Notes under the pieces: generated by a model
The model's input: the letters and a program-made list of their open reading frames with translations, nothing else
What the model was told of the DNA's origin: nothing
Databases searched by the model: none
NCBI GenBank assembly: GCA_002368175.1
Contig: AP018172.1
Span: forward strand, 29,599 to 93,598
DNA length: 64,000 nt
Direction: 5' to 3'
From: Calothrix sp. NIES-2098
GTDB taxonomy: Bacteria; Cyanobacteriota; Cyanobacteriia; Cyanobacteriales; Nostocaceae
Part shown: one piece after another, positions 1 to 64,000 of the stretch
How the letters are laid out: every line of letters starts with the position of its first letter
Position numbering within the stretch: the first letter of the stretch is position 1
Program-made: the position numbers and the translations under genes

Positions 1-1812
1 GTCTCGATCCAAAACTTTGGTACTGTACCTATAACCCGAACTGAGTTTGCCACCATCTTAAATGCCTGCGTGCGTCGGAGCAATGAACTCATAGCGACTA
101 ATCCCAAGATTGTTACCCCAGCAGATACGAAAACCCTGCAACGCTTGCAGTCCGAATTTGCACCGGAGTTAGCAACCCTAAACAATCAGACAGATGAATT
201 GGAGGCTCGTAGCGATCTAACTCCTGCTGGGATTAATCGCAAGACTCAACCCCTACCCACAATTGCTCAAGAGGAAGCTGTTAACCGCCCTGTCAGCCCT
301 AAACCTCAAGCTGTGAGGATTAGAGGAACGGTTGCCCCTGAACCTCAAACTGGTAGATTTAATACAGAAAACTATAACCGGATTGATGACAATCCCTTTC
401 ATCTTGTCAGTAACGATCCACTTTCCACATTTTCCATTGATGTAGATACAGCATCCTACAGTAACGTGCGGCGGTTTATTACTCAAGGAGAATTACCGCC
501 TAAGGATGCAGTGCGAATCGAAGAATTGATTAACTACTTTACTTACAATTATCCCCAACCAAAAGGCGATACCAACGACGGGCAGAGCCAACGCCCTTTT
601 TCCGTCACTACAGAAGTTGCTGCTGCTCCCTGGAATCCGCAACACAAGCTTGTACAGGTCGGTTTGCAAGGTAAACGCCTAGAGAGCGAAACTTTACCAC
701 CTAGCAACCTAGTATTCCTGATTGATGTTTCCGGTTCTATGGATGAACCCAACAAATTACCCTTGGTGCAACAGTCTCTCAAATTGCTGGTAAATACACT
801 GCGTCCTGAAGACCGGGTAAGTTTGGTAGTCTATGCTGGGAATGCGGGATTGGTGTTACCTGCTACTCCTGGTAGTCAGAAATCAAAAATTTTGGCAGCA
901 ATCGATCGCTTGCAGGCTGGAGGTTCCACTGCTGGTGGAGAAGGTATTGAACTCGCCTACAAGATAGCCAAACAAAACTTCATCAATTCTGGTAATAATA
1001 GAGTCATTTTAGCTACCGATGGAGATTTTAATGTCGGGGTTTCTAGCGATGCAGAACTGACGCGATTAATTGAACAGAAGCGAGAGCAGGGAATTTTTCT
1101 GACAGTATTGGGATTTGGTACTGGCAATTACAAGGACTCAAAAATGGAGCAACTGGCTGATAAGGGTAATGGTAACTACGCTTACATTGATACCCTCTTA
1201 GAAGCCAAAAAAGTTTTAGTTAACGATCTCAGAGGAACTTTATTTACTATTGCCAAGGATGTGAAAATCCAGGTGGAATTTAATCCGGCAAAAGTTCAGG
1301 CTTATCGCTTGATTGGCTACGAAAACCGCCTGCTGCAAAACCAGGATTTCAATGATGACAAGAAAGATGCAGGAGAGATTGGGGCTGGTCATTCTGTAAC
1401 AGCACTTTATGAAATCATTCCCACTGGTGTAAATAGCGATGTCAAACTACCAAAAGTAGACCCTTTGCGTTATCAGCGTTCTGGTGTAACTCAAGCAGAT
1501 ACTGTCAGCAATGAGTTAATGCAATTGAAACTGCGATATAAATTGCCCCAAGACAGTACCAGTCAACTAATTACCCAAACCATCCCAGACGATGATTTCA
1601 GCGCCCAAAGGGAACCCTCCACAAACCTAAGATTTGCTGCTGCGGTGGCTACTTTTGGGATGTTGCTACGTAACTCTGAGTATAAAGGGAATGCTAATTA
1701 TGATTTAGCGATCGCATTGGCAACTCAAGGAAAGGGCGAAGACCGGGATGGCTATCGAGGTGAGTTTATTCGCCTGGTAGAGCAATCTCAGAAGTTGATG
1801 GCCAAGAAATAA
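1..1812 (+). CDS. von Willebrand factor type A (vWA) domain protein, YfbK-like; 5' partial (reading frame open back to base 1, the GTG at 70 is only an internal candidate start)
   Basis: Long ORF with a vWA/MIDAS signature (LVFLIDVSGSMDE...ILATDGDFNVG) and a conserved C-terminal region. I translated upstream of position 70 in frame and found no stop before the window start. Confidence 0.7.
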   Translation, partial: VSIQNFGTVPITRTEFATILNACVRRSNELIATNPKIVTPADTKTLQRLQSEFAPELATLNNQTDELEARSDLTPAGINRKTQPLPTIAQEEAVNRPVSPKPQAVRIRGTVAPEPQTGRFNTENYNRIDDNPFHLVSNDPLSTFSIDVDTASYSNVRRFITQGELPPKDAVRIEELINYFTYNYPQPKGDTNDGQSQRPFSVTTEVAAAPWNPQHKLVQVGLQGKRLESETLPPSNLVFLIDVSGSMDEPNKLPLVQQSLKLLVNTLRPEDRVSLVVYAGNAGLVLPATPGSQKSKILAAIDRLQAGGSTAGGEGIELAYKIAKQNFINSGNNRVILATDGDFNVGVSSDAELTRLIEQKREQGIFLTVLGFGTGNYKDSKMEQLADKGNGNYAYIDTLLEAKKVLVNDLRGTLFTIAKDVKIQVEFNPAKVQAYRLIGYENRLLQNQDFNDDKKDAGEIGAGHSVTALYEIIPTGVNSDVKLPKVDPLRYQRSGVTQADTVSNELMQLKLRYKLPQDSTSQLITQTIPDDDFSAQREPSTNLRFAAAVATFGMLLRNSEYKGNANYDLAIALATQGKGEDRDGYRGEFIRLVEQSQKLMAKK

Positions 1813-2011
1813 TATGGTTTTTAATCGACTCTCAACCTTCTGAAATAACTCCTCAAATCAATAGGATGACAATGCTACAAGGGATAACATTTTAAAATGT
1901 AGATTGAGGTTGGGGTAAAGGTTAAAGGTTTTTGCTTGGCTTTTGCCCCTTCCTCAACCCACAAGTATTGAATGGCATAAACTGTGGAGTTAAAAACAGA
2001 ATCAAAAAGCT

Positions 2012-2518
2012 TTACTCTAGATACAGCCTTAATTGCTCTAAGTTAATGAAGGACTCATGTATTTGTGAATTTGGAGCAAGTGAGGCTTGAAACTGCACAA
2101 CTCCAATTGCTTCAACAATTTGATGATTATAGTTTTCTACCTCATCTGGCGGGCGTAAAGATTGTTTATTCCAAGATGGGAAAATGCTCACCTTGGTGTT
2201 ATCCTCAAGCAAAATTTGCGACTTAGTATAAAGTCCTTTAAAACCTGGAATTCCAGTAGATTGTGGGTTAGGTTGCCAGGATTTTGATGTATAACGACCA
2301 ATGATTTTGACCCGTTGACCATTGAGACGAATTAAATCAACACGTTTTTTTACTATTTCCAATTTGTTGGTGGGAATTTCTTCACTACTTAACTGAGGTA
2401 TTTGGCTATTGGTGGGTTTAACTGGAGCCAATATACTTAATATTATTGATATTGATATGGTTAATCCCGAAGCCAAACTAACAGAGCGCAATTTCATTTT
2501 CTTCTCTATTTTTGGCAT
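2012..2518 (-). CDS. hypothetical secreted protein (N-terminal signal peptide)
   Basis: 168-aa ORF with a basic N-terminus followed by a hydrophobic stretch (MKLRSVSLASGLTISISIILSILA). No recognisable catalytic motif. Confidence 0.4.
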   Translation of the reverse strand: MPKIEKKMKLRSVSLASGLTISISIILSILAPVKPTNSQIPQLSSEEIPTNKLEIVKKRVDLIRLNGQRVKIIGRYTSKSWQPNPQSTGIPGFKGLYTKSQILLEDNTKVSIFPSWNKQSLRPPDEVENYNHQIVEAIGVVQFQASLAPNSQIHESFINLEQLRLYLE

Positions 2519-2804
2519 CAGGATACTACATAATTAAAAGTCTGTCTGTATAGCGGTGGTAAATCAACTCACTTGCATGGCTGCGTACCAGACCTGTGGC
2601 AAGGAGTACGAACGCTATCTTGGCGGTGAAAGTATTTTTCTGAGCAAGAGCTGCTTTGAAAGTTGAAAATTAAAGTATTTGAGTGAATCTTTTGACAATT
2701 GCCTGAACCTTACCCAAATATCTTGGTACTCACAAAATAAAAGTCAGTAGCTATACTAACTAAACATGCCTCGACAGGCTTTATCGTTAAATTCTATTCG
2801 CTAG

Positions 2805-4856
<2,052 letters not shown>

Positions 4857-5448
4857 CCTAGAGATGAATTGATGCGACGAATCAGCTACGGGTAGTAGCA
4901 GAAAATTCAAATCTTAATTTTTTATGTAATTAACGATCGTAAAAGCTTACCTACTACCCAACACAAAAATTCTTAACCAGTTGTTAATTTACGCTCAGAG
5001 TTATTCTTGAGTAAGGTTGACTTTATCAAAAAGTATAGTAATTCTAAGCATAATAGCTTATTTATATAAGTTAATTATTCCAATTGTAGAAATATTCAAA
5101 AAGCCAACACCTTATTAACGTTGGTAAACCCCCAACACCTAACCTAGGGCAGATGATAATATTTGATTATAGTTAGTCTCCCTCCTGCCGAAATTCTTAA
5201 CCAGGAGGTGGTTGTACATTCTCTGAGCGATCGCCTCCTGAATTGTGTCTTCAAGAAAATTAAATATTTTTTGCTCTGTATAGTTTTATGCTGTTCTGCA
5301 ATACAGAGGCAGTTTTTACAGAGGCTGGAGGTGTTGAACTTACGTTGGCGATCGCAGCCTTTATACCGGATTCTTTTGTTAAGCAGTAGCCAGTACTAAT
5401 TTTTTTGGGTGTATTTATTAACTTAAGTATAAATATTTATTACAAAAA

Positions 5449-6597
5449 GTGAGTCAAGCTATGACAATCGGCTTTTCTCTCCAGCAGGCAGAACATGACC
5501 TGAATGATTTGAGTGCATTCAATATCCAAAGTTTTTGCCAACTACAATCTGAACAGTTAACTAGTCAGTCTCCAATTTTATTTGCACGTATTGTTTATCA
5601 TGATTGCATTTTAAAAGCTCATCAAGAAGTAATTAGTTATGCTCAAAAACAACCTCTTTTTTCACAAAAACAATTAGCTTATCTGCGTTCAGAACAGTGG
5701 TTTAGTGACTATCCTCTGGCATTCGAGTTAAAAGAATTTAAATTAAATAATTTTTCAGAAATTGCTTACATCTGCCCTATAGGCTATCGCAATCAAAAAC
5801 CTGAGTATATTCAAATAATTGCTGAACGCGCACTTTCTCAGGAATTACAACAATACATCCAGCAATCGGCAATGCTACTTGGTAAGTATGCAAGTATGTA
5901 TTTGGTATATGGCAAACAAAAAATTGAAATTCAATTACTCGAAGAAGTTTTGCATAAAGTCGGGCATCAATTACGTAATTCTTTAGCAACGATCGGGCTT
6001 TATGCTCATAATTTATACTTGGGGTTAACAGGTAATCAGTGCCAAGAGCAAGCAACAGTTATTCGTGAAAGTATCGAAGATTTGGATACTAATTTGAACG
6101 AGTTACTAGATTGTGGACAAGGAGTGAAATTAAGAAAATCTTCTCAAGACCTAAGAACTTTAGTATTGGAAAGTATTAAAGGATTACAACCGCTAATTAA
6201 TCAAAAGCAACTTACAATCTCTATACCCGATACATCTACAAATTTAATAATAGACCGTTTACAAATGAAGCAAGTCTTCGATAATTTGCTGAGTAATGCA
6301 GTTTACTTTAGTCCTAATTCCACAACTATTACTTGTAATTGGCAGATTTTTCAAGATGAAGTGCTAATTAAAATTATTGACCAAGGAAAAGGATTATCTC
6401 CAGAAGATATTCAAAAAATATTTACCCCGTTTTATTCTCGTCGTCCCGGAGGAACGGGACTGGGTTTAACTATTGCCAAAAAAATTGTTTTAGACCATCG
6501 CGGAAACTTATGGGCACAAAGTGTATCACATGGTGGAGCGCAATTTTGTGTAATATTGCCTCGACCGAAAATGTCTAGGAGTGTCAAAGATGGTTAA
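5449..6597 (+). CDS. sensor histidine kinase (HisKA + HATPase_c); start may be the ATG at 5461
   Basis: H-box (VGHQLRNSLATIG), N-box (LLSNAVYF) and G-boxes (DQGKGL, GGTGLGLTIAKKIV). Overlaps the downstream response-regulator gene. Confidence 0.85.
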   Translation: MSQAMTIGFSLQQAEHDLNDLSAFNIQSFCQLQSEQLTSQSPILFARIVYHDCILKAHQEVISYAQKQPLFSQKQLAYLRSEQWFSDYPLAFELKEFKLNNFSEIAYICPIGYRNQKPEYIQIIAERALSQELQQYIQQSAMLLGKYASMYLVYGKQKIEIQLLEEVLHKVGHQLRNSLATIGLYAHNLYLGLTGNQCQEQATVIRESIEDLDTNLNELLDCGQGVKLRKSSQDLRTLVLESIKGLQPLINQKQLTISIPDTSTNLIIDRLQMKQVFDNLLSNAVYFSPNSTTITCNWQIFQDEVLIKIIDQGKGLSPEDIQKIFTPFYSRRPGGTGLGLTIAKKIVLDHRGNLWAQSVSHGGAQFCVILPRPKMSRSVKDG

Positions 6598-7267
6598 TAG
6601 TCAAAAACTTTCAGTTTTGCTTGTAGACGATGAAGAACGTTTTCGCCAAGGCATACGTACCCTGCTCAATTTTTATAATATTAATGCTGCATTACCTATA
6701 GAAGTTGTCGGTGAAGCAGACTCTGTAGAACAAGTTTTAAAACTGACACAGCAGAAGTCTCCAGATTTAATTTTACTGGATTTACAATTAAGCGGTAGTG
6801 ATGGTATTACAGCTTTAGTTCGTTTAAAAGAAATTGCTTATACTGGCAAAGTTTTAGTTTTATCAGCCCACCAAGAAGATGATTGGATTTTCCGGGCTAT
6901 GCAAGCAGGCGCAGCAGGTTATGTATTTAAAAATCGCTTGGCTACTCAATTGGGCGAAGCTATTAAAACTGTGATGCAATCAGAAATTTATTTACCTTCA
7001 GAAGTTGCTAGCCGATTTTTTAGATTCTTTCAAGCTTACTCCGATTCCTCATTAAGAGCTTGCCATCAGTTACACTTAACAGAAAGAGAACAAGAAGTTT
7101 TATACTGGTTAGCTCAAGGTGCTTCCAATGAAGAAATTGCCAAGCATTTATATGTAACCGTTGCCACTGTAAAAGCTCATCTCACTAGCATTTTTGAGAA
7201 GTTAAAAGTTACCAGCCGAACTCAAGCTATTGTAGCCGCCCTCAAGTTAGGACTTGTAAAAGCTTAA
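6590..7267 (+). CDS. response regulator, NarL/FixJ family (REC + LuxR-type HTH)
   Basis: LLVDDE phospho-acceptor region, LILLDLQLSG, and a C-terminal LuxR HTH (EREQEVLYWLAQGASNEEIAKHLYVTVATVKAHL). The ATG at 6590 overlaps the HK stop (ATGGTTAA), consistent with an operon. Confidence 0.85.
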   Translation: MVNSQKLSVLLVDDEERFRQGIRTLLNFYNINAALPIEVVGEADSVEQVLKLTQQKSPDLILLDLQLSGSDGITALVRLKEIAYTGKVLVLSAHQEDDWIFRAMQAGAAGYVFKNRLATQLGEAIKTVMQSEIYLPSEVASRFFRFFQAYSDSSLRACHQLHLTEREQEVLYWLAQGASNEEIAKHLYVTVATVKAHLTSIFEKLKVTSRTQAIVAALKLGLVKA

Positions 7268-7295
7268 GAAGCAGAGTCAAGAGTCAAAAGTCAAT

Positions 7296-7384
7296 TAATT
7301 ATTTCTCCCTTGTCTCCCTTGTCCCATTTCTCCCCACACTCCCCACACTCCCCACTCTCCCTGCTGCCCCTCCGCCTCCCCTTT
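7296..7384 (+). repeat. ~85-nt polypyrimidine (C/T) tract immediately upstream of the pseudokinase gene
   Basis: The sequence tttctcccttgtctcccttgtcccatttctccccacactccccacactccccactctccctgctgcccctccgcctcccc is almost purely C/T. The ORF caller translates it as low-complexity SPHSPHSPLSLLPL, which is unlikely to be coding. Confidence 0.5.
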
Positions 7385-9511
7385 ATGCCTTCATCTGAAT
7401 ATTTTTATCAAGAATACCCTTGCTCTTACAATGCGCCTTTGAATTGCGATCGCCCTTTCCAAACGGCTCAAGAAATCAAAGGTGCTAGGTTTTGTTTGGA
7501 ATGTGGTTTTCCGGCTACTTTACCGCAGGAAGCTGAGATTAAAGGCAATTTGGGTATTTATCAGGTGCATAATTATTTAGGAGCGCGGGGTAATGGTAGG
7601 TTATACGCAGGTATTCACCTGAAGGATCGACAACCTGTAATTATTAAAGAATACTTGCTACCTAGTCGTTGTTTTAATGAAAAAGAGACTCAAGACCGTA
7701 AAGAAACTTTTAAGCGGGTGGGAGGGGTAAGTTTAGCTGATAGTAGAACCCCTAATTTTCGGCTTGTGAATACTTGGGAAGCGATCGCAGATGAAAAAGG
7801 AGAACGCTGTTATTTAATTACTCAAGGTACAGAAACAGCCCAAACCTTAAGACAATATCTTACCCAATATGGGTCAATGAAAGCGCCTCAAGTGCGCGAA
7901 GTATTAAATCAGGCTCTCCAAACTCTAGAATTTTTGCATAGCCAAAAGCTGCGGTTTCCTTCAAATCAAGTACAGCAAGGGCTAGCCCACGGAAACTTGA
8001 GTTTAGATAGCATCTTAATTCAAGTTGAAAATAATCAACAATATATATATTTTGACGATTTAGCTATCTGGGAAAATGTATTTATTCCTCCTAGTATTTC
8101 CCAACCTGCACCTTGCAAACGCGAGTACGATCTAGAAGCACTAGGATTAGTGGCTTTTTATTTATGGGTAGGCAGAACTACCGATTATTCTCATCAGCCT
8201 CTAGACCCCAGAGAAAACGAACATTGGCCTACTAGCGATCCCGATTTAAAAAAATTTATTTCCCGCCTACTACGATTAGAAAATCCGTTTGCAACTGCTG
8301 AATCTGCCCGCGAAAGTCTACTGCAACTACCTCAAGAGTATCAAGCGAGTAGTTTAAGACAATTACCTGAATCTGAAGAAAAAGAAAAGAGTATACGCAC
8401 CAAATTAATTGGGCTAGGAATTTTAGCATTCCTTATCCTAGGAGGTGGGATTTGGTATTATCTTTGGCAACGTCATCAACCAGAAGATAATAGTAAATAT
8501 ATCCCTTGGTTTGGACTAGTACGTAACTTTTCGGAAGTTAACAACGTGCCTTCAGGCAAATTCACCTATACAGGCGAACGAGATGGAACCTGGAGTTTCA
8601 TTTTGAAACAACAAGTTGACAATAATAGTTTAGAAGATTACTTAATCAATCCCAAACCAGAAGTAAAAGCAGAATTTAACTACGAACCAGTTACTTCGAT
8701 AGATTTAGATAATCTTAATCAACCTCTAGAAGAACTAGCAAGTGGTAAGAAAGACTTTGCAATTACTAGTTTAGTAGATAAAATAACAGATAAATTAGAG
8801 CAAAAACCAGCGATCAATGATGGATTACTTGTATATGTAGCATTTAATAAAAAAGATTCCAATTTAGCGAATGCTCTAAGAGGACAAATTACCCTTGAGC
8901 AATTGCGCCAAATTTATACAGGTAAAATTACCAATTGGCAGCAAATTAATTCTCAACTTCCTAATTTAGAAGTCAAACCCTTTGCTCCTACCGAACCGGA
9001 AGCTATACAAAAATTTCAAGAAATAGTGTTAAAAAATGACCCACAAGATAAAGCTTTATTTGCAGCCAATGTAGAAAAATTGGATACAACAAAAACCCAA
9101 AATCAGATACGCAGAGAAATTCTCGAAGGGCGAAATACAGGCATCATTGGTTTTGGGATTATTGCTAAAACTTGGGCGCAGTGTACGGGCTATCCCTTAG
9201 CGATCGTTGATGGTAACAAGCCACCTAGTCAACCGCTATTTCAACGTCGCGAACGTCGCCCTATCAATACCGCAGATGACCTGTGCCAACACGATAACTA
9301 TTTTTTTGATGTTAATGCTTTTCAAAGCTATCCTTTAAGATACCCTATATTTGTGGTGTACCCTAAAGACAAAAGTCGCCAAGCCGGGTCTACATTTGCT
9401 GAGATACTAACTACTCGTCAGGGCCAGTGTTTACTTAGTAAAGTAGGTCTTATCCCTTTACAACCTATACCTGATGAAATAAGGACTTATGCCTGCAAAT
9501 CGGTGCCCTAA
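7385..9511 (+). CDS. membrane-anchored pseudokinase: N-terminal Zn-ribbon-like Cys motif, degenerate protein-kinase-like domain, one TM helix and a ~330-aa extracytoplasmic domain
   Basis: Cys pattern (CSYNAPLNC...CLECGF). Kinase-like segments are present but the catalytic HRD is replaced (HGNLSLDSILI) and DFG is replaced (DDLAIWE), so it is predicted inactive. TM helix LIGLGILAFLILGGGIWYYLW. The likely true start is the ATG at 7385, after the C/T tract. Confidence 0.6.
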   Translation: MPSSEYFYQEYPCSYNAPLNCDRPFQTAQEIKGARFCLECGFPATLPQEAEIKGNLGIYQVHNYLGARGNGRLYAGIHLKDRQPVIIKEYLLPSRCFNEKETQDRKETFKRVGGVSLADSRTPNFRLVNTWEAIADEKGERCYLITQGTETAQTLRQYLTQYGSMKAPQVREVLNQALQTLEFLHSQKLRFPSNQVQQGLAHGNLSLDSILIQVENNQQYIYFDDLAIWENVFIPPSISQPAPCKREYDLEALGLVAFYLWVGRTTDYSHQPLDPRENEHWPTSDPDLKKFISRLLRLENPFATAESARESLLQLPQEYQASSLRQLPESEEKEKSIRTKLIGLGILAFLILGGGIWYYLWQRHQPEDNSKYIPWFGLVRNFSEVNNVPSGKFTYTGERDGTWSFILKQQVDNNSLEDYLINPKPEVKAEFNYEPVTSIDLDNLNQPLEELASGKKDFAITSLVDKITDKLEQKPAINDGLLVYVAFNKKDSNLANALRGQITLEQLRQIYTGKITNWQQINSQLPNLEVKPFAPTEPEAIQKFQEIVLKNDPQDKALFAANVEKLDTTKTQNQIRREILEGRNTGIIGFGIIAKTWAQCTGYPLAIVDGNKPPSQPLFQRRERRPINTADDLCQHDNYFFDVNAFQSYPLRYPIFVVYPKDKSRQAGSTFAEILTTRQGQCLLSKVGLIPLQPIPDEIRTYACKSVP

Positions 9512-10160
9512 TCCTAATTGCGAATATTTTAACCGCGCTTTACCCAACAATGCGAAGGTTTGCCCTTGGTGCTCAACTCCCTTGGGTAATGTAATTACAC
9601 CTACACCAACTCCTACTAGATCCGTTCCACCCCAACCAACGCCTCCACAACAAACTCCACCGCAAGCAACTCCATCACCATCTGTTCCACCCCAACCGAC
9701 TCCACCTAAACGACCAGTAGCAAATCCACCTGGCTATCCACCCCCCGGTGATTATTCCACAGAGTATCAGCAACGAGTTCCCCCCTACGTTCCACCCGTA
9801 CAGCCTGCGTATACTCCGCCACCGCCAAGATTACCACTGCTGAAGCTAATTCACTCTACAGGTAGAGAATTCCAGTGGTCGGGGGAAGCAGGTTACATTG
9901 GTCGGCGCAGTCAAAGTATGACAGTTCCGCCAGAAATTGACTTAACTGGTATTCCCCATGAGGGAATAATTTCTCGTCGCCATGCAAGGATTTATTGGGA
10001 CTGGTCGCAAAATGCGTACACAATCGTTGATATGAGTACAAATGGTATTTATTTAAATAACACTCTGTTAAATCCTGGCGTGCAATATCGTTTACTTAAT
10101 GGCGATTCATTGCAGTTCGGTCAAGATAATCTCGTGCGATTTACAGCGTATGTTATGTAG
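9489..10160 (+). CDS. FHA-domain protein with N-terminal zinc ribbon and Pro-rich linker
   Basis: CPNPNC...CPWC zinc ribbon; PQPTPP repeats; C-terminal FHA signature (GRRSQSMTVPPEIDLTG...ISRRHARIYWD...STNGIYLNNTLL). Overlaps the upstream pseudokinase gene by 23 nt. Confidence 0.8.
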   Translation: MPANRCPNPNCEYFNRALPNNAKVCPWCSTPLGNVITPTPTPTRSVPPQPTPPQQTPPQATPSPSVPPQPTPPKRPVANPPGYPPPGDYSTEYQQRVPPYVPPVQPAYTPPPPRLPLLKLIHSTGREFQWSGEAGYIGRRSQSMTVPPEIDLTGIPHEGIISRRHARIYWDWSQNAYTIVDMSTNGIYLNNTLLNPGVQYRLLNGDSLQFGQDNLVRFTAYVM

Positions 10161-10284
10161 TAGATATAGCAATTCTGTTTGATGTACAAACTACTCGTGC
10201 CCCTACCACCGTATTTGTATCATAATTAAAGTGAAACGGTATTACGCTCGTAATGACATTTTATGTTGAATTAAGTTGAGCTAC

Positions 10285-13200
10285 TTATCGCTCTACTTTC
10301 TGGCGTAACTTCTCCATCAGCTGTTGTTTGCGGTCTATTCCTTTCATCCTCATATCAACCATCTGTTGAATAATTTCTTCTTGTTGTAAACGATTCAAAC
10401 CAATTTCTGGATCGGGAGAAACACGATAGCGCTGAGTAATTTTAGCAGCAATTTCTGCATCATCTGCATTAATTAACCACCGGGATGCTTCAGGAATAAC
10501 TTCATTACCATAGTCTGCTGCTACCTTTTGAATTAACTTTTGCTGCATCAAATGTGCTTGATATTCTGCATAGAAAATTTGATTGGATATGATAGATGCT
10601 TCGGTAATTCTTTGAAAATGGTGAGTTAATTCATGTACTACTGTTCCAGCAACACCGTTAACTGAAGTATCGCCAGCGATAAACACTGTACGCGTGCTGG
10701 GTTCGTAAAAACCACCTGCTTTTAAGTTAGGATTGTTAATATATTTTCCAACTAATGTTGTAGCTTGAGCTTCATTTTTTATAGCTTGCCTAATAGCTTC
10801 CTCGGTCATTGGTAGAATCTTACCTTGTTGTGTTAGTTCCAAAAAGGTAGCGGTGTAAGCTTCATTTGTATAGCGTGCTAATACTAAGCCTACCTTTGCG
10901 CGATCGACATCTCTAAAAGCAGCGCCAACTGCTTCAATTTGTTCGGCAATATTCAAGCCTTGTTTCAAATTTCGCTTGGCGATATCAATTAATTTCTGTG
11001 CTTGTTCTTGAGGTAAAACTTTAGTTGCTGCTTTGGAAAAGGCTTCTAATGTTGTTGCGGCTTGGCGTAATTGTTTAAAATAACTGGCAAGCATTAAGGC
11101 GTTGGCTGCAAAATCCGCGATCGCAATTATCAACCAGATTAACTGGGGATCTTCGGCTGACATTTTGGCGATCGCCGGATCGAGACCTACATCACTAGCA
11201 GCCGATTGTTTGCTATAAGTTGAGGCCTTCTCCACCACATCAATCGCACTAACAACCGTACCGACTGCGATTGCAATTCCGGGATTGAGAGTTACTATAC
11301 TGGCAATAATACCTGCTGTAATCGCAAAAGCTTTGAGTCCATCTTCTAAGCTTTTCTCATCAGCTTTAATTTGCTGTTCTTTTTGAATCCGAGTGTTAAT
11401 TACCGACGATAACGTAGGGTTTTGATCTATGCCTAAATCTTGTTTCGTCATCCCCACAATATCGTTTAACTGCCAAATCCTCAGTTTATCTTGGCTAATA
11501 TTGTCTTCTGTAGTGCGGATATTTTCGAGAATTTCATCAATTTTGCCACCAACAATCGATGTTAACTCTGCATCTGAAGCAGTTGCTAATTTTTCTACAT
11601 CGATATCTTCTCGTAGCAAAATCTGATATTTCAGTGCATAATTAGATTTTTGTGCCTTTAGTTCATTTTGCTTTTGTTCAATTCGTTGCTGAATTTCTGA
11701 TTCATGGGCTAAATCATAAGCTGATGAACTCGCCTGTTCTGGTTCTGGGACACCACCTGGGGGTAAATCTTTGTGTGCTTCCCGCAGTTGTAGCTGTAAA
11801 TTTTCAATCTCTTTAGTACGCGCAGTTAAATCCTTAGCAGCATTCCGCAGTCCTTCGCGTTTCTGAGGGCCATTATCACCTGCTTCCGTACAAATATCTT
11901 TATATTTATCTGCTTCTTTTTGCGCAAGTTCTCGGTTTTGTCGTAATTGCACCAAGGCTATTTGCTTACCTCGGTTGACAAACATATTCGGGAAATCTTC
12001 TGTCACTAACTTGACTAACTGGCTTTCTTCTACATTTAAAGATTTCAGTACCGCCTCGACCATCTTTTTTTGGTTCTCGAAATCAGCAGTTAGTGCATTA
12101 ATTTCATTAGATAACAAATCTCTTTGAGCTTCTTTGGCTTCAACTTCTGGGGTGCGACCGCTATAGTCTTGGATATCACGCTTTAACTGTTCCAGTTGTT
12201 CGGTTTTTTGTTTCAGTTCTTCACCCTTTTTGTCCCGTTCCTGAATTAAGGTAAAGGCTGTAGCATCCTTCATTGCAGTGTTGAGAGTTGCCTTAGAACC
12301 TTCATCTAAAGGAGGTGTTTCCTTCAGAGTAGTTCTCGCATACATCAGCCTGCGCGCATCCTCCGGTGACAGTCCTGGGTTATTCGCTGTACCTGCATCA
12401 GGAGTTTGACGCTGAATTAACATCACCTGTCCTGAGAAATTCCCTAGTTGGGGACGAAGTACGGGAATTTGGCTAAAATTATGACCGGATGTTTTCGCCA
12501 TCACCACAGTTTCAGAAGATGGTTCTTCACTGCTACTAGTTTTCTCAGCTTTTTTGCTACATTCCGCAGATAAATCAATTTCTGTGGGAGGAGTTTGTTT
12601 GCGACCATGATCTGTGGTGGTGTCATACTGGTCGTGTACTGCTTGGACTTTAGCTCTCAGTGCGTCACTTTCGCTAGTTACATCACTTGTAGCTTTCCCA
12701 ATAAAGCGCTGATGAGCAGAGGGGAATTCTTTGTTATCAATAGCAACGTGACCATCTTCATGATTTTTCAGCGCGCTATAGAAGTTATCCCATGATTGTT
12801 GTACTGGTGGGCATTGTTTGTTGCGTTCTGCCCATCGTGGCATGGTCATCACCTGAGTGACGTTAAGATTTGCTTGGGTTATGGGATCGCCTTGAGTAGT
12901 CACTTTGAAGTTAAAATCCACAGAGCCAGCTTCATCAGGCAGATTATTGGCAACTTCGTCTAAATTTTTACCGTGATAGGTGTTGTGTTGCAGGGTGGGA
13001 GGATTTTGGATGGTAGTGCTTCCAGATGAGGGGTTTTTGGCTGCTGGTTGAGCATTGTTTAATTGTGGCGTATCGCTTTGTAGGGGAGGATTTTCATCTA
13101 GTTGACGTAACAAAAGGTTAGTTGTAGGACGTACATGGGGTTGGCAAGAAATACGCCCAATATCATGTTCAGCCAGATTTTGCGGAGAAGCTTCTGCTAA

Positions 13201-13383
13201 CAATAATTCTTCTGTAGAACTTGGTGCAGTTTGAATTTGCGGTGTATTAATTGGCGGTGTGAAATTGGGTGTTGATGCGGCTAGTGATGGTTGCGTAGCG
13301 TTTTGGGGTGTAGTTTTTTTGCGTTGTGTTTTTATGCGATCGCTTGTCATGTCACCCAATTCCCCATCAACTGCTACAACCAA
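10285..13383 (-). CDS. large CIS effector-like protein: N-terminal FSxIPV-type leader motifs, coiled coil, two predicted TM helices, C-terminal HExxH zincin-like motif
   Basis: 1032 aa. Two copies of the motif typical of DUF4157-family toxins (HDIGRISCQPHVRP and HNFSQIPVLRPQ). A long charged coiled-coil region. Hydrophobic helices (AFAITAGIIASIVTLNPGIAIAVGTVV, LIWLIIAIADFAANALMLASYF). HELTHH near the C-terminus. Transcribed divergently from the CIS structural operon, downstream of a DUF4157 gene. Confidence 0.55.
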   Translation of the reverse strand: MVVAVDGELGDMTSDRIKTQRKKTTPQNATQPSLAASTPNFTPPINTPQIQTAPSSTEELLLAEASPQNLAEHDIGRISCQPHVRPTTNLLLRQLDENPPLQSDTPQLNNAQPAAKNPSSGSTTIQNPPTLQHNTYHGKNLDEVANNLPDEAGSVDFNFKVTTQGDPITQANLNVTQVMTMPRWAERNKQCPPVQQSWDNFYSALKNHEDGHVAIDNKEFPSAHQRFIGKATSDVTSESDALRAKVQAVHDQYDTTTDHGRKQTPPTEIDLSAECSKKAEKTSSSEEPSSETVVMAKTSGHNFSQIPVLRPQLGNFSGQVMLIQRQTPDAGTANNPGLSPEDARRLMYARTTLKETPPLDEGSKATLNTAMKDATAFTLIQERDKKGEELKQKTEQLEQLKRDIQDYSGRTPEVEAKEAQRDLLSNEINALTADFENQKKMVEAVLKSLNVEESQLVKLVTEDFPNMFVNRGKQIALVQLRQNRELAQKEADKYKDICTEAGDNGPQKREGLRNAAKDLTARTKEIENLQLQLREAHKDLPPGGVPEPEQASSSAYDLAHESEIQQRIEQKQNELKAQKSNYALKYQILLREDIDVEKLATASDAELTSIVGGKIDEILENIRTTEDNISQDKLRIWQLNDIVGMTKQDLGIDQNPTLSSVINTRIQKEQQIKADEKSLEDGLKAFAITAGIIASIVTLNPGIAIAVGTVVSAIDVVEKASTYSKQSAASDVGLDPAIAKMSAEDPQLIWLIIAIADFAANALMLASYFKQLRQAATTLEAFSKAATKVLPQEQAQKLIDIAKRNLKQGLNIAEQIEAVGAAFRDVDRAKVGLVLARYTNEAYTATFLELTQQGKILPMTEEAIRQAIKNEAQATTLVGKYINNPNLKAGGFYEPSTRTVFIAGDTSVNGVAGTVVHELTHHFQRITEASIISNQIFYAEYQAHLMQQKLIQKVAADYGNEVIPEASRWLINADDAEIAAKITQRYRVSPDPEIGLNRLQQEEIIQQMVDMRMKGIDRKQQLMEKLRQKVER

Positions 13384-13559
13384 GATAAGGCTTGTCTATT
13401 GCCAATTACCATCGACCTAAGATTAAAATTCTGCTAAGGGACTTGTAACTAAAAAAATATCTCAATTTATCAAACCGCATTAGACACGCAGTGGCTTCCC
13501 GCAGGCTAGACGCCAAGTACGCCAAGAATTCGTAGCGTGGGCGTAAGTCTTATCTATTT

Positions 13560-13866
13560 GGAGTACTTCAAAGTCGTGTTGAGGTACTTCAAAGTCGTGT
13601 TGAGGTAGTTCACAGTCATGTTGGAGTACTTTGCAATCGTGTTGAGGTAGTTCACAGTCGTGTTGAGGTACTTCCAAATCGTATTGAGGTACTTCAAAGT
13701 CGTGTTGAGGTACTTCAAAGTCGTGTTGGGGTACTTCACAATCGTGTTGAGGTAGTTCACAGTCATTTGGAGTACTTTGCAATCGTGTTGAGGTACTTCA
13801 AAGTCGTGTTGGGGTACTTCACAATCGTGCTGGAGTACTTCAAAGTCAAGTTGAGATACTTCACAG
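13560..13866. repeat. tandem array of ~14.5 copies of a 21-bp unit (consensus GTACTTCAAAGTCGTGTTGAG)
   Basis: Directly visible: head-to-tail units with point variants (gtagttcacagtcgtgttgag, gtactttgcaatcgtgttgag, ...). Lies between the DUF4157 gene and the 1032-aa gene. Confidence 0.9.
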
Positions 13867-13871
13867 TATAT

Positions 13872-13896
13872 GTAGGATGGGCATCGCCCACCCTAC
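13872..13896 (-). other. stem-loop 8 nt downstream of the DUF4157 stop; transcript sense GUAGGGUGGGC-GAU-GCCCAUCCUAC
   Basis: 11-bp stem with one G:U pair and a 3-nt loop; no U-run follows. The same motif recurs after the gpI-like gene at 25396 in the same transcriptional orientation. Confidence 0.35.
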
Positions 13897-13903
13897 GTAT
13901 GTT

Positions 13904-14599
13904 TTAATGATTTTGCTGCACAACGTGAGTTAATTCGTGAGCAAGTAACTCTTTACCTGGGTTACTTTCGGGAGCATATTCACCCTGACGGAAAAATATA
14001 TCTTGTCCGGTAGTGAAGGCGCGGGCTTGAATAGATTGGTTCATTTGGTCGGAGCGAGTATTATTGTGAATTTTGACACCGCTAAAATCAACGCCAAATG
14101 CTTGCTCCATTGGTTGGCGAACATTATCTGCTAGTGGCTGTCCGCTTCCCCGTGCTTGTTGAATAGAAGATTCTAAATTCGCTGCGGCTTCTGTCCCACC
14201 TTCAGTAGATTTAGCCTGTATTTCCTCTTCTGGTAGTTCTTCTCGTTGCACAAGGGGAGTGATGGAATCTCCTAGAGATTTTTTTTGCAGTGTTTCTTCT
14301 TCTGGTAATGCTTCTCGCTGGATAGGCTGACTCATAGTTTGCATTACCTGCTGCGCAACTCTATCGGCTTCTTGTTCATAAACATCCCCAGGTTGACTAA
14401 CTGCGAGTTTGGTTTGCGGACGTAGCGAGATGCGGCTAATGTCATGACCGAGGGGTTGGTTTTGAGATTGTACCTCAGCCACAGTTTGAGGGGAAGCTTC
14501 AGATGATTGTAAACCAAAGCCACGTTTTGGCTTGAGTGTAGGTATGGAAACGGGCGTAGTGTCAGCCTTTTGGCGCTGGGCTAATATGCGTTCTTTCAT
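13904..14599 (-). CDS. DUF4157-domain protein (eCIS-associated zincin-like HExxH domain), stand-alone
   Basis: The C-terminal 80 aa match the DUF4157 pattern closely (AFGVDFSGVKIHNN...ARAFTTGQDIFFRQGEYAP...LLAHELTHVVQQ). The N-terminus has the HDISRISLRP leader motif. The protein ends 4 aa after the HExxH. Confidence 0.85.
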   Translation of the reverse strand: MKERILAQRQKADTTPVSIPTLKPKRGFGLQSSEASPQTVAEVQSQNQPLGHDISRISLRPQTKLAVSQPGDVYEQEADRVAQQVMQTMSQPIQREALPEEETLQKKSLGDSITPLVQREELPEEEIQAKSTEGGTEAAANLESSIQQARGSGQPLADNVRQPMEQAFGVDFSGVKIHNNTRSDQMNQSIQARAFTTGQDIFFRQGEYAPESNPGKELLAHELTHVVQQNH

Positions 14600-15015
14600 T
14601 TTTTTCTCCTAATGCCCAAGCAGCAAGTAAATTTTTTATCAGTAGAGATATCTAGAATAGTGCTTCTCTCTGCCAAAGTCTAAATTAGGCAAAACTCAAG
14701 TTCGACTTTTGGCTAGTGTTGATTCTGATGCACTACCTTTAGCCTTGATTTTAGGATGAATTTTTTATTTTTAGTTATGGACTCAGAAGGAAAGCAAACT
14801 TTTTTTACACCTATTGGAGAAGTTGGGGGTAGTGTTGGTTATTCAGGCGTGTCAATTACCTCTAACCCCAGCCAAGTAGCTAAAGCAGCCGATAAGTATC
14901 TTAAAGACTCATTGCTTTTGCACAAGCTTACCGAACGTGTATATGAAATTTTACTTGAAGACCTGCGTTGCCAAAAGGAAAGGTTCAATAACTATAGTCA
15001 TCAAAGGTGGTTGTA

Positions 15016-15534
15016 ATGGCTGAAGGTAATAACGGCAATATTTCTCACGAGTTAAAGTATGTCACTACAAATCATTTCTATGTAGAAATCGATAGTTCTA
15101 TCGCTGCATCTTTTACTGAATGCGCTGGATTAAGTATGCAAGTGAAAAAAAATGTTTTTTTTGAAGGAGGTGTCAACGACCAGCAAAGAATTTATTTAGG
15201 ACACGCAGAATTTGCCGATGTCACTCTTAAACGCGGTGTCACCGACCACCCCGGTTTTTGGAATTGGATTAATGCAATTTTTGATGAAAAATCCACTACT
15301 CGGCGTAATGTTAATATTTTGGTTTTTAACCAAGCTGGCGAAACGATGATGAGTTGGACATTGATTGGTGCTATTCCTATATCTTGGAAAACACCAACCT
15401 TACAAGCAGATGGTAACGCAGTTGCTATAGAAGAATTAACTTTAGCTTATGAAGGTTTGCAATTAGGTAAATCTAAAGGCGGCGGTAATCCACAAACACG
15501 CGAGAAAAAGTCAGGTTTTTTCTTGTCTAATTAA
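15016..15534 (+). CDS. contractile injection system tube protein (T4 gp19 / Cis1-like)
   Basis: Conserved tail-tube family pattern (HFYVEIDS...FTECAGLS...YLGHAEFADVTLKRGVTD..FWNWI...WTLIGAIPISWKTPTLQADGNAVAIEELTLAYEGL). ATG at 15016; the ORF track begins at an upstream GTG. Confidence 0.85.
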   Translation: MAEGNNGNISHELKYVTTNHFYVEIDSSIAASFTECAGLSMQVKKNVFFEGGVNDQQRIYLGHAEFADVTLKRGVTDHPGFWNWINAIFDEKSTTRRNVNILVFNQAGETMMSWTLIGAIPISWKTPTLQADGNAVAIEELTLAYEGLQLGKSKGGGNPQTREKKSGFFLSN

Positions 15535-15557
15535 TTTGCAATTCTCCAACTAAAATT

Positions 15558-18500
15558 ATGCAAATTATTCAACCATTAATAGTAACTAAATTTCAACCGC
15601 TTGGGTTTGGAGTGAGAAAGCCTCTAGGTTATTCTCATCGACTTTTGTCAAGAAAAGAGTCTAGTTCTCTGTACGGTCATCATACTATCAAACCTTTAGG
15701 CGATCGCGTACCATTAGTCACCTATTCTCAATTTTTACAATCTCACGATAATCAAGTATTTAGCGACCCATCAATAGATGCTAATTTTCCAGAAACTGAA
15801 AATATTAATACTGACCTGACCTTAATTCAATTTGATACAGTTGATTCAGTTTTCTCAGATAGTAATAATCTTGATTCTGAATATATAGAAGGCGATATTC
15901 CAAATATATTACCTACTGCAAACACCAGCGACACGAATAATATTACACTGGAATCAAATATTAAAGTTAAGTCAAAATCCAAAAGAACGGAGAAATTGTC
16001 CGACTCTGAAGCTAAATCAAAGGCTAAATCTAGAGCTAAAAAAACGACTAAATCATCTAAGCAGATAGATGATATTCCTATTGTTAATAATAATGATGGG
16101 TTAGTAACACTCAATCAAAATCAAGCTTTAGATGCTAATAAAGAAACTAAAATACAGTCAAATATAAATGATAAAATAACTGATGGCGGTACTTCTATTA
16201 ATACCTGGAAAGCTTCGCTTATTGTTAATAATGAATCTGGATTAAGCGAGAATTTTGCTAATGAGGAAACGCCAGCGATCGCTGATTCTGTATCTACTGT
16301 AGATCGTGCTGATTTACCAACTATATCTCCTGCTACTAATAGCAGTGAAATTAGGACGCGATCGCCACAAGAAACTGCGTCAAAAACTATTGCTAATGAC
16401 ACTGCAAAAAGTTCAGAGTCAGAATCTAATGTAACTAGTATTGTTGATACATTAACTCTTTTAAGTAACTTAAATCCTAGAGAACAGACTATATTAACTG
16501 AAGATTCACAAGTTGTTGATGTCTCAGATATTCCAATTAACCAAACTGCAAAACAACAGGAAATAGTTACTAATTCAAATATCCTTAACCAACAAGATCT
16601 ATTCTCTACACAACAGCAGGAACATTTACCAGCTACAATTAGGAATTCTCAAGAAATTACAAACAATCTTCCAGACTCTAGCAATTATTTGTTAGATACT
16701 ACTAAACCTAGAGTTGAAGATACAGCTAATTTATCCCGTAATTTAGTAAATCTTTCCGAAGCACCATCTCCTCTACCCAACACTGAAGATTTAACTACAG
16801 TTAATGCATTAGATGCAGAAAATATTCCAAATATAACCACACCGGAAATTGTTAGTAATATATCCGTTCAGCCAGCACCAATCTCACCTGTAATTGAAGA
16901 TAACCTAATAGTCACTCCAGAATTACAGTCTACAGAAGTAGTTAATTTTGCGAATGCGCCAGCAAATGTCACTCCTCTACAAACTGACAGCACTAGCAAT
17001 ATACAATTAGCATCAACCTCGCCTGTAATTGCACAGGCGATAGTCACCTCAGAATCACAGTCTCTTGAATCAGATAATTTGGGGAACGCGCCAGAAAATG
17101 TCACTTCTCTACAAACTGACAGCACTAGCAATATACCCGTTCAGCTAGTACCAACTCCACCTGTAATTGCAGATAGGGGGATAATCTTGGATGCGTCAGA
17201 AAGTATAACTCCCCAACAAACTGACAACGCCAGCGATGTACCCGTTGAATTAGCAGCAACTCCACCTTTCATTGCAGATAACCCCATAATCGCTTCAGAA
17301 TCGGTTAATTTGTCGGATATACGAGAAAATATGACTCACCGACAAACTGATAGCACCAGCAATGTACCCGTTCAGCTAACGCCAACCTCACCTGTAATTG
17401 CAGATAACCCGATGGTGAGTTCAAAATCCCAATCTGCTGAATCAGTTAATTTGCTGGATGTGCAAGAAAGTCTGGTTTTATCCCCAGATGATAGCCAAAA
17501 AAACACAGAAATTCCAACTGTTGTCACTCCACTTCAATTGCGCCAAAGTACTGAAGTGGATACAGTAGCAGTAGATGAGAGTGCGATGTCTGACGAAAAG
17601 CCACATAGTGTCTACGCATCTGCCACATCAAGTATTATTTTGGAAGCTGGTAATGACGAACAACCTGTAAAACCAGATTTACCATCTACGGTTACAAGCT
17701 TGACTTTCACAGAGAATCAGTCAGAAACCTTAGATAACTTACCCGCACCACAAGGTTTTGCAACCGGGGGACAAGTCACACACTCCTCAGTGGAAAATCC
17801 ACAGATAGCATCTTCGGATACAGTCCCTGCTATGCTCACACCTGGGGAATTTGTCGTTAATGCTAATGATGCTCAGAAAAATCTTCACATACTCCGGCAT
17901 ATCAATACTGGTGGTACAGCAGAGGATATGATCCTTCCCAGTTTAGAGCTACCAACTCCAGAGACTCCGACTAAAGTCGATTCTTTTGCTGACACTTCAT
18001 TACAGCGTCAAAAATCTGATAATAGCGAATCTGAGGAATCTAACTCCCTAACTCCTGCTTCTTTAAGCACAGAAATTAGTCAGCACAGGCTTTCTTCACA
18101 CAGTTCTTTACCGCTAAATACTGTTGAAAACAATACTACTGCAAGAACTGAACCCTCTCCTCATTACTCATTACCTACATTAATCTTCCGCAAAACTACT
18201 TCCAACACTAACGCACCCTATGAAACGCCTACCCAATGGTCAAGTGTGGAAGAATTACTCAATGGAAACAACGATCCATTTACATCTTTTAACTTTAATG
18301 AGGAAGAATCTAACTGGCAAAATTCAGAACATTCTCAAACTTCACAACCATCGCCGCAAGTTTTTACTAAACGCCTAACTTCGGCTCAAGGCTTTGCTAA
18401 CGGTGGAGAAGTCACAGCACCCGATATAGCTACAGATATACAGCCAATAACTGAAACCATACAAAGTCCTTCTGCTGCTAATCCCGAAGCCGATGAATCT

Positions 18501-18605
18501 AGAAATCTAGAAGCTTTAGCCTATGAAATATATAACAGATTGCGACAACGAATAGAAGTTGAGCGAGAGCGTCAAGGTATCTATTTAGGTCGTTTACCTT
18601 GGTAA
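15558..18605 (+). CDS. 1015-aa low-complexity Ser/Thr/Asn/Asp-rich repeat protein; candidate tape-measure-like or cargo protein occupying the position where a sheath gene is expected
   Basis: Basic N-terminal ~60 aa, a Lys-rich patch (KSKSKRTEKLSDSEAKSKAKSRAKK), four to five 42-44-aa tandem repeats (..NVT.LQTDSTSNIPVQL.PT.PVIADN..), two GFA(T/N)GG(Q/E)VT motifs, and a structured C-terminus (LEALAYEIYNRLRQRIEVERERQGIY). Not sheath-like. Confidence 0.5.
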   Translation: MQIIQPLIVTKFQPLGFGVRKPLGYSHRLLSRKESSSLYGHHTIKPLGDRVPLVTYSQFLQSHDNQVFSDPSIDANFPETENINTDLTLIQFDTVDSVFSDSNNLDSEYIEGDIPNILPTANTSDTNNITLESNIKVKSKSKRTEKLSDSEAKSKAKSRAKKTTKSSKQIDDIPIVNNNDGLVTLNQNQALDANKETKIQSNINDKITDGGTSINTWKASLIVNNESGLSENFANEETPAIADSVSTVDRADLPTISPATNSSEIRTRSPQETASKTIANDTAKSSESESNVTSIVDTLTLLSNLNPREQTILTEDSQVVDVSDIPINQTAKQQEIVTNSNILNQQDLFSTQQQEHLPATIRNSQEITNNLPDSSNYLLDTTKPRVEDTANLSRNLVNLSEAPSPLPNTEDLTTVNALDAENIPNITTPEIVSNISVQPAPISPVIEDNLIVTPELQSTEVVNFANAPANVTPLQTDSTSNIQLASTSPVIAQAIVTSESQSLESDNLGNAPENVTSLQTDSTSNIPVQLVPTPPVIADRGIILDASESITPQQTDNASDVPVELAATPPFIADNPIIASESVNLSDIRENMTHRQTDSTSNVPVQLTPTSPVIADNPMVSSKSQSAESVNLLDVQESLVLSPDDSQKNTEIPTVVTPLQLRQSTEVDTVAVDESAMSDEKPHSVYASATSSIILEAGNDEQPVKPDLPSTVTSLTFTENQSETLDNLPAPQGFATGGQVTHSSVENPQIASSDTVPAMLTPGEFVVNANDAQKNLHILRHINTGGTAEDMILPSLELPTPETPTKVDSFADTSLQRQKSDNSESEESNSLTPASLSTEISQHRLSSHSSLPLNTVENNTTARTEPSPHYSLPTLIFRKTTSNTNAPYETPTQWSSVEELLNGNNDPFTSFNFNEEESNWQNSEHSQTSQPSPQVFTKRLTSAQGFANGGEVTAPDIATDIQPITETIQSPSAANPEADESRNLEALAYEIYNRLRQRIEVERERQGIYLGRLPW
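16840..17470 (+). repeat. intragenic tandem repeats of ~126-132 bp (x4-5) inside the 1015-aa gene
   Basis: Repeated DNA blocks such as gcgccagcaaatgtcactcctctacaaactgacagcactagcaatata... and gcgccagaaaatgtcacttctctacaaactgacagcactagcaatata... Confidence 0.8.
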
Positions 18606-18757
18606 TTTTTTTATAAAAACGAACCACGAAGTTCGCAAAGTTCGCAAAGTATGAGAAATCAAAAATAATTTCTAAACAAACTTTATTCTTCTACTCTCTG
18701 CGCCTCTGCGTTTCTGCGTGAACTTTCAAATCTATTAATCCTCATAACAATACTTAA

Positions 18758-19306
18758 ATGGCTACTCAAACAATTATCATTCCCCAAAAAAGGAATCCGC
18801 AACTACAGAAAGCTAAACTCGTAGCTTATGAAGGTGAAGCACCAGATATTGAACTGATGTTTAACCCTACAGAAATTAGTTTTTCTCGGACTGTTAGCTG
18901 GGAAAAAGAGAAAGGTAATAGAGGAACCACATTATTACCTAAAGTAAATTTCTCTGGTCTAGAACCTTACAAATTCACTCTTAAACAATTACTCTTTGAT
19001 ACTTATGAAACTAAACAATCCGTAATGGATTATATAGACATCATCAAGCAAGGAGTAGAAACTATTGAGCGAAATCCAGATAAACGTCCCCCAGTGTATA
19101 GGTTTATTTGGGGAATAGAATATTTTCATTGTGTAATTACTAGTCTCACATACAATTTAAATATGTTTCTGACTGATGGTACGCCAGTTAGAGCAATAGT
19201 AGATATCTCTTTACAAGAGGTAGATAAAAAGAACCCACCAGGGGGGAGACAATCAGCTTCTAAAGGCGCAAATCGTCAGCCAAATCCTAAGCTAGGAAAA
19301 ACTTAA
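18758..19306 (+). CDS. CIS tube-fold baseplate/tube-initiator protein (Cis5/Cis7-like)
   Basis: 182 aa. FNPTEISFSRTVSWEKEK...FSGLEPYKFTLKQLLFDTYE resembles the second, tube-like protein that sits between tube and spike genes in eCIS loci. The call rests on synteny plus this motif only. Confidence 0.5.
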   Translation: MATQTIIIPQKRNPQLQKAKLVAYEGEAPDIELMFNPTEISFSRTVSWEKEKGNRGTTLLPKVNFSGLEPYKFTLKQLLFDTYETKQSVMDYIDIIKQGVETIERNPDKRPPVYRFIWGIEYFHCVITSLTYNLNMFLTDGTPVRAIVDISLQEVDKKNPPGGRQSASKGANRQPNPKLGKT

Positions 19307-19360
19307 TAATTAGTTTTCAAGGCATTTATTCTTGCTTTATTGCCTATTTTTATCGTACTT

Positions 19361-21100
19361 ATGCCCGACCAAAGTCTTTATTTAAGCCAACCTAAATTGG
19401 AATTAGGAGGAGAAGCCGCTTCTCCTGAGCTAATGAAGGATTTATTACAAATTAGTGTGGAAGAAAGTTTACATTTACCAGCGATGTTTACGCTGTTAGT
19501 ACACAATAGCTATATTCCCACCGTTGACCGTCCAGAATATCAGCCTCGGCGTCACGAACAGTTATTTGAAATTGGTAAAAACGTTAAGATAGGTTTTACT
19601 TCTAGTACAACTCAAGATGGGAATTTTCAAAAAAAGTTAGATGATTATCTCATTGAAGGCGAAATTACAGCGATGGAAGTTCACTTCAATGAAAAATCAG
19701 AAGCTCATATAATTATTCGCGGTTACGATCTCTCTCATCGCCTGCATAGAGGTCGTTATAATCGTTCGTTCTTAAATAAAACTGATAGCGATATTGTAGA
19801 GCAAATAGCGTCAGAAGTAGGAATAAAAACTGGTAAAATAGACCCCAGCGGTGAAGCTCATGAATATGTCTTTCAAGAAAACCAAACTAATATGGAATTC
19901 TTACGAGAACGGGCTGCTCGCATTGGTTTTGAATTATTTATTTACAACAGCAAGCTATATTTTCGCAAACCAGAAAGCCAGGAATCGATAAAACTAAAAT
20001 GGCTAGTCGATATTAGTAAATTTAGTACCCGTGTCACCAGTGCAGAACAGGTGAGTGCTGTTGAAGTGCGTGGCTGGGATTATACTCAAAAAAAAGCGAT
20101 CGCATCTACAGCTAAAGCAGAAAAGGTAATAACTGATACAGGCAATAAAAAAGGTAGCAGTACTAGTACTAATTTTTCTAACTTAAAGCCGCCGAAAATG
20201 ACCGTTGTCGATCGACCAGTTGCTAGCACTACACAAGCACAGAAAATGGCGCAGGCTTTGTGTGATGAACTGGGAGGAGAATTTGTCTATGCAGATGCGA
20301 AAGCTGTAGGTAATCCCAAAGTTAGGCCAGGAAAAATAATTGAACTGGAAGGATTAGGCGATCGCTATAGTGGAAAGTATTATGTCACCGAAACTCGCCA
20401 TTTCTACGCTCAACGAATTTATACCACAGAGTTCAGCATTCGGGGGTTACGGGCTGGTAACTTATTCACCACTCTCTCGACTCAAACCCGTCTTCAGCCT
20501 GGTCAAACCTTCTTAGTAGGAATTGTCACCGATAACAAAGACCCTCAAGGATGGGGGCGAGTAAAAGTGAAATTTCCCACCCTCACTGAAGAACACGCTA
20601 GCAACTGGGCGCGAGTTGTGGCTTCGGGCGCAGCAAATCAACGTGGCTTTGATTGTTTACCAGAAGTTAACGATGAGGTTTTAGTTGGGTTTGAACATGG
20701 TGATATCCATCGCCCTTATGTAATAGGTGGTGTTTGGAATGGCAAAGACGCGCCACCAGAAGCGGTAGATGATACAGTTGTGGGGGGAAAAGTCCGATTA
20801 CGCACTGTCAAAACTCGTACAGGACACACCTTGCAGTTTATCGAAGAAGATAAAGGTAGCAGTAAAGCCGGGGTGCGCGTGCAAACGCAAGGCGGTCACA
20901 AAATTTATCTTAATGATAGCGATCGCTGTATTGAAATTGAAACCAACGGCGGTCATAAAATTAAAATGGATGATACAGGTAAATCAAAAATTTCCGTAGA
21001 ATCCACAGGTGATTTATCTTTAGAAGCTCCTAGAGGCAGCATTGATATTAAAGCCGGTCTGGATGTGACAGTCCAAGGTAAGTTTATTCGATTGAATTAG
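19361..21100 (+). CDS. spike/baseplate hub protein, VgrG-like (gpD + gp5/V OB-fold), Cis8-like
   Basis: C-terminal gpV/gp5-type domain (DNKDPQGWGRVKVKFP...NWARVV..GFDCLPEVNDEVLVGFEHGDIHRPYVIGGVWNG). Size and position fit a spike gene. The ATG at 19361 is preferred over the upstream TTG. Confidence 0.7.
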   Translation: MPDQSLYLSQPKLELGGEAASPELMKDLLQISVEESLHLPAMFTLLVHNSYIPTVDRPEYQPRRHEQLFEIGKNVKIGFTSSTTQDGNFQKKLDDYLIEGEITAMEVHFNEKSEAHIIIRGYDLSHRLHRGRYNRSFLNKTDSDIVEQIASEVGIKTGKIDPSGEAHEYVFQENQTNMEFLRERAARIGFELFIYNSKLYFRKPESQESIKLKWLVDISKFSTRVTSAEQVSAVEVRGWDYTQKKAIASTAKAEKVITDTGNKKGSSTSTNFSNLKPPKMTVVDRPVASTTQAQKMAQALCDELGGEFVYADAKAVGNPKVRPGKIIELEGLGDRYSGKYYVTETRHFYAQRIYTTEFSIRGLRAGNLFTTLSTQTRLQPGQTFLVGIVTDNKDPQGWGRVKVKFPTLTEEHASNWARVVASGAANQRGFDCLPEVNDEVLVGFEHGDIHRPYVIGGVWNGKDAPPEAVDDTVVGGKVRLRTVKTRTGHTLQFIEEDKGSSKAGVRVQTQGGHKIYLNDSDRCIEIETNGGHKIKMDDTGKSKISVESTGDLSLEAPRGSIDIKAGLDVTVQGKFIRLN

Positions 21101-21131
21101 GATTTTATTTCGCGCAAAGGCGCAAAGAAAA

Positions 21132-21644
21132 ATGACAGGAAGAGCAGCAGCAAGAATTACTGACTCAGTAGCGCACCCCTTACCCCCAGTGTTAACCCCA
21201 GGCCCCGGTAGTAACAATGTGTTAATTGGCAATTTACCAGCTTGGCGGGGTATACCTGCGGCGGCGGTGCCTGCTTTGCAGACTGCTAAACAAGCGGCTG
21301 ATACAGCTATCCAAGCGGCGGAGGCTGCTACTTTAGCGGCGGCGGGAACGCCAGGAGCACCAGCAGCCTATGCATCTGAACAAGCTCTCAAAACATCTCT
21401 GGGAGCTAGTATGAGTAGCATGATTTCTGCGGCTGCGGCTGCTGCTATCCCTGGTGCTGATATTCATCAATGTACTACGCCCTTACCCCTACCTCCCCAC
21501 GGGCCTGGGGTTGTGATTGACGGGAGTCAGACAGTAATGATTAACGGACTACCCGCTTGTCGTATGGGTGACACTGTTTTAGAAGCATTAGGCCCGCCGA
21601 ATAAAATTACCAAAGGTGAAATGACTGTTTTGATTGGTGGCTGA
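21132..21644 (+). CDS. PAAR-domain spike-tip protein (Cis10-like)
   Basis: Split PAAR motifs (ARITDSVAHPLPPVLTPGPGSNNVLIGNLPA ... HQCTTPLPLPPHGPGVVIDGSQTVMINGLPACRMGD) flanking an Ala-rich linker. Confidence 0.8.
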   Translation: MTGRAAARITDSVAHPLPPVLTPGPGSNNVLIGNLPAWRGIPAAAVPALQTAKQAADTAIQAAEAATLAAAGTPGAPAAYASEQALKTSLGASMSSMISAAAAAAIPGADIHQCTTPLPLPPHGPGVVIDGSQTVMINGLPACRMGDTVLEALGPPNKITKGEMTVLIGG

Positions 21645-21733
21645 CCGCTTCTCATCTCGACCTTTGGCGAATAGGCTTAAATCTGCTGTGCCGATATCTT
21701 TGAAAGTATAGATATCACAGCCATATAGTAACT

Positions 21734-22141
21734 ATGGTTTATGGTCAGCCACGAGATGATTTAGGAACTGGTTGGGCTTTCCCCTTGCGCTTGAATTTAC
21801 AAGGCGGGATACAACTCAGCAGTGAAGCGCAAAAAGTTAAAGAATCTATTTGGATAATTCTCCGCACTGGCGTAGGCGAACGAGTTTATCGCCCTAATTT
21901 TGGTTCGCGTTTGTCGGAATTAGCATTTGCACCGATGAATAACGACACTCTCATGCGGATTCGGATTTATGTTTTAGAAGCCCTCGAAGTTTGGGAACCG
22001 CGCATTACTGTCGATCAAGTCATTACCGAACCCGACCCGGTGCGTGGTCGAGTAGACATTAATATTAATTATCGACTTAAAGACAATCCTGATATTAACA
22101 ACTTTGTTTATCCGTTTTATTTATTGCCTCCTGAAGAATAA
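21734..22141 (+). CDS. baseplate wedge protein, gp25/GPW-like (Cis9-like)
   Basis: 135 aa. GWAFPL...IQLSSEAQKVKESIWIILRTGVGERVYRPNFGSRL matches the gp25-like lysozyme-fold family. Conserved order W-J-I. Confidence 0.75.
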   Translation: MVYGQPRDDLGTGWAFPLRLNLQGGIQLSSEAQKVKESIWIILRTGVGERVYRPNFGSRLSELAFAPMNNDTLMRIRIYVLEALEVWEPRITVDQVITEPDPVRGRVDININYRLKDNPDINNFVYPFYLLPPEE

Positions 22142-22160
22142 TTCCTAATTTGGTGTAACT

Positions 22161-24350
22161 GTGAAATTTGATTTTTTACCAGAATTACCATCTTCCAATT
22201 TAGACGATCGCACTTTTGATGATTTAGTCGAAGAGTGTACGATGCGTATCCCGCGCTATTGTCCTGAGTGGACAGACCACAACCTCAGCGATCCTGGGAT
22301 GACGCTAATTGAGTTATTTGCTTGGTTAACTGACCAGATGTTACTCAGGTTTAATCAAGTACCCAGAAAAAATTATGTAGCTTTTTTAGAATTATTGGGG
22401 ATTCGCCTCCAACCCCCCGCCCCAGCCCATACAGAATTAACTTTTTATTTAAGTTCCGATCTACCTGAAGCTTATACGATTCCTACAGGTATTGAAGTTT
22501 CCACAATCCGCACTGAAACCACACCTGCGATTACCTTTAGTACAGATTATCCTTTAATTATTGGTCAACCGCGTCTACAGCATTTCCTCACAGCCCAAAC
22601 TGTTGAAGATATCCCCCAATCTCTGCGCGAACGAGTCTCAAATATCTGGACTCGTCAGCCTAACGGTTTCTGGGCTGGTAGCGAACAAGCTGTATTTAAC
22701 GAACAACCCCAAGCCGGAAATTGCTTTTATTTAGTCATTAATTCTGACGATCCTTTAGATGGTAATGTCTTGGAAGTCACCATTCAAGGGGCGGCGGCGA
22801 CCCCTACAGGTATTGACCCGAATCATCCCCCCCGCAAATGGGAAGCTTGGGATGGACAAGATTGGCAACCAGTGTTAATGAAAGAGTCAGACGACCAAAC
22901 ACGGGGTTTCAGTTTTTACGAAATTAACCAACAAGGTCGAAATTCGGCGCAAGGTGCAGATGTGCGCCTACATTTACCGCAATCTTGGCCTGTGACTACC
23001 TTTACTGCTTACCGAGGACGTTGGCTGCGCTGTAGCTTTACCGCCCCCGAAGCCAATCGAGAAGGTTATAGCCGTCCGCCACGAATTACTGGGTTAGCAG
23101 TGCGGTCAATTGGCGGAACTGTGAGGGCGAGTCATAGTACTTTGATTCAAGATGAACGCTTGGGAATTAGTGACGGTACGCCAGGACAGACCTTTCAATT
23201 ACAAGCACCACCTGTTTTAGAACGTCGCGAAACTGAGTACATTATCGTGACTCCCCCTGGTGGCTTACCGCAAACTTGGCGTGAGGTGAGAGATTTTGCC
23301 GATTCTACATCCCAAGACCGTCACTATATTATTGATTCGCTGACTGGTGTAGTTCAGTTTGGGCCGTTGATTCGCGAACCAGGACAACTCCAACGCCAAA
23401 CACAAGTGCGATCGCGTATTCAGCAGCCAAGATTAGAAGACACGGTAGTGCAAGTGAGCGACATTGAAAACCAACTTGAACACCAATACGGAGCAGTTCC
23501 TCCACGCGGTTCCGAAATTAGAATTCTCGCTTACCGCACGGGAGGAGGCAAAGAAGGTAATGTACAAGTTGGCTCGCTTCAGTTTTTGAAGTCGGCTGTA
23601 CCCTACGTAGCCAGCGTCACAAATTACAAAGCAGCAATTAACGGTGCAGATGCCGAATCTTTGGAACAAGCGGTAATTAAAGCTCCCCGCATCCTGCGTA
23701 CACGCGATCGCGCTGTGACAGCCGAAGACTTTGAGGTATTAGCACAGCAAGCAGGTGCAGGTGCGATCGCCCGCGTGCGTTGTTTAACTACTAGTCAGGC
23801 GGGTACAGTTAGCTTATTACTAGTTCCCCAAGCCAATACAGATGCGATTTTTCAAGGCGAAGGTATCGCACCGACGCAATTTGCTCTCAGCCCCGCACTA
23901 CAAGAGCAAGTTTTACAATACTTAGACGAAAGAAAGTTATTAGGAGTACAAGTCAGACTCTTAGAACCGGAGTATGTCGGTGTTTCCGTCCAAACAGAAG
24001 TCATTCTCGAACCCGCTTATGATAACCCTTTAGCTAGAGCAGAAATTCTCCGTAACTTAAGAATTTCCCTGTATAAATATTTAAATCCTCTCACTGGGGG
24101 AACTGAAGGTAAAGGCTGGCCTTTTGGGCGACCCGTTTATCCCTCAGATATCATCGCTTTAATGCAACAAACCCCAGGCGTGCGTTATTTAGGCCCAGTC
24201 CTGCTATTTCCCATCCGCAAGCAAGGAGAAACCTGGCGAAGACAACCATCACCAGAACAATTAATCGACCCAGGAGTACAAGGTTTAATTTGTTCTTGGT
24301 TTGACCCCAGTCTGCGTTCCGGTCATGACATCCAAATCATTACTCGCTAA
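22161..24350 (+). CDS. baseplate J / gp6-like protein (Cis11-like)
   Basis: 729 aa, immediately after the gp25-like gene and before the gpI-like gene (the conserved gpW-gpJ-gpI block of P2-type baseplates). Assigned by synteny and size; motif-level support is weak. Confidence 0.6.
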   Translation: MKFDFLPELPSSNLDDRTFDDLVEECTMRIPRYCPEWTDHNLSDPGMTLIELFAWLTDQMLLRFNQVPRKNYVAFLELLGIRLQPPAPAHTELTFYLSSDLPEAYTIPTGIEVSTIRTETTPAITFSTDYPLIIGQPRLQHFLTAQTVEDIPQSLRERVSNIWTRQPNGFWAGSEQAVFNEQPQAGNCFYLVINSDDPLDGNVLEVTIQGAAATPTGIDPNHPPRKWEAWDGQDWQPVLMKESDDQTRGFSFYEINQQGRNSAQGADVRLHLPQSWPVTTFTAYRGRWLRCSFTAPEANREGYSRPPRITGLAVRSIGGTVRASHSTLIQDERLGISDGTPGQTFQLQAPPVLERRETEYIIVTPPGGLPQTWREVRDFADSTSQDRHYIIDSLTGVVQFGPLIREPGQLQRQTQVRSRIQQPRLEDTVVQVSDIENQLEHQYGAVPPRGSEIRILAYRTGGGKEGNVQVGSLQFLKSAVPYVASVTNYKAAINGADAESLEQAVIKAPRILRTRDRAVTAEDFEVLAQQAGAGAIARVRCLTTSQAGTVSLLLVPQANTDAIFQGEGIAPTQFALSPALQEQVLQYLDERKLLGVQVRLLEPEYVGVSVQTEVILEPAYDNPLARAEILRNLRISLYKYLNPLTGGTEGKGWPFGRPVYPSDIIALMQQTPGVRYLGPVLLFPIRKQGETWRRQPSPEQLIDPGVQGLICSWFDPSLRSGHDIQIITR

Positions 24351-24361
24351 GGGAAAAGCTT

Positions 24362-25393
24362 ATGGTTCAAAGCCGTTATAGCCCAGCCGTTAACATTCAA
24401 CTCACCCCAATGCAAATTCCCGAAGCTGTACCTGGGGCTGGTTTAGCATTTGCCGGGCCAGAAGGGATGAATGAAACAGGGCATAGTTTGCTTTTGCATC
24501 CGGGACAACCCAGCGAAATGATTGTCCAGGTCAAAAACTTAGAACAACGCCCCTTACGTCTAAGTTTAAAAGTAGAAGGTGAATTTCCCTCTCATTGGTG
24601 CCAAATTGGTACAGAAGGTAGCGAAATTTTGCCAGGCGAACAGATGGATGCAGTGTTATATTTCACTGTTCCTGCCACATTTTTTGAAGACCAAGAAGCA
24701 ATTTCACCAGGAAAAAAAGATAAATTAATACTCAACTTTCGCTGTCTAGTAGTTGTTAATATCGACCCTGGTACAGAACGAGAACAAATCCAGCACAGTG
24801 AAATATTTAGTTTATATATTCGTCCCTACAGTTTCTACATGGAATTTTTGCCCGTTCTTTATCGAGAAGTAGACTTTATTGGTCGCTTCATCAAGATATT
24901 TGAACAAGCTTATCAACCCGCAATTGATAGTTTTAACGTCATGTGGGCAAACATCGATCCCTTAACAGCACCAAGGGCAATACTACCTTTTTTAGCTCAT
25001 TGGGTAGCTTGGCAAGTAGACTCTGTTTGGAATCTCGACCAACAACGCCGTTTAATTCGTCGTGCAGTAGAAATTTATCGCTGGCGAGGAACTCGTAAAG
25101 GATTGCGTCTTTATCTACATCTTTATACAGGGCTACCTTTAGACGAGGATATACCAAACGAAACCGATAAACATATTAGTATTACAGAACCCTTTGGTCC
25201 CAGTTTTATCTTAGGTGATGCCCAAATCGGTAGCGCAGTTTTAGCAGGTGGGCAAGCATATCACTTTATAGTCCGCTTGCGTACAGCTCTTTCTCATAAC
25301 TATATTAATGAACAACTAGTAAGAAAAATTATTGAACAAGAAAAACCCGCTTTTTGTACCTATGAATTATTAATAGAAAACCCAAATAATTAA
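24362..25393 (+). CDS. phage tail protein I-like baseplate protein (Cis12-like)
   Basis: 343 aa; its position after gpJ is typical. Assignment by synteny. Confidence 0.5.
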   Translation: MVQSRYSPAVNIQLTPMQIPEAVPGAGLAFAGPEGMNETGHSLLLHPGQPSEMIVQVKNLEQRPLRLSLKVEGEFPSHWCQIGTEGSEILPGEQMDAVLYFTVPATFFEDQEAISPGKKDKLILNFRCLVVVNIDPGTEREQIQHSEIFSLYIRPYSFYMEFLPVLYREVDFIGRFIKIFEQAYQPAIDSFNVMWANIDPLTAPRAILPFLAHWVAWQVDSVWNLDQQRRLIRRAVEIYRWRGTRKGLRLYLHLYTGLPLDEDIPNETDKHISITEPFGPSFILGDAQIGSAVLAGGQAYHFIVRLRTALSHNYINEQLVRKIIEQEKPAFCTYELLIENPNN

Positions 25394-25395
25394 AA

Positions 25396-25416
25396 GTAGG
25401 GTGGGCATTGCCCACC
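25396..25416 (+). terminator. stem-loop 3 nt after the gpI-like stop (GUAGGGUGGGC-AUU-GCCCACC followed by AAAAUAUAAUC)
   Basis: 7-bp GC-rich stem with a 3-nt loop. The tail is A-rich rather than U-rich, so not a canonical intrinsic terminator. Same motif as at 13872-13896. Confidence 0.35.
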
Positions 25417-25476
25417 AAAATATAATCTACAGTATTACTTCGTGTTCTTTGCGTCCTTCGCGGTTAGTTTTTGTAT

Positions 25477-26676
25477 ATGACACATCCATTTCCACCACCA
25501 AATATCAAATCCTTTGAACGCCTGCAAGCTTCAGATGGGCTATTAATAAATGCAGAACGCTGGAGTAAAGCCCATGATTACCATCGTCTGCGACAAAACA
25601 CTCATTATCAATGCTTAAACCAACCTGGAATAGTCTGCGGTTTAGGCGTGAGAGTTATTCCTGCACCCCGCCAAGTAGAAGCGAAATATCGAGATGGACG
25701 CTGGGTACAAATTCAGCCGGGAATTGCTATTGATGTAGCTGGGAATTTAATTGTAGTGCCTAAAGCTTATGATTTTCCTATTGATTTAGAAGTAGTAAGT
25801 TCAGAACCAGTTACCATTTACTTAGTAGTCAGTTATGTAGATCCTGATGAATTGCGACGCGGACAGCCAAGAGATATTGTCCAAGAAACATATCGCATCG
25901 ATCAAAAAAATTCTACGCTAGAAAGTTCAGAAATAGAACTGTGTAGGATACTTTTACAACCAGGACAAAATGCTATTAGTCAGCCGACGGATGTTTTCTT
26001 TCCTGGTTATCAAAATATTGATTTACGTTACCGCCGTCATGCACAAGCAAGACCGCAAACAAATGTAGCGATCGCACAGGTAAATCATAGCGATTCTGAA
26101 TGCGCCCGCAATTTTTTCAACCTCTCATACTTGCTACAATCAATCGAACCTCTATACCCAGCTTTACGCGGAATTGATGAGCCAGGACAGGTTTCTTTAG
26201 GAGAAAATATTCAAGACTATGACTTACTTTATTTAACAGGCCAGCAAGCACTATCTTTTAACAGTATTGAATTTGAATCTCTGAGAAATTATGTAAATTC
26301 TGGTGGGATACTTTTAGTTGATGCGCCCCAAAATGCTCAACCACTAATTGAAAGTACCCACGCCTTAGCCCAGCAACTAGAAAATCCTCTTAGACCTTTA
26401 GAAGAGTTACAAAGAAGCCATCCTTTAAGAACCAAACCTTTTTTATTTGCTGCTTTGCCAATTATCAATCAACAGTTAATTCGGCTATTAATTGGCGGCG
26501 GAATCATTTTAGTAATTGGCGATCTAGCTACGGCTTGGGGACTAGATAGAGAATTAACTTTACCCCGACTAACTATTAGAACAGCGCAGGAACTAGGGAT
26601 TAATATTCTGCATTATGCTTGGAAGCGGCGACAGTTTATCGGTTTGCAACAAGAAGATAACTCCGGTAAGTGGTAG
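25477..26676 (+). CDS. hypothetical protein, last gene of the CIS island (function unknown)
   Basis: ~400-aa ORF with no motif I can assign. Separated from the gpI-like gene by the stem-loop. Start uncertain (TTG 25471 or ATG 25477). Confidence 0.4.
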   Translation: MTHPFPPPNIKSFERLQASDGLLINAERWSKAHDYHRLRQNTHYQCLNQPGIVCGLGVRVIPAPRQVEAKYRDGRWVQIQPGIAIDVAGNLIVVPKAYDFPIDLEVVSSEPVTIYLVVSYVDPDELRRGQPRDIVQETYRIDQKNSTLESSEIELCRILLQPGQNAISQPTDVFFPGYQNIDLRYRRHAQARPQTNVAIAQVNHSDSECARNFFNLSYLLQSIEPLYPALRGIDEPGQVSLGENIQDYDLLYLTGQQALSFNSIEFESLRNYVNSGGILLVDAPQNAQPLIESTHALAQQLENPLRPLEELQRSHPLRTKPFLFAALPIINQQLIRLLIGGGIILVIGDLATAWGLDRELTLPRLTIRTAQELGINILHYAWKRRQFIGLQQEDNSGKW

Positions 26677-26694
26677 CTAATTCAAATATTATCT

Positions 26695-27657
26695 TTAATG
26701 CCAAGACCGATAAAATGTAGTATCTTGCCATATCCCAGCAGTCTGCTGTTCAATTGCTGCGATTTGCCGATCGTTTAGAGGTTGGTAAGCAACAGCGGCT
26801 TGTACATTCTCTTCTAACTGTTGCACACTATCAGCCGGAATTATGCAACAATGAACCCCTGACTGAGACAAAGTATATCCTAAAGCTTGCTGGATATTTT
26901 GCAAACCACCTATTTGAAATAACTTGCCATAAGCAGGAACTTTCATGGCAATTACGCCTAAGTTTTGTTGCTTTGCTAATGGTAAAATTGCCGTAATAAA
27001 TGAATCTGGATGATGATTTTCTACAGCATTGATTGGGATAAGTGTTGTATGAAATGGAAAGCGGCGTAGTCCTTCTGCTATTACTTTTGTGTCGTGATGT
27101 CCGGTAATACCTGCAAACCGGACAATTTTTTGCTGCATCGCTTCTTCTAAAGCTTTAATTGCACCAGAAGCACTAAATATAGTATCAAGTTCTTCAACAA
27201 AAGAAACGTGATGTAGTTGCCATAAATCTAGATAATCTGTATTCAGACGTTTCAGCGAACTCTCTAGTTCTCGCCATGCTCCATCTCTATCCCTTTTATC
27301 CGTTTTACTTGCTAAGAAAATCTTGGCACGATACGGTGGTAATACTTTTCCTAAATGAATTTCACTTGCTCCATAACTTCGAGCAGTATCAAAGTAACGA
27401 ATACCAAGTGCGATCGCTCTTTCAATAATCGCCAGAGCTTCTCGTTCTTTCTCTGGCTTATCTATTGGCGTGTTTGTACCTGCACCCCCCAACCCTAAAA
27501 TCGGGACTTTTACTCCTGTGCGTCCTAAAACTCGTTCTGGCATTGTAGCTGATGGTGTTCCCACAGTATTAGTTGTTAAAGCATCAGCACTGACAATGCT
27601 GCTAGCGACAGCAACACCAGTAAGCAAGAAATTCCGCCTTGTTTTTCTGCCTTTCAT
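26695..27657 (-). CDS. aldo/keto reductase with twin-arginine (Tat) signal peptide
   Basis: N-terminal TRRNFLLTGVAVASS...ADA Tat motif; AKR signature GIRYFDTARSYGASE. Confidence 0.85.
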   Translation of the reverse strand: MKGRKTRRNFLLTGVAVASSIVSADALTTNTVGTPSATMPERVLGRTGVKVPILGLGGAGTNTPIDKPEKEREALAIIERAIALGIRYFDTARSYGASEIHLGKVLPPYRAKIFLASKTDKRDRDGAWRELESSLKRLNTDYLDLWQLHHVSFVEELDTIFSASGAIKALEEAMQQKIVRFAGITGHHDTKVIAEGLRRFPFHTTLIPINAVENHHPDSFITAILPLAKQQNLGVIAMKVPAYGKLFQIGGLQNIQQALGYTLSQSGVHCCIIPADSVQQLEENVQAAVAYQPLNDRQIAAIEQQTAGIWQDTTFYRSWH

Positions 27658-27773
27658 TGCTTAATTAATACCCTAAATCGGACAAATGCTAAAAATTCTA
27701 TTTACATAAACTTCAGCAACACTAACGACAAAGATAATCAAAAGTAAATATTTTAATGTACATAAAAAAGCTT

Positions 27774-28142
27774 TTAAAACTTGCGCATATTTTTACTAAC
27801 AGGGTCAAAACCTAAAGGTAATTTAGTGCTTTCATCGTAGTAAGCTCCACTTAAATCGGCTCCATATAACTTGGCAAAATTCAGCTTGGCTCCTCGTAAA
27901 TTTGCTTCATTGAGCTTGACACCACTTAAATTTGCTCTAGTTAAGTTGGCTTTTGCAAGATTAGTTCTACTCAAGTCCGCTCCCCATAATTTAGCTTTAG
28001 CCAAATTAGCTCCACTCAAGTCTGCTCCCCATAAATTGATTCCTGGTAAGTCGGCTCCAATCAACTTGGCTTTCGTTAAGTTGGCTGCGGGAAAATATCT
28101 CTCTCCTCCAGCGTAACGTCGGATCAATTCTTCTGCGTCCAT
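27774..28142 (-). CDS. pentapeptide-repeat protein
   Basis: Consecutive A(D/N)LxG-type pentapeptides (ANLTKAKLIGADLPGINLWGADLSGANLAKAKLWGADLSRTNLAKANL...). Confidence 0.8.
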   Translation of the reverse strand: MDAEELIRRYAGGERYFPAANLTKAKLIGADLPGINLWGADLSGANLAKAKLWGADLSRTNLAKANLTRANLSGVKLNEANLRGAKLNFAKLYGADLSGAYYDESTKLPLGFDPVSKNMRKF

Positions 28143-28444
28143 GCGTCCTTCACCTTATTCAGTAAACAAGAAGTAATCTCTTCCCATTCCTGGTTGAGTC
28201 CTCCGGAGAACTCTGGCTGATTGCTACGTCGATACCAATAACGCGCATTACTCAAATCGCCTTCTTTGCGGTGCAAATAAGCATGAACCCAAGCGCTGTC
28301 AGCATCGCTGGCATTTTGCACTATTTCATGAGCTTTGTCCCAATTACCTTTTTTGTCATAAAACAGCGCTTGTAGGGCTTTTGGCATTTCATGACATGAA
28401 AGCTGCTTTTCGATTAACTGCTGAAATTCAGCTAAAGTCACCAT
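28124..28444 (-). CDS. hypothetical protein (overlaps the pentapeptide gene start by 19 nt)
   Basis: 106-aa ORF in an operon-like overlap; no recognisable motif. Confidence 0.4.
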   Translation of the reverse strand: MVTLAEFQQLIEKQLSCHEMPKALQALFYDKKGNWDKAHEIVQNASDADSAWVHAYLHRKEGDLSNARYWYRRSNQPEFSGGLNQEWEEITSCLLNKVKDAWTQKN

Positions 28445-28709
28445 TGCTACTTACACAGTCTCAACTCTCTACTTTTAAGATACTGCGTAGTTTAAGGGTA
28501 ATGAAGATTAATTCCAATTATCTTGTTGATGCCTCTATTCAACAGGTTCGCATTTATGTTTTTCTACAAATAGAAACATAAATCTTAGTAGCCTGAACAG
28601 TAATTTTTCTGCTCAGTGAATTGCATATTTCTATTCTCGCGACCACTGTCTGAAGAAATATTTGTGGTCAAGAAAGTTAACTTTAATGCTGAAGAAAGAG
28701 GATTAATGC

Positions 28710-29096
28710 ATGGTTCAAGTCAAAATTTACGGCATACGGGATTATCTCAACCCCATTAAACAACAGCTTTCGGATGTAATTCATAGTTGTGTAATGGAAG
28801 CATTACAATATCCTGCAAATAAACGGGCACATCGCTTTTTTCCCTTGGACAAGTCAGACTTTTTCTACCCCTCTGGGCGCACTGACCGTTATACCATTAT
28901 CGAGTTTAGTATGATTGAAGGGCGGAGTATAGCAGCAAAAAAACAATTGATGCGGCTGTTATTTGAGCGATCGCTTTCTGTTGGTATCACTTCGCAAGAT
29001 TTAGAAATTACAATTTTCGAGAACCCCAAGCATAATTGGGGTTTTCGCGGACTACCGGGCGATGAACATGAACTTAACTATAAAGTTGAGGTTTAG
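28710..29096 (+). CDS. tautomerase-superfamily-like protein (Tautomerase_3-like), lacking the canonical Pro1
   Basis: 128 aa with the beta-alpha-beta pattern of the family (VQVKIYGIRDYL...IIEFSMIEGRSIAAKKQLMRLL). The N-terminus is MVQV rather than MP. Confidence 0.45.
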   Translation: MVQVKIYGIRDYLNPIKQQLSDVIHSCVMEALQYPANKRAHRFFPLDKSDFFYPSGRTDRYTIIEFSMIEGRSIAAKKQLMRLLFERSLSVGITSQDLEITIFENPKHNWGFRGLPGDEHELNYKVEV

Positions 29097-29196
29097 CAAA
29101 ATTTTGGATATGCGTAGCAGCCCCTGCGCTTGAGAGGTTGTTGTATCTGGAAGCAGCCAAAAATATGGAGGCTATTCTTCCAGATACCTTCTTTTA

Positions 29197-30705
29197 TCAC
29201 TTCATATCGTAACCAAACAAATTTGGGTCAACTTCACCTAATTGCAAATCTGCTAAACCATACTCCGCCCAACGTCTCTCAACCATCGCCGCTACATCTG
29301 GATCTGACTCTAGTGGTGCGCCCCATTCATGGTCGATTTCTGGGGGAATTTTAGTAGTAGCATCAATTCCCATCCGCCCGCCTAAACCAATTTTCTCGCT
29401 GGCAAAATCTAAAGTATCAAAGGGTGTGTTCGGCAAAATAAACACATCTCTTGTGGGATCGACTTTAGAACTAATCGCCCAGACAACTTGGCGCGGATCG
29501 CGAATATTGATGTCTTTATCGACCACAATCACAAACTTGGTGTAAGTAAATTGTGGTAAAGCACTCCAAAATGCTAAAGCTGCGCGTCGTGCTTGTCCGG
29601 GATATGCTTTATCAATGGAAATAATTGCGGCTTTGTAACTCAAAGCTTCCATTGGTAGGAAAAAATCGACAATTTCAGAGACTTGTTGCCGCAGAATTGG
29701 GGTATAAATCCGATTGAGTGCGATCGCCATCATCGCTTCTTCTTTGGGTGGACGACCGCTAAATGTTGTTAAGTAAATCGGATTTTTGCGGTGTGTCATA
29801 CACCCAAAGCGAATTAATGGAGAATCCTCGACACCGCCGTAGTAACCCATGTGGTCGCCAAAAGGCCCGTCTGGTAAAACTTCTCCTGGTGTAATTGTCC
29901 CTTCTAAAACAAATTCCGCATCTGCGGGAACTTCTAAATCTACGGTTTTGCACTTTGCTAACTGCACCCCAGAACCACCGTACAGTCCAGCAAACAACCA
30001 TTCTGATAAATCTACAGGTATGGGTGTAGCCGCCGCCATGATAATTAAGGGGTCTACACCAAGTGCGATCGCAATTTCTAATTTCTGACCGCGTTCTGCG
30101 GCTTTGCGTAAATGTCTCGCCCCACCCCGCACTGATAACCAATGCACGGTCATTGTATTTTTTGATTGTAGTTGCAAGCGATACACGCCCACATTGGGAA
30201 TACCTGTCTCGCAATCCTTTGTAATTACTAGCCCTAGAGTAATAATTTTCCCAGCATCACCCACATAAGGACGTATCAACGGCAACTTATTTAAATCTAA
30301 GTCTTCTCCTTGAACTACCACTTGCTGACAGGCGGGGAAAAAGTCTCTTCCTGGTTTAGCTTTCACTACATCAAACAGTACTTTCCCAAAATCTATCGCT
30401 TGGGAAATCTTCTTTGGTGGCTTTGGTTGTTGCAGCATACTCAGCTTTTTACCCAGAGTTTCCAACTCTTCTGGATGCTGCATATTCATCGCCCAGCATA
30501 TCCTTTCCACAGTTCCCATCAAATTCACCGCCACCGGGAAGGATGCGCCTTTAACATTTTCAAACAATAACCCCGGCCCGCCTTGTTGCAGCATCCGGTT
30601 AGAAATCTCAGCAATTTCTAAATCTGGGTCAACTAAAGCGGAAATTCGCTTTAATTGTCCCCTTTCTTCCAGAAGTTTGATAAATCCCCGCAAATCTCTC
30701 GCCAT
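29197..30705 (-). CDS. UbiD-family (prenylated-FMN dependent) aromatic acid decarboxylase
   Basis: 502 aa. The N-terminus (DLRGFIKLLEERGQLKRISALVDPDLEIAEI) and overall length match UbiD / 4-hydroxy-3-polyprenylbenzoate decarboxylase. Confidence 0.85.
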   Translation of the reverse strand: MARDLRGFIKLLEERGQLKRISALVDPDLEIAEISNRMLQQGGPGLLFENVKGASFPVAVNLMGTVERICWAMNMQHPEELETLGKKLSMLQQPKPPKKISQAIDFGKVLFDVVKAKPGRDFFPACQQVVVQGEDLDLNKLPLIRPYVGDAGKIITLGLVITKDCETGIPNVGVYRLQLQSKNTMTVHWLSVRGGARHLRKAAERGQKLEIAIALGVDPLIIMAAATPIPVDLSEWLFAGLYGGSGVQLAKCKTVDLEVPADAEFVLEGTITPGEVLPDGPFGDHMGYYGGVEDSPLIRFGCMTHRKNPIYLTTFSGRPPKEEAMMAIALNRIYTPILRQQVSEIVDFFLPMEALSYKAAIISIDKAYPGQARRAALAFWSALPQFTYTKFVIVVDKDINIRDPRQVVWAISSKVDPTRDVFILPNTPFDTLDFASEKIGLGGRMGIDATTKIPPEIDHEWGAPLESDPDVAAMVERRWAEYGLADLQLGEVDPNLFGYDMK

Positions 30706-31540
30706 TGTTTTAGTAAAGCTGAATAATTAAGAACTGTGAAGCGCTCTCTTATATTATTAGCTATTCTTTGCTGCTTGTTTATAGTCGCGATCGCCACTGC
30801 GGAAATTCGTTGCGTTCCTCTGTCCGTCTGCGGTTGGGTCGTAGTTAACTACAACTTAACCTATTGCTTTACTTTTCTTAACTCTTGATGAGGCACAATT
30901 TAGTTACCCTAAATAGGGATAAAGCATTATTTATTACAAATAAGCGCTAACCCGATCAAACATGGCCAGAATATACGACACTTCCCTGGCAGGCGGATCT
31001 AGAAATTAACCTCTGCTGGGTTTATCTATTTTTCGCTTTACTTGTGCTGGAGAACACATGAAATTCCAGTACCTGCTAATCAATGCGAAAGTCCGGTTAC
31101 GAACATTTGTAAATTGGCGATCGCAACCGCAAATCCATAAACCTAAGCAATATGACGATAAGTACTCACAGGTAATCCAGTCTGTTGCTTCACATCAATT
31201 AAGGATTTGTATTCACCTCTTTGTCTTTCTGCTACGATTTTTTGTGCGATCGCAGATGTCTCTAAAATATAAATCCTGAAATATATGGCTAATTATGTGC
31301 ATTTTTATGCAAATCTGTAGCTTTTAAAAGTAGTAATTTAAATATTTATCATTTTCATTTTTATAAATTGGATAATATATATCAAATTAACTTTCTTTAA
31401 CATAATGTTGCATTTTGCAAATATCTGCAACATTGCTCAAACAGCTATTTTTGGATATTGATTTTATTTAGAATAAATAAGAAAACATTGACCGATTAAG
31501 TATATTTAATTACAATTGATTGTAAAGAGTAGCCTATAAT

Positions 31541-31945
31541 TTGGCAAATAGAAACAGCAATAATCAAAGAATTGGGATAAAACTTATGAACGCTAGAATT
31601 GTTGCTTTATTAGCAATTATGACAGCTGTTGCAAGCTTAGTAAGCCCTGTTCAAGCACAGTCATCAGAAGCCTCAAGCCAAAATCCAGAAAAATATTCCC
31701 TAACTGGTAATTCTTTGACTGGAATTGATAATCGCAATTCTCAGCAAGATTTTAATAGCTTTTTTGAGCAAAACAACCCTGTAATTGTTCCTACTACAAA
31801 TAGGGTAAACACTAACATTTCCAAAGATTTGCAGCTGCAACAATCGCTGTCAGCACCTAACAGTTCTGTTTACTTTGTACCTGTTCAGTCTTTTAATGGC
31901 AATGACGGAACCCAAGTACAGTTTGATTTGGGCAATAGTAAATAG
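31541..31945 (+). CDS. hypothetical secreted protein
   Basis: Signal-peptide-like N-terminus (IVALLAIMTAVASLVSPVQA), followed by Ser/Asn/Gln-rich sequence. Confidence 0.35.
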   Translation: MANRNSNNQRIGIKLMNARIVALLAIMTAVASLVSPVQAQSSEASSQNPEKYSLTGNSLTGIDNRNSQQDFNSFFEQNNPVIVPTTNRVNTNISKDLQLQQSLSAPNSSVYFVPVQSFNGNDGTQVQFDLGNSK

Positions 31946-32054
31946 TTAGGGTCATTGGTCATTTGTCATTTGTCATAAGTTATTTTCCTCCTTGTTTCCC
32001 CCTTCCCCTGCTTCCTCATCTTCCTTATCCTAATTGTCCCTCTGCTTTCTGTCT

Positions 32055-42953: not shown

Positions 42954-44840
42954 ATGAAATTTTCTTGGAAAGTCCTATTACTTTGGACATTGCCTGCTTT
43001 GGTAATTGGCTTTTTCTTCTGGCAAGGGGCATTTGCTAGTGCTCCTGCTGACATGACGAAAAATGCAGCCAATACCCGCATGACCTATGGCCGGTTTCTA
43101 GAATATTTGGACGCTAATCGCGTTAGTAGTGTGGATCTCTATGAAGGCGGTAGAACAGCAATTGTCGAAGCCGTAGATCAAGATATCGAAAATCGCGTTC
43201 AACGGTGGCGGGTAGATTTACCTGTTAACGCACCTGAGTTAATCAGCAAGCTTAAAGAAAAAGGAATTAGTTTTGATGCCCACCCCATGCGCAATGATGG
43301 AGCGATCTGGGGACTGTTAGGCAATCTCGTTTTTCCAATTTTATTGATTACCGGGTTGTTCTTTTTGTTCCGTCGCTCTAGCAATCTTCCCGGCGGCCCG
43401 GGTCAAGCAATGAACTTCGGTAAATCTAAAGCGCGCTTTCAAATGGAAGCTAAAACCGGAGTTAAATTTGACGATGTAGCAGGTATTGAAGAAGCTAAAG
43501 AGGAATTACAAGAAGTTGTCACCTTCCTCAAACAGCCAGAAAGATTTACAGCTGTTGGCGCGCGCATTCCTAAAGGAGTGCTGTTAGTTGGCCCTCCAGG
43601 AACTGGTAAAACTTTACTAGCAAAAGCGATCGCAGGTGAAGCTGGCGTACCTTTCTTCAGCATTTCCGGTTCGGAATTTGTGGAAATGTTTGTGGGTGTG
43701 GGTGCTTCCCGCGTGCGCGACTTGTTCAAAAAAGCCAAAGATAACGCCCCTTGTATTATCTTTATCGATGAAATTGACGCTGTAGGTAGACAGCGGGGTG
43801 CTGGTATCGGTGGCGGTAACGATGAGAGAGAACAAACCCTCAACCAACTGCTTACCGAAATGGATGGTTTTGAAGGTAACACTGGCATCATTATTATTGC
43901 TGCCACAAACCGTCCTGACGTATTAGATGCCGCGTTATTGCGTCCCGGACGCTTCGATCGCCAAGTAACCGTTGATGCACCAGACATCAAAGGACGTTTG
44001 GAAATCTTACAAGTCCACGCTCGGAATAAGAAATTAGATCCCAGTGTATCCCTAGATGCGATCGCTCGTCGTACCCCTGGTTTTACGGGTGCAGATTTAG
44101 CTAACTTACTCAACGAAGCAGCAATTCTCACTGCTAGAAGACGCAAAGAAGGAATTACCCTCACCGAAATTGATGATGCTGTGGATCGGGTAGTCGCAGG
44201 GATGGAAGGTACACCCCTGGTTGACAGCAAGAGTAAGCGCTTGATTGCTTACCACGAAGTGGGACACGCTTTGGTGGGAACTTTGTTAAAAGACCATGAC
44301 CCAGTACAGAAAGTTACTCTGATTCCTCGCGGACAAGCACAGGGTTTAACTTGGTTCACTCCCAACGAGGAACAAGGTTTGATTTCTCGTTCCCAACTGA
44401 AAGCGCGGATTACTGGCGCTTTAGGCGGTCGTGCAGCGGAAGAAGTAATTTTTGGCCCGGCAGAAGTAACCACTGGTGCAGGTGGAGACTTACAACAGTT
44501 GTCGGGGATGGCTAGGCAAATGGTTACTCGCTTCGGAATGTCAGATTTAGGCCCCTTGTCCCTAGAAAGCCAACAGGGAGAAGTGTTCTTAGGTCGTGAC
44601 TGGATGACGCGATCGGATTATTCTGAATCTATCGCTGCGCGGATTGATGCTCAAGTTAGAGCGATAGTAGAAGACTGCTACGAAACAGCCAAGAAGATTA
44701 TTCGCGACAATCGTAGCGTCACAGATCGCTTAGTTGATTTGCTGATTGAAAAAGAAACCATTGACGGTACAGAATTTCGTCAGATTGTGGCTGAGTACAC
44801 AGATGTACCTGAGAAGCCTCAGTATGTACCACAGCTATAA
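42954..44840 (+). CDS. ftsH: ATP-dependent zinc metalloprotease FtsH
   Basis: Two N-terminal TM segments, Walker A GPPGTGKT, Walker [13 protein letters not shown], and the HEVGHAL zinc site. Confidence 0.95.
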
Positions 44841-44862
44841 TCAATGATTTAAAACTTTTCAG

Positions 44863-44903
44863 ATGGGTATGGTTAAATAACCATACCCATTTTTATTTTT
44901 TTG
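44863..44903 (+). terminator. intrinsic terminator of ftsH
   Basis: ATGGGTATGGTT-AAAT-AACCATACCCAT (12-bp perfect stem) followed by TTTTTATTTTTTT. Confidence 0.85.
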
Positions 44904-45098
44904 TTGTGCAGATATGTCTACCAGCCTTATCTTTAATTAGCGATCGCTCTTGGTAAGTTAGGTAACTCCAAAGCTCTAAATGCCCATATAGCAAGTATTA
45001 GGTGACTCAGGTCGGGAGGTTTGTATCTATGCACAAAGGGCAATTCAGAAGTAAGAGCAATCAAATATGTTTGCACTTTCTATCGCCTAGAGCGTTCC

Positions 45099-45332
45099 TT
45101 ATCTAGGATGAATGTGCTGTCTAGGGCCCCAGCCTGGATTGATAATAGCGGCTAAATCTTCTTCAGATAATTTATTGATTTCAGTCTCTAATTCTTCCAC
45201 CGTGAAGTCATAGCCACGCTCTTTAGCAATTTGGATAAACGCTTCGGGATTGGCTGTGGCTTTCAGTCTTTGCTTTAATGCTTGATCTTGTTTTACAGCT
45301 TTAAAAAGTTGGGCAGCATTTTGTTGCGGCAT
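45099..45332 (-). CDS. Nif11-domain small protein (Nif11-like leader-peptide family)
   Basis: 77 aa; LFKAVKQDQALKQRLKATANPEAFIQIAKERGYDFTVEELE...LSEEDL matches the Nif11 N-terminal domain. The C-terminal tail is INPGWGPRQHIHPR, with no GG cleavage site. Confidence 0.6.
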   Translation of the reverse strand: MPQQNAAQLFKAVKQDQALKQRLKATANPEAFIQIAKERGYDFTVEELETEINKLSEEDLAAIINPGWGPRQHIHPR

Positions 45333-45984
45333 GACAGTCCATCTCCTGTTTGAAACATCAGATTTGAATTGAGTAATTTGACTCCTGTCGTTTTGCCAAG
45401 TGTAGTTGAGAATATTCTAAATAAGCTTATAGACTTTTATCTTAAAACTAATAACAAAAATAAATTGCTTTTGATAAAAAAATATAAGTTTTGGCTAATA
45501 CCAGCAAATTGAGAGCAATCTCCCAATTTTAAAGTGTGGCGATATTAAACTTTATATAGTTATTGAGCGATTTTAGAGTAAACCCGAAGACCACAAAACA
45601 TTGTTGCCAACACTATATGAGCCAAATTGAGAGCTTGGTAATCCAGAAAATTCACGAGCGATCGCTTAACTCAATTTACTTTAACAATGACTATCTATCG
45701 TTAGGAGGAAGACAGCGTGAATCTGAAGTAATAGTAATACAAAATTAAAGCATAGCTACTAACAAAGCCTAGGAATTAGCAAATCTGAGATTTATTCAAT
45801 TAGGAGTTTATCTGTTGTGTAATATACTTCTGTTTGAGTAGCAAAGCTATCTCGATAATTACTACCCGTGTTGACGATAACACTATATAAATTAATTTTG
45901 GTGCGGGGAGATGTATGCGAAATGAGGAAGCTATTAAGTTGTTGAAATAGCCGACTCTTCAGCGTCAAACCGCCTGCTAAATTT

Positions 45985-47007
45985 CTACAAAACTGCTCTT
46001 CGCAATTCTGGGAAAACTTTAGACACCTTACTCAATAAATAATCACCATAAGTTCCACAAAATTCATGAATGCTAGCTTTATCCCAACGTTCTTCGCGAT
46101 CGTCATTTATTATTACTCCATCTAAAGGAAGCGGCTTCACTTCCACATCAAAATTGGGATCGAAAAAGAAAGGGAACGAAAGGCGATCGCATCCTGACAG
46201 ATTTTGAACGCGATGAGGTGTAGAACGATACAAACCTCCAGTCATGCGATCGAGCATATCCCCAATATTGCAAACAAAAGAATCAGCAACAGGAGGCGCA
46301 GCAATCCAGCGTGACTGAGATTTCACCTGTAATCCACCTGAATTATCCTGTTTGAGAATAGTCAAAACACCATAGTCAGTATGTTCTCCTACACCCCACC
46401 TCTCTTCACCCTCATACGGTGGTAAATCTGAAGGATAGTTAAAAATCCGAAATAAAGTTAACGGATCGGATGTATAACGTTCAGCAAAATACGATTCTTC
46501 CAGTCCTAAGCTAAGAGCAATACCAGCCATTAGCCTATGTCCAAGTTGCGTCATCGCCTCCATATATTCCAGCACAGTCTCGCGGAATAAAGGAATGTTG
46601 GAAGGGAAGAGGTTAGAACCATGCATCGGTGTCCCAGCTTTTACAAGCGGATGATTTTCTCCTAGTTCTGCACCAAAGTAAATACCTTCTTTAATATCCG
46701 GTTTACCTGATGTGAGTTCACCCCCAACCGGAAAATACCCCCGCCATGCTTTTCCACCCAAAGCCATCCGAATTTCTAGTTTCGTTTCCAAATCCTGGGC
46801 GAAAAACTTTCGGCTGAGTTGTTCCAACCTTTGCTGCAAGCGTTCATGTACACCATGTCCGACAATGTAGAAAAACCCGCACTCACGACAAGCTTGTCCA
46901 ATTTTAGAAGCAACTGTTAGGCGATCGCCTTTTCCAGAGACTAAGGGACTAATATCGATTACTGGAACATACGAAAATCCTTCTTCCACAACTTGTGAGT
47001 TTTTCAT
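45985..47007 (-). CDS. 2-oxoglutarate/Fe(II)-dependent oxygenase (isopenicillin-N-synthase-like family)
   Basis: HxD...H facial triad context (GEHTDYGVLTIL ... STPHRV) and a DIOX_N-like N-terminus. Confidence 0.8.
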   Translation of the reverse strand: MKNSQVVEEGFSYVPVIDISPLVSGKGDRLTVASKIGQACRECGFFYIVGHGVHERLQQRLEQLSRKFFAQDLETKLEIRMALGGKAWRGYFPVGGELTSGKPDIKEGIYFGAELGENHPLVKAGTPMHGSNLFPSNIPLFRETVLEYMEAMTQLGHRLMAGIALSLGLEESYFAERYTSDPLTLFRIFNYPSDLPPYEGEERWGVGEHTDYGVLTILKQDNSGGLQVKSQSRWIAAPPVADSFVCNIGDMLDRMTGGLYRSTPHRVQNLSGCDRLSFPFFFDPNFDVEVKPLPLDGVIINDDREERWDKASIHEFCGTYGDYLLSKVSKVFPELRRAVL

Positions 47008-47334
47008 GTTACTCTCTTCCTCGTTGTGTGCGGTGTATAAAACTCACATCAAAAGAATTATGACGCAGATATTGTTGAACTGCTACAAGATTTAACAATA
47101 GTAGGGAAATCAATTATGAATTTATCAATTCTGTATTCAATTTGAAAATCTTCTATGACAGTAATCAAACTAATGTTTATCTTAAATAAGATCTTATTTA
47201 AATAAGCGATTAATCCTTGTTAGTGCCCATCTTTTGATAACTTATATTTATCCTTATCACAAGAAAGAGTATTTGTTGTTATTCATACAGCAGAATACAT
47301 TAAAGATATCAACTTAATTAATGCAAAAAATTTT

Positions 47335-47607
47335 ATGGATGCACCTACTACTACTAAAGATATAGATTGGAGTTCGATTCTTTGCCAAATCAAATATACA
47401 AAAGGTCAAAGCTTACCTACTTATCCTGGGGATTTGAAAATAGCATTGCTCAATCATACAGGACTAACAAATAATCCCAAAGCAGAGCAAGCATATCAGC
47501 TTGCTAGAGACATTGCTAGATTAACAACATACAGCGATCCAGAAATTGTCTATTGGTTCTCTCGTCTTATAGCTCTAATCGATGATGAAAGCTATCCCAA
47601 ATCATAA
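47335..47607 (+). CDS. hypothetical protein
   Basis: 90-aa ORF in an AT-rich region; no motif. Confidence 0.3.
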   Translation: MDAPTTTKDIDWSSILCQIKYTKGQSLPTYPGDLKIALLNHTGLTNNPKAEQAYQLARDIARLTTYSDPEIVYWFSRLIALIDDESYPKS

Positions 47608-47849
47608 TTTCTTAACCAGAAATCTAGCAGTCATCTCCTTCCAAATCATAACTTTAGATAGATGACAAGTAATTATCTAATGGAAATAAAAAAATATATT
47701 TCTCTGAAGTTTTGACAGAATAAAAAGCGATCGCCAGCAACAGATGTATACAAGATTTACTCAGTTTTTATGAATTGGCGATCGCGCTTAGTGCAATAGT
47801 AGACCCTTGAGTATGCCTTCTCCAGACTGCTCTATTTGTTTAGACAAAG

Positions 47850-48347
47850 TTAAGATCGCGGTGATGAAAAACTAGTTGCTGGTTTTGAACGCTGCTGTTG
47901 ATACAAGCTAACCACTTTTTGAACATAGGTAGCGGTGAAGCCACTGTCACAGCCTTGATATTTCCCTGTCATCCACCAACAAGCTACGCCACGCACCGCC
48001 GCAGTTTCGTTATTGTTTGTAGCGCGGAATTGCTGATTTAATTCTCGGCGCGTGATGCACGACACGACTTGGCGTGCTGTTGCAGGACTATTTTCAAACT
48101 GTGTTGGTGTTAGCTCTTTTTTCAGACAAGTCCTCGACCAACCTTTGAGGGTTTCTGGCTTGACTTGCCATTGGCTGTAAAGTCCATCGTTTTGAGAGCC
48201 TGTTTGCGGTGCAGCTTGTCGCAACGCCTCTACCATCGCTGCAACTTGAGTATCAGAAACTTGCTGTTGTGCTTGAGCTAATAATGGCGACAGTCCTAAG
48301 CTGACCAAGATTCCACCAAATATTAATCCTATGAAGTTTTTCCTCAT
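47850..48347 (-). CDS. hypothetical secreted Cys-containing protein
   Basis: Signal peptide (MRKNFIGLIFGGILVSLGLSPLLAQA) and several Cys in the mature part. Confidence 0.4.
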   Translation of the reverse strand: MRKNFIGLIFGGILVSLGLSPLLAQAQQQVSDTQVAAMVEALRQAAPQTGSQNDGLYSQWQVKPETLKGWSRTCLKKELTPTQFENSPATARQVVSCITRRELNQQFRATNNNETAAVRGVACWWMTGKYQGCDSGFTATYVQKVVSLYQQQRSKPATSFSSPRS

Positions 48348-48739
48348 GACTTTGGACTTAAGTTTAGAGAACAAAATGTAGCATACTATAACTTTACATT
48401 TGGTAATAATTTTAAAATTTGCAGTAAAACCAAGCTTAAAAGAGATGGGGCTAATAAAGACTGATGGGGAGCGAAATTTCCCCTATTGCCCGTTCTCCGT
48501 TAACTTTCATACTAGCTATAATTCTTACCAAATCTGCTTTCTCGGCTCTTATAAAATGCCTTACTTATTTTTCTCTGAAGAACAAGCCAAATTGGCATCC
48601 AACTTTAGGCTGATTGTGAGATTATAATTGCGGCAAGCAAATTGCATATTTTGAATAGCTTTTTTGACAATCAAATAACGCAAAACAAATTAGTGCCAAG
48701 CACATACTTGGTTATAACAACAGATAATTAATTCTGAAA

Positions 48740-49129
48740 TTGGGTAATTCAACAATGAATATTTCTGATTTAAGCTATTTGGAGAGAGTTGTTAATAAAA
48801 CCGCTATTCATGGCGGTATTGCTGTTACAGCACGTGTATGGGGAACTAGTACAGGTAACTCAGCAAGTGTTAGTACTCATGTTCAAGTGACGAGTGGAAC
48901 GTCATTTTTGGATGGATCTTGGGCTAACAGTATTGTTAGCGTAAACGTATCCGGAACTGGAGGTGATTTTACAGGCAATGTTGAGATTTCGGGTTTAACA
49001 GATGCGCATCAAGTTATTTTGACTGAAGCAGAGAATGAGTTCAGTATTGTTGTTAACCCTATCAATGTTGAAGCCTTTGTTTCAGATATCTTCCCTCCAC
49101 TAATATTTGAGCCATTGCTCACAAACTAA
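48740..49129 (+). CDS. hypothetical protein
   Basis: 129-aa ORF, Ser/Thr/Gly-rich; no motif. Confidence 0.3.
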   Translation: MGNSTMNISDLSYLERVVNKTAIHGGIAVTARVWGTSTGNSASVSTHVQVTSGTSFLDGSWANSIVSVNVSGTGGDFTGNVEISGLTDAHQVILTEAENEFSIVVNPINVEAFVSDIFPPLIFEPLLTN

Positions 49130-49674
49130 AATTGTCAATCATCATCCAATCAACTTTGTATATTCATGGCGATCGCTGATTCTAAAAACTGAGGCGATCG
49201 CTATTTATTTTTATGAAAAGCTCATGAGTACGTTACTAATCAAATAGTGTGATAACTTGTATTTATCAGTTTAAAAAAAAGGAATATTTGCTGCTATCAA
49301 GCAGAATAGATAGAGTATAAATAGGAGCTTGATAGATATAATAGGATGTATTTATATGCTAAATCACTTAAGAGAAATTCGTTATCAACAAGGTTGTCGC
49401 GATCGCGATGCGGGATCTTTGCCCAAAATGCAGGATTCTATTTATTTGGAGGCTTATCTCCAGGGAAGACCGGAAGGATTAGATGGGATTATTCAATACT
49501 TTCCTTCAATGGAGGCATACATGAAATGGAAACATAAAAATTTGGTTTCTTGAAACTTTACAGATGCAACCATTATTTAAATGTATAACTCAGACAAAAA
49601 TCCCCTGACTGAATCTAGTACAGGGGATTTTAGGTTGAAAGTTAACGGTTAACAAAGGTAATTATCTTATTCAC

Positions 49675-49714
49675 AAAAAAAGCGGGCTAACCGCTATTTA
49701 CATGGTTAGCCCGT
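49675..49714 (-). terminator. intrinsic terminator downstream of the DUF1257/ycf46 operon
   Basis: Stem CGGGCTAACC...GGTTAGCCCG (10 bp), followed on the minus strand by a UUUUUUU run (plus-strand aaaaaaa at 49675-49681). Confidence 0.6.
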
Positions 49715-49742
49715 GCAGCTTTGGGAACGCGCAGAGAAATTA

Positions 49743-50108
49743 CTATTGCAACACCAACTTGACGTTGGCATTTTGCAGACCGCGCTGTTTTACTTCAGCC
49801 AAGGTCTTGTTAACTGCATATTTTTGGTTGATGGAGTTGATCAACTCAGTTTGATTGTGCTTCTTAGCAACGCCCCACAGGTCAGCGATTAGGTCAAAAG
49901 AACCATCACTGTTGCGAGACCAACCGAGGTCATATTCGCCTTCCAACACAGCAACGATGTCAGAACGCACACGCTGACCGTTATAACCACGGACATCAGC
50001 TTCAGTCTTCACGCTGATACCTAGGTCGCGCAAGGATGCTTTGAGGATTTCTGCATCGGTGATCTTGGTGCGCAGAGTGCTAAAGTGAGACATTTGGGTT
50101 TCCTCCAA
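49743..50108 (-). CDS. DUF1257-family protein (partner of ycf46 in cyanobacteria)
   Basis: ~120 aa downstream of ycf46 in the same orientation. The sequence type (SHFSTLRTKITDAEILKASLRDLGI...) matches the slr0373-like family. The start may be the internal Met at 50093. Confidence 0.55.
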   Translation of the reverse strand: MEETQMSHFSTLRTKITDAEILKASLRDLGISVKTEADVRGYNGQRVRSDIVAVLEGEYDLGWSRNSDGSFDLIADLWGVAKKHNQTELINSINQKYAVNKTLAEVKQRGLQNANVKLVLQ

Positions 50109-50237
50109 AGAGAAGATTGAGAAAAAACGACAACGGTTTGTTTTTGGGGAAGCCGCGCTTAAATTAAAAGCGGCTTTTTTCTATAACTGCTAGCAGTAAA
50201 TGCTAGCCTTTCCCCCTGGGTTAGCAGGAGAAAGCTT

Positions 50238-51761
50238 TTAAAACTCCATTCGCTGATATTCAGCAACGGAGGATGCTGCGGGTCTAGCGCGCTGTCTGGC
50301 CCAGTCTCTCAACGCTGTGACCTGTTCTTGCATAGTACGAGACAACGGCAGTGTTGACTTTAGCGCAGCAATAATATCTAATTGGGTGAACTCACGCTCT
50401 TGGGCAAAAGCTTCGTACATTGCCGCAACAATCGCTTGTTCAATTTCTGCCCCGGAAAAGCCATCGGACATCTTAGCTAATTGTCCTAAATCGAACCTAG
50501 AGATGTCTTCACGACGCTTCGTCAGGTGGATGTTAAATATATCCTGACGTTCTTCGGGAGTGGGCAGATCCACAAAGAAAATTTCATCAAAGCGACCTTT
50601 TCTCAAGAATTCTCCAGGCAAGCGTTCCACTCTGTTAGCGGTAGCCATTACGAACACCGGAGATTTTTTCTCTTGCATCCAGGTCAGGAAAGAACCGAAT
50701 ATCCGACTGGAAGTACCACCATCTGAATCGCCAGAACCAGCACTACCAGCAAAGGATTTATCTAACTCGTCAATAAACAGAATCGTTGGAGAAATTGATT
50801 CTGCTGTTTTGAGGGCATTACGCAGGTTAGCTTCACTTCGACCCACCATTGAGCCGTCGTAAACTCTACCCATATCTAAGCGTAAAATTGGTAATCCCCA
50901 CAGTCGGGAAGTAGTTTTCGCAATTAGCGATTTACCACAACCTGGAACTCCCAGAATTAGCATCCCCTTAGGTTGAGGTAGACCGTACTCTCTAGCTTTT
51001 TCTGTAAAAGCGTTGGAGCGTTGCTTGAGCCATTTTTTCAGCTCTTCTAAGCCACCTACAGCATCAATGGTTTCATCTTCTTCGATGTACTCTAATATTC
51101 CATTGCGCCGAATTAGCTGTTTCTTCTCAGATAAAACTATATCTACTTCATCTTCCGTCAAACGCCCTGTAGTTACCTGTGCCTTACGATAGACTTTTTC
51201 AGCTTCGTCTTTAGTTAAACCCAAGGCAGCTCTTAGAAGCTTTTCTCTCGCCTCTGTTGTCAATCTTCGCCCACGATTTTGATCTAAATGGTGAGTTAAA
51301 ACTTTATTCAACTCAGCCATGTCTGGTAATTGAAAGTCGAGAACGACAACTTCCTTTTCCAATTCGATGGGCACTTGTTGAACCGGCGACATTAATATAA
51401 TGTTTTTCGGTGAATTAGGCGACGATACTTTAAAACTAGCGATCGCATCTCTTAGCGATCTTGCTGTCGCAGGTGCGTCTATAAATGGATGTAAATCTTT
51501 AAGAATAAATATACCGGGTTCTTTATGCCGAATAATCCACTCTATCGCTGCTTCTGGAGAAACGGTATTGTGTTGAGTGACATTCCGGGGTTGACCATAC
51601 TCCACGATGCCGTGAGTTACTGTCCAAACAAATACTCGACGTTGGGGCTTTAATAACTGGGCGATTGTGGAGATTGCCTGCTCAGCCCGCTCTTCCTCGG
51701 AGGTCACAAGGTAGATTAGAGGGTATTGAGCTTGAATTAGAATATTGAGCTCTTCTTTCAT
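50238..51761 (-). CDS. ycf46: AAA+ ATPase Ycf46
   Basis: 507 aa, Walker A GVPGCGKS, Walker B ILFIDELDK, and a characteristic N-terminal YPLIYLVTSEEERAEQ. Operon context with DUF1257. Confidence 0.8.
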   Translation of the reverse strand: MKEELNILIQAQYPLIYLVTSEEERAEQAISTIAQLLKPQRRVFVWTVTHGIVEYGQPRNVTQHNTVSPEAAIEWIIRHKEPGIFILKDLHPFIDAPATARSLRDAIASFKVSSPNSPKNIILMSPVQQVPIELEKEVVVLDFQLPDMAELNKVLTHHLDQNRGRRLTTEAREKLLRAALGLTKDEAEKVYRKAQVTTGRLTEDEVDIVLSEKKQLIRRNGILEYIEEDETIDAVGGLEELKKWLKQRSNAFTEKAREYGLPQPKGMLILGVPGCGKSLIAKTTSRLWGLPILRLDMGRVYDGSMVGRSEANLRNALKTAESISPTILFIDELDKSFAGSAGSGDSDGGTSSRIFGSFLTWMQEKKSPVFVMATANRVERLPGEFLRKGRFDEIFFVDLPTPEERQDIFNIHLTKRREDISRFDLGQLAKMSDGFSGAEIEQAIVAAMYEAFAQEREFTQLDIIAALKSTLPLSRTMQEQVTALRDWARQRARPAASSVAEYQRMEF

Positions 51762-51851
51762 ATCGACCTACTTGAGACCTTAGTACAGTACAGACATCGT
51801 TTCGGTGGTAACGACAACTGAATTATGAATTTAATTATTCATAATTCATAT

Positions 51852-52199
51852 CTAGCAAGGAACTAACTCTTCCTCACCCATAGGATGGGTTTTTTCTTCA
51901 TCCATTTCATCAATGGATATATCTTGATGACCAATTACCGCTGGTTGGTTATTTAAGGTAATTAGTTCTCCATCTCGCAACACCAAAGAACTTTCACATT
52001 CGGGGCAAGAATATACTCTATGAGTTCTTCCATAAGAAGAAGCTTCTATTTCTTCAACTAATTCTGAATTAGATAAGTAAAAAAATAGGGCGCGTTCTGC
52101 AAGATCTGACATTGGTTCAGAATCAACTGCTGAACGAATCTTCAGCCTTCTGTGCAGTTCCGGTGATAAATACAAAGTAACCTTTTGCTTCGTTTGCAT
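51852..52199 (-). CDS. small ribbon-helix-helix-like protein with C-terminal Cys motif, first gene of the ycf46 operon
   Basis: VTLYLSPELHRRLKIRSAVDSEPMSDLAERAL resembles an RHH fold; followed by CPEC. Confidence 0.4.
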   Translation of the reverse strand: MQTKQKVTLYLSPELHRRLKIRSAVDSEPMSDLAERALFFYLSNSELVEEIEASSYGRTHRVYSCPECESSLVLRDGELITLNNQPAVIGHQDISIDEMDEEKTHPMGEEELVPC

Positions 52200-52556
52200 A
52201 TAACTCTTTGACGGCCTTACCCGGGTATGTATATTACGTTATCGGTTCCCCTCTGGCTTGTCAAGACAGTAAAACGTTTTGACGGCAATATCGTTACATT
52301 TGTTTACAATATTGTCATTAGTCATTGGTCATTTATCCTTTGTTCAGAGTCCAGAGTCAAAGGTCAAAGCATTTCTTCCCGACTGCTTCCTGCATTACTG
52401 CTTTGTCTGTCTTAACTTCTCTTGCTTGGATAAAGTGGATGAAAGCAAAACCCCACCCTAAGAAAGGGTGGGATGGAAGGAAAAATGAATTGTTTTAGCG
52501 ATGCTGAGTTATGAGAAATGAGTGAGACTAGACTCATTGCTCAAAAGACCGGATGT

Positions 52557-55505
52557 TTAAACCGTTGCTTCTACTAATACTGCTGGCTTTTCACTGTTAG
52601 CTATCTGGTGTTGCAAGTCTTGCCAAGTTACTCTTTCCAGACTGGGTAATACTACATTCGCTTTACCCAAGCGCTCTACTGGCCCTAAGCCTACAGACCA
52701 CATCCCGGCAGATCTAGCTGCTTCGATCCCAGCATTAGCATCTTCTACGACAACACAATGGGATGGTGAAATGCCGATTTGTTGGGCAGCAAATAGGAAA
52801 AGGTCTGGTGCGGGTTTGGGTTGAGAGACGCTGTAGCCATCGGCTATGGCATCTAATTTATCTTTGATACCTAAGCGTTGAATGACAGTCTGAGCATTTT
52901 TACTAGATGAACCTAAAGCGACTTTGATTCCAGCAGCGCGTAATTCCTGCAACAAGTTTTCTACTCCAGGTAGCAAATCGTCTGAGGTAATTTCCTCGAT
53001 TAATTCCAAGAAGTAAGCATTTTTACGCTCCATCATTTCTTGAATTTTCTCTTCAGTGACAGGGCGATCGCCTAAAATTTGGAGTAGAGTTTCTCGACGG
53101 GGCAAACCTCGAATCGCGTCGTTGGCTTCTCGGTCAAAGGGGATACCTTCTTCATCGGCTACTCGCTTCCAGCCTAAATAGTGCAACTCAGAAGTATCGG
53201 TTAACACACCATCTAAGTCAAAGATGACGCCCTTAATTTGGGGGTGTGCAGTTTGCAGATTCACATCTGCTTGTTTGTTAGCAATTTCCATTTCTGTTTC
53301 TTGTCGCAAGTCGAAGTCATACCACTCGTTGCGCCATTGCAGCCGGAATTTCAAGCGTTTCCAACTCGGAGGCAGATTCGGACAGGCAACAGGGCCAAAT
53401 TGAGTCATCCTAATACCACCAAACCCAAATACCACAGCCTGCCAAACTCCTCCAGCACTTGCGGCGTGAATTCCTTCGGCTGCATTACGCCGGACATCTT
53501 CTAAGTCTACCAAAGCTGACCGGAGAAAATGAGTATAAGCGTGGGTAGGTTGATTGAGGTCGCAAGCTAAGATGGCATGAATTGCCGGGCCGAGAGAGGA
53601 ACCATAGGTATGATCGGTACGCTTGGCGTAATAATCCCAGTTGGTAGCTAGGGTTTTATAGTCATAGCGCTCTCGTAGCAAATAAATGAGCATCAATACA
53701 TCTGGCTGTTTGAGAATCTGCTTTGCGTTTGTCGCCTCAATTCCCAACAAACCTTGTAAGGATTTGCTACGTGGTTCGTAGTCTTGAAGATTGACTTCTT
53801 CAAGTTGGTAAAAGCCTTCAAACTGCTCAATTAAGCCAGTTGATTTATCCTCATTCACATATAGATGCTCTTGGATGTCAACCCATTGATGCAAACGTTC
53901 TGTGGTTAAGTTGAGTTGTTGCGCTAGTTGTGCGGATTTTTCTGGATAAGCTTGCTTCAACCAATCCCACAGCGCTAAAGCAGATTGCAAGTGCCATTGC
54001 ACCATTAAATTGGTGAAGGCGTTATTATTGACGCGATCGTGGTTTTCATCGGGGCCAATCACATCTAAAATGTCGTAGGTGTGACGCTCTTGATTCCAAT
54101 TAACGCGACTTTCCCAGAAAACTGCTGTATCTAAAATAATTTCTGCGCCATAATCGCGCATCCATTCATCATCATCTGTATTCTGCCAATAGTGCCAAGC
54201 AGCATAGGCGACATCAGTATTGATGTGTACTTCGATATCACCGCACCAAATTCTAACTAAGTCACCGTTACCGCTAGCATGGGGAACCCAGCGAGGCGTA
54301 ACTTCATCGCCAGTATCAGCACTTTCCCAAGCAAACATGGCTCCTTGATATCCGGCTTCTTGGGCTTTACGTCTCGCTCCTGGTAAGGTGTGGTAGCGAT
54401 AGGTGAGTAAGTTACGGGCTAAAGCTGGTTGAGTTAAGGTCAGGAACGGAAGAATAAAAATTTCTGTATCCCAAAATATATGTCCGCGATAAGCAAAACC
54501 CGATAAGGTTTTGGGCGGAATGCTCACACGGTCGTCGTGACGCGGTGCTACAGCTAATAATTGAAATAAATTGTAACGGACACTTAACTGCGCTTGGCGA
54601 TCGCCTTCAATAATAATGTCACTGTCTTGCCATACTTGCTCCCAAGCGGCAATGTGAGCTGCCAAGAGGGTTGAGTAACGGGGTTCATCTGCTAATCTTT
54701 GTAGCGCTGCTGCAATGGGAATTTCTGTTTCCCGCGAAGTAAACACGGTGACAATCTTTTCTACAGTAACGCTTTCGCCTGGTATTACCTGGAAAGTTGT
54801 TGTTAAGCTGGGAGAAGTATCAGCATTTTCTAGCTTTACAGGCGGGGGATTTTCACCTTCTACTACTAACTTAGCTGCCATCCCTAACTGAATTTCTGAG
54901 TGGCGAGTTTGGTTATACAGCCAGATAATCTGTTCTACGCCACCTTGATTGAGGGTTTTCCAATGGGGTACGCCTTGGGTTTGGGGTTCAGGATCTAATC
55001 CAACTTCAAAACTGACTTCACCTTCAAAGTCTAAGGATGTCACCTGAGCGCGAATTGCTAAGACGTGTTGATCTGCTAAACTTGCAAATCGCTCGAAGTG
55101 TATATCTAGGGTATGTCCTTGAGGAGAACGCCAACGGACATCGCGGCTCAGTATACCTAAACGTAAATCTAGGCGTCGTTCGTAGTTGAGAATTTCACCA
55201 CTGTCCATACTAAAGCGATCGCCTGCCACTTTAACGATCAATGGCAGCCAGCTGGGACAGTTAACAAGTTCGGTATAGGCAATTGCTACTTTGTCATACA
55301 AGCCGTGGATGAGTGTGGCTGCGGAATCCTGAGGATAGCCTTCCTCAAAACTACCCCTGGTTCCTAAGTAACCATTACTGAGGGTAAAAACTGTCTCTTT
55401 ATGATGCAGCTGGGCGGGATCGAATTCTGTTTCAATAACGTTCCAGTCTGTAGCTTCAATCAGCGCCTGATTTTGTTGGGAATCGCGAACGGATAAGTTG
55501 GCCAT
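52557..55505 (-). CDS. glycoside hydrolase family 65 disaccharide phosphorylase fused to a C-terminal beta-phosphoglucomutase (HAD) domain
   Basis: GH65 N-terminal and catalytic regions (TLSNGYLGTRGSFEEGYP...) over ~750 aa, then a HAD/beta-PGM module (IKGVIFDLDGVLTDTSELHYL...SSSKNA...VVEDANAGIEAARSAGM). Confidence 0.85.
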   Translation of the reverse strand: MANLSVRDSQQNQALIEATDWNVIETEFDPAQLHHKETVFTLSNGYLGTRGSFEEGYPQDSAATLIHGLYDKVAIAYTELVNCPSWLPLIVKVAGDRFSMDSGEILNYERRLDLRLGILSRDVRWRSPQGHTLDIHFERFASLADQHVLAIRAQVTSLDFEGEVSFEVGLDPEPQTQGVPHWKTLNQGGVEQIIWLYNQTRHSEIQLGMAAKLVVEGENPPPVKLENADTSPSLTTTFQVIPGESVTVEKIVTVFTSRETEIPIAAALQRLADEPRYSTLLAAHIAAWEQVWQDSDIIIEGDRQAQLSVRYNLFQLLAVAPRHDDRVSIPPKTLSGFAYRGHIFWDTEIFILPFLTLTQPALARNLLTYRYHTLPGARRKAQEAGYQGAMFAWESADTGDEVTPRWVPHASGNGDLVRIWCGDIEVHINTDVAYAAWHYWQNTDDDEWMRDYGAEIILDTAVFWESRVNWNQERHTYDILDVIGPDENHDRVNNNAFTNLMVQWHLQSALALWDWLKQAYPEKSAQLAQQLNLTTERLHQWVDIQEHLYVNEDKSTGLIEQFEGFYQLEEVNLQDYEPRSKSLQGLLGIEATNAKQILKQPDVLMLIYLLRERYDYKTLATNWDYYAKRTDHTYGSSLGPAIHAILACDLNQPTHAYTHFLRSALVDLEDVRRNAAEGIHAASAGGVWQAVVFGFGGIRMTQFGPVACPNLPPSWKRLKFRLQWRNEWYDFDLRQETEMEIANKQADVNLQTAHPQIKGVIFDLDGVLTDTSELHYLGWKRVADEEGIPFDREANDAIRGLPRRETLLQILGDRPVTEEKIQEMMERKNAYFLELIEEITSDDLLPGVENLLQELRAAGIKVALGSSSKNAQTVIQRLGIKDKLDAIADGYSVSQPKPAPDLFLFAAQQIGISPSHCVVVEDANAGIEAARSAGMWSVGLGPVERLGKANVVLPSLERVTWQDLQHQIANSEKPAVLVEATV

Positions 55506-56460
55506 GAGTAAACATACCTGAATTTATGAGCTAGTTGGGGGTAGGATCGAATCCAATTTTTAGAGGTTGGATGAGCATCTCGACTTTGATGCAGTCTCAA
55601 CAGTGGGCAGTGACGTTATTGCTAATATAAACGTTCCTGATTTCATCCATCTATAGATAGGTTTTATTAATAACTCATGTTCTGGGGCATTAATATTAGA
55701 AATTTTACGAATGTATATATATGGTTGAATTGCGTAACATAACAAAATTTATATGCAAATTTTGCTCTAAATATCCTCAGCGTCTGTAAATGAAGAATTA
55801 CTCCAGAAGTAGCTTGTTGCTAACAAAATGAAATAATTATTAAATTTTTGAGATGACTGGGGAATGGAGAGGTGGAAAATTTTTTGTAACCTCTGCCATA
55901 GTTGTATAAACACTGGCTGTACAAGGTATTTCGGATTAATACTGCTTAATCCAAAAAATGATAGATTTGTTTATTTTATATAAAATCTATCTAGGTCAAT
56001 ATATTTAAAAGTCCATTTTTGACTGCTGGTAGGAGTAATTGCCGAACAGGGGATATAAGGTGGGTATTATAAGTTAATGTATAACTGTTATGTAAGTAAC
56101 ATTGTGACAGTTAAATAAATTGACTAATAGAATCAATTGGCGATTGATATAAGCAGTGCTACAGTAAATTATTTATAGTTTTGCCATCTGTAATTTTAGT
56201 TTTTAATAAAAAATCTTTCATAGACAAATATAAGCGCTAACAAGCTATAAAATAAGTAGATTTATGGTAGCTATCCTCACTTATTTTTCAGAAATACCGA
56301 AAAAGTAGATTTAAATGTGTGTGAGAAAGAATAATCTGGATGCGCGATAGCCAAAGCCAGCTTGAGCCAAACGAGTAATTGAGAGATGTGTAAATCCTGT
56401 ACTAATTGCTATATATAGAAGTATCGGTAAAACCAGTAACACCGCGATCGCGCAAAATCA

Positions 56461-57291
56461 ATGGGCACAACAATTATTATTTTTCTCATCCTGGGACTGA
56501 TTGTTACTGGTATTCTGATCGGCCCCCTAATTACTAAACAGCGAAGAAATCGCATTAAATACCGACCTTTTCCGCCACTTTGGCAGGCAATTATCGAGAA
56601 TAAGCTGCCTATCTATCTAAAACTTGCGCCTGATGAACGCCGAAGACTTCAGGGACATATTCAAGTGTTCTTAGCCGAAAAACAATTCATTGGCTGTAAA
56701 GGATTGCAAGTAACAGAAGAAATGAAATTAACTATTGCATCTGTTGCTTGCTTGCTGTTACTCAATGAGAGAGGTGAATACTTCTCAAAACTGCGTTCAA
56801 TTTTGATTTATCCCAGCACTTATGTAGTAACAGAAACCATAGCCACTGGGGATTATGTGATGGAAGAAAGGCGGGAAGCCAGGCTGGGAGAATCGTGGAG
56901 TCGGGATCAAGTAGTACTCTCTTGGGAACAGGTAGAACAAGACACTCACAACTGGAAGGACGGACATAACGTTGTACTACATGAATTTGCGCATCAATTA
57001 GATCAAGAAGATGGCAAAGCGGAAGGCGTACCAATTTTGCAACGAAAATCAGACTATCCGATTTGGGCGCAAGTAATGACAGTAGAATATCAGCAACTCT
57101 GCAATGATGTACAACAAGGTTTGACAACTGTTATGGATAGGTATGGTGCAACAAAGCCAGCAGAGTTTTTTGCTGTAGCTACTGAAACCTTCTTTGAAAA
57201 ACCGCATCAGTTACGACAGAAACATCCAGCACTATACGAGTTACTGCAACGCTACTATCAAGTAGATCCCGGACAATGGGTTGAGGAATGA
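56461..57291 (+). CDS. MtfA-like (peptidase M90) zinc peptidase with N-terminal TM helix
   Basis: HEFAHQLD HExxH in an MtfA-like context; N-terminal hydrophobic helix (TTIIIFLILGLIVTGILIGPLI). Confidence 0.65.
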   Translation: MGTTIIIFLILGLIVTGILIGPLITKQRRNRIKYRPFPPLWQAIIENKLPIYLKLAPDERRRLQGHIQVFLAEKQFIGCKGLQVTEEMKLTIASVACLLLLNERGEYFSKLRSILIYPSTYVVTETIATGDYVMEERREARLGESWSRDQVVLSWEQVEQDTHNWKDGHNVVLHEFAHQLDQEDGKAEGVPILQRKSDYPIWAQVMTVEYQQLCNDVQQGLTTVMDRYGATKPAEFFAVATETFFEKPHQLRQKHPALYELLQRYYQVDPGQWVEE

Positions 57292-58063
57292 TGGAGGAAT
57301 TTTATATATAATTGCTGCGAGTGCAATCAAAATTTGAGGAAAAATTAGATTAGCTCTCGTTATCAACTATTAAGCTATAAGGCCAAATTAAGGCTTTGAG
57401 AAAGCAACCACATTTTGAAACTAAATTTGCTGCCCAAATAATGGGAAAGTTAGTGTATTCCTCCAATTCCTGAAGTTTATCGCTGAGTTGTAACCATTGA
57501 ATTATGGCTCCCAAAATATAAGAACCAAGTGCAATAGATAACCAGACTGACATATAAATATGCTTCCCTAATTTATAGTAGATATGACAATATAAGAACT
57601 CTTAAGCAATAAGTTAAATCAAAGCCTGAGCCAGCTGCGATCGCGTTTGGTATGACTATAAATAGCACGTAACATCTCTGCTCCATCACCTCCTCAAGAA
57701 TTATTCAACGGCTAAATTTCTATTTCGTCAGATAGTACTCGATCTGCAAAATATCTACAACATCGGTCTATAAAATTCTGAAAAGAGCGAACATAGTTAA
57801 TCCTAAATTTTTTGTGAAATTCTCCCTAGCTATCTAACCTTTAGATTCTTGGTTGTAGTTGGCGATCGCCAATCATGTATCATCTATAGAGCAATACGGT
57901 TTAGTTCAAGGAAACTGGGATTTAAAAACCCACATATGTTGATAAATTATCTGGATTTATCTGCGTATCGATGGTTCATGATTCTGCTCTGAGTCGGATT
58001 GATTAAGAGCATATTTTCTGTATAACAGTTCTGTTCTTTATTTCACCTCGATTTAGGTCTTTT

Positions 58064-59128
58064 ATGCCGCGACGAACAACTTCACCTACCTCTACCACAC
58101 CCGAATCAAGGCCATTGGCTCTCTCGGAACTACATATCCGCTTAGAGGCTCTAGATAAAGAACATCAATCGCTATTAAAACAAATTAAACGCAAGCGAAC
58201 GGAACTGAAGAACTTTGTCGAACAAATGCGTTCTCTAGCCACAGACATATTTCATCGAGCTACTCCTAGTCTCAAAAAAATGGCAGATCTCGATCGAGAA
58301 ATTCATGCATTGTTTGATGAGATTTTTGCTACCAGAAAATTTGGTAAACAAACTGAAAAAAATATTAAGGCAGTTTACCGTAAACTTCAGTTAGCAGGAA
58401 TCATCAGCCCCCAACGCGATCGCGAACGGGAAGAGCCAGATTTAGACGAGCTTTTTGGTAATTTTCAGTCAGAGAATGATTTCTCTTCCGGTGCAGAACA
58501 TCGTCATCAAAATTGGCAAGAACAATCAGAATTTTCCTCTGCTACCGTTAATAACAAAGAGGAATCTCGAAAAATTCGCCAGACATTTTTGAGACTAGCG
58601 GAAATATTTCATCCGGATAAGGTGACAGATAGCGAAACGCAGATGTACCATACGGAAATCATGAAAGAAATTAACAAAGCTTACCAAGAAGGTGACTTGG
58701 CTAGACTTTTAGAAATTGAAAAACAGCACGAACTAGGAGAATTAATTGATAATAATAGTGAGGACGATCTAACTCGAAAATGTAAAAACTTAGAACAGCA
58801 AAACCAAATTCTGAAAAATCAGTATGAGAGCTTAAAGCGGGAACTGCGTCAGGCGAAAAATACCCCTGAAGGTGCGATGGTGACAGATTCGCGGAAAGCT
58901 GCAAAAAATGGGATTGACGCGATTGATCAGATGTTAGAAACAGTAGAAGTACAGATAAATGTTGTGACTCAAATTCGCGATTTTGTGCAAGAGTTCAGGG
59001 AAGAGAAAATCAGCATTACTGACTTTCTATCCGGCCCGACAATTTTGCATTCTTTAAATCAAGAAGTTATGGAAGACCTTCTAGAACAAATGCTATTAGA
59101 GTTAGAGAGAGTAGGAAATTTTAAATAG
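58064..59128 (+). CDS. J-domain (DnaJ-like) protein with coiled-coil regions
   Basis: Internal J-domain with the HPD motif (IRQTFLRLAEIFHPDKVTDSE...KEINKAYQ). Confidence 0.6.
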   Translation: MPRRTTSPTSTTPESRPLALSELHIRLEALDKEHQSLLKQIKRKRTELKNFVEQMRSLATDIFHRATPSLKKMADLDREIHALFDEIFATRKFGKQTEKNIKAVYRKLQLAGIISPQRDREREEPDLDELFGNFQSENDFSSGAEHRHQNWQEQSEFSSATVNNKEESRKIRQTFLRLAEIFHPDKVTDSETQMYHTEIMKEINKAYQEGDLARLLEIEKQHELGELIDNNSEDDLTRKCKNLEQQNQILKNQYESLKRELRQAKNTPEGAMVTDSRKAAKNGIDAIDQMLETVEVQINVVTQIRDFVQEFREEKISITDFLSGPTILHSLNQEVMEDLLEQMLLELERVGNFK

Positions 59129-62100
59129 TCTCTACTATCTTAAATCTCTGACGCCGGATCGGTAAGGTAATAATAAACTCTGCACCTTCACCTGGTATAG
59201 ACTGGCATTCTAATTGCCCTTGGTGCTTGTCTACAATGATTTGATAACTAATGGATAATCCTAAACCTGTACCTTGACCAACTTTTTTAGTAGTAAAGAA
59301 CGGGTCAAATACATAAGGTTTAGTACTATCACCGATCCCAATACCATTATCAGCAATACAAATTTTGATTTGATTTGCATTACAAATTTCTGTACGGATG
59401 CAAATTTGGAGTTTTTCGGCAGTTTTACCCTGAATAACTGAATCTTCTAAAGCATCAATAGCATTCATTATCAGATTCAAAAAGACTTGATTGAGTTGTC
59501 CAGCATAACATTCAATTGCGGGAAGTTTGCTGTATTCTTTAATAACAAAAATTTCTGGACGTTCTGGTTTGGCTTGCAGGAGGTTTTGCAAAATCATCAA
59601 CGTGCTATCAATACCTTCATGAATATCAACAGCTTTGATTTCTGCTTCATCAAGACGAGAAAAATTCCGTAGTGACATAACAATATCTCGAATTCTCTCT
59701 GCACCTACCTGCATGGAATTGAGCAATTTTGGTAAGTCTTCGGTAATGAAATCGAGTTCAAATTTGGCAATTTCGGCTTGTAGCTCAGGTGTAGGCTTTG
59801 GATAGTGTTGGCGATAGGATTTTAAGACAGACATTAAATTATCAATATATTCATTAGCAGGAGTGAGATTACCGTAAATAAAGCTGATCGGGTTATTTAT
59901 TTCATGAGCAATTCCTGCTACTAATTGTCCTAGAGAAGACATTTTCTCATTCTGAATTAGTTGAGCCTGAGCAGTTTTTAGGTTTTTAAATGCTTCTTCT
60001 AATTGTTGAGTTTTGGCGTTTAATTGTGATGTCCGTTCTGCGACTTTTTCTTCTAGAGTGTGAGAATATTCTGCTAATTGGGTATTCGCCTGCTTGAGTT
60101 CTGCTGTGGTTTTTGATAAATCAGTGTAGAGTTGAGCATTTTCTAAAGAAATGGCGGCTTGTGCTATTAATAGTTGCACCACTTCTAAGCGATCGCGTGT
60201 AAAAACTCCTGCTGTCAGTTGATTTTCTAAATACAGCAAACCCATCCACTCACCTTGATTAATAATCGGGGTACACAATACGCTTCTCGGTTGATTTTGG
60301 ATGATGTAGGGATCGCTAGCAAATAGAGATTGGGTCGCAATGTCATCTATTACCAAGGGTTCTAAAGTGCGCTTAACGTAGTTGATGACGGTAAGTGGAA
60401 CATCCTGGCTTTGTTCTAATGGAATGGCTGAGACATCTGTTGGCGAGAAAATTTTCTCTTCATTAAAACCAGCTATGGCTGCGATCGCTAACTGCTGATT
60501 TTTTTGCAATAAAAGTACACATTTTTTCGCGCCAGCATTCTCCAACATAACTTGCATCAAAATTGACAGGAGTTGATCGAGTTGAATTTCGCCGGCGATC
60601 GCTTGTGAAGCTTTTAAAAAGGCAGCAAAATCTAATTGTGCGGAGAAATTCTGGCTAGTACTAGTGCTAGAGATAGTTGTTTTTTGTTGATACTCTAATT
60701 CTGCCCAGTATAAAGCTTGATTTGACTCCAACAACTCTGGATAATTTGCTTCTAAACATTTAACTTTTGCTATAGCCCCCCATTGAGTATAGGCACTAAC
60801 AGCCTCAGTTAAATAAAGTTGGGCAATATTCGGTTTATTTTTTGTCAGCCAAAACTTTGCAGTCAATTCATTGGCTAAAGCTACATTTTGCGTAAACCCA
60901 TTAGTTTTAGCTGTAGCGATCGCGCGATCGTAAAGATCCATCGCCGCTGATTCTTGCTTCTTAATTCGAGCCATTTCTGCTTGAATTAACAGATATTGAT
61001 GCTCAAAGTTTTCTGGACAATTATCAGCCCAAATTTTCAATTGGTTTTGATGGTTAATTAAGCTTTGCCAATATTGGCGTTGCGTTGATGGTGGAACTTG
61101 AGGATAAAGCGCAGCTAAGATCAAAGCATGATAAAAAGGATAACTAGCCGAGGTTGTAAAGCCTAAAATTGCTGGCAAATAAGTTTCTGCTTGGGTTATA
61201 TGCTTTAAAGCCAGTTGATACTGTGCATACAAATAAGCTAATTGGGCTTGGATAATGTGGGCGATCGCCAGCGCCATTGGTGTGTGGCTGATGCGATCGC
61301 TTTTGGGAGAATCTTGATAATTACAATTGCCAATGAAACTATCTATTACCTGCTGCGTTTCCTGTAAAACCTCAAATAATAGGGTATTTTGTGTTTGTTG
61401 AGCAAAAGGAAGAAACTTATTGATATCTAAGCGAATAGTATTGAGGTTATTTCCTTGAAAATATTGATTGCATATATTACCGAAAAGATTATAACCAGCA
61501 AACTGTAATTCTCCAGATTCTAATCCCGCTTGATAGCCTGCATTGTTGATGGGAATCGCTAAATGAGCCGATCTCATCCAATTATTTAACCAGCTACCCA
61601 ACAATAAATTAACTTGACATTTTTGACCTTTATTTTGGAATTTTTCAGCGATTTCAGTAGCTAAAACTCCGAACTCATATCCTGTAGAGTAATCTCCAAA
61701 AAACGAACCGAGAAGAAAACCATAATTAGCATAGGCTTTAGCAGATTCGGCAACATTGCCATATTGAATTGATAACTTGACAGCCTTCGCTGTAATTAAA
61801 ATATATAAATCCAGTTCGGAATTAATATAAGTAGGTGGATCTAAATTAATTAGTAACTGAATTGCGTAACGATAAATAGGATAGGGATTTTCTGGTAATT
61901 CTAAAATAGCAGCAACTTTCTGATTCTCTAAGTAAGATTGAATTGCCGCAATTTCTAAATCGATGGCAGAGTTAAGATTGTCTTCGGGAAAATGAATATT
62001 TAAGAGCGATAAAGCTTGTTTACCAGCTTGAATTGCTACTACATAGTCTGCTTGCAGCGTTCGTTGCACAATTAGTAAATTATATAATTCAGCTTTTTCT

Positions 62101-64000
62101 AATGCTGTTTTTGCCTGGATTAAGGCTGCTTGAATTAATAAATCTGACTGTTGAAAATTACTATTAAGATATTCAACTTCTGAACGTTCTTTATAAATTG
62201 CAAACGTTAGTTCATACTGTTTGCTCCAGCTATCATCAGCCAACAACTGCATGGCAATCGCTAAATATTGTGATGCTGTAGCATAAGCTGTCGATGCTTT
62301 GGCTTTACGTCCTGCTTGTAAATTTAATTGGGCAATTTGTTCTCGTTCTTGCGGTTCGGTTAGTAATTGCCATCCTAAATTTAATTGATTGACAATCTCA
62401 AAAATTTGCTCTTCCTGTTCTGTAGCGGAGATATTTTGCAGGAGTAATTTTCCTATCTGTAAATGAGTACTCTGTTTTTGTGCTTCATCGATTAGAGAAT
62501 AGGCTGCTTGTTGGACGCGATCGTGGAGGAATTCGTATACATAATCTTGAGAAGACACAAGGTTATCTTCCACAGGAGATGCAGACCAGTACTGAAGATC
62601 GGCAACTATATGAAGTTGAGTATGGTCTGAAAAACTTGGCTCTGTCTCAGCTAAATATAAGTTGGCATTGTCAGTCGGAAATTCATCCTCTACATTGATT
62701 CGCTCGCGTTCTTGTTGAAATAATTTATATGTTTGACTTACAGGAATAATTAACCCTTCAGCTAAAGCTGACCATAAATCATTGGCAGTTTGTGCTAGAG
62801 ATTTTTCATAAACAATTGCCAGTGTTACTAAGTCAAATGTATTGCCAATACAAGCTGCTAACTTTAAAACATCTTGCGTCGCCTGTGGTAACTTTTGCAA
62901 TTGCAAAACCATAAATTCCACAACATTATCTGTGAGGTTTAAAGTTTCTACTTGCTGCAAGTCATATTGCCAATTACCCATCTCTGGTACAAAAGTAATA
63001 TGTCCTTCTGCATGGAGTGTTTTCAGCATTTGAATGCTAAAAAAAGGATTTCCCTGTGTTTTTTGATAAATTAGTTGTGTGAGAGGTAATGCTGATTCTA
63101 GTTTGCAACTTAGAGTATCTGCAAACAAATGATTTAGATCTGTAGCAGTGAGAGGAGCTAAACTAATAGTTGTAATCGCGCTTTTATTTTGAGACTTATG
63201 AATTTCTTCTAACGTCAGGATTAAGGGATGGTTATCAGAAACCTCATTATCGCGATAGGCTCCAATTAATAATAAATAGCCGATTTTATCTTCACTCATC
63301 AGCATCTGTAGCAATTGTAGCGATGCTGTATCTGCCCACTGTAAGTCATCCAGAAATATTACTAATGGATGTTCTGGGGTTGTAAATACTTGAATAAATT
63401 TGCGAAATAAGCGATTAAAGCGTTGCTGTGCAGCATTACCCGAAAGTTCTGTTACTGCTGGTTGCGCACCAATAATTTTTTTAAGTTCGGGAATGACATC
63501 AATAATTACTTGAGCATTATCCCCCAGTGCTGTTAAAATTTCCTGCTTCCATTGAGTAATTTGAGCATCGCTTTGGGTAAGGATTTGTGCCATTAAATCC
63601 TGCAATGCTTGCACAAAAGCAGAGAAAGGAATGTTACGTTGAAACTGGTCAAACTTGCCTTCAATAAAGTAGCCTCTTTGCCGGACAATAGGCTTTTGCA
63701 CTTCATTAACTACAGCAGTTTTACCAATACCAGAAAAACCTTGTATGAGAATCAATTCGCTTTGAGGTAATAGATCGGAAGTTTTATCGTTTTGTTCTCG
63801 ATCCCCTGCAACTCGATCGAATACTGCTAGTAAAGTCTGTACTTCTTTTTGACGACCATAGAGTTTTTCTGGAATTAAAAAGCGATCGCTTATGTCTTTC
63901 TGTGCAAGTTGGAAGGATGCATTCGCTCGTTTTTCTTGCCACCGATCGCAACACCACTCTAAATCATACTTTAGACCAGCCGCACTCTGATAGCGGTCTT
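59121..64000 (-). CDS. HstK-type multidomain kinase: (Ser/Thr kinase, off-window) - AAA_16/STAND NTPase - TPR-like - GAF - HisKA/HATPase_c; 5' partial
   Basis: I translated above the TTG at 63755 and the frame stays open to base 64000 (..FLIPEKLYGRQKEVQTLLAVFDRV..LILIQGFSGIGKTAVV). That is the linker that follows a Ser/Thr kinase domain in this family. The C-terminus has H-box AHEINNP and a G-box GTGLGL. Confidence 0.85.
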   Translation of the reverse strand, partial: DRYQSAAGLKYDLEWCCDRWQEKRANASFQLAQKDISDRFLIPEKLYGRQKEVQTLLAVFDRVAGDREQNDKTSDLLPQSELILIQGFSGIGKTAVVNEVQKPIVRQRGYFIEGKFDQFQRNIPFSAFVQALQDLMAQILTQSDAQITQWKQEILTALGDNAQVIIDVIPELKKIIGAQPAVTELSGNAAQQRFNRLFRKFIQVFTTPEHPLVIFLDDLQWADTASLQLLQMLMSEDKIGYLLLIGAYRDNEVSDNHPLILTLEEIHKSQNKSAITTISLAPLTATDLNHLFADTLSCKLESALPLTQLIYQKTQGNPFFSIQMLKTLHAEGHITFVPEMGNWQYDLQQVETLNLTDNVVEFMVLQLQKLPQATQDVLKLAACIGNTFDLVTLAIVYEKSLAQTANDLWSALAEGLIIPVSQTYKLFQQERERINVEDEFPTDNANLYLAETEPSFSDHTQLHIVADLQYWSASPVEDNLVSSQDYVYEFLHDRVQQAAYSLIDEAQKQSTHLQIGKLLLQNISATEQEEQIFEIVNQLNLGWQLLTEPQEREQIAQLNLQAGRKAKASTAYATASQYLAIAMQLLADDSWSKQYELTFAIYKERSEVEYLNSNFQQSDLLIQAALIQAKTALEKAELYNLLIVQRTLQADYVVAIQAGKQALSLLNIHFPEDNLNSAIDLEIAAIQSYLENQKVAAILELPENPYPIYRYAIQLLINLDPPTYINSELDLYILITAKAVKLSIQYGNVAESAKAYANYGFLLGSFFGDYSTGYEFGVLATEIAEKFQNKGQKCQVNLLLGSWLNNWMRSAHLAIPINNAGYQAGLESGELQFAGYNLFGNICNQYFQGNNLNTIRLDINKFLPFAQQTQNTLLFEVLQETQQVIDSFIGNCNYQDSPKSDRISHTPMALAIAHIIQAQLAYLYAQYQLALKHITQAETYLPAILGFTTSASYPFYHALILAALYPQVPPSTQRQYWQSLINHQNQLKIWADNCPENFEHQYLLIQAEMARIKKQESAAMDLYDRAIATAKTNGFTQNVALANELTAKFWLTKNKPNIAQLYLTEAVSAYTQWGAIAKVKCLEANYPELLESNQALYWAELEYQQKTTISSTSTSQNFSAQLDFAAFLKASQAIAGEIQLDQLLSILMQVMLENAGAKKCVLLLQKNQQLAIAAIAGFNEEKIFSPTDVSAIPLEQSQDVPLTVINYVKRTLEPLVIDDIATQSLFASDPYIIQNQPRSVLCTPIINQGEWMGLLYLENQLTAGVFTRDRLEVVQLLIAQAAISLENAQLYTDLSKTTAELKQANTQLAEYSHTLEEKVAERTSQLNAKTQQLEEAFKNLKTAQAQLIQNEKMSSLGQLVAGIAHEINNPISFIYGNLTPANEYIDNLMSVLKSYRQHYPKPTPELQAEIAKFELDFITEDLPKLLNSMQVGAERIRDIVMSLRNFSRLDEAEIKAVDIHEGIDSTLMILQNLLQAKPERPEIFVIKEYSKLPAIECYAGQLNQVFLNLIMNAIDALEDSVIQGKTAEKLQICIRTEICNANQIKICIADNGIGIGDSTKPYVFDPFFTTKKVGQGTGLGLSISYQIIVDKHQGQLECQSIPGEGAEFIITLPIRRQRFKIVETI

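Follow-up and report, generated by a model that had tools for sequence, protein, structure and literature searches.

The two overlapping plus-strand genes considered here, which lie in a 64-kb stretch of Calothrix sp. NIES-2098 DNA (the whole of which is termed the window), encode a genuine pair made up of a membrane receptor, whose kinase domain is catalytically dead, and a phospho-threonine reader. Comparative analysis and gene neighbourhood suggest that this pair may form the post-translational half of a signalling cassette of four genes dedicated to a cyanobacterial contractile injection system (CIS), a reading to which we assign a probability of about 0.5. Both genes were found where a sequence-only reading of the DNA had placed them, and that reading is partly confirmed in what it observed and partly supported in how it interpreted it. 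The features of the region are collected in Table 1.

Table 1. Features of the window, with nucleotide positions, strand and basis of assignment.
Feature	Position	Strand	Description or basis
Soluble histidine kinase	5449..6597	+	382 aa; HisKA and HATPase_c (Pfam); first cassette gene
Response regulator	6581..7267	+	Response_reg 81.5 bits, GerE 70.5 bits (Pfam); GerE/LuxR-type DNA-binding domain
Response regulator-pseudokinase spacer, short tandem repeats	7268..7384	+	TRF, composition
Receptor pseudokinase gene	7385..9511	+	708 aa; zinc ribbon, kinase-like, TM and PstS-like domains; bitopic
N-terminal C4 zinc ribbon of pseudokinase	7421..7504	+	Cys13, Cys21, Cys37, Cys40
Kinase-fold domain without catalytic base	7532..8329	+	Alignment, family motif counts, Foldseek
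Single transmembrane (TM) helix, aa 337-361	8393..8467	+	Hydropathy scan; AF2 helix 346-364
Extracytoplasmic PstS-fold (PBP_like_2) domain	8537..9484	+	Pfam PF12849, 30.8 bits
FHA adaptor gene	9489..10160	+	223 aa; Pfam FHA 50.1 bits
Zinc ribbon of FHA protein	9504-9572	+	Cys6, Cys11, Cys25, Cys28
FHA domain, aa 137-211	9897-10121	+	Pfam FHA 50.1 bits
1032-aa protein, putative CIS-associated effector	10285..13383	-	DUF922 and DUF6782 metallopeptidase-like region (Pfam)
eCIS_core (DUF4157) protein	13904..14599	-	Pfam PF13699, 112 bits; marker typical of CIS effectors
CIS spike/baseplate half	15007..25393	+	Pfam
Tandem Hanks kinases	36558-38177 and 38280-39848		Pfam 158.6 and 140.3 bits; genuine kinases

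The receptor gene starts at ATG 7385, as it does in all orthologues, and its product is 100% identical to a known Calothrix sp. NIES-2098 protein; a TTG start at 7310, from which the C/T-rich tract upstream would be translated, was rejected. The 23-nt overlap between the two genes (9489-9511), correctly described by the sequence-only reading, is kept in orthologous loci, and the FHA protein is translationally coupled to the receptor. With a threshold of E<=1e-3 the pseudokinase family numbers 502 cluster representatives, and with E<=1e-30 it numbers 211. The Cys motif seen earlier at the receptor N-terminus is a zinc ribbon whose four cysteines are invariant across the close subfamily (alignment A2), while the ribbon is missing from a more distant, CIS-embedded subfamily.

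The kinase fold of the next domain is confirmed as real at the level of structure modelling, by an AF2 model with a pLDDT of 90.5 and by Foldseek matches over some 285 aligned columns, the top ones being WNK3, S. aureus PknB, and M. tuberculosis PknI. Pfam Pkinase scores 20.8 bits, under its cut-off of 31.7, and covers the N-lobe alone. In an alignment that included PknB and the kinases encoded in the window, the domain displays the motifs G-x-R-G-x-G-R, V-I-I-K88-E, H202-G-N-L-S-L-D-S, and D225-L-A. The earlier proposal that both HRD and DFG had been lost holds for the former only. By family-wide motif counts, HRD is replaced by HGN throughout the family, with HGY and HAN as rare variants; no HRD was seen among the family motifs recovered, and neither the Lys nor the Asn of HRDxKxxN is present in the catalytic loop HGNLSLDS. 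The 'DDL' put forward as the DFG equivalent was one residue out of register, however: the conserved motif is D225-[LF]-[AGS]-L-W-E, the preceding Asp224 is a variable residue, and the DFG Asp is therefore retained. Since the beta3 Lys (K88) and D225 are kept in at least 90% of family sequences, the domain is not fully degenerate, although it lacks the APE Glu and, compared with canonical kinases, about 18 residues of the activation segment. The domain thus keeps the Lys and Asp that contact nucleotide but has lost the catalytic base, and sequence comparison supports this predicted loss across the sampled family.

A linker predicted to be disordered (aa 322-344, low AF2 pLDDT) precedes the membrane helix, and beyond the helix lies the large extracytoplasmic domain that had been anticipated. 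Pfam, the model (pLDDT 93.7), and Foldseek all identify the latter as a C-terminal PstS fold, the top structural matches being Sll0540 (9l8j) and many PstS structures, and it contains an invariant Cys600-Cys634 pair. The receptor is accordingly bitopic, its kinase-fold domain lying in the cytoplasm and its disulfide-bearing PstS-fold domain on the other side of the membrane. The second gene has all three parts previously ascribed to it, a zinc ribbon being joined to a canonical FHA domain by a variable Pro/Thr-rich linker abundant in Thr-Pro. The FHA residues G-R, S-R-R-H (S-x-x-H), and N-G are all conserved in the conservation profile, showing at the level of residues a protein that has kept its predicted phospho-Thr pocket.

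Two further genes precede the pair. The response regulator gene overlaps that of the histidine kinase by 17 nt; the kinase has no known domain in its N-terminal 160 residues, and its H-box (H173) and N/G boxes are invariant. The histidine kinase is found upstream in 81 of 88 related loci and the response regulator is conserved in 82 of them, and the complete order of histidine kinase, response regulator, pseudokinase, and FHA protein occurs in 80/80 Nostocales genome loci as well as in Nostoc NIES-3756. A hydropathy scan found no TM segment in the histidine kinase, response regulator, or FHA protein, which makes the pseudokinase the sole membrane-spanning member of the cassette. This two-component pair and the injection-system context described below were absent from the sequence-only reading; the latter is the main point of this report.

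The cassette, and the receptor family by itself, are physically embedded in CIS clusters across cyanobacteria. In the window, an operon for the spike and baseplate (gp19-like tube, 1015-aa ORF, CIS_tube, VgrG-like spike, PAAR, gp25, Baseplate_J, and Tail_P2_I, in that order) begins 4.8 kb past the FHA gene, with two effector-type genes between. One of these, encoding the 1032-aa protein, is an insertion that basal Nostocales loci lack, the tube gene following the FHA gene there after about 450 nt; the other, eCIS_core, has homologues at the equivalent position in about 25 related loci, and its DUF4157 is a CIS effector domain (PMC8894136, PMC8213781). Sheath, cap, and AAA homologues were sought within the 64 kb and none was found; the sheath/cap/tube half is not in the window, and the CIS of this strain may therefore be split or defective. 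The canonical arrangement has a minus-strand half (FHA2, two small ORFs, tube, tube, sheath, and cap) and a plus-strand half in which the cassette is followed by tube-like gp19, a large ORF, CIS_tube, VgrG, PAAR, gp25, and Baseplate_J.

CIS genes lie within 8 kb of the cassette in 67 of the 80 Nostocales loci, which come from closely related species, so that their shared synteny does not amount to 80 independent observations. More distant relatives (27-42% identity to P0353), which have no FHA neighbour, lie on the same strand between the sheath/tube genes and gp19/CIS_tube/VgrG; such embedding was seen in L086, L089, and 52 of 80 metagenomic loci, a sample picked by similarity to a CIS-embedded family member. 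No CIS gene was present in the examined sequence of 13/80 Nostocales loci, Nostoc NIES-3756, and 28/80 metagenomic loci, and because several of these have flanks of at least 10 kb (L123, L126, L128, and L149), the link between the family and CIS clusters is not strict. In the literature, the CIS cluster of Anabaena PCC 7120 (all3313-all3327) is described without such a pseudokinase gene (PMC8894136), while genes for PBP_like_2 proteins of 732 and 814 aa lie inside Gloeothece and Limnospira eCIS loci and FHA is an enriched regulatory 'shell' domain of eCIS (5.6-fold; PMC8213781 supplementary tables). GerE regulators, in some cases preceded by a histidine kinase, are likewise a conserved 'shell' feature of eCIS regulation (PMC8213781); the window pseudokinase is not described in that study (Geller et al., 2021), in which PBP_like_2 is a non-significant 'cloud' domain and FHA appears in a supplementary table only.

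The tract at 7296-7384, immediately upstream of the receptor start codon, had been called an almost pure C/T run of 85 nt. Over 85 nt, no other part of the window is as rich in pyrimidine, but the 89 nt of the tract are only 84% pyrimidine (46 C, 29 T, 9 A, and 5 G), and none of its pure pyrimidine runs reaches 18 nt. TRF resolves the spacer into AGAGTCA x3 (7273-7294), TCTCCCTTG x3.7 (7304-7334), and CTCCCCACA x3.6 (7330-7361), the C/T tract itself being built of tandem 9-mers. The idea that it serves the operon as a pyrimidine-rich 5' UTR or triplex-prone promoter, for which its composition and its position speak, is extremely improbable. Orthologous spacers have a median length of 43 nt and mostly lack the tract, part of which is shared only by the closest relatives (L004/L005), and they carry other heptamer repeats (GGTCATT, CAACAGT, and TTGTCAG) or none; similar tracts occur by the dozen in 1.37 Mb of Nostocales loci, intergenically and on either strand, with another in the window at 31979-32057. 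No promoter-like or terminator-like site was found in the tract on the plus strand, its RNA is predicted to be unstructured (z = 0.56), and an Rfam search of it gave no match. The tract is an ordinary cyanobacterial short tandem repeat and is not supported as a conserved regulatory element. It resembles the STRR sequences of heterocystous cyanobacteria, in which units of 7-9 nt, one strand often being C-rich, are repeated in tandem at intergenic sites dispersed across Nostocales genomes. The classical STRR2 and STRR3 units are reportedly TTGGTCA and CAACAGT, and we take the GGTCATT of related spacers to be a rotation of the former and their CAACAGT to be the latter unit; those of the window are variants rather than the three classical heptamers.

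Among characterized systems, the module is best read as resembling T6SS PpkA-Fha, MviN-FhaA, and T7SSb EssB-FHA while belonging to none of them. The T6SS PpkA/PppA/Fha1-TagH pathway also sets a membrane-spanning kinase-fold receptor and an FHA protein in the cluster of a contractile, phage-tail-like machine, but the window receptor lacks the catalytic Asp and has a PstS-like outer domain in place of the von Willebrand-type one of PpkA, and a phosphatase gene was not seen. The machine itself, with its gp19 tube, CIS_tube, and Pvc16 cap, belongs to the Afp/eCIS lineage rather than to T6SS, and the FHA protein matches the TagH model TIGR03354 weakly (33.7 against a cut-off of 120). In the PpkA-TssL-Fha pathway of A. 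tumefaciens, assembly is permitted once the FHA protein has read phospho-Thr (PMC3953482). M. tuberculosis MviN (MurJ) is a membrane protein whose intracellular pseudokinase domain, once phosphorylated by PknB, recruits FhaA and regulates an envelope process (PMC12599244); it differs in that its pseudokinase, incapable of ATP binding, is joined to a lipid II flippase, whereas the window protein has a PstS-like fusion, keeps the pocket Lys and Asp, and stands in an injection-system context. None of the reviewed bacterial pseudokinase families ActPs1-3, GLW, CP1, DYD, and DLHK (PMC12599244) matches its architecture. In the T7SSb system (EssB/YukC with EssC/YukB), a bitopic protein with an N-terminal cytoplasmic pseudokinase, one TM segment, and an extracellular domain is paired with FHA within a secretion-machine gene cluster, although the contact is phosphorylation-independent and the YukB/EssC FHA lacks the phospho-Thr residues (PMC9600267). 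YukC, moreover, lacks all nucleotide-binding motifs, is about half the size of the window protein, and belongs to another phylum and another machine.

The substitution pattern of the kinase-fold domain is that of the JAK JH2 ('HGN') and HER3 ('HRN') pseudokinases, nucleotide-binding domains in which the catalytic base is replaced by Asn and the beta3 Lys and metal-binding Asp are kept; these are, however, eukaryotic tyrosine-kinase-like domains with no evolutionary link to the window domain, whose nucleotide binding is putative. FraH (Alr1603) of Anabaena PCC 7120 reportedly shares the architecture of the adaptor, with a zinc ribbon, Pro-rich linker, and C-terminal FHA domain. FraH is itself phosphorylated and has a kinase and a phosphatase among its partners (PMC9035410), and orthology was rejected on comparing FraH termini taken from cloning primers (MIVCPNCN...VTFLFKLA; PMC9035410) with those of the window protein (MPANRCPNPNC...RFTAYVM).

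The loss of the catalytic base together with the retention of the FHA phospho-Thr residues makes a non-catalytic scaffold that needs a kinase in trans, as the sequence-only reading suggested, a reasonable prediction with precedents in MviN-FhaA-PknB and PpkA-TssL-Fha. An unlikely alternative is that the receptor senses nothing and is a structural membrane anchor or core CIS subunit that binds FHA independently of phosphorylation, as does YukC, itself a hub of secretion-machine interactions (PMC9600267). Membrane anchoring of cyanobacterial CIS is documented (PMC8894136), and in distant clusters the gene is packed tightly between structural genes with no FHA, histidine kinase, or response regulator gene nearby. 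In the Nostocales, however, it travels with the two-component system rather than with structural genes, some family members are far from any CIS gene, the FHA residues lost in YukB/EssC are kept, and the conservation of Lys88 and Asp225, where YukC cannot bind ATP, points to a switch that responds to a ligand, not to an inert fold. That the receptor is instead an atypical but active equivalent of PpkA, phosphorylating the Thr-Pro-rich FHA linker, is hard to credit: the beta3 Lys, a partial Gly-rich loop, and the DFG Asp remain, and the best sequence matches among solved structures are to WNK, which is active despite an atypical active site, but Asn stands in place of the catalytic Asp in virtually all members, and the altered catalytic loop, truncated activation segment, and sub-threshold, N-lobe-only Pfam score point the same way.

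An intact FHA pocket implies that some active kinase is needed, and the tandem Hanks kinases of the window, named earlier as possible partners, are genuine. Even so, that they serve a general phospho-Thr scaffold unconnected to CIS is rather improbable, as nothing links them to the pair: they lie 26 kb off, past unrelated genes; no conserved active kinase or phosphatase adjoins the cassette; a Hanks kinase is found within 8 kb in only 6/80 orthologous loci and is then a different, divergently placed one (CHASE2-Pkinase in L001); and the strong, phylogenetically wide linkage is to CIS genes. Very improbable, too, is a sensor of phosphate or another oxyanion nutrient that feeds the two-component system, with CIS adjacency as inherited synteny. 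The PstS fold, with phosphate-binding proteins as its closest structures, the NCBI and JGI annotation as a phosphate ABC substrate-binding protein, and the members not beside CIS genes would fit it, but residue-level alignment with Sll0540 shows the phosphate-binding R-x3-S-G-T replaced by A-x3-P-E-A, TIGR02136 scores 31.7, below its cut-off of 206.6, no pstCAB genes were found nearby, and the regulator is of GerE rather than PhoB/OmpR type. Even at about 30% identity, relatives are found within CIS operons, which makes inherited synteny alone hard to accept.

The best reading of these comparisons is a non-catalytic receptor/adaptor module that would be dedicated to the CIS. Its outer domain may sense an envelope cue, periplasmic or lumenal, other than phosphate, and the pseudokinase, which its two conserved residues (Lys and Asp) suggest is probably nucleotide-bound, would act as a conformational switch and docking platform without transferring phosphate. 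A Hanks kinase encoded elsewhere would phosphorylate Thr in either the receptor or a CIS protein, and the FHA adaptor would read this mark and control assembly, membrane docking, or firing of the CIS, while the response regulator may govern transcription of the divergent CIS operons.

Gene 1 and gene 2 are embedded in gene clusters of contractile injection systems (CIS) and encode, respectively, a membrane-anchored protein with a pseudokinase signature and an FHA protein. Both lie on the plus strand and overlap by 23 nt, as the sequence and the ORF list agree and as the sequence-only reading had it. The gene 1 product matches a Calothrix sp. NIES-2098 protein at 100% identity. An ORF listed for gene 1 with its start at TTG 7310, which would translate the upstream C/T tract, was rejected because all homologues begin at ATG 7385.

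Features of the window that accompany the pseudokinase/FHA pair
Feature	Position	Strand	Remarks
Soluble histidine kinase	5449-6597		
Receiver-GerE response regulator	6581-7267		
C/T tract	7296-7384		
Gene 1, receptor pseudokinase	7385-9511	+	708 aa
Gene 2, FHA protein	9489-10160	+	223 aa
DUF922/DUF6782 metallopeptidase-like protein	10285-13383	-	1032 aa; putative CIS effector (Pfam)
21-nt tandem unit GTACTTCACAGTCGTGTTGAG	13563-13867		14.6 copies, 78% matches; in the gap between the two effector-type genes
eCIS_core (DUF4157) protein	13904-14599	-	Putative CIS effector (Pfam)
CIS spike/baseplate operon	15007-25393		gp19-like tube, 1015-aa ORF without domains, CIS_tube, VgrG-like spike, PAAR, gp25, Baseplate_J, Tail_P2_I
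DUF4159 protein	25471-26676		Follows the spike/baseplate operon
Small ORF, pentapeptide-repeat-like	27774-28142	-	30- and 45-nt tandem repeats; gave spurious 'orf392' matches
Second repeat block, built like the C/T tract	31950-32065		GGTCATT x3.9, then a C/T-rich stretch with TTTCCCCCTTG and CTTCCTCAT repeats
AAGAGTC x3.3 array	34905-34927		
Tandem paralogous Hanks kinases	36558-38177; 38280-39848		~50% identical over the kinase domain

Near its N-terminus, the gene 1 product carries four cysteines (Cys13, Cys21, Cys37, and Cys40) that are invariant in the close subfamily. The Pfam Pkinase model reaches 20.8 bits against a gathering threshold of 31.7 and covers the N-lobe only; in the AF2 model (pLDDT 90.5), the bilobal protein-kinase fold is complete, and Foldseek aligns the domain with S. 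aureus PknB, M. tuberculosis PknI and PknB, and WNK kinases (E ~1e-10 over ~285 columns). When the domain was aligned with the two genuine Hanks kinases of the window and with PknB, the Gly-rich loop was found to read G-x-R-G-x-G-R and the β3 Lys to be retained (V-I-I-K88-E). The catalytic loop is H-G-N-L-S-L-D-S as against the canonical H-R-D-x-K-x-x-N, with the catalytic Asp, Lys, and Asn all replaced, and the activation segment is ~18 residues shorter, with PPS in place of (A/S)PE and the APE Glu absent. Motifs were counted in 90 representatives of the family and 80 members from metagenomes; of the 40 motifs recovered from the latter, 36 read HGN, which also holds throughout the receptor-family alignment, and no HRD was seen among the motifs recovered from either set.

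The motif equivalent to DFG is D225-[LF]-[AGS]-L-W-E, which in gene 1 begins D225-L-A. K88 and D225 are each conserved in at least 90% of family sequences, and Asp224 occupies a variable pre-motif position (C/S/T/A/D). From this conservation and from the residues found one position earlier (C/S/T/A), we infer that D225 is in register with the DFG Asp, which would thus be kept, since the conserved motif begins at D225 and not at Asp224. The sequence-only reading had correctly recognized the change of HRD to HGN but was one residue out of register in taking DDL for a lost DFG; the alignment to Hanks kinases that it proposed confirms loss of the HRD equivalent, with the β3 Lys and the DFG Asp kept. 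Gene 1 therefore shares the fold, β3 Lys, and DFG Asp of an active Hanks kinase and lacks HRDxKxxN, a Pfam score above threshold, and the APE segment; a kinase fold with family-wide loss of the catalytic base is the hallmark of a pseudokinase. Because the β3 Lys and DFG Asp are kept while the catalytic base is lost, its motifs point to a pseudokinase that may still hold nucleotide. JAK JH2 (HGN) and HER3 (HRN) are pseudokinases with the same substitution pattern. An identity as an anti-phage defence kinase was rejected, with only weak N-lobe matches to the PD-T4-6 and mad6 kinase models, and none of the reviewed bacterial pseudokinase families fits; a 2025 review of these (PMC12599244) includes no family with this zinc ribbon/kinase/TM/PstS-like architecture.

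A single TM helix (aa 337-361) separates the kinase-like region from a C-terminal domain of 340 aa, in keeping with the large extracytoplasmic domain that had been read from the sequence. This outer domain has the type II periplasmic binding-protein fold of the PstS class (PF12849, 30.8 bits); its structure model has a pLDDT of 93.7, and the top 40 Foldseek matches are PstS proteins, including Sll0540, with E down to 1.7e-14. The fold is all that it shares with a phosphate-binding PstS. The anion-binding R-x3-S-G-T is replaced by A-x3-P-E-A (A-P-T-E-P-E-A opposite R-P-S-E-S-G-T of Sll0540), the PstS equivalog model TIGR02136 scores 31.7 against a cut-off of 206.6, and no pstCAB or other transporter genes lie near the pair. 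An invariant Cys600/Cys634 pair suggests that the domain resides in an oxidising compartment.

Gene 2 encodes the three parts previously assigned to it, namely a highly conserved zinc ribbon (Cys6/11/25/28), a variable Pro/Thr-rich linker whose coding sequence has a 15-nt period by TRF, and an FHA domain (50.1 bits against a Pfam threshold of 20.7). The FHA pocket residues IGRR, SRRH, and TNG (G-R, S-x-x-H, N-G) show at least 90% conservation across 120 homologues, as is characteristic of phospho-Thr readers. FraH (Alr1603) has a similar architecture, but gene 2 was rejected as its orthologue because the termini differ from those deduced from published primers (PMC9035410). The zinc ribbon of the receptor was likewise discarded as a predictor of an FHA neighbour, with 38 zinc-ribbon members having no nearby FHA gene.

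In each of the 80 Nostocales genome loci, as well as in Nostoc NIES-3756, genes for a histidine kinase and a response regulator precede the pair. The GerE regulator stands beside CIS genes with the histidine kinase gene directly upstream, which corresponds to the eCIS-associated two-component regulators as defined by Geller et al. 2021 (PMC8213781), who count GerE proteins, in some cases preceded by a histidine kinase gene, among the conserved regulators of eCIS. The first 160 aa of the histidine kinase (5449-5930) matched no Pfam family and may be an unrecognised input domain; many of its residues are invariant, e.g., R47, Y50, Y64, W84, C109, and Y113.

CIS genes occur within 8 kb of the cassette in 67 of the 80 Nostocales loci. 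Most loci have a divergent operon directly upstream of the histidine kinase gene, encoding a Pvc16-type cap, sheath, two tube proteins, two small ORFs, and a second FHA protein, and in basal Nostocales (L079-L083) a tube gene begins ~450 nt after the FHA gene. In ~40 related loci among L008-L083 (e.g., L076:1-822 and L083:3-1196, minus strand), the second FHA gene ends the divergent cap-sheath-tube operon, so that these clusters carry two FHA proteins; in the second, the FHA domain is N-terminal and a long acidic disordered tail comes after it. In the window, the two putative effector genes sit between the cassette and the spike/baseplate operon, and the number and identity of such genes vary strongly among related loci. 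A DNA ligase gene lies upstream of the cassette where the sheath/tube half would be, and since no sheath, cap, inner tube, or AAA ATPase gene is present anywhere in the 64 kb, the CIS cluster of Calothrix sp. NIES-2098 is split or incomplete. A candidate linked gene, 'orf392', was set aside: its matches fall on a repetitive pentapeptide-repeat-like ORF and are therefore probably repeat-driven.

The association extends to distant relatives. P0353 and P0343, family members of 31-35% identity that are without the zinc ribbon, have tube genes on one side and gp19/CIS_tube/VgrG on the other, all in the same orientation. In a metagenome scan seeded with their subfamily (80 loci), CIS genes adjoin the homologue in 52, usually in the order sheath, tube, tube, small ORF, pseudokinase, gp19, large ORF, CIS_tube, VgrG, PAAR, and no FHA or two-component genes were found in the CIS-embedded loci. 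Because such distant loci do without these genes, the receptor is the core CIS-linked element, and the FHA and two-component genes are additions of the Nostocales (also in loci L084, L154, and L155). No CIS gene was found in the available sequence, for some loci 10-kb flanks, of 13 Nostocales loci, NIES-3756, and 28 metagenomic loci. Six Nostocales loci have a divergent Hanks kinase gene instead, a CHASE2-Pkinase in L001. In L001 (1-1488, minus strand), L066, L067, L069, and L072, this gene lies just upstream of the histidine kinase gene and the cassette is not beside CIS genes; L001 also has DUF928 and caspase-like Peptidase_C14 genes downstream. The divergent kinase in L001 and similar loci is a candidate writer of a phospho-Thr mark. 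The tandem kinases of the window, proposed earlier as partners of the pair, score 158.6 and 140.3 bits with Pfam and have C-terminal halves that match no Pfam domain; they are genuine Hanks kinases, and nothing beyond this supports a partnership.

The C/T tract had been described as almost pure and suggested to give a pyrimidine-rich 5' UTR or a triplex-prone promoter element. Its pyrimidine content is 84%, and by TRF it consists of tandem repeats (AGAGTCA x3, TCTCCCTTG x3.7, and CTCCCCACA x3.6). Across 80 orthologous loci, the spacer between response regulator and pseudokinase has a median of 43 nt and is without such a tract, which is partly shared by the two closest relatives only; other lineages have different heptamer arrays at the same spacer (GGTCATT, CAACAGT, TTGTCAG). 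In a survey of 1.37 Mb of Nostocales loci, 83 windows, in part overlapping, reached a pyrimidine or purine content of 85% or more, and several included the CTCCCCACA unit. Plus-strand scanning revealed no promoter-like or terminator-like site in the spacer, and neither RNA structure (folding z = 0.56) nor an Rfam match was detected. On these results, the tract was rejected as a regulatory element. Tandem 7-9-nt units that are intergenic, dispersed in Nostocales, and not conserved at orthologous sites are typical of STRR-type repeats, and the tract is such an expansion, within what is most likely an intra-operon spacer. The earlier observations largely stand, except that the DFG motif was read one residue out and the tract is not pure, and the interpretation stands in part, the tract being ordinary.

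Three known systems are the closest working analogies to the pair. One is the PpkA/PppA/Fha-TagH pathway of T6SS (PMC3953482), with PpkA-Fha-TssL; however, the kinase of gene 1 is catalytically dead, unlike PpkA, the neighbouring machine is of Afp/eCIS type, and the TagH model TIGR03354 scores 33.7 on gene 2 against 120, placing the pair outside T6SS threonine phosphorylation. MviN-FhaA-PknB (PMC12599244) is another, and the pair is not a member of it. EssB/YukC of T7SSb, together with the FHA domains of EssC/YukB (PMC9600267), has the same topology, but gene 1 and gene 2 stand in a CIS and not a T7SS context, and the FHA pocket of gene 2 is intact, whereas the T7SSb partner lacks the phospho-Thr residues. 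In its genomic context, the pair may be a novel variant of phospho-Thr or pseudokinase control of CIS. Under such a scheme, the receptor would serve the CIS as a sensor and docking platform without catalysis; one or more FHA adaptors would read a phospho-Thr written by a kinase whose gene lies elsewhere, and the divergent CIS operons would be driven by the response regulator. Tentatively, at a probability of about 0.3, we propose that the receptor family is a non-catalytic, nucleotide-gated trigger or tether of cyanobacterial CIS, in which the re-purposed PstS domain couples an envelope or lumenal cue to assembly or firing, with read-out by one or two FHA adaptors and the backing of a dedicated two-component system in Nostocales. 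The main rival to the sensor-and-docking scheme is a purely structural role, with the receptor serving as an anchor.

CIS clusters are present in about 40% of the cyanobacterial genomes sequenced, and the thylakoid-anchored CIS of Anabaena is linked to stress-induced ghost-cell formation, in a paper where the words kinase, FHA, and regulation do not occur (PMC8894136). Large eCIS surveys report GerE/BTAD-type transcription factors as the only regulators, and in the supplementary tables of Geller et al. 2021 FHA is an enriched regulatory 'shell' domain and PBP_like_2 a non-significant 'cloud' domain (PMC8213781). In the same tables, the eCIS loci of Gloeothece and Limnospira contain PBP_like_2 genes of 732 and 814 aa, and these are very probably members of the receptor pseudokinase family. 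A full-text search for contractile injection and cyanobacteria with FHA, kinase, or pseudokinase retrieved nothing relevant, and the CIS literature searched names no post-translational regulator. If the trigger or tether reading is true, the family would be a pseudokinase-based counterpart, in the eCIS/tCIS lineage, of the T6SS threonine-phosphorylation checkpoint.

The CIS context raises the interest of the gene pair above that given to it by the sequence-only reading. Current annotations of the receptor as 'phosphate ABC substrate-binding protein' or 'serine/threonine kinase' are both probably misleading, and the short list of bacterial pseudokinases gains a widespread uncharacterised family (502 cluster representatives at 50% identity) that combines the HGN/DLA signature with a TM helix and a PstS-like ectodomain. 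With a membrane receptor and phospho-Thr readers conserved inside them, CIS clusters offer concrete candidates for how these machines are positioned or triggered.

Follow-up and report, generated by a model that had tools for sequence, protein, structure and literature searches.

A conserved stand-alone DUF4157 gene and a strain-specific modular gene as candidate cargo of a contractile injection system in Calothrix sp. NIES-2098

Gene pair and surroundings

The window analysed here, a stretch of 64,000 nucleotides, originates from Calothrix sp. NIES-2098. Two neighbouring genes, both on its minus strand in the ORF listing, were placed by a Pfam search of the window divergently to an operon encoding the tube, spike and baseplate of a contractile injection system (CIS). 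The pair is thus CIS-linked, as the original prediction had assumed. The locus comprises:

14756..26676, plus strand: divergent CIS operon (Pfam), with an 86-aa ORF, gp19 tube, a 1015-aa tape-measure-like protein, CIS_tube, VgrG, PAAR, gp25, baseplate J, P2_I and a DUF4159/CIS13-like protein
13904..14599, minus strand: smaller gene, 231-aa leader and DUF4157 (eCIS_core) protein (ORF listing; 100% identical to NCBI 'eCIS core domain-containing protein [Calothrix sp. NIES-2098]')
14426..14446, minus strand: leader motif HDISRIS (aa 52-58), in the disordered N-terminal region of the smaller protein; one of only three window-wide motif matches
13910..14137, minus strand: DUF4157/eCIS_core domain (aa 155-230), with HELTH at aa 221-225 (Pfam PF13699, E=1.2e-32)
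13872..13896, minus strand: RNA hairpin with an 11-bp stem and a 3-nt loop, beginning 8 nt past the stop codon of the smaller gene (fold of 13862-13906, minus strand: -20 kcal/mol, z = -4.0 against shuffles)
13563..13867, no strand: array of 14.6 copies of a 21-bp tandem repeat (TRF)
10285..13350, minus strand: larger gene, 1021-aa modular candidate cargo (ORF listing; NCBI NIES2098_00270, 1021 aa)

Within the operon, the 1015-aa protein gave a weak PHROG tape-measure match and the DUF4159/CIS13-like protein a weak NCBIfam CIS13_fam match. Both ORFs of the pair were recovered where they had been predicted, with a change to the start of the larger one. This ORF (10285..13383) is open up to a TTG at 13383, giving the 1032 codons first proposed, and 1032 numbering is used for all its amino acid positions. 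Translation probably begins at the ATG at 13350 (MTSDRIKTQRKK…, 1021 aa), which is preferred because it fits NIES2098_00270 and parallels the MKERILAQRQKA… of the smaller protein.

The smaller protein carries the predicted stand-alone DUF4157 domain (112 bits against a cut-off of 22), ending in …QQNH, so that the stop falls two residues past HELTHVVQQ and not four as first counted. A separate DUF4157 protein had been regarded as exceptional; among the 120 best homologues, however, 76 end at most 30 residues from the HExxH motif, which by sequence is the commonest form in Nostocales, and DUF4157 on an adjacent gene has already been described for eCIS-associated toxins (Geller et al., 2021, PMC8213781; PMC11297309). 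Almost every one of the top homologues listed has the leader motif near position 52, and this type of leader is widespread among the DUF4157 proteins of Nostocales, including some with known toxin C-termini (e.g., PF15656).

Between the two genes lie 553 bp, in which every frame is interrupted by stops. The hairpin is not followed by the U-tract of a would-be terminator. Eleven copies of the 21-bp repeat occur in the array at ≤3 mismatches, with none elsewhere in the window; stops in all frames separate the array from the larger gene, and a 100-aa ORF inside it (13480..13782) is probably spurious.

Domain organisation of the larger protein

The larger gene encodes the following features, all on the minus strand:

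13084..13350: N-terminal leader (aa 12-100), with motif copy 1, HDIGRIS (aa 73), at 13147..13167 (BLASTP against the N-terminal region of the smaller protein, E=2e-4)
12604..12924: DUF922 zincin-like domain (Pfam aa 154-260), with HEDGH (aa 208) at 12748..12762 (PF06037, E=2e-17)
12460..12483: second leader motif, HNFSQIPV (aa 301-308), just ahead of the payload junction (motif scan)
11332..12381: conserved all-helical payload region (aa ~335-684), in which helices of ~40 residues form a bundle
11233..11331: hydrophobic stretch rich in Gly and Ala (aa 685-717), a candidate membrane hairpin with NPG at its centre (Kyte-Doolittle 1.55-1.9)
11077..11148: another hydrophobic helix (aa 746-769), containing conserved Asp residues (Kyte-Doolittle up to 2.15; pLDDT ~75-90)
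10288..11061: C-terminal HExxH…E domain (aa ~775-1032), with HELTH (aa 917) at 10621..10635 and the invariant Glu940 at 10564..10566

As predicted, the protein has no Pfam match to DUF4157 and carries two leader-like motifs. The pattern H[DN][FIL][SG][RQKH][IV] has only three matches in the six frames of the 64-kb window, all in these two genes, and at least two copies were present in 0 of 20,000 shuffles of the larger protein, so that the motif is not there by chance. A leader-motif HMM matched both copies with very weak scores, and an HMM of the first DUF4157 strand gave no match. The leader is of low complexity (52% P/T/S/Q/N) and of a type also found on P0007 of Oculatella and on P0018, while the second motif is followed by LRPQ, the same as in the smaller protein, with the payload junction (…LIQRQ) at aa ~322-326. 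By BLASTP similarity and motif statistics, both proteins have this N-terminal leader in common.

Overlooked originally was the DUF922 domain (64 bits against a Pfam cut-off of 27), a family that Lenart et al. (2013, PMC3650047) predicted to be zincin-like. Its HExxH is conserved; the H, E and H residues and a TDHGR motif are invariant across nine effector-type sequences, and the region homologous to relatives extends over aa 102-289 (12517..13080), with 64% identity to P0006 there.

The payload occupies ~700 aa and consists of the long-helix bundle, the hydrophobic stretch and the C-terminal domain. The long coiled coil of the original prediction corresponds to long helices predicted at pLDDT >90 in the structure model, and its separate C-terminal HELTH was located at aa 917. 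The two transmembrane helices fared less uniformly: both hydrophobic segments exceed the calling threshold (Kyte-Doolittle >1.5), but in the models only the first looks like a free membrane segment. This stretch (family consensus ALAIxAGxxAAxxTGG) was modelled at very low confidence (pLDDT 21-43 in both models), and the second (PxLxWLAxDxxxxxLD) is packed by the model into the C-terminal domain.

The payload family has an invariant HExxH and, downstream of it, an invariant Glu, the latter lying 19 residues past the second His, the classic spacing of a gluzincin metal site. Several peptidases (anthrax lethal factor, deuterolysin, M30 and M32) appear among the matches. The C-terminal domain shares an HExxH-helix region with the putative metallopeptidase family DUF6782 (PF20573); this weak Pfam similarity covers only ~40 residues and stays below the cut-off in the larger protein, although it rises above it in P0077. 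These features speak against a cargo protein whose HExxH domain would be an oxygenase-like or other non-peptidase enzyme, or whose helical and hydrophobic part would itself be toxic to membranes. We regard that reading as unlikely, even though the helical and hydrophobic regions are conserved as strongly as the C-terminal domain and the toxicity of Cgo1, a cargo protein of AlgoCIS, is independent of its HExxH motifs (PMC8894135), an observation that equally runs counter to the explanation preferred below.

Synteny and modular relatives

Nostoc sp. T09 and Calothrix brevissima NIES-22 possess the stand-alone DUF4157 gene at the identical position without the larger gene, and their flanking genes are 66-93% identical. 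In the syntenic loci of these relatives, L013 and L014, orthologues of the smaller gene (83% identity in L013, 66% in L014) occupy the same divergent position, and neither the larger gene nor a remnant of it was found. All flanking genes of NIES-22 are syntenic with NIES-2098, and the larger gene sits in 3.7 kb missing from NIES-22, between the smaller gene and an FHA gene; because synteny is otherwise retained, the larger gene represents a 3.7-kb strain-specific presence/absence difference. Most simply, this segment would have arrived by insertion next to the smaller gene, which appears to be the lineage's conserved stand-alone leader and DUF4157 protein, ancestral at this position.

The toxin had originally been described as split or modular, and these comparisons bear on the first term. 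Fission of one ancestral DUF4157-DUF922-payload gene of this lineage into two ORFs, through mutation or through arrival of the repeat array, might be suspected from the array between the genes, from the smaller protein stopping right at the end of its DUF4157 domain and from two relatives: P0006 is a collinear DUF4157-DUF922 fusion (the smaller protein corresponds to P0006 75-260, and aa 102-289 of the larger to P0006 259-445), and the P0020 ORF opens after a stop at PGNNELTAHELTHVVQQTG…, which shows that a gene can be broken at exactly this junction. The payload of P0006 is, however, a different one, and the stand-alone orthologues, which also end two residues past the motif, stand at the same position with no larger gene or remnant. 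Fission is largely refuted by synteny and is highly improbable. A split within NIES-2098 was likewise rejected, given the ancestral smaller gene alone in T09 and NIES-22, the complete leader on each gene (with its own start on the larger one) and the 553 bp with stops, hairpin and repeats.

The modular half of the description is upheld. The payload family counts 119 cluster representatives, in which the module is almost always C-terminal, and homology to payload-only relatives begins at aa ~309. Examination of relatives for fusions, as had been suggested, found the payload joined to DUF4157 in ~14-24 family representatives (e.g., P0015, P0017, P0019, P0021, P0023) and to DUF922 in P0051. In L001, a complete eCIS operon runs in the order BTAD, WHD-AAA, payload, 517-aa protein, stand-alone 231-aa DUF4157, PAAR, cap, sheath, tube; much the same holds for L003 and L008, and the payload proteins of these three loci have a different N-terminal region, common to the neighbouring 517/522-aa protein. 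Among relatives retrieved with the full-length query or a DUF922 genome scan, effector-type DUF922 is always joined to DUF4157 (9/9 homologues, P0006-P0014, plus genome loci L019 and L020), and it adjoins cap, ATPase or sheath genes in L002/L018, L004 and L020, whereas no CIS link was seen for generic DUF922 proteins (26-31% identity; L021-L025). The effector subtype forms a distinct CIS-linked branch, and the larger gene appears to be built of swappable, portable modules. In at least five loci (L007/L015, L010/L011, L016, L017), a conserved gene of 219-234 aa directly follows the payload, a layout typical of toxin-immunity pairs; no such immunity-like partner lies beside the larger gene or at its closest payload relatives (L001, L003, L008).

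The lack of an adjoining immunity gene would also suit a structural, anchoring or regulatory CIS partner, either a membrane-embedded factor or a tube-lumen, tape-measure-like protein, with HExxH serving processing only. Long helices and hydrophobic segments resemble both the tape-measure-related Streptomyces effector Tme (PMC11126660) and membrane-anchoring CIS components, and the Anabaena CIS is thylakoid-anchored (PMC8894136). Nonetheless, close relatives have this highly conserved CIS operon but not the gene, which is therefore dispensable for the machine; the tape-measure slot is filled by the 1015-aa protein with its weak PHROG match, the larger protein having no PHROG match; and elsewhere the payload has an immunity-like partner and swaps N-terminal regions like polymorphic cargo. 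Such a role is accordingly judged doubtful.

No sheath, cap or Cis15 ATPase gene was found within the 64-kb window or adjoining the orthologous loci L013 and L014. Together with the repeat array and the strain-variable content beside the smaller gene, this could indicate decaying leftovers next to an incomplete, non-functional, sheath-less CIS remnant. Both ORFs are nevertheless intact and keep three HExxH motifs (HELTH in the smaller; HEDGH and HELTH in the larger), and the operon retains its gene order in L013 and L014, with most genes at 75-95% identity across the three genomes, which argues for purifying selection. In Oculatella, cap, ATPase and effector share one locus separate from the tube and baseplate genes, so split CIS loci do occur in cyanobacteria. 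NIES-2098 is also listed in a supplementary table of an eCIS toxin-prediction study, which took its genes from eCIS-operon-positive genomes (PMC11297309). Decay is thus very improbable.

Proposed function and known systems

Overall, the two genes are probably cargo-module genes of a Nostocales phage-tail-like CIS. The larger protein would combine a lineage-specific disordered N-terminal leader (M-x-[ED]-R-I…, with an HD[IF]xRI motif), an accessory DUF922 domain of the zincin-like kind, a repeat of the leader motif and the ~700-aa payload of helical bundle, hydrophobic stretch and gluzincin-like HExxH…E domain. Loading, delivery, membrane insertion, peptidase activity and trans action of DUF4157 are inferred only. 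By analogy with AlgoCIS/PVC cargo, the leader would direct loading into the tube lumen, aided by a Cis15-type AAA+ ATPase encoded elsewhere, and sheath contraction would eject the cargo. The hydrophobic stretch might then bring the payload to a membrane, with the C-terminal zincin as the toxic enzyme, while DUF4157 (from the neighbouring gene) and the DUF922 accessory domain may serve maturation, chaperoning or release and not act as toxin. The missing sheath, cap and ATPase genes and the missing partner gene noted above run counter to this explanation, as does the very low confidence at which the hydrophobic stretch was modelled.

Two of these ideas are already in print: DUF4157 acting from a neighbouring gene, proposed 'in cis or in trans' (Danov et al., 2024, PMC11297309), and loading leaders that are specific to one system. 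The pair resembles EATs in lying a few genes from CIS core genes, with DUF4157 in the neighbour gene, a disordered N-terminus and a variable C-terminal payload. Neither protein is among the entries listed in the accessible part of the EAT prediction table (PMC11297309), and the accessible parts of PMC8213781, PMC11297309 and their supplements make no mention of the payload family or its DUF922 association. The Calothrix pair therefore looks like a new example of a known arrangement, in which the smaller protein is conserved across relatives and the larger is a strain-specific candidate toxin.

In Anabaena sp. PCC 7120, mass spectrometry of purified CIS particles detected Alr3311 and Alr3312, two divergent proteins with DUF4157 that were proposed as tube-lumen cargo (Weiss et al., 2022, PMC8894136). 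Here too, two putative effector genes lie beside a cyanobacterial CIS cluster on the opposite strand, and the taxonomic order, Nostocales, is the same. The Calothrix pair differs in having DUF4157 in one protein only, the other carrying DUF922 and an uncharacterised payload; the Anabaena cluster is also contiguous (all3313-all3327), whereas the Calothrix window contains no sheath, cap or ATPase gene.

AlgoCIS cargo are loaded via a system-specific disordered N-terminal region, DUF4157 being dispensable for loading (bioRxiv 10.64898/2026.05.27.728243). Its Cgo1 and Cgo2 (Xu et al., 2022, PMC8894135; PROCIS preprint 10.64898/2026.05.27.728243) are likewise two cargo with similar disordered N-terminal regions, the loading signal in AlgoCIS, and different C-terminal domains, and the metalloprotease-like C-terminal domain of Cgo1 contains a second HExxH (PMC8894135). 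Both nevertheless carry DUF4157 in cis, without DUF922 or a long helical/hydrophobic region, and leaders are not conserved between systems.

Tme (BN159_7576) of Streptomyces davawensis (PMC11126660) differs in having DUF4157 in cis, an endonuclease C-terminus, a position directly upstream of baseplate genes and remote tape-measure homology, none of which applies to the larger protein. The resemblance lies in the build of a large CIS effector, with an accessory zincin-like domain at the N-terminus, coiled coils and predicted membrane helices, and an enzymatic toxin domain at the C-terminus.

Domain architecture of the two divergent genes

Both ORFs lie on the minus strand at the coordinates of the original prediction (10285-14599), the small gene at 13904..14599 (231 aa) and the big gene at 10285..13350, divergent to the contractile injection system (CIS) operon. 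The small protein is 100% identical to the NCBI 'eCIS core domain-containing protein' of Calothrix sp. NIES-2098, and its DUF4157/eCIS_core domain (PF13699, Pfam) spans aa 155-230 with E=1.2e-32 and 112.4 bits (cut-off 22), covering positions 1-76 of the 79 in the model. The HELTH motif at aa 221-225 lies at the C-terminal end of this domain, and the protein was found to end in HELTHVVQQNH, two residues past QQ and not four residues past HELTHVVQQ as first described. A homologue search with the small protein returned 2847 matches at E<1e-10. The best 120 of these 2847 are almost all short Nostocales proteins, most of 224-402 aa, and almost all share its start and carry HDISRI near residue 52; 30 of the 120 end no more than 5 residues from HExxH, and 46 more within 30 residues.

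NIES2098_00270 matches the big protein with 100% identity. Counted from a TTG at 13383, the ORF of the big protein has 1032 codons, and from the ATG at 13350 it encodes 1021 aa, as annotated; residue numbers follow the 1032-codon count throughout. From this ATG it begins MTSDRIKTQRKK..., in parallel with the start of the small protein, MKERILAQRQKA..., and the two N-terminal regions resemble each other at E=2e-4, the leader of the big protein being of low-complexity composition; this leader also resembles those of P0007, an Oculatella effector, and of P0018, a member of the payload family. The leader-like motif occurs twice in the big protein, at aa 73 and aa 301, an observation of the original prediction that is confirmed because the pattern H[DN][FIL][SG][RQKH][IV] has only three matches in the six frames of the whole window, all within the small and big genes, and because two copies arose in none of 20,000 shuffles of the big protein. 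The HD[IF]xxI copies lie at module boundaries, one before DUF922 and the other between DUF922 and the payload, the C-terminal part of about 700 aa. The second copy might alternatively be a vestige of the first DUF4157 strand (FGxDFSxVRVH); an HMM of this strand matched neither copy and an HMM of the leader matched both, with very weak scores, and a leader-like origin is the preferred reading of the sequence.

A domain absent from the earlier description, DUF922 (PF06037), was detected at aa 154-260 (E=2e-17, 64.2 bits vs a cut-off of 27), with HEDGH at aa 208; the H, E and H of HExxH, together with TDHGR, are invariant in the effector-type, CIS-linked branch of DUF922 sequences. As had been claimed, the big protein carries no DUF4157 detectable with Pfam, its C-terminal HExxH region included. 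A DUF4157 hidden in the C-terminal domain was rejected, hhalign of the domain family pairing only 13 columns around HExxH. The big protein had no match among PDB sequences at E <= 1, and neither protein matched NCBIfam or PHROGs.

The separate C-terminal HELTH was located at aa 917. In an alignment of 64 sequences, H917, H921 and E940 never vary, the conservation of E918 is at least 90%, and E940 lies 19 residues past H921, the HExxH-x18-E spacing of gluzincins; in sequence, the domain thus conforms to the gluzincin-type pattern of HExxH with a downstream Glu. DUF6782 (PF20573) reached 23.7 bits against this domain, below the cut-off of 27 and over aa 884-924 only; the relative P0077 reaches 32.3 bits. 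In AlphaFold2 models (pLDDT 82-84), aa ~340-690 are predicted as a confident bundle of ~40-residue helices. Two transmembrane helices had been predicted, and both hydrophobic stretches do exist (aa 685-717 and 746-769), but the first was modelled at pLDDT 21-43 and the second is packed in the confident alpha/beta C-terminal domain.

Locus organisation and the split-gene question

Both genes directly adjoin a tube/spike/baseplate operon, and the small gene, with its DUF4157, is the immediate upstream neighbour of the big gene. In these respects the pair fits the pattern of CIS cargo or eCIS-associated toxins, which are encoded within about 10 genes of CIS core genes and have DUF4157 in the protein itself or no more than two genes away.

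Features of the window around the two genes (coordinates, strand, description)
5449-10160, plus strand: FHA, Ser/Thr-kinase-PBP, GerE response-regulator and histidine-kinase genes, flanking the big gene on the side away from the CIS operon
13563-13867: 21-bp tandem repeat, 14.6 copies with 78% matches, found nowhere else in the window and taking up the greater part of the intergenic spacer
13872-13896, minus strand: RNA hairpin with an 11-bp stem (-20 kcal/mol, z = -4) and no U-tract, beginning 8 nt past the small gene stop
14756-26676, plus strand: CIS operon (86-aa ORF, gp19-type tube, 1015-aa protein, CIS_tube, VgrG, PAAR, gp25, baseplate J, P2_I, DUF4159 protein)
14756-15016, plus strand: 86-aa ORF at the head of the operon, with a 10-nt overlap with the tube gene start
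15558-18605, plus strand: 1015-aa low-complexity protein in tape-measure position, with a weak PHROG tape-measure match
25471-26676, plus strand: DUF4159 protein of 401 aa, last in the operon, with an N-terminal NCBIfam CIS13_fam match of 38.8 bits vs a 370-bit cut-off

Tape-measure-related CIS effectors of the Tme type have an N-terminal DUF4157, a gene position immediately upstream of the baseplate genes and remote tape-measure homology. The big protein differs from them, as it lacks DUF4157 and any PHROG match and its gene lies outside the operon, on the other strand. Genes for the sheath, the cap (Cis16) and the Cis15 AAA+ ATPase were found neither in the 64-kb window (Pfam, tblastn) nor beside the corresponding loci of Nostoc sp. 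T09 (L013) and C. brevissima NIES-22 (L014), and by analogy they presumably reside at a second locus. The same sheath-less gene order is kept in these two strains, and in Oculatella the locus of cap, ATPase and effector is separate from the tube and baseplate genes. The weak CIS13_fam match of the 401-aa protein hints at a relationship with Cis13, the membrane-anchoring component of the thylakoid-anchored CIS in Anabaena. The 86-aa ORF has no Pfam, NCBIfam or PHROG match and is kept in both strains (77-87% identity, called as 79 aa). The 1015-aa protein diverges much faster than its neighbours (52-55% vs 75-95% identity) and measures 1041 and 1200 aa in the relatives.

The original prediction took the pair for a toxin with its DUF4157 leader and payload in separate genes (split or modular), and synteny with the two other strains spoke against a split. 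In Nostoc sp. T09 (83% identity) and NIES-22 (66%), an orthologue of the small gene is likewise divergent to this operon and sits at the corresponding place, most operon proteins being 75-95% identical across the three loci, and the big gene is missing from both without a remnant. Next to the small gene of NIES-22 come the FHA, kinase, GerE-regulator and histidine-kinase genes, 69-91% identical to those of the window; DNA similarity breaks off where the small gene and the FHA gene reach their 3' ends, and a 134-bp spacer with heptamer repeats (TTGACTG/TTGACGG) stands in place of the 3.74 kb of the window. The big gene and the repeat array are therefore a strain-specific presence/absence difference, most simply explained as an insertion. 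Fission of a single gene in NIES-2098 is further opposed by the spacer itself, 553 bp as counted from the ATG, which has stops in every frame. The split-toxin claim was accordingly abandoned, and by this comparison the small gene is an ancestral stand-alone gene.

DUF922 and payload modules in relatives

The modular part of the original prediction fared better, as the leader, DUF922 and payload of the big gene recur in other combinations in relatives. The full-length query retrieved the homologues P0006-P0014, all of which combine DUF922 and DUF4157 in a single protein, the one or the other domain coming first, and the two domains occur in one polypeptide in 11 of the 11 relatives reached via the DUF922 region (the same proteins and loci L019 and L020). 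Protein P0006 is collinear with the small protein (44% identity) and then with aa 102-289 of the big one (64% identity). An exception is P0051, which, like the Calothrix protein, has DUF922 upstream of the payload and no DUF4157 seen. In genome scans, effector-type DUF922 was found in Oculatella with cap, ATPase and effector and in a Ktedonobacteria MAG in the order cap, WHD-AAA, effector, cap and sheath; a Chloroflexia MAG with this type had no CIS gene detected within 10 kb, and distant generic DUF922 genes showed no CIS linkage.

Residues 680-1032 of the big protein retrieved 119 cluster representatives, mostly of 750-1100 aa with the module at the C-terminus. Scanning with the payload alignment yielded no locus in the genome collection and only two in metagenomes, one of them already known. 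Homology to the closest relatives (56-59% identity) opens at about aa 309, just past the second motif. These relatives lie inside complete eCIS operons, directly after the WHD-AAA ATPase and near a stand-alone DUF4157 gene of 231-235 aa, and bear another N-terminal region, common to an adjacent 517/522-aa protein; this neighbour (516-522 aa across the loci) is probably a second cargo because it shares the N-terminal region of the payload protein there (RLxDxRL...QR...AQGNxHL). At one of these loci (L001 9399-11848) the gene calls divide the payload homologue in two (208 + 615 aa), and the pair taken together corresponds to the relatives of 821-823 aa, probably owing to a frameshift or assembly error in the metagenome contig.

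Genes found beside the payload in other loci
L001 11864-13417, L003 1979-3547 and L008 5147-6697: 516-522-aa protein with no Pfam match, at the loci of the closest payload relatives
L007 3179-3883, L010 2532-3218, L017 3559-4218, L016 and L012 (partial): 219-234-aa partner gene

Whether DUF4157 and payload are fused in relatives was among the checks proposed originally, and such fusions exist, though not at the locus of Nostoc sp. T09 and NIES-22. Searched for with our own HMMs, DUF4157 is fused upstream of the payload in about 14-24 representatives (P0015, P0017, P0019, P0021, P0023 and others). The payload protein P0020 (L010/L011, about nt 250-320) opens right past a stop with '...PGNNELTAHELTHVVQQTG...', which corresponds to the final 17 residues of a DUF4157 domain, and is preceded by repeat-like non-coding sequence; it is a 5'-truncated remnant of a DUF4157-payload fusion. 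With P0020 opening inside DUF4157, the end of this domain is therefore a point of recurrent recombination or breakage.

At least five loci, whose organisms range from 40 to 70% GC, have a conserved gene of 219-234 aa within a few bases 3' of the payload; it is also present after the payload in L015 (with L007) and L011 (with L010). Its product has no Pfam match, and no homologue was found in the window or at L001, L003 and L008. The gene is a candidate immunity or partner gene, the layout being the usual one for a toxin and its immunity protein.

Proposed cargo role and minor features of the locus

The locus belongs to a known class of CIS cargo, in which a leader and an accessory zincin-like domain are combined with a swappable payload at the C-terminus. 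To our knowledge, cyanobacterial CIS are abundant, yet none of their effectors has been characterised. Both genes most likely encode cargo-module proteins of a Nostocales CIS. By analogy, the shared leader would direct loading into the tube, as in AlgoCIS, where a disordered N-terminal region is required for loading and DUF4157 is dispensable (bioRxiv 10.64898/2026.05.27.728243), and contraction would expel the cargo, as shown for AlgoCIS Cgo1/Cgo2 (PMC8894135). Particles from Anabaena contained two divergent DUF4157 proteins (PMC8894136). The hydrophobic stretch and the zincin-like domain may then act on the target, with DUF922 and the DUF4157 of the neighbouring gene as putative accessories; a role of DUF4157 'in cis or in trans' was proposed earlier (PMC11297309, PMC8213781). 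The main caveats to this cargo role are that the window is without sheath, cap and ATPase genes and without the partner gene. Improbable, in our view, is a fuller scheme in which the boundary HD[IF]xxI is a zincin recognition or cleavage site, DUF922 and DUF4157 are an obligate pair split over two genes, and DUF4157 matures or releases the cargo in trans. If true, it would add a two-gene protease/substrate step to CIS cargo processing and give the long-unexplained DUF4157 'core' domain a function.

In the literature searched, the payload family and its candidate partner gene appear undescribed, as does the leader motif repeated at a module boundary, and the CIS-linked DUF922 subtype appears undescribed in the CIS papers searched. 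DUF922 is absent from the accessible portions of the Geller and Danov supplements, and neither protein is among the listed rows of the Danov 2024 prediction table. The current picture of CIS effector organisation is unchanged, but gains members and a usable test case: three near-identical CIS operons with the same stand-alone DUF4157 gene, only one of which has an extra cargo gene, form a natural comparison, and this cargo, bearing the lineage leader without a DUF4157 of its own, offers a convenient setting for testing DUF4157 in trans. A further outcome is the definition of an uncharacterised payload family (helical bundle, hydrophobic stretch and HExxH...E domain) of at least 119 cluster representatives, with a candidate immunity partner in several lineages.

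Several minor features surround the two genes. The hairpin at 13872-13896 may mark the end of a transcript, act as a stability element or belong to a repeat element. An ORF at 13480..13782 was rejected as a gene or linker, since it lies inside the 21-bp array, has no Pfam match and is followed by several in-frame stops before the big ORF; its spurious 100-aa product carries a PQHDCEV-like heptapeptide repeat created by the array. Short-read assemblies of Calothrix sp. NIES-2098 (L005, L006) stop shortly past the small gene. The histidine kinase/GerE/kinase-PBP/FHA block is also beside the CIS locus in NIES-22 (L014 10950-15761), and a regulatory role in eCIS has been proposed for GerE regulators and kinases (PMC8213781). 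In the kinase-PBP gene (window 7310-7400, plus strand), the TTG-started ORF opens with an HSPHSP-type repeat (MSPLSHFSPHSPHSPLS...), and the listed start is probably too far upstream, within this short repeat, because the NIES-22 match begins at residue 18.

What the first reader, a model, noticed from the sequence alone, without database searches (positions are those of the whole stretch)
13904..26676. Contractile-injection-system (eCIS-like) operon with no sheath, cap or dedicated ATPase gene
The plus-strand operon encodes a gp19-type tube protein, a second tube-fold protein, a VgrG/gp5-like spike, PAAR, gp25, gp6(J) and a gpI-like protein. A DUF4157 gene, a hallmark of eCIS loci, lies divergently upstream. 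There is no ORF anywhere in this 13-kb block, or within ~10 kb on either side, that could be a contractile sheath (Cis2), a terminator cap (Cis16) or the dedicated AAA+ ATPase (Cis15). The slot directly after the tube gene, where sheath genes normally sit, is occupied by a 1015-aa disordered repeat protein. Canonical eCIS, T6SS and tailocins all need a sheath, so this is either a split system with the sheath module elsewhere in the genome, a decaying locus, or a non-canonical tube/baseplate-only apparatus.
Basis: partly seen in the sequence, partly recalled or inferred. Interest (0 to 1): 0.85.

Follow-up and report, generated by a model that had tools for sequence, protein, structure and literature searches.

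The report
Baseplate half of a split injection system
This operon is the baseplate-and-spike part of an ordinary phage-tail-like injection machine whose sheath, cap and ATPase genes lie at two other places on the same Calothrix chromosome, so it is not a sheath-less device.

Summary
Window 13904-26676 encodes a DUF4157/eCIS_core protein, a gp19 tube, a CIS_tube, VgrG, PAAR, gp25, J and a P2-I-like protein. Nothing in the 64 kb encodes a sheath, a cap or a CIS ATPase. The AAA+ gene at 50238-51761 is Ycf46.

The exciting reading fails. Exact-sequence look-ups place the window on the Calothrix sp. NIES-2098 chromosome. That chromosome also carries two further modules:
- an intact cap-sheath-tube-tube module (BAY13734-13737, NIES2098_69310 onward);
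- a Pvc16_N plus WHD-AAA ATPase module (BAY07546/07545, NIES2098_06630).

In relatives these modules lie next to the window operon. They are separated from it only by the HK-RR-STK-FHA cassette that the window holds at 5449-10160. On a Brasilonema plasmid the whole system sits in about 45 kb. Both halves best match one solved machine, the Streptomyces coelicolor CIS (subtype IId).

A 14-nt promoter element, TCGACNNNNGKCKA, precedes the distant cap gene and occurs at two sites in the window operon. This suggests the modules are controlled together from separate sites.

The window genes are intact and under purifying selection (dN/dS 0.05-0.21).

Split eCIS loci were already described by Chen et al. 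2019. Verdict: a new member of a known kind, of modest interest.

The parts
5449..6597 (+). Sensor histidine kinase, first gene of the four-gene regulatory cassette
   Evidence: Pfam HATPase_c E 2e-24 and HisKA. The cassette lies between the sheath module and the baseplate operon in most of 80 related loci.
6581..7267 (+). NarL/LuxR-type response regulator. It is the candidate activator of the shared promoter element (inference).
   Evidence: Response_reg E 6e-23 plus GerE E 9e-20. 83-89% identical in relatives. dN/dS 0.08.
7310..9511 (+). Protein with a weak Ser/Thr-kinase-like N-terminus and a PBP_like_2 domain
   Evidence: PBP_like_2 E 3.5e-7; Pkinase E 3e-4, below the Pfam cut-off. Conserved in the cassette. 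Annotated 'serine/threonine protein kinase' on pBOCT2.
9489..10160 (+). FHA-domain protein, last gene of the cassette
   Evidence: FHA E 4e-13. Conserved in the cassette.
10285..13383 (-). 1032-aa putative effector with metallopeptidase-like domains. This slot is variable between genomes.
   Evidence: DUF922 E 2e-17; DUF6782 E 3e-5, below cut-off. The slot holds other genes in relatives. Its assignment as cargo is inferred from position only.
13904..14599 (-). eCIS_core (DUF4157) protein, divergent from the baseplate operon
   Evidence: PF13699 E 1e-32. It is BAY06919, NIES2098_00290. Orthologues vary in length, 243-546 aa.
14675..14715 (+). Promoter region P1. AAAGTCTAA lies at 14675-14683 and TCGACTTTTGGCTA at 14702-14715, followed 24 nt later by TAGCCT (a TAnnnT hexamer).
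   Evidence: The motif has 2 matches in 64 kb against 0.11 expected. The same element lies upstream of 11/12 baseplate operons, 82/82 cap genes and 3/3 gp25 genes in relatives, with fixed spacing to TAnnnT.
14756..15016 (+). Conserved 86-aa ORF, first gene of the operon. It shares a C-terminal motif with the 1015-aa protein.
   Evidence: Orthologues of 79-86 aa, 50-65% identical, always just before the tube gene. Motif shown.
15007..15534 (+). gp19-type tube paralogue. By position it is Cis5-like (tube initiator), not the major tube.
   Evidence: PF06841 E 6e-39. It is a third tube paralogue beside the two in the sheath module (22-27% identical). PDB matches do not separate Cis1 from Cis5, so the assignment rests on gene order.
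15558..18605 (+). 1015-aa protein with a conserved N-terminus, a variable Pro/Ser/Thr/Glu/Gln-rich repeat middle and a conserved C-terminal region of about 300 aa carrying a tape-measure-like motif
   Evidence: No Pfam, NCBIfam or PDB hit. PHROG 25241 'tail length tape measure protein' E 1e-4 at residues 733-787. Orthologues are 1154-1427 aa and differ in the repeat region.
18758..19306 (+). Cis7-like tube/baseplate adaptor (CIS_tube)
   Evidence: PF19266 E 4e-24. PDB matches to tube-initiator/Cis7 chains 8KEA_P, 9GTP_P, 7AEB_M and All3321.
19340..21100 (+). VgrG-like spike, one contiguous ORF
   Evidence: Phage_base_V E 3e-26, Phage_GPD E 2e-9.
21132..21644 (+). PAAR spike tip
   Evidence: PAAR_motif E 8e-13.
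21657..21670 (+). Internal promoter element P2, TCGACCTTTGGCGA, upstream of gp25, followed 24 nt later by TATCTT
   Evidence: The same element lies upstream of gp25 in 3/3 relatives that cover that gene.
21734..22141 (+). gp25/TssE-type sheath initiator (Cis9)
   Evidence: GPW_gp25 E 1e-22. dN/dS 0.05-0.09.
22161..24350 (+). Baseplate wedge J/gp6 (Cis11)
   Evidence: Baseplate_J E 5e-11. Best solved relative is the S. coelicolor CIS baseplate chain 9GTP_1K, E 2e-117.
24362..25393 (+). Baseplate wedge, P2 gpI-like (Cis12)
   Evidence: Tail_P2_I E 4e-9. PHROG 48 'tail protein' E 1e-7.
25471..26676 (+). DUF4159 protein, last gene of the operon, with a weak Cis13-like N-terminus
   Evidence: DUF4159 E 6e-18. 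NCBIfam CIS13_fam E 6.5e-10, but 39 bits against a cut-off of 370. Conserved at this position in relatives.

Best explanation
The window carries one of three dispersed gene modules of a single contractile injection system of the Streptomyces-like lineage (eCIS subtype IId) in Calothrix sp. NIES-2098.

- Module B (window 14756-26676) builds the spike (VgrG, PAAR), the tube initiators (a gp19 paralogue and a Cis7-like protein), a tape-measure-like long protein and the baseplate wedges (gp25, J, I, DUF4159).
- Module A supplies the Pvc16_N cap, the contractile sheath, two tube proteins, tail-assembly chaperones and an FHA protein. It lies near the other end of the chromosome record (NIES2098_69310 onward).
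- Module C supplies a second Pvc16_N protein and a WHD-AAA+ ATPase. It lies about 630 locus tags downstream of module B (NIES2098_06620/06630).

Inferred assembly: the baseplate and spike from module B nucleate assembly. The tube and sheath from module A polymerise on gp25 and the tube initiators. The cap then terminates the structure.

Inferred regulation: the histidine kinase and NarL-type response regulator encoded beside module B (window 5449-7267) switch on modules A and B together. They would act through a shared element, TCGACNNNNGKCKA, placed 24-25 nt upstream of a TAnnnT hexamer. The kinase-like and FHA proteins would add a phosphorylation checkpoint comparable to the T6SS threonine-phosphorylation pathway.

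The DUF4157 protein, and possibly the 1032-aa peptidase-like protein next to it, are candidate cargo.

Shown: gene content, location of the three modules in one chromosome, their contiguity in relatives, the shared promoter element, and purifying selection. Inferred: co-assembly, which regulator binds the element, and the role of the long protein.
For: 1. Source genome. Exact-sequence look-ups put the window proteins on the 8,656,060-bp Calothrix sp. NIES-2098 contig, as BAY06912-BAY06952.

2. Missing parts on the same contig. It encodes the sheath P0126 = BAY13735, cap BAY13734 (NIES2098_69310) and tubes BAY13736/37. It also encodes the ATPase P0314 = BAY07545 with Pvc16_N/DUF4255 protein BAY07546 (NIES2098_06630). 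Their DNA in Logan contigs shows intact genes in the order cap-sheath-tube-tube-chaperones, and STK | Pvc16_N-AAA.

3. Contiguity in relatives.
- The JGI genome Ga0573885_001 and Calothrix NIES-4071 have cap-sheath-tube-tube divergent from HK-RR-STK-FHA, followed by the same baseplate operon.
- Of 80 GTDB sheath loci, 62 carry cassette genes within 10 kb of the cap. Six more are too short on that side to tell. Twelve have 7-9 kb of upstream sequence without the cassette.
- Brasilonema plasmid pBOCT2 has modules A, cassette, B and C in about 45 kb.
- Module C lies 10-30 kb beyond module B in two genomes and beside module A in three.

4. The same split elsewhere. In Nostoc sp. C117 the baseplate lies at 6.47 Mb and the sheath at 0.57 Mb of one chromosome. 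The 821-aa gene flanking module A in NIES-2098 also flanks it in Aulosira ZfuVER01 and Nostoc T09.

5. One machine. The window J protein best matches 9GTP (E 2e-117). The module A sheath best matches 8BKY/9GTP (E 3e-121). Both entries are the S. coelicolor CIS (PMC12237407).

6. Shared promoter element.
- It occurs twice in the window (14702 and 21657) against 0.11 expected.
- It lies 81 nt upstream of the cap gene in the same genome.
- It lies upstream of 82/82 cap genes, 11/12 baseplate operons and 3/3 gp25 genes in relatives.
- Its spacing to TAnnnT is constant.

7. Selection. All window ORFs are intact. dN/dS against three relatives is 0.05-0.21.
Against: - The NIES-2098 chromosome could not be read outside the window. 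The positions of modules A and C rest on accession and locus-tag order, and on the contig length reported for each protein.
- The distance between A and B (several hundred kb across the start of the record, if the chromosome is circular) is an estimate.
- Co-expression and co-assembly are not shown.
- Geller et al. list two eCIS operons for NIES-2098, one on a scaffold labelled plasmid1. I could not identify them, so another CIS may be present in the strain.
- Module C has no copy of the promoter element upstream.
- Which of the three gp19 paralogues is the major tube is not resolved by sequence.
Confidence: 0.9

Rival explanations
1. The window operon is a decaying remnant of a CIS cluster that lost its sheath module and no longer works.
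For: No sheath, cap or ATPase anywhere in the 64 kb. The flanks are housekeeping genes such as DNA ligase and an aldo-keto reductase.
Against: All ten structural ORFs are intact and full length compared with relatives. dN/dS is 0.05-0.21. Promoter elements are retained. Intact sheath and ATPase modules exist on the same chromosome. The same split layout persists in Nostoc C117, Aulosira ZfuVER01 and Nostoc T09.
Confidence: 0.03
2. The operon builds a non-contractile, sheath-less tube-and-baseplate apparatus that works on its own.
For: It has its own tube paralogue, a tape-measure-like protein and a full baseplate in one operon. The long protein is absent from textbook eCIS maps.
Against: gp25, whose known role is to start sheath polymerisation (established knowledge for T4 gp25/TssE), is conserved at dN/dS 0.05-0.09. 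The identical operon sits beside a sheath module in most relatives. The sheath module in this genome has no baseplate genes of its own (no baseplate hits in L077/L078) and so needs this operon. The two share a promoter element.
Confidence: 0.02
3. The window baseplate operon partners with a different CIS in the strain, for instance a plasmid-borne cluster, rather than with chromosomal modules A and C.
For: The Geller et al. 2021 supplements list two eCIS operons in Calothrix sp. NIES-2098, one on a scaffold labelled plasmid1. Chen et al. report chromosome-plus-plasmid IId pairs in Calothrix NIES-4101.
Against: The top 25 of 63 PLSDB plasmid records matching the window J protein include no Calothrix record. 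A close paralogue would be expected to rank among the four cyanobacterial hits at 54-70% identity. 38 weaker records were not listed, and I did not check whether NIES-2098 plasmid1 is in PLSDB. Chromosomal module A is a stand-alone that lacks a baseplate. Modules A and B are adjacent in relatives and share the promoter element.
Confidence: 0.05

Closest known systems
Streptomyces coelicolor cytoplasmic CIS (CIS-Sc, eCIS subtype IId; PDB 8BKY, 8BL4, 9GTP, 9GTS)
   Same: It is the best solved match for both the window J/Cis11 (E 2e-117) and the partner sheath (E 3e-121). It also has a separate sheath operon with two tube genes, a single VgrG ORF, a single J gene, a Pvc16_N cap and an AAA+ ATPase that is not needed to form particles (PMC10066040, PMC12237407, PMC10020575).
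   Different: CIS-Sc is one contiguous cluster, sco4242-4260. The Calothrix system is spread over three chromosomal sites. It has a third gp19 paralogue, a PAAR gene (absent in S. coelicolor) and a 1015-aa protein with a tape-measure-like motif, whereas CIS-Sc is reported to lack a tape measure. It also has a DUF4159 protein and an embedded HK-RR-STK-FHA cassette.
'Split loci' of eCIS (Chen et al. 2019, dbeCIS), including the T6SS-iv of Amoebophilus asiaticus
   Same: Core genes of one CIS are encoded at separate genomic places, yet the machine works (PMC6899500). This is the category the window falls into.
   Different: Those authors describe two-site splits in 13 genomes. Here there are three sites. 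The split is shared by several Nostocales species. I could not check whether NIES-2098 is on their list, because the supplement is not held.
Thylakoid-anchored CIS of Anabaena sp. PCC 7120 (all3313-all3327; PDB 7B5H/7B5I)
   Same: It is a cyanobacterial CIS with DUF4157 effectors. It has tube initiators Cis5 and Cis7 and a partly disordered Cis6 between them that plugs the spike (PMC8894136). That is the same gene position as the 1015-aa protein.
   Different: It belongs to a different lineage: All3325 aligns only to the C-terminal third of the partner sheath (residues 361-545) at E 2e-53, and there is no PDB hit to the window's 1015-aa or DUF4159 proteins. The Anabaena cluster is contiguous. 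The CIS13_fam match here is far below the cut-off.
T6SS threonine-phosphorylation pathway (PpkA/Fha1/PppA of Pseudomonas aeruginosa)
   Same: A kinase-like protein and FHA proteins are encoded inside a contractile-system locus. This comparison is my own recollection of the T6SS literature and was not tested.
   Different: No phosphatase was seen. The kinase domain in the cassette scores below the Pfam cut-off. No experiment links it to this system.

Membership tests
eCIS / CIS superfamily (Afp/PVC-like; Chen 2019, Geller 2021) | Contractile sheath (PF04984/PF17482) | tested here: met
   Absent from the window. Present on the same chromosome as BAY13735, 553 aa with both domains.
eCIS / CIS superfamily (Afp/PVC-like; Chen 2019, Geller 2021) | Pvc16_N (DUF4255) tail terminator, which separates eCIS from phage tails (PMC10020575) | tested here: met
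   Absent from the window. BAY13734 (279 aa, Pvc16_N plus CarboxypepD_reg) and BAY07546 (423 aa, Pvc16_N) are on the same chromosome.
eCIS / CIS superfamily (Afp/PVC-like; Chen 2019, Geller 2021) | Dedicated AAA+ ATPase (Afp15/Cis15) | tested here: met
   BAY07545, 664 aa, WHD (PF22977) plus AAA, next to a Pvc16_N gene. Orthologues lie inside the cluster on pBOCT2 and near it in two genomes. Identity with Afp15 itself was not tested directly.
eCIS / CIS superfamily (Afp/PVC-like; Chen 2019, Geller 2021) | Tube, VgrG spike, PAAR, gp25, J and gpI-type baseplate genes in one operon | tested here: met
   All are in window 15007-25393 with Pfam E-values from 4e-9 to 6e-39.
eCIS / CIS superfamily (Afp/PVC-like; Chen 2019, Geller 2021) | All core genes in one contiguous cluster | tested here: not met
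   There are three sites by locus tag: 00290-00380, 06620-06630 and 69310 onward. This is the 'split locus' variant of Chen et al..
eCIS / CIS superfamily (Afp/PVC-like; Chen 2019, Geller 2021) | Associated DUF4157/eCIS_core protein | tested here: met
   13904-14599(-), E 1e-32.
eCIS subtype IId (Streptomyces-like) | Single contiguous VgrG ORF, single J gene, and closest relatives among IId systems | tested here: met
   One VgrG ORF and one J ORF. The best PDB matches are CIS-Sc, described as the first IId structure. Outside cyanobacteria, the closest plasmid-borne J homologues (about 36% identity) are in Streptomyces and Deinococcus. No tree was placed against dbeCIS.
eCIS subtype IId (Streptomyces-like) | afp12 absent from most IId loci, and afp14 generally absent from lineage II (Chen 2019) | tested here: not met
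   A P2-I-like gene is present. The 1015-aa protein carries a weak tape-measure motif (PHROG 25241, E 1e-4). This is a difference in accessory content, not in the core.
Thylakoid-anchored CIS (Anabaena tCIS) | Cis13 with a transmembrane helix, an extended Cis12 of more than 1000 aa, and Cis19 | tested here: not met
   The I-like protein is 343 aa. CIS13_fam scores 39 bits against a cut-off of 370. There is no PDB match for the DUF4159 protein. Cis19 was not searched for.
Type VI secretion system | TssB/TssC sheath, TssJLM membrane complex, TssK and ClpV | tested here: not met
   No such Pfam or NCBIfam hits in the window or in modules A and C. The sheath is of the phage/eCIS type, and the terminator is Pvc16_N.
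Prophage tail or R-type tailocin | Capsid, portal, terminase or lysis genes nearby, and no Pvc16_N or AAA+ genes | tested here: not met
   No capsid or lysis genes in the 64 kb. Pvc16_N and AAA+ partners are present in the genome.

The most novel reading that the evidence does not exclude
A contractile injection system whose genes are scattered over three chromosomal sites is held together as one regulon. The proposed link is a dedicated promoter element, TCGACNNNNGKCKA followed 24-25 nt later by TAnnnT, read by the system's own NarL-type response regulator. Kinase and FHA proteins would gate assembly. The system also contains a length-variable protein with a tape-measure motif in a lineage (IId) reported to lack a tape measure. 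That protein shares a C-terminal docking-like peptide with the 86-aa protein at the start of the operon.
Probability: 0.4. Interest if true: 0.45.

Novelty: new member of a known kind. Interest (0 to 1): 0.28.

Why it matters
The finding removes an apparent exception: there is no evidence here for a sheath-less injection machine.

It also gives practical warnings. Catalogues that require at least ten linked core genes, such as Geller et al., may miss or mis-score this system. 'Missing' core genes in a single window should be checked genome-wide.

Three leads are modest but usable:
- The uncharacterised cyanobacterial IId-type CIS has a clear candidate regulon signature that can be searched for and tested.
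- It has an embedded two-component plus kinase/FHA cassette.
- It has a candidate length-determining protein in a lineage where none has been reported.

Tried and rejected
- **Ycf46 as the missing ATPase.** I considered the AAA+ gene at 50238-51761. Sources name it Ycf46, and no homologue lies beside any CIS module in 88 related loci. Rejected.
- **Pseudogene remnants.** I looked for sheath or cap remnants in the window with relaxed tblastn (E up to 50, word size 2). Only noise appeared.
- **Cis1 versus Cis5.** I tried to assign the window tube by PDB sequence matches. The E-values overlap for all three paralogues, so this is unresolved.
- **The 1015-aa protein.** No match in Pfam, NCBIfam or the PDB. 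The only hit is a weak PHROG tape-measure match.
- **The window genome's other modules.** The look-up of encoding contigs returned Logan contigs for the sheath and ATPase, but not the NCBI chromosome, and nothing for J. Exact coordinates could therefore not be read.
- **Published catalogues.** I checked whether NIES-2098 appears as a split locus. The Chen 2019 supplements are not held. The Geller 2021 supplements list two operons, but the stored files are cut.
- **A plasmid-borne paralogue.** No Calothrix record appears among the listed PLSDB plasmid matches to the window J protein.
- **Rfam.** The scan of the window found only one tRNA.
- **Promoter element at module C.** The element was not found upstream of module C. 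The matches in L089 and L090 lie inside the Pvc16_N coding sequence.

Full report

Yes. Between 13904 and 26676 the window holds these genes (Pfam):
- a divergent eCIS_core/DUF4157 gene (13904-14599, minus strand, E 1e-32);
- an 86-aa ORF (14756-15016);
- a gp19 tube (15007-15534, E 6e-39);
- a 1015-aa protein with no Pfam hit (15558-18605);
- a CIS_tube protein (18758-19306, E 4e-24);
- VgrG (19340-21100), PAAR (21132-21644), gp25 (21734-22141), Baseplate_J (22161-24350) and a P2-I-like protein (24362-25393);
- a DUF4159 protein (25471-26676).

I scanned every ORF of 100 aa or more in the whole 64 kb against Pfam. None matched a sheath or a Pvc16_N cap. Relaxed tblastn with the cognate cap, sheath and ATPase proteins from relatives found no remnants.

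The one AAA+ gene apart from the housekeeping FtsH protease (42954-44840), at 50238-51761 on the minus strand, is named 'stress-responsive protein Ycf46' by its sources. It is never linked to CIS genes in related loci.

**2. What do relatives look like?**

The tube protein has hundreds of homologues at 70-89% identity in Nostocales. Gene neighbourhoods show three layouts.
- Nostoc sp. C117 has the same sheath-less layout as the window.
- Calothrix NIES-4071 and a 9.3-Mb JGI genome have a second operon just upstream, divergent from the window-type genes. It runs: Pvc16_N cap, sheath, two gp19 tubes, two small proteins matching a tail-assembly-chaperone PHROG family plus one without a match, and an FHA protein. 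I call this module A.
- Between module A and the baseplate operon (module B) lies a four-gene cassette: histidine kinase, NarL-type response regulator, a kinase-like/PBP_like_2 protein, and an FHA protein. The window holds this cassette at 5449-10160.

Module A contains no baseplate genes, and module B contains no sheath. Neither can be a system by itself.

I surveyed 80 sheath loci from GTDB species representatives. Cassette genes lie within 10 kb of the cap in 62. Six loci are too short on that side to tell. Twelve have 7-9 kb of upstream sequence without the cassette.

A third module (C) was found beside module A in three of those loci. It consists of a divergent Ser/Thr kinase, a roughly 423-aa Pvc16_N protein and a roughly 662-aa WHD+AAA ATPase. 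Toxin genes lie nearby in two of the genomes examined. Its ATPase has orthologues in the genomes that carry A and B. It lies 10-30 kb past module B in the JGI genome and in NIES-4071.

On Brasilonema octagenarum plasmid pBOCT2 the order A, cassette, B, C fills about 45 kb.

**3. What about the window's own genome?**

Exact-sequence look-ups show that the window proteins are BAY06912 to BAY06952 of Calothrix sp. NIES-2098, on a contig of 8,656,060 bp. Examples are eCIS_core = NIES2098_00290, CIS tube = _00330 and J = _00370.

The same contig encodes the missing parts:
- cap BAY13734 (NIES2098_69310), sheath BAY13735, tubes BAY13736 and BAY13737;
- ATPase BAY07545 with Pvc16_N/DUF4255 protein BAY07546 (NIES2098_06630).

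Logan contigs that translate exactly to these proteins show both modules intact.

Rough distances, inferred from locus tags at about 1.2 kb per gene and not measured:
- Module C lies about 630 genes, or 0.7-0.8 Mb, downstream of module B.
- Module A lies near the far end of the record. If the chromosome is circular, that is a few hundred kb from module B across the record start.

**4. Is the split stable, and are the parts one machine?**

- The 821-aa gene upstream of module A in NIES-2098 also flanks module A in Aulosira ZfuVER01 and Nostoc T09. The J proteins of those strains fall in the same 90% cluster as the window's. The junction therefore predates these species.
- Nostoc sp. C117 has the baseplate at 6.47 Mb and the sheath at 0.57 Mb of one chromosome.
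- Window genes compared with three relatives give dN/dS of 0.05-0.21.
- The window J protein best matches chain 1K of PDB 9GTP (E 2e-117). The module A sheath best matches 8BKY/9GTP (E 3e-121). Both are the S. coelicolor CIS, which its authors describe as the first subtype IId structure.

**5. A shared promoter element.**

The region upstream of the 86-aa ORF is strongly conserved, and so is the region upstream of the cap gene. Both contain TCGAC-N4-G-K-C-K-A.
- In the window the pattern occurs twice against 0.11 expected, and no shuffle out of 100 reached two matches. One copy is at 14702, upstream of the operon. The other is at 21657, upstream of gp25.
- In relatives it precedes 82 of 82 cap genes, 11 of 12 baseplate operons and 3 of 3 gp25 genes.
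- In the window's own genome it lies 81 nt upstream of the cap start codon.
- A TAnnnT hexamer follows at a fixed offset of 37-39 nt from the start of the element in almost all cases. This placement fits an activator site overlapping the -35 region.

That the NarL-type regulator of the cassette binds this element is my inference. It would explain how separated modules stay coordinated.

**6. The 1015-aa protein and the 'sheath slot'.**

In all relatives the order is: small ORF, gp19 paralogue, long protein, CIS_tube, VgrG. The gp19 gene in the window is therefore a third tube paralogue. It sits in the position of the Cis5 tube initiator. The long protein sits in the position of Cis6, which in Anabaena plugs the spike and extends a flexible loop into the tube.

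Its orthologues range from 1015 to 1427 aa. The conserved parts are about 70 N-terminal residues and about 300 C-terminal residues. The middle is variable and rich in Pro, Ser, Thr, Glu and Gln.

The conserved region carries the motif APQGFATGGxVT...SDTVPAMLTPGEFVINA. This gives a weak match to a phage tape-measure family (PHROG 25241, E 1e-4).

I read the protein as a tape-measure or plug protein, with low confidence. Both Streptomyces papers state that CIS-Sc has no tape measure gene, so this lead may be of some interest.

**7. Comparison with what is known.**

Chen et al. 2019 already defined 'split loci' in 13 genomes, including the Amoebophilus T6SS-iv, and recorded subtype IId loci in Calothrix. 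The system here is therefore a further member of a known kind.

Its particular features are the three-site dispersal, the embedded two-component plus kinase/FHA cassette, and the promoter element.

Geller et al. list two eCIS operons in NIES-2098, one on a scaffold labelled plasmid1. Their filter needs at least ten linked core genes, which none of the three modules alone is likely to reach. I could not identify those two operons. The listed PLSDB plasmid matches to the window J protein include no Calothrix record.

**8. Verdict.**

The sheath-less interpretation is not supported. The locus is the baseplate, spike and regulatory part of a split but otherwise canonical IId-type contractile injection system. 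Interest is modest.

Noticed in passing
window 14918-15016 and 18507-18605: The 86-aa protein and the 1015-aa protein, which flank the tube gene, end in the same roughly 30-residue motif: L..L..E[IV]Y..L...[LIM]...[RKQ]ER..(N/G)Y....W. The motif is conserved in all four genomes compared and occurs nowhere else in the eleven sources scanned (the window and ten related loci). It could be a shared docking or chaperone-binding peptide.
   Followed up: partly
window 13563-13867: A tandem array of a 21-nt unit (GTACTTCACAGTCGTGTTGAG, 14.6 copies, 78% matches) lies between the 1032-aa gene and the eCIS_core gene. It produces the repetitive 100-aa 'ORF' at 13480-13782, which is probably not a real gene.
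   Followed up: partly
window 50238-51761 (-): A 507-aa AAA+ protein is named 'stress-responsive protein Ycf46' by NCBI and UniRef. It is a housekeeping cyanobacterial gene, not a CIS ATPase.
   Followed up: yes
L005 13804-15504; L065 14763-16916 and 17047-19227: Module A ends with an FHA protein whose C-terminus resembles methylglyoxal synthase (NCBIfam E 4e-22). In Nostoc sp. C117 (L065) the next gene encodes a CHASE2 plus Ser/Thr-kinase protein, and most sheath loci have a kinase-domain match at the same position. This would be a second kinase/FHA pair associated with the system.
   Followed up: partly
L089 1738-6256; L065 2429-6986: A WD40-repeat protein (about 740 aa) followed by a 763-788-aa protein without Pfam hits lies next to module C in the JGI genome and next to module A in Nostoc sp. 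C117. It may be a further accessory pair of the system.
   Followed up: no
L089 14826-20629; L090 16820-21992: Large polymorphic toxin genes lie beside the ATPase module in relatives. One combines PT-HINT and Ntox1 and is followed by an Imm26 gene. Another combines eCIS_core with Endonuclease_NS_2 and is 1991 aa or longer. Much of the cargo may therefore be encoded at module C rather than beside the baseplate operon.
   Followed up: no
related loci L009-L061, about 6000-6460 (antisense within the kinase-like gene of the cassette): The sequence TCGACTATCGGCTA fits the promoter pattern. It is conserved on the antisense strand inside the kinase-like gene in about 37 loci, but it is absent from the window's copy of that gene. 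It may be a coding constraint or an internal antisense promoter.
   Followed up: no
window 36558-38177 and 38280-39848: Two tandem Ser/Thr kinase genes have kinase domains 41% and 37% identical to the kinase that sits divergently beside the ATPase module in Nostoc FACHB-152. A link to the CIS was not examined.
   Followed up: no
Calothrix sp. NIES-2098 genome, outside the window: The Geller et al. 2021 supplementary tables list two eCIS operons for this strain, one on scaffold Ga0264112_11 labelled plasmid1. I could not determine which loci these are or how they relate to the three chromosomal modules.
   Followed up: partly

Follow-up and report, generated by a model that had tools for sequence, protein, structure and literature searches.

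A candidate disordered tape-measure-like protein encoded between the tube and spike genes of a cyanobacterial injection system

Particles of CIS-Sc, a contractile injection system (CIS) of Streptomyces, are uniformly 268 nm long, yet a tape-measure protein (TMP) gene has been described in the literature as absent from lineage-II and Streptomyces subtype-IId CIS, which raises the question of how their length is set. Within a 64,000-nucleotide stretch of the Calothrix sp. NIES-2098 genome (hereafter the window), a 1015-residue protein, matching a hypothetical protein of that strain at 100% identity, is encoded among injection-system genes (Table 1), and the question is what it does there. A first-pass annotation of the DNA had offered two roles, an extended tape measure or an unfolded cargo. 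The tape-measure role is the better supported, by a phage TMP motif, an invariant gene order and conserved termini around a variable middle, and the cargo role is retained as an alternative. On balance the evidence inclines us, by no means decisively, toward a TMP-like protein of divergent, disordered type that lies in the tube lumen and is anchored at the hub of the spike.

The reading frame and its start codon were as first annotated, and the low complexity noted at that stage is reflected in a composition of 12.5% S, 10.3% T, 8.7% N and 7.5% P, with a whole-protein pI of 4.4. The basic N-terminus remarked on earlier has a pI of 10.4 over residues 1-60 and is kept in the close-relative alignment and in 54 orthologues, and the Lys-rich patch, also recovered, is partially conserved in the close-relative alignment. 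Tandem repeats had been described as 4-5 units of 42-44 aa; the copies are real and number five, but their lengths are 35-47 aa plus a partial unit of 31 (aa 433-463, partial; 470-513; 514-548; 549-590; 591-637). They have the core N(V/M)T.LQTDSTSN(I/V)PVQL.PTSPVIADNPIV, align locally to the seed unit with scores of 77-115 (300 shuffled controls: mean 36.7, sd 4.4, maximum 52) and are 69-86% identical to one another in DNA sequence. Tandem Repeats Finder did not report the five units. Both GFA(T/N)GG(Q/E)VT motifs were located, at aa 733 and aa 945, the second being conserved as GFAxGGEVT in alignments of the C-terminal part of the family. Residues W894, E898 and L900 are invariant across the same alignments, and the SWSNIAELL block is still present in the 2531-aa orthologue of Pseudanabaena.

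Table 1. Position of the candidate tape-measure-like gene, its parts and the genes around it in the window, with two Streptomyces examples from other loci
Feature	Position	Strand	Remarks
DUF922/DUF6782 gene	10285-13383		divergent, outside operon
DUF4157 gene	13904-14599		divergent, outside operon; PF13699 match E 1e-32
79-aa small protein	14777..15016	+	start MDSEGK conserved; the listed ORF runs from 14756
gp19-type tube protein, Cis5-like adaptor	15007..15534	+	PF06841 E 6e-39; TIGR02241 above cutoff
Tape-measure-like candidate	15558..18605	+	ATG start, 1015 aa, predicted-disordered repeat protein
Basic N-terminal region, aa 1-60	15558..15737	+	MQIIQPL..PLGV..RLLSRKESS..PLVTYSQFL; conserved
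Lys-rich patch, aa 135-170	15960..16067	+	14 K/R in 36 aa, pI 10.7
Tandem repeats, aa 433-637	16854..17468	+	five units, 31-47 aa
Phage tape-measure motif, aa 733-791	17754..17930	+	GFATGGQV..12 aa..SDTVPAMLTPGEFVVNANDAQKNLHILRHINTGG
Conserved blocks YSLPTLIFRK (aa 870-879) and TPTQWSSVEELLNG (aa 890-903)	18165..18266	+	
Partial second copy of motif start, aa 945-953	18390..18416	+	GFANGGEVT
C-terminal amphipathic helix and tail, aa 976-1015	18483..18602	+	ends ..NLEALAYEIYNRLRQRIEVERERQGIYLGRLPW-COOH
CIS_tube, Cis7-like tube initiator	18758..19306	+	directly 3' of the candidate gene; PF19266 E 4e-24
VgrG-like spike	19340..21100	+	Phage_base_V and Phage_GPD domains
Streptomyces large low-complexity ORFs (examples)	L091:2576-5638; L087:9004-12711		1020 aa; 1235 aa

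The gene is separated by 23 nt from the tube gene on its 5' side, whose product scores higher with the CIS5 than with the CIS1 model (both under cutoff) and is 69-89% identical to the best 120 homologues listed. The VgrG-like spike has as its best solved relative Cis8 of the Streptomyces coelicolor CIS (9gtr, E 1.4e-60), with Anabaena 7b5h at E 1.4e-36. The order in the window (79-aa gene, Cis5-like tube, candidate gene, Cis7-like, VgrG, PAAR, gp25, BaseplateJ, P2_I, Cis13-like) recurs in 80 species loci, wherever a contig spans these genes, and is also found on plasmids of Brasilonema and Pseudanabaena. Relatives of the protein occur in 183 species genomes. The first-pass annotation had named absence from relatives' CIS operons as evidence against its proposal; instead a member of the family is present in every related locus fetched, in one copy and, where the contig extends over it, always at the same internal place. 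The slot between the tube and Cis7-like/VgrG genes is that of phage TMPs, and tube, TMP, tube initiator and spike is the usual phage order, which removes the suggestion that a tape measure here would be out of place. Nor is this a sheath position, as had been assumed: a tube gene lies upstream, CIS_tube, VgrG, PAAR and gp25 genes lie downstream, and no sheath gene occupies this place in the 80 related loci. The reference order used earlier was that of Afp; Streptomyces CIS clusters hold a large ORF in a similar slot.

Residues 733-791 match the TMP family phrog_25241 at E 2e-5, and within the protein family 30 of 34 members match phrog_25241 and 15 of 34 match a second TMP family, phrog_17300. 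This segment is nearly invariant in the alignments of the C-terminal part. An exhaustive profile search returned 5540 cluster representatives, including proteins of 2.6-7.9 kaa that carry 4-9 copies of the motif; all three of these giants that were scanned match TMP PHROGs, and in one the N-terminal part matches phrog_28 and phrog_167 as well. The core DTVPAMLTPGEFVVN is identical in the Calothrix protein and in the repeats of giant phage TMPs. With phage TMPs (PHROG 25241, 17300, 28, 167, 973 and 934, and the giant multi-motif proteins) the protein has in common, besides its slot, the motif GG.V...DTVPAMLTPGEFVVN...N L..L..IN.GG nearly letter for letter, great length, fixed ends and a variable middle. 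However, the likeness is limited to this short motif of ~55 aa, no helical or coiled-coil body is predicted, the middle consists of acidic S/T/N/P/I/E-rich repeats, and the gene is chromosomal and part of a CIS rather than of a phage. No NCBIfam TMP model matched at E<=1.

The known tape measures of other CIS are of a different type. Afp14, Pvc14, Alg14 and Cis14 (PF19268) are, like the Calothrix protein, long, CIS-encoded, presumed to reside in the tube lumen and possessed of mixed conserved ends. They are the experimentally supported ruler of eCIS, each residue of Alg14 accounting for about 0.22 nm of particle length. Their gene, however, follows the fibre gene in Afp instead of lying between tube and initiator, and their middle is alpha-helical, as it mostly is in known phage and eCIS TMPs, whereas that of the Calothrix protein is predicted to be disordered. 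Membership of the Afp14-type CIS_TMP family, the sole curated family of CIS tape measures, was ruled out, as there was no Pfam match at E<=10, to PF19268 or otherwise (Afp14 control, E 1.9e-49) and the family C-part alignment against Afp14 gave an hhalign probability of 0.04%; the comparison with Cis14 C-termini suggested in the first-pass annotation was thus negative.

Structure prediction suggests that nearly the whole chain, including the N-terminus and the middle, is disordered. The full-length AlphaFold2 model, built on a shallow alignment of 4 sequences, has a mean pLDDT of 30.5 and helices only at aa 56-60, 298-305, 769-783, 897-901 and 976-1006; a long alpha-helical body of the kind seen in TMPs is absent from this low-confidence model. 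In a model of the C-terminal 291 aa (mean pLDDT 51.8), pLDDT is about 86-94 over the helix at aa 976-1006, the sole confident element and the one to which the short structured C-terminus noted earlier corresponds; helices modelled at aa 769-791, within the tape-measure motif, are at about 70-78. Comparison with solved structures gave no match.

Within the family only the N-terminal ~60 aa and a constant C-part of ~290 aa (280-301 aa among the alignment rows listed) are conserved, and the middle consists of unalignable, lineage-specific repeats. Repeat copy number differs among relatives, a comparison that had been proposed earlier, and the Calothrix protein has one unit more than its three closest orthologues, including those of Aulosira and Nostoc T09. 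Among 56 complete Nostocales orthologues, 55 are 980-1409 aa long (median 1115), and the wider family extends from 686 aa in Cuspidothrix to 2531 aa in Pseudanabaena, a 3.7-fold range. Repeats break many assemblies, and the low-complexity sequence of the family is often truncated in them. Judged from the alignments, fixed termini, a turned-over middle and a narrow Nostocales length would be an architecture typical of a ruler. At the empirical eCIS ratio of 0.2156-0.229 nm per TMP residue, which comes from helical TMPs, 1015 aa would correspond to 219-232 nm; at the same helical-TMP ratio a 268-nm CIS-Sc particle would need 1170-1243 aa, inside the observed range. A ruler role over the whole range of 686-2531 aa would require particles of 150-580 nm. 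A precedent for a non-helical ruler comes from YscP and FliK, largely unfolded secreted proteins in which changes in repeat number or length change the length of the needle or hook; they belong to an unrelated system, have no sequence relation to the Calothrix protein and exert their effect through a switch in substrate specificity rather than as the template of a tube.

We infer docking, a ruler function and ejection along the following lines. The C-terminal helix and its ...GRLPW tail would dock in or just above the VgrG/Cis7 hub cavity, together with or beside the 79-aa protein, which has a paralogous helix, in a manner comparable to the Cis6/Pvc6 plug and the C-termini of phage TMPs. The C-part of ~290 aa, with its TMP motif, would nucleate tube assembly, the acidic unfolded repeat middle (in Nostocales some 400 to 1100 aa) would extend up the tube lumen, and the basic N-terminal ~60 aa would sit at the distal end, where the cap (Cis16) stops growth. 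A chain spanning hub to cap would, by its length, set or at least bound the length of the particle, and on firing it would be expelled along with the spike, in the manner of phage TMPs. Points counted against a TMP are the missing PF19268 match, little predicted helix, a proline content of 7.5%, the 3.7-fold length spread, failure to find the motif in the counterparts from Pseudanabaena, Streptomyces and Deinococcus, the presence in the last of these of DUF4157, a hallmark of cargo, the shortness of the C-terminal matches and the lack of a structure match.

A parallel in position is found in Streptomyces, where low-complexity ORFs of 906-1381 aa lie right after the assembly protein and DUF6760 genes and before Cis1b, Cis7 and VgrG. 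This is the position of SCO4249, which adjoins Cis1b and was found by mass spectrometry in purified CIS-Sc, where it was given no assignment. The surrounding machinery of the subtype-IId systems is closely related to the cyanobacterial one, and the large protein of each is encoded between the tube/chaperone and Cis7/VgrG genes, is about 900-1400 aa long and low in complexity, has a conserved N-terminus and ends in a similar helix (..LDELARRL..RLLRTELR..RER.GR in Streptomyces). The Calothrix protein falls in the SCO4249-position class by its size (~0.9-1.4 kaa), low complexity, slot and helix, L(D/E).LA..(I/L)...L(L)R..L...RER.G, the last being a short match of moderate probability. Unlike it, the Streptomyces ORFs are Pro/Ala/Gly/Arg-rich and basic rather than acidic and S/T/N-rich, lack the phage TMP motif and precede the second tube gene instead of following it. 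The Streptomyces counterpart is under-annotated.

It is conceivable, and we put it forward tentatively, that these proteins form a new class of disordered, repeat-evolving tape measures, the "missing" length determinant of subtype-IId-like CIS including CIS-Sc (SCO4249 position), which would dock at the hub by a C-terminal helix paralogous to a plug-like protein and measure as an extended chain instead of a helix, with the DUF4157 fusion in Deinococcus blurring ruler and payload. Searches based on Afp14 would miss such a family because no globular or helical body is predicted for it, its repeats of low complexity are often cut short in assemblies and its Streptomyces counterpart is under-annotated. 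The family is a concrete, testable candidate for the CIS length determinant. If it is a ruler, a phage-tail-like tube can be built on an unfolded chain as template, and the repeat region, modular by nature, could serve to adjust particle length and cargo capacity when injection systems are engineered.

That Deinococcus counterpart, a 1831-aa protein with DUF4157/eCIS_core, about 1480 disordered residues and a C-terminal helix like that of the Calothrix protein (hhalign E 1.5e-5), also speaks for the second of the original roles, in which the protein would be an unfolded lumen cargo or effector, threaded into the tube, an AAA+ loader taking part or not, and then injected into the target, its length irrelevant to particle length. 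Phage TMPs often carry enzymatic domains, and the DUF4157 domain is therefore compatible with a TMP role as well. Cargo would suit the wide length variation of the family, and a hydrophobic-Q-R motif recurs periodically in the counterparts from Pseudanabaena and Streptomyces and is also found in the disordered N-terminal segment of the DUF4157 neighbour. DUF4157 cargo resides in the lumen and has disordered regions, and almost the whole Calothrix chain is predicted to be disordered, as lumen cargo requires (bioRxiv 10.64898/2026.05.27.728243). However, such cargo is loaded through an N-terminal disordered region, whereas the conserved signal here is C-terminal, and the N-terminus shows no similarity to that of the neighbouring DUF4157 protein (best E 1.2 against the N-terminal regions of the DUF4157 and DUF922 neighbours, loading signals being poorly conserved in general). 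The protein lacks DUF4157 (no PF13699 match) as well as any toxin or enzyme domain, it does have the phage TMP motif, and its gene belongs to the core, in one copy and at a constant internal place in loci whose contig covers it, whereas the recognisable cargo genes are divergent and lie outside the operon. We consider the cargo role unlikely.

A six-frame translation of the window contains the motif of the C-terminal helix twice, in both cases with 10 residues left before the stop codon, at the C-termini of the 1015-aa protein and of the 79-aa protein, whose end, LTERVYEILLEDLRCQKERFNNYSHQRWL, is paralogous to that of its larger neighbour (hhalign against the family C-part alignment, E 4.6e-5) and whose gene lies upstream of the tube gene in 63 fetched cyanobacterial loci. 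Across the family alignment the helix and tail show no variation at E, L, A, E, L, Q, E, E, R, G, G and the terminal W. The motif recurs in the Streptomyces subtype-IId large ORFs (hhalign E 3.7e-4, probability 36%), to whose C-termini the 79-aa protein also aligns (E 9.9e-5); these hhalign matches, like that to the Deinococcus protein, cover only ~30 residues, with probabilities of 36-80%. We propose that the helix is a hub or spike docking element, with VgrG as the presumed partner. The 79-aa protein is a candidate spike plug (a Cis6 analogue) or assembly partner, and the shared helix may be a general "hub or lumen address" of this CIS lineage.

The same helix raises the alternative that the 1015-aa protein is a hub plug or tube-nucleation factor whose Cis6/Pvc6-like helix would sit in the spike cavity and be required for tube polymerisation to begin, the disordered remainder being a tolerated, drifting appendage with no ruler role and particle length being set in some other way. 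Pvc6, three helices of which fill the gp27-like spike cavity facing the lumen and which is essential for assembly, is a precedent; Cis6/Afp6/Pvc6/Alg6 plugs (DUF5908) likewise have a C-terminal amphipathic helix, of ~28 residues, and the helices of both window proteins, one of them of plug-like size, align to Afp6 in the same register (E 0.047-0.063, not significant). The extremely fast evolution of the middle would also fit. However, neither protein matches DUF5908 (PF19265), the 79-aa protein having no Pfam match at all, and a dedicated small protein is already there for the plug role. Conservation reaches far past the helix, over the C-part of ~290 aa and the first 60 aa of the protein, and 55 of the 56 Nostocales orthologues stay near 1000-1300 aa even though the repeat sequence has turned over completely. 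We regard this alternative as improbable. Membership of the plug family itself was rejected on the missing PF19265 match and on size, 50-59 aa against 1015 aa.

That the protein is a divergent sheath, or an external fibre or surface protein in a sheath slot, is barely credible: the Afp order (tube, sheath, tube) suggests it by analogy only and S/T/P-rich repeats are known from surface proteins too, but there is no Phage_sheath_1 or 1C match and no predicted fold, as the first-pass annotation had itself observed for the sheath, the neighbours are a tube adaptor and a tube initiator, and a genuine, canonical sheath is encoded elsewhere in the same system in Brasilonema. The 64-kb window holds no sheath gene. 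On Brasilonema pBOCT2 an operon of their own houses the genes for sheath, cap, tube and chaperones; it comprises a Pvc16_N cap, the sheath (555 aa, Phage_sheath_1 and 1C domains), three gp19 tube genes, two tail-assembly proteins and an FHA protein, with no second TMP candidate among them. This injection system is most likely related to the Streptomyces subtype-IId CIS and divided between two operons in Nostocales; the Brasilonema sheath is 39-41% identical to those of Streptomyces and Deinococcus, and the tail-assembly proteins of Brasilonema share 46-57% identity with their Streptomyces counterparts.

The protein at the center of this analysis is a 1015-aa candidate tape measure-like component of a contractile injection system (CIS), and is 100% identical to a Calothrix sp. 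NIES-2098 'hypothetical protein'. The first-pass annotation's description of the sequence was borne out on most points: S, T, N and P are abundant and the overall pI is acidic (4.4), with a basic N-terminus (aa 1-60, pI 10.4), a Lys-rich patch at aa 135-170, and two GFA(T/N)GG(Q/E)VT motifs starting at aa 733 and aa 945. The structured C-terminus that it anticipated corresponds to a helix at aa 976-1006, the sole confident element of AlphaFold2 models whose mean pLDDT was 30.5 for the full-length protein (4-sequence alignment) and 51.8 for the last 291 aa (34-sequence alignment); a weaker helical hairpin was modelled at aa 769-791. Five tandem repeat units are indeed present, with sizes of 35-47 aa rather than a uniform 42-44 aa. 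Repeat-unit alignments scored 77-115 against 52 for the best of 300 shuffles, and DNA identity among units was 69-86%; Tandem Repeats Finder did not report them, and protein-level alignment was needed to see them. Around the gene, a scan found promoter and terminator sites to be no more numerous than in shuffled sequence.

Pfam and NCBIfam searches of the window place the gene in an operon ordered as follows: 79-aa protein, gp19/TIGR02241 tube protein (closest to CIS5), target, CIS_tube (Cis7-like), VgrG, PAAR, gp25, Baseplate_J, Tail_P2_I and, last, a DUF4159 protein with a weak CIS13 N-terminus. The gene had been assigned to the sheath position; the slot it occupies, after the tube gene and before the tube initiator and spike, is instead the classical position of a phage tape measure protein (TMP). 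A sheath identity is ruled out by the absence of sheath domains and by the discovery of the real sheath operon elsewhere. The 64-kb window lacks any gene for a sheath, cap, Cis1 tube or tail-assembly protein, and neither a second tube copy nor a Cis1-sheath locus of Calothrix NIES-2098 was identifiable among the best 120 of 920 tube-protein matches. Flanks of 80 related loci vary and contain no recurring sheath gene, with a cap gene inside the flank in just one (L050). In Brasilonema octagenarum, sheath, cap, tube and assembly proteins are encoded on plasmid pBOCT2 by a divergent operon situated ~10 kb upstream of the one for the baseplate. Therefore, this CIS is a bona fide contractile machine divided over two operons.

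Relatives of the C-terminal domain, searched with one genome per species, were found in 183 species, and the best 80 loci were retained. A whole-protein search had returned only 4 matches, its candidate list having been filled up with low-complexity words, and the C-terminal 291 aa were used instead. Almost all retained loci are from Nostocales, the exceptions being three metagenome bins labelled otherwise; the target gene is present in 80/80, in the same gene order wherever the contig spans its neighbors. The conserved parts are the first ~60 aa (MQIIQ..LG....PLGV..) and a C-part that keeps a constant size (280-301 aa in every row listed), contains the blocks GFATGG.V..SDTVPAMLTPGEFV(I/V)N..DAQKNL.LL.HIN.GG, YSSP.LIFRK, PSQWSSVEELLNG and GFA.GGEVT, and closes with LE.LA.EIY.RLRQR.EIERER.G.Y.GRLPW-COOH. 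The middle region cannot be aligned between genera and its repeat types differ by genus, with ~44-aa units in Calothrix versus ~12-aa TSPEI(G/V)ET units in Nostoc. Complete Nostocales orthologues (n=56) run from 686 aa (Cuspidothrix) to 1409 aa (Nostoc sp. C117), with a median of 1115, and 55/56 have at least 980 aa; a total length kept near 1000-1300 aa despite full turnover of the repeat sequence fits selection on length over sequence. An orthologue in the same slot and with the same C-terminus is found on a Pseudanabaena plasmid. The gene runs off a contig edge in 19/80 loci and contains N runs in 5/80, and databases hold many entries labelled 'partial', with 300-500 aa. Short-read assemblies break systematically at the repeat region and annotation suffers too, so that full-length members of the family are under-represented.

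The target matches no Pfam or NCBIfam family, and searches of solved structures by sequence gave no match for the full protein, its C-terminal profile or the 79-aa profile. PHROG TMP families match aa 733-791, phrog_25241 being matched by 30/34 family members and phrog_17300 by 15/34, and individual members match several other TMP families. When 1.84 billion cluster representatives were searched exhaustively with the profile, 5540 proteins were recovered at E<=0.001, and among the best matches are proteins of 2.6-7.9 kaa with 4-9 motif copies. All three such giants scanned match TMP PHROGs, one of them additionally phrog_28 and phrog_167 across its N-terminal part. Their repeat, GG(M/V)(I/V)YA..G.L(I/V)..(Q/E)P(R/K)GTDTVPAMLTPGEFVVN(R/A).A.Q.NL.LLQ.IN, has a core identical to that of the target, and the homology to phage TMPs at aa 733-791 is real, though local. 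A literature search for the motif string found no record. The earlier suggestion of a tape measure thus gains support from the gene slot and from this motif, but not from any resemblance to the Afp14-type CIS_TMP: Afp14 matches PF19268 at E 2e-49 and the target not at all at E<=10, and the family profile aligned to Afp14 with a probability of 0.04% (hhalign).

The C-terminal helix recurs in a neighboring protein. The 79-aa protein, which has no Pfam match, ends in LTERVYEILLEDLRCQKERFNNYSHQRWL, and this segment aligns in profile-profile comparison to target-family aa 979-1010 (E 4.6e-5, probability 69%, hhalign). A six-frame scan of the window found the helix motif only at the C-termini of these two proteins, each exactly 10 residues before the stop codon, and the two helices appear to be paralogous. 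The 79-aa protein may be a Cis6-like spike plug of this CIS. Pvc6/Cis6 plugs consist of three helices that sit, facing the lumen, in the gp27-like cavity of the spike, and particle assembly requires Pvc6; the DUF5908 spike plug Afp6 aligns with both helices in the same register at E about 0.05, below significance.

The nearest solved relative of the window VgrG is Cis8 of the Streptomyces coelicolor CIS (9GTR, E 1.4e-60; Anabaena tCIS, E 1.4e-36). Additionally, the Brasilonema sheath shares 39-41% identity with those of Streptomyces and Deinococcus, and the two Brasilonema tail-assembly proteins are 46-57% identical to a 164-170-aa Streptomyces protein. According to published work, afp14 homologues are 'generally absent' in lineage II and a TMP gene is absent in Streptomyces clusters. 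Downstream of the genes for the assembly protein and a DUF6760 peptide, Streptomyces plasmid clusters (subtype IId) have a large low-complexity ORF, then Cis1b, LysM-Cis7 and VgrG. These ORFs are Pro/Ala-rich, range from 906 to 1381 aa, and end in ..LDELARRL..P(V/L).RLLRTELR..RER.GR, which matches the cyanobacterial C-terminal profile at E 3.7e-4 and the 79-aa family at E 9.9e-5; N-terminal similarity to the cyanobacterial proteins was not significant (E 0.18). A GC3 frame test on the 1235-aa ORF was uninformative about the reading frame because Ala/Pro codons lift GC at all codon positions. Nevertheless, the long reading frame is probably real, given an N-terminal region common to four of the ORFs and a 1020-aa gene that PGAP calls in full. 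The S. coelicolor counterpart of these ORFs is SCO4249, a neighbor of Cis1b/SCO4248; mass spectrometry of purified S. coelicolor particles (CIS-Sc) detected it, and it was left unnamed.

Given these features, we lean, by no wide measure, toward the target being a TMP-like, hub-anchored scaffold or ruler of the tube lumen. The C-terminal helix and terminal Trp would dock at the VgrG/Cis7 hub, possibly alongside the 79-aa protein; the C-part with its TMP motif would start tube growth; the unfolded acidic middle would occupy the lumen; and the N-terminus would meet the cap. At the empirical ratio of 0.2156-0.229 nm per TMP residue in extracellular-type CIS, the corresponding length is 219-232 nm for 1015 aa and about 240-255 nm for the median orthologue. 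CIS-Sc (subtype IId) has a uniform length of 268 nm, which by the same ratio would need 1170-1243 aa, inside the range of the Streptomyces ORFs. The target family is relevant to how length is controlled in lineage-II CIS.

That the protein is purely cargo carried in the lumen is unlikely, and a match in Deinococcus psychrotolerans keeps this reading alive. There, sheath, tube, assembly-protein homologue, small ORF and tube genes precede a gene for an 1831-aa protein whose C-terminus matches the target family (E 1.5e-5, probability 80%, hhalign), so that the same C-terminal 'address' appears to be attached to a protein with a cargo-associated domain, DUF4157. However, phage TMPs often carry enzymatic domains, and the DUF4157 domain therefore does not contradict a TMP role. 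Several points count against a TMP-like scaffold or ruler: no helical body is predicted, two orthologues are outliers at 686 aa and 2531 aa, the TMP motif has been lost outside Nostocales, and the cross-phylum matches are short. A plug or nucleator with no ruler role is, in our judgment, quite improbable.

A further feature of the long relatives is a short hydrophobic-Q-(R/K) motif, strongly periodic in the Pseudanabaena orthologue with 42 copies versus 2.6 expected at ~50-aa spacing, present in 5-20 copies versus 0.2-0.5 expected in the Streptomyces ORFs, and as a single copy in Nostocales orthologues. It also occurs in the disordered N-terminal part of the window DUF4157 protein (PIQRE, LVQRE), and may be a lumen-binding linear motif.

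Features of the CIS module and of related loci. Coordinates are those of the window unless a locus is named; aa, residues of the target.
Feature	Location	Strand	Description
Regulatory cassette	5449-10160	+	Histidine kinase, LuxR response regulator, pseudokinase with PBP domain (733 aa), FHA protein (223 aa)
Probable effector	10285-13383	-	Divergent, upstream of module; 1032-aa putative metallopeptidase, DUF922 and DUF6782
100-aa ORF	13480-13782	-	Product of the 21-bp repeat, (E/C)(V/L)PQHD(C/F) heptad; probably spurious
21-bp tandem repeat	13563-13867		14.6 copies, consensus GTACTTCACAGTCGTGTTGAG; between the two probable effector genes
Probable effector	13904-14599	-	Divergent, upstream of module; 231 aa, eCIS_core (DUF4157) domain at its end
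79-aa conserved protein	14777-15016 (ORF listed from 14756)	+	Two genes upstream of target
Target	15558-18605	+	1015 aa
Target tandem units	aa 433-463 (partial), 470-513, 514-548, 549-590, 591-637		Protein-level alignment
PAAR protein	21132-21644	+	170 aa; PAAR motif confined to aa 121-170 of this protein, unassigned ~120-aa N-terminal extension
CDC48/FtsH-like AAA+ ATPase	50238-51761	-	507 aa; 24 kb downstream of module
Sheath operon, Brasilonema octagenarum pBOCT2	CP030123.1		Pvc16_N cap (293 aa), sheath (555 aa), three gp19 tube paralogues, two 'tail assembly' proteins (115, 126 aa), FHA protein
Orthologue, Pseudanabaena sp. ABRG5-3 plasmid	L086:5759-13354		2531 aa
Large ORF, Streptomyces NBC_01426	L087:9004-12711		1235 aa; annotation covers only last 255 aa
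Large ORF, Streptomyces/Streptantibioticus plasmid	L090:~1261-5406		About 1381 aa; only 71 aa annotated
Large ORF, Streptomyces NBC_01324	L091:2576-5638		1020 aa, annotated full-length
Large ORF, Streptomyces/Streptantibioticus plasmid	L092:~3014-5734		About 906 aa
Protein, Deinococcus psychrotolerans plasmid	L093:3140-8635	-	1831 aa; ~1480 low-complexity residues, zincin-like DUF4157 domain (HELTH), C-terminus LDRLAQQIYGILKRRLATEVRREH

The DUF4157/eCIS_core and DUF922/DUF6782 proteins are likely effectors, and the distance between the DUF4157 gene and the module differs in length across related loci. In several of these loci, the PAAR match is absent or extra DNA lies between VgrG and gp25. 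Neither the surroundings of the module in the window nor the Brasilonema regions examined showed a Cis15 gene, and no evidence was found linking the AAA+ ATPase to a Cis15 loader role.

The regulatory cassette sits upstream of the effector genes, adjoining the CIS module, and 5-13 of the 80 loci likewise have parts of it beside the module. On pBOCT2, the same histidine kinase, response regulator, kinase and FHA cassette lies between the sheath and baseplate operons, and the final gene of the sheath operon encodes a 773-aa FHA protein. In Deinococcus, a 1592-aa FHA-kinase, which is not a homologue of the target, adjoins Cis7. By analogy with PpkA/Fha of the T6SS, FHA and kinase genes near these CIS suggest control by Thr phosphorylation.
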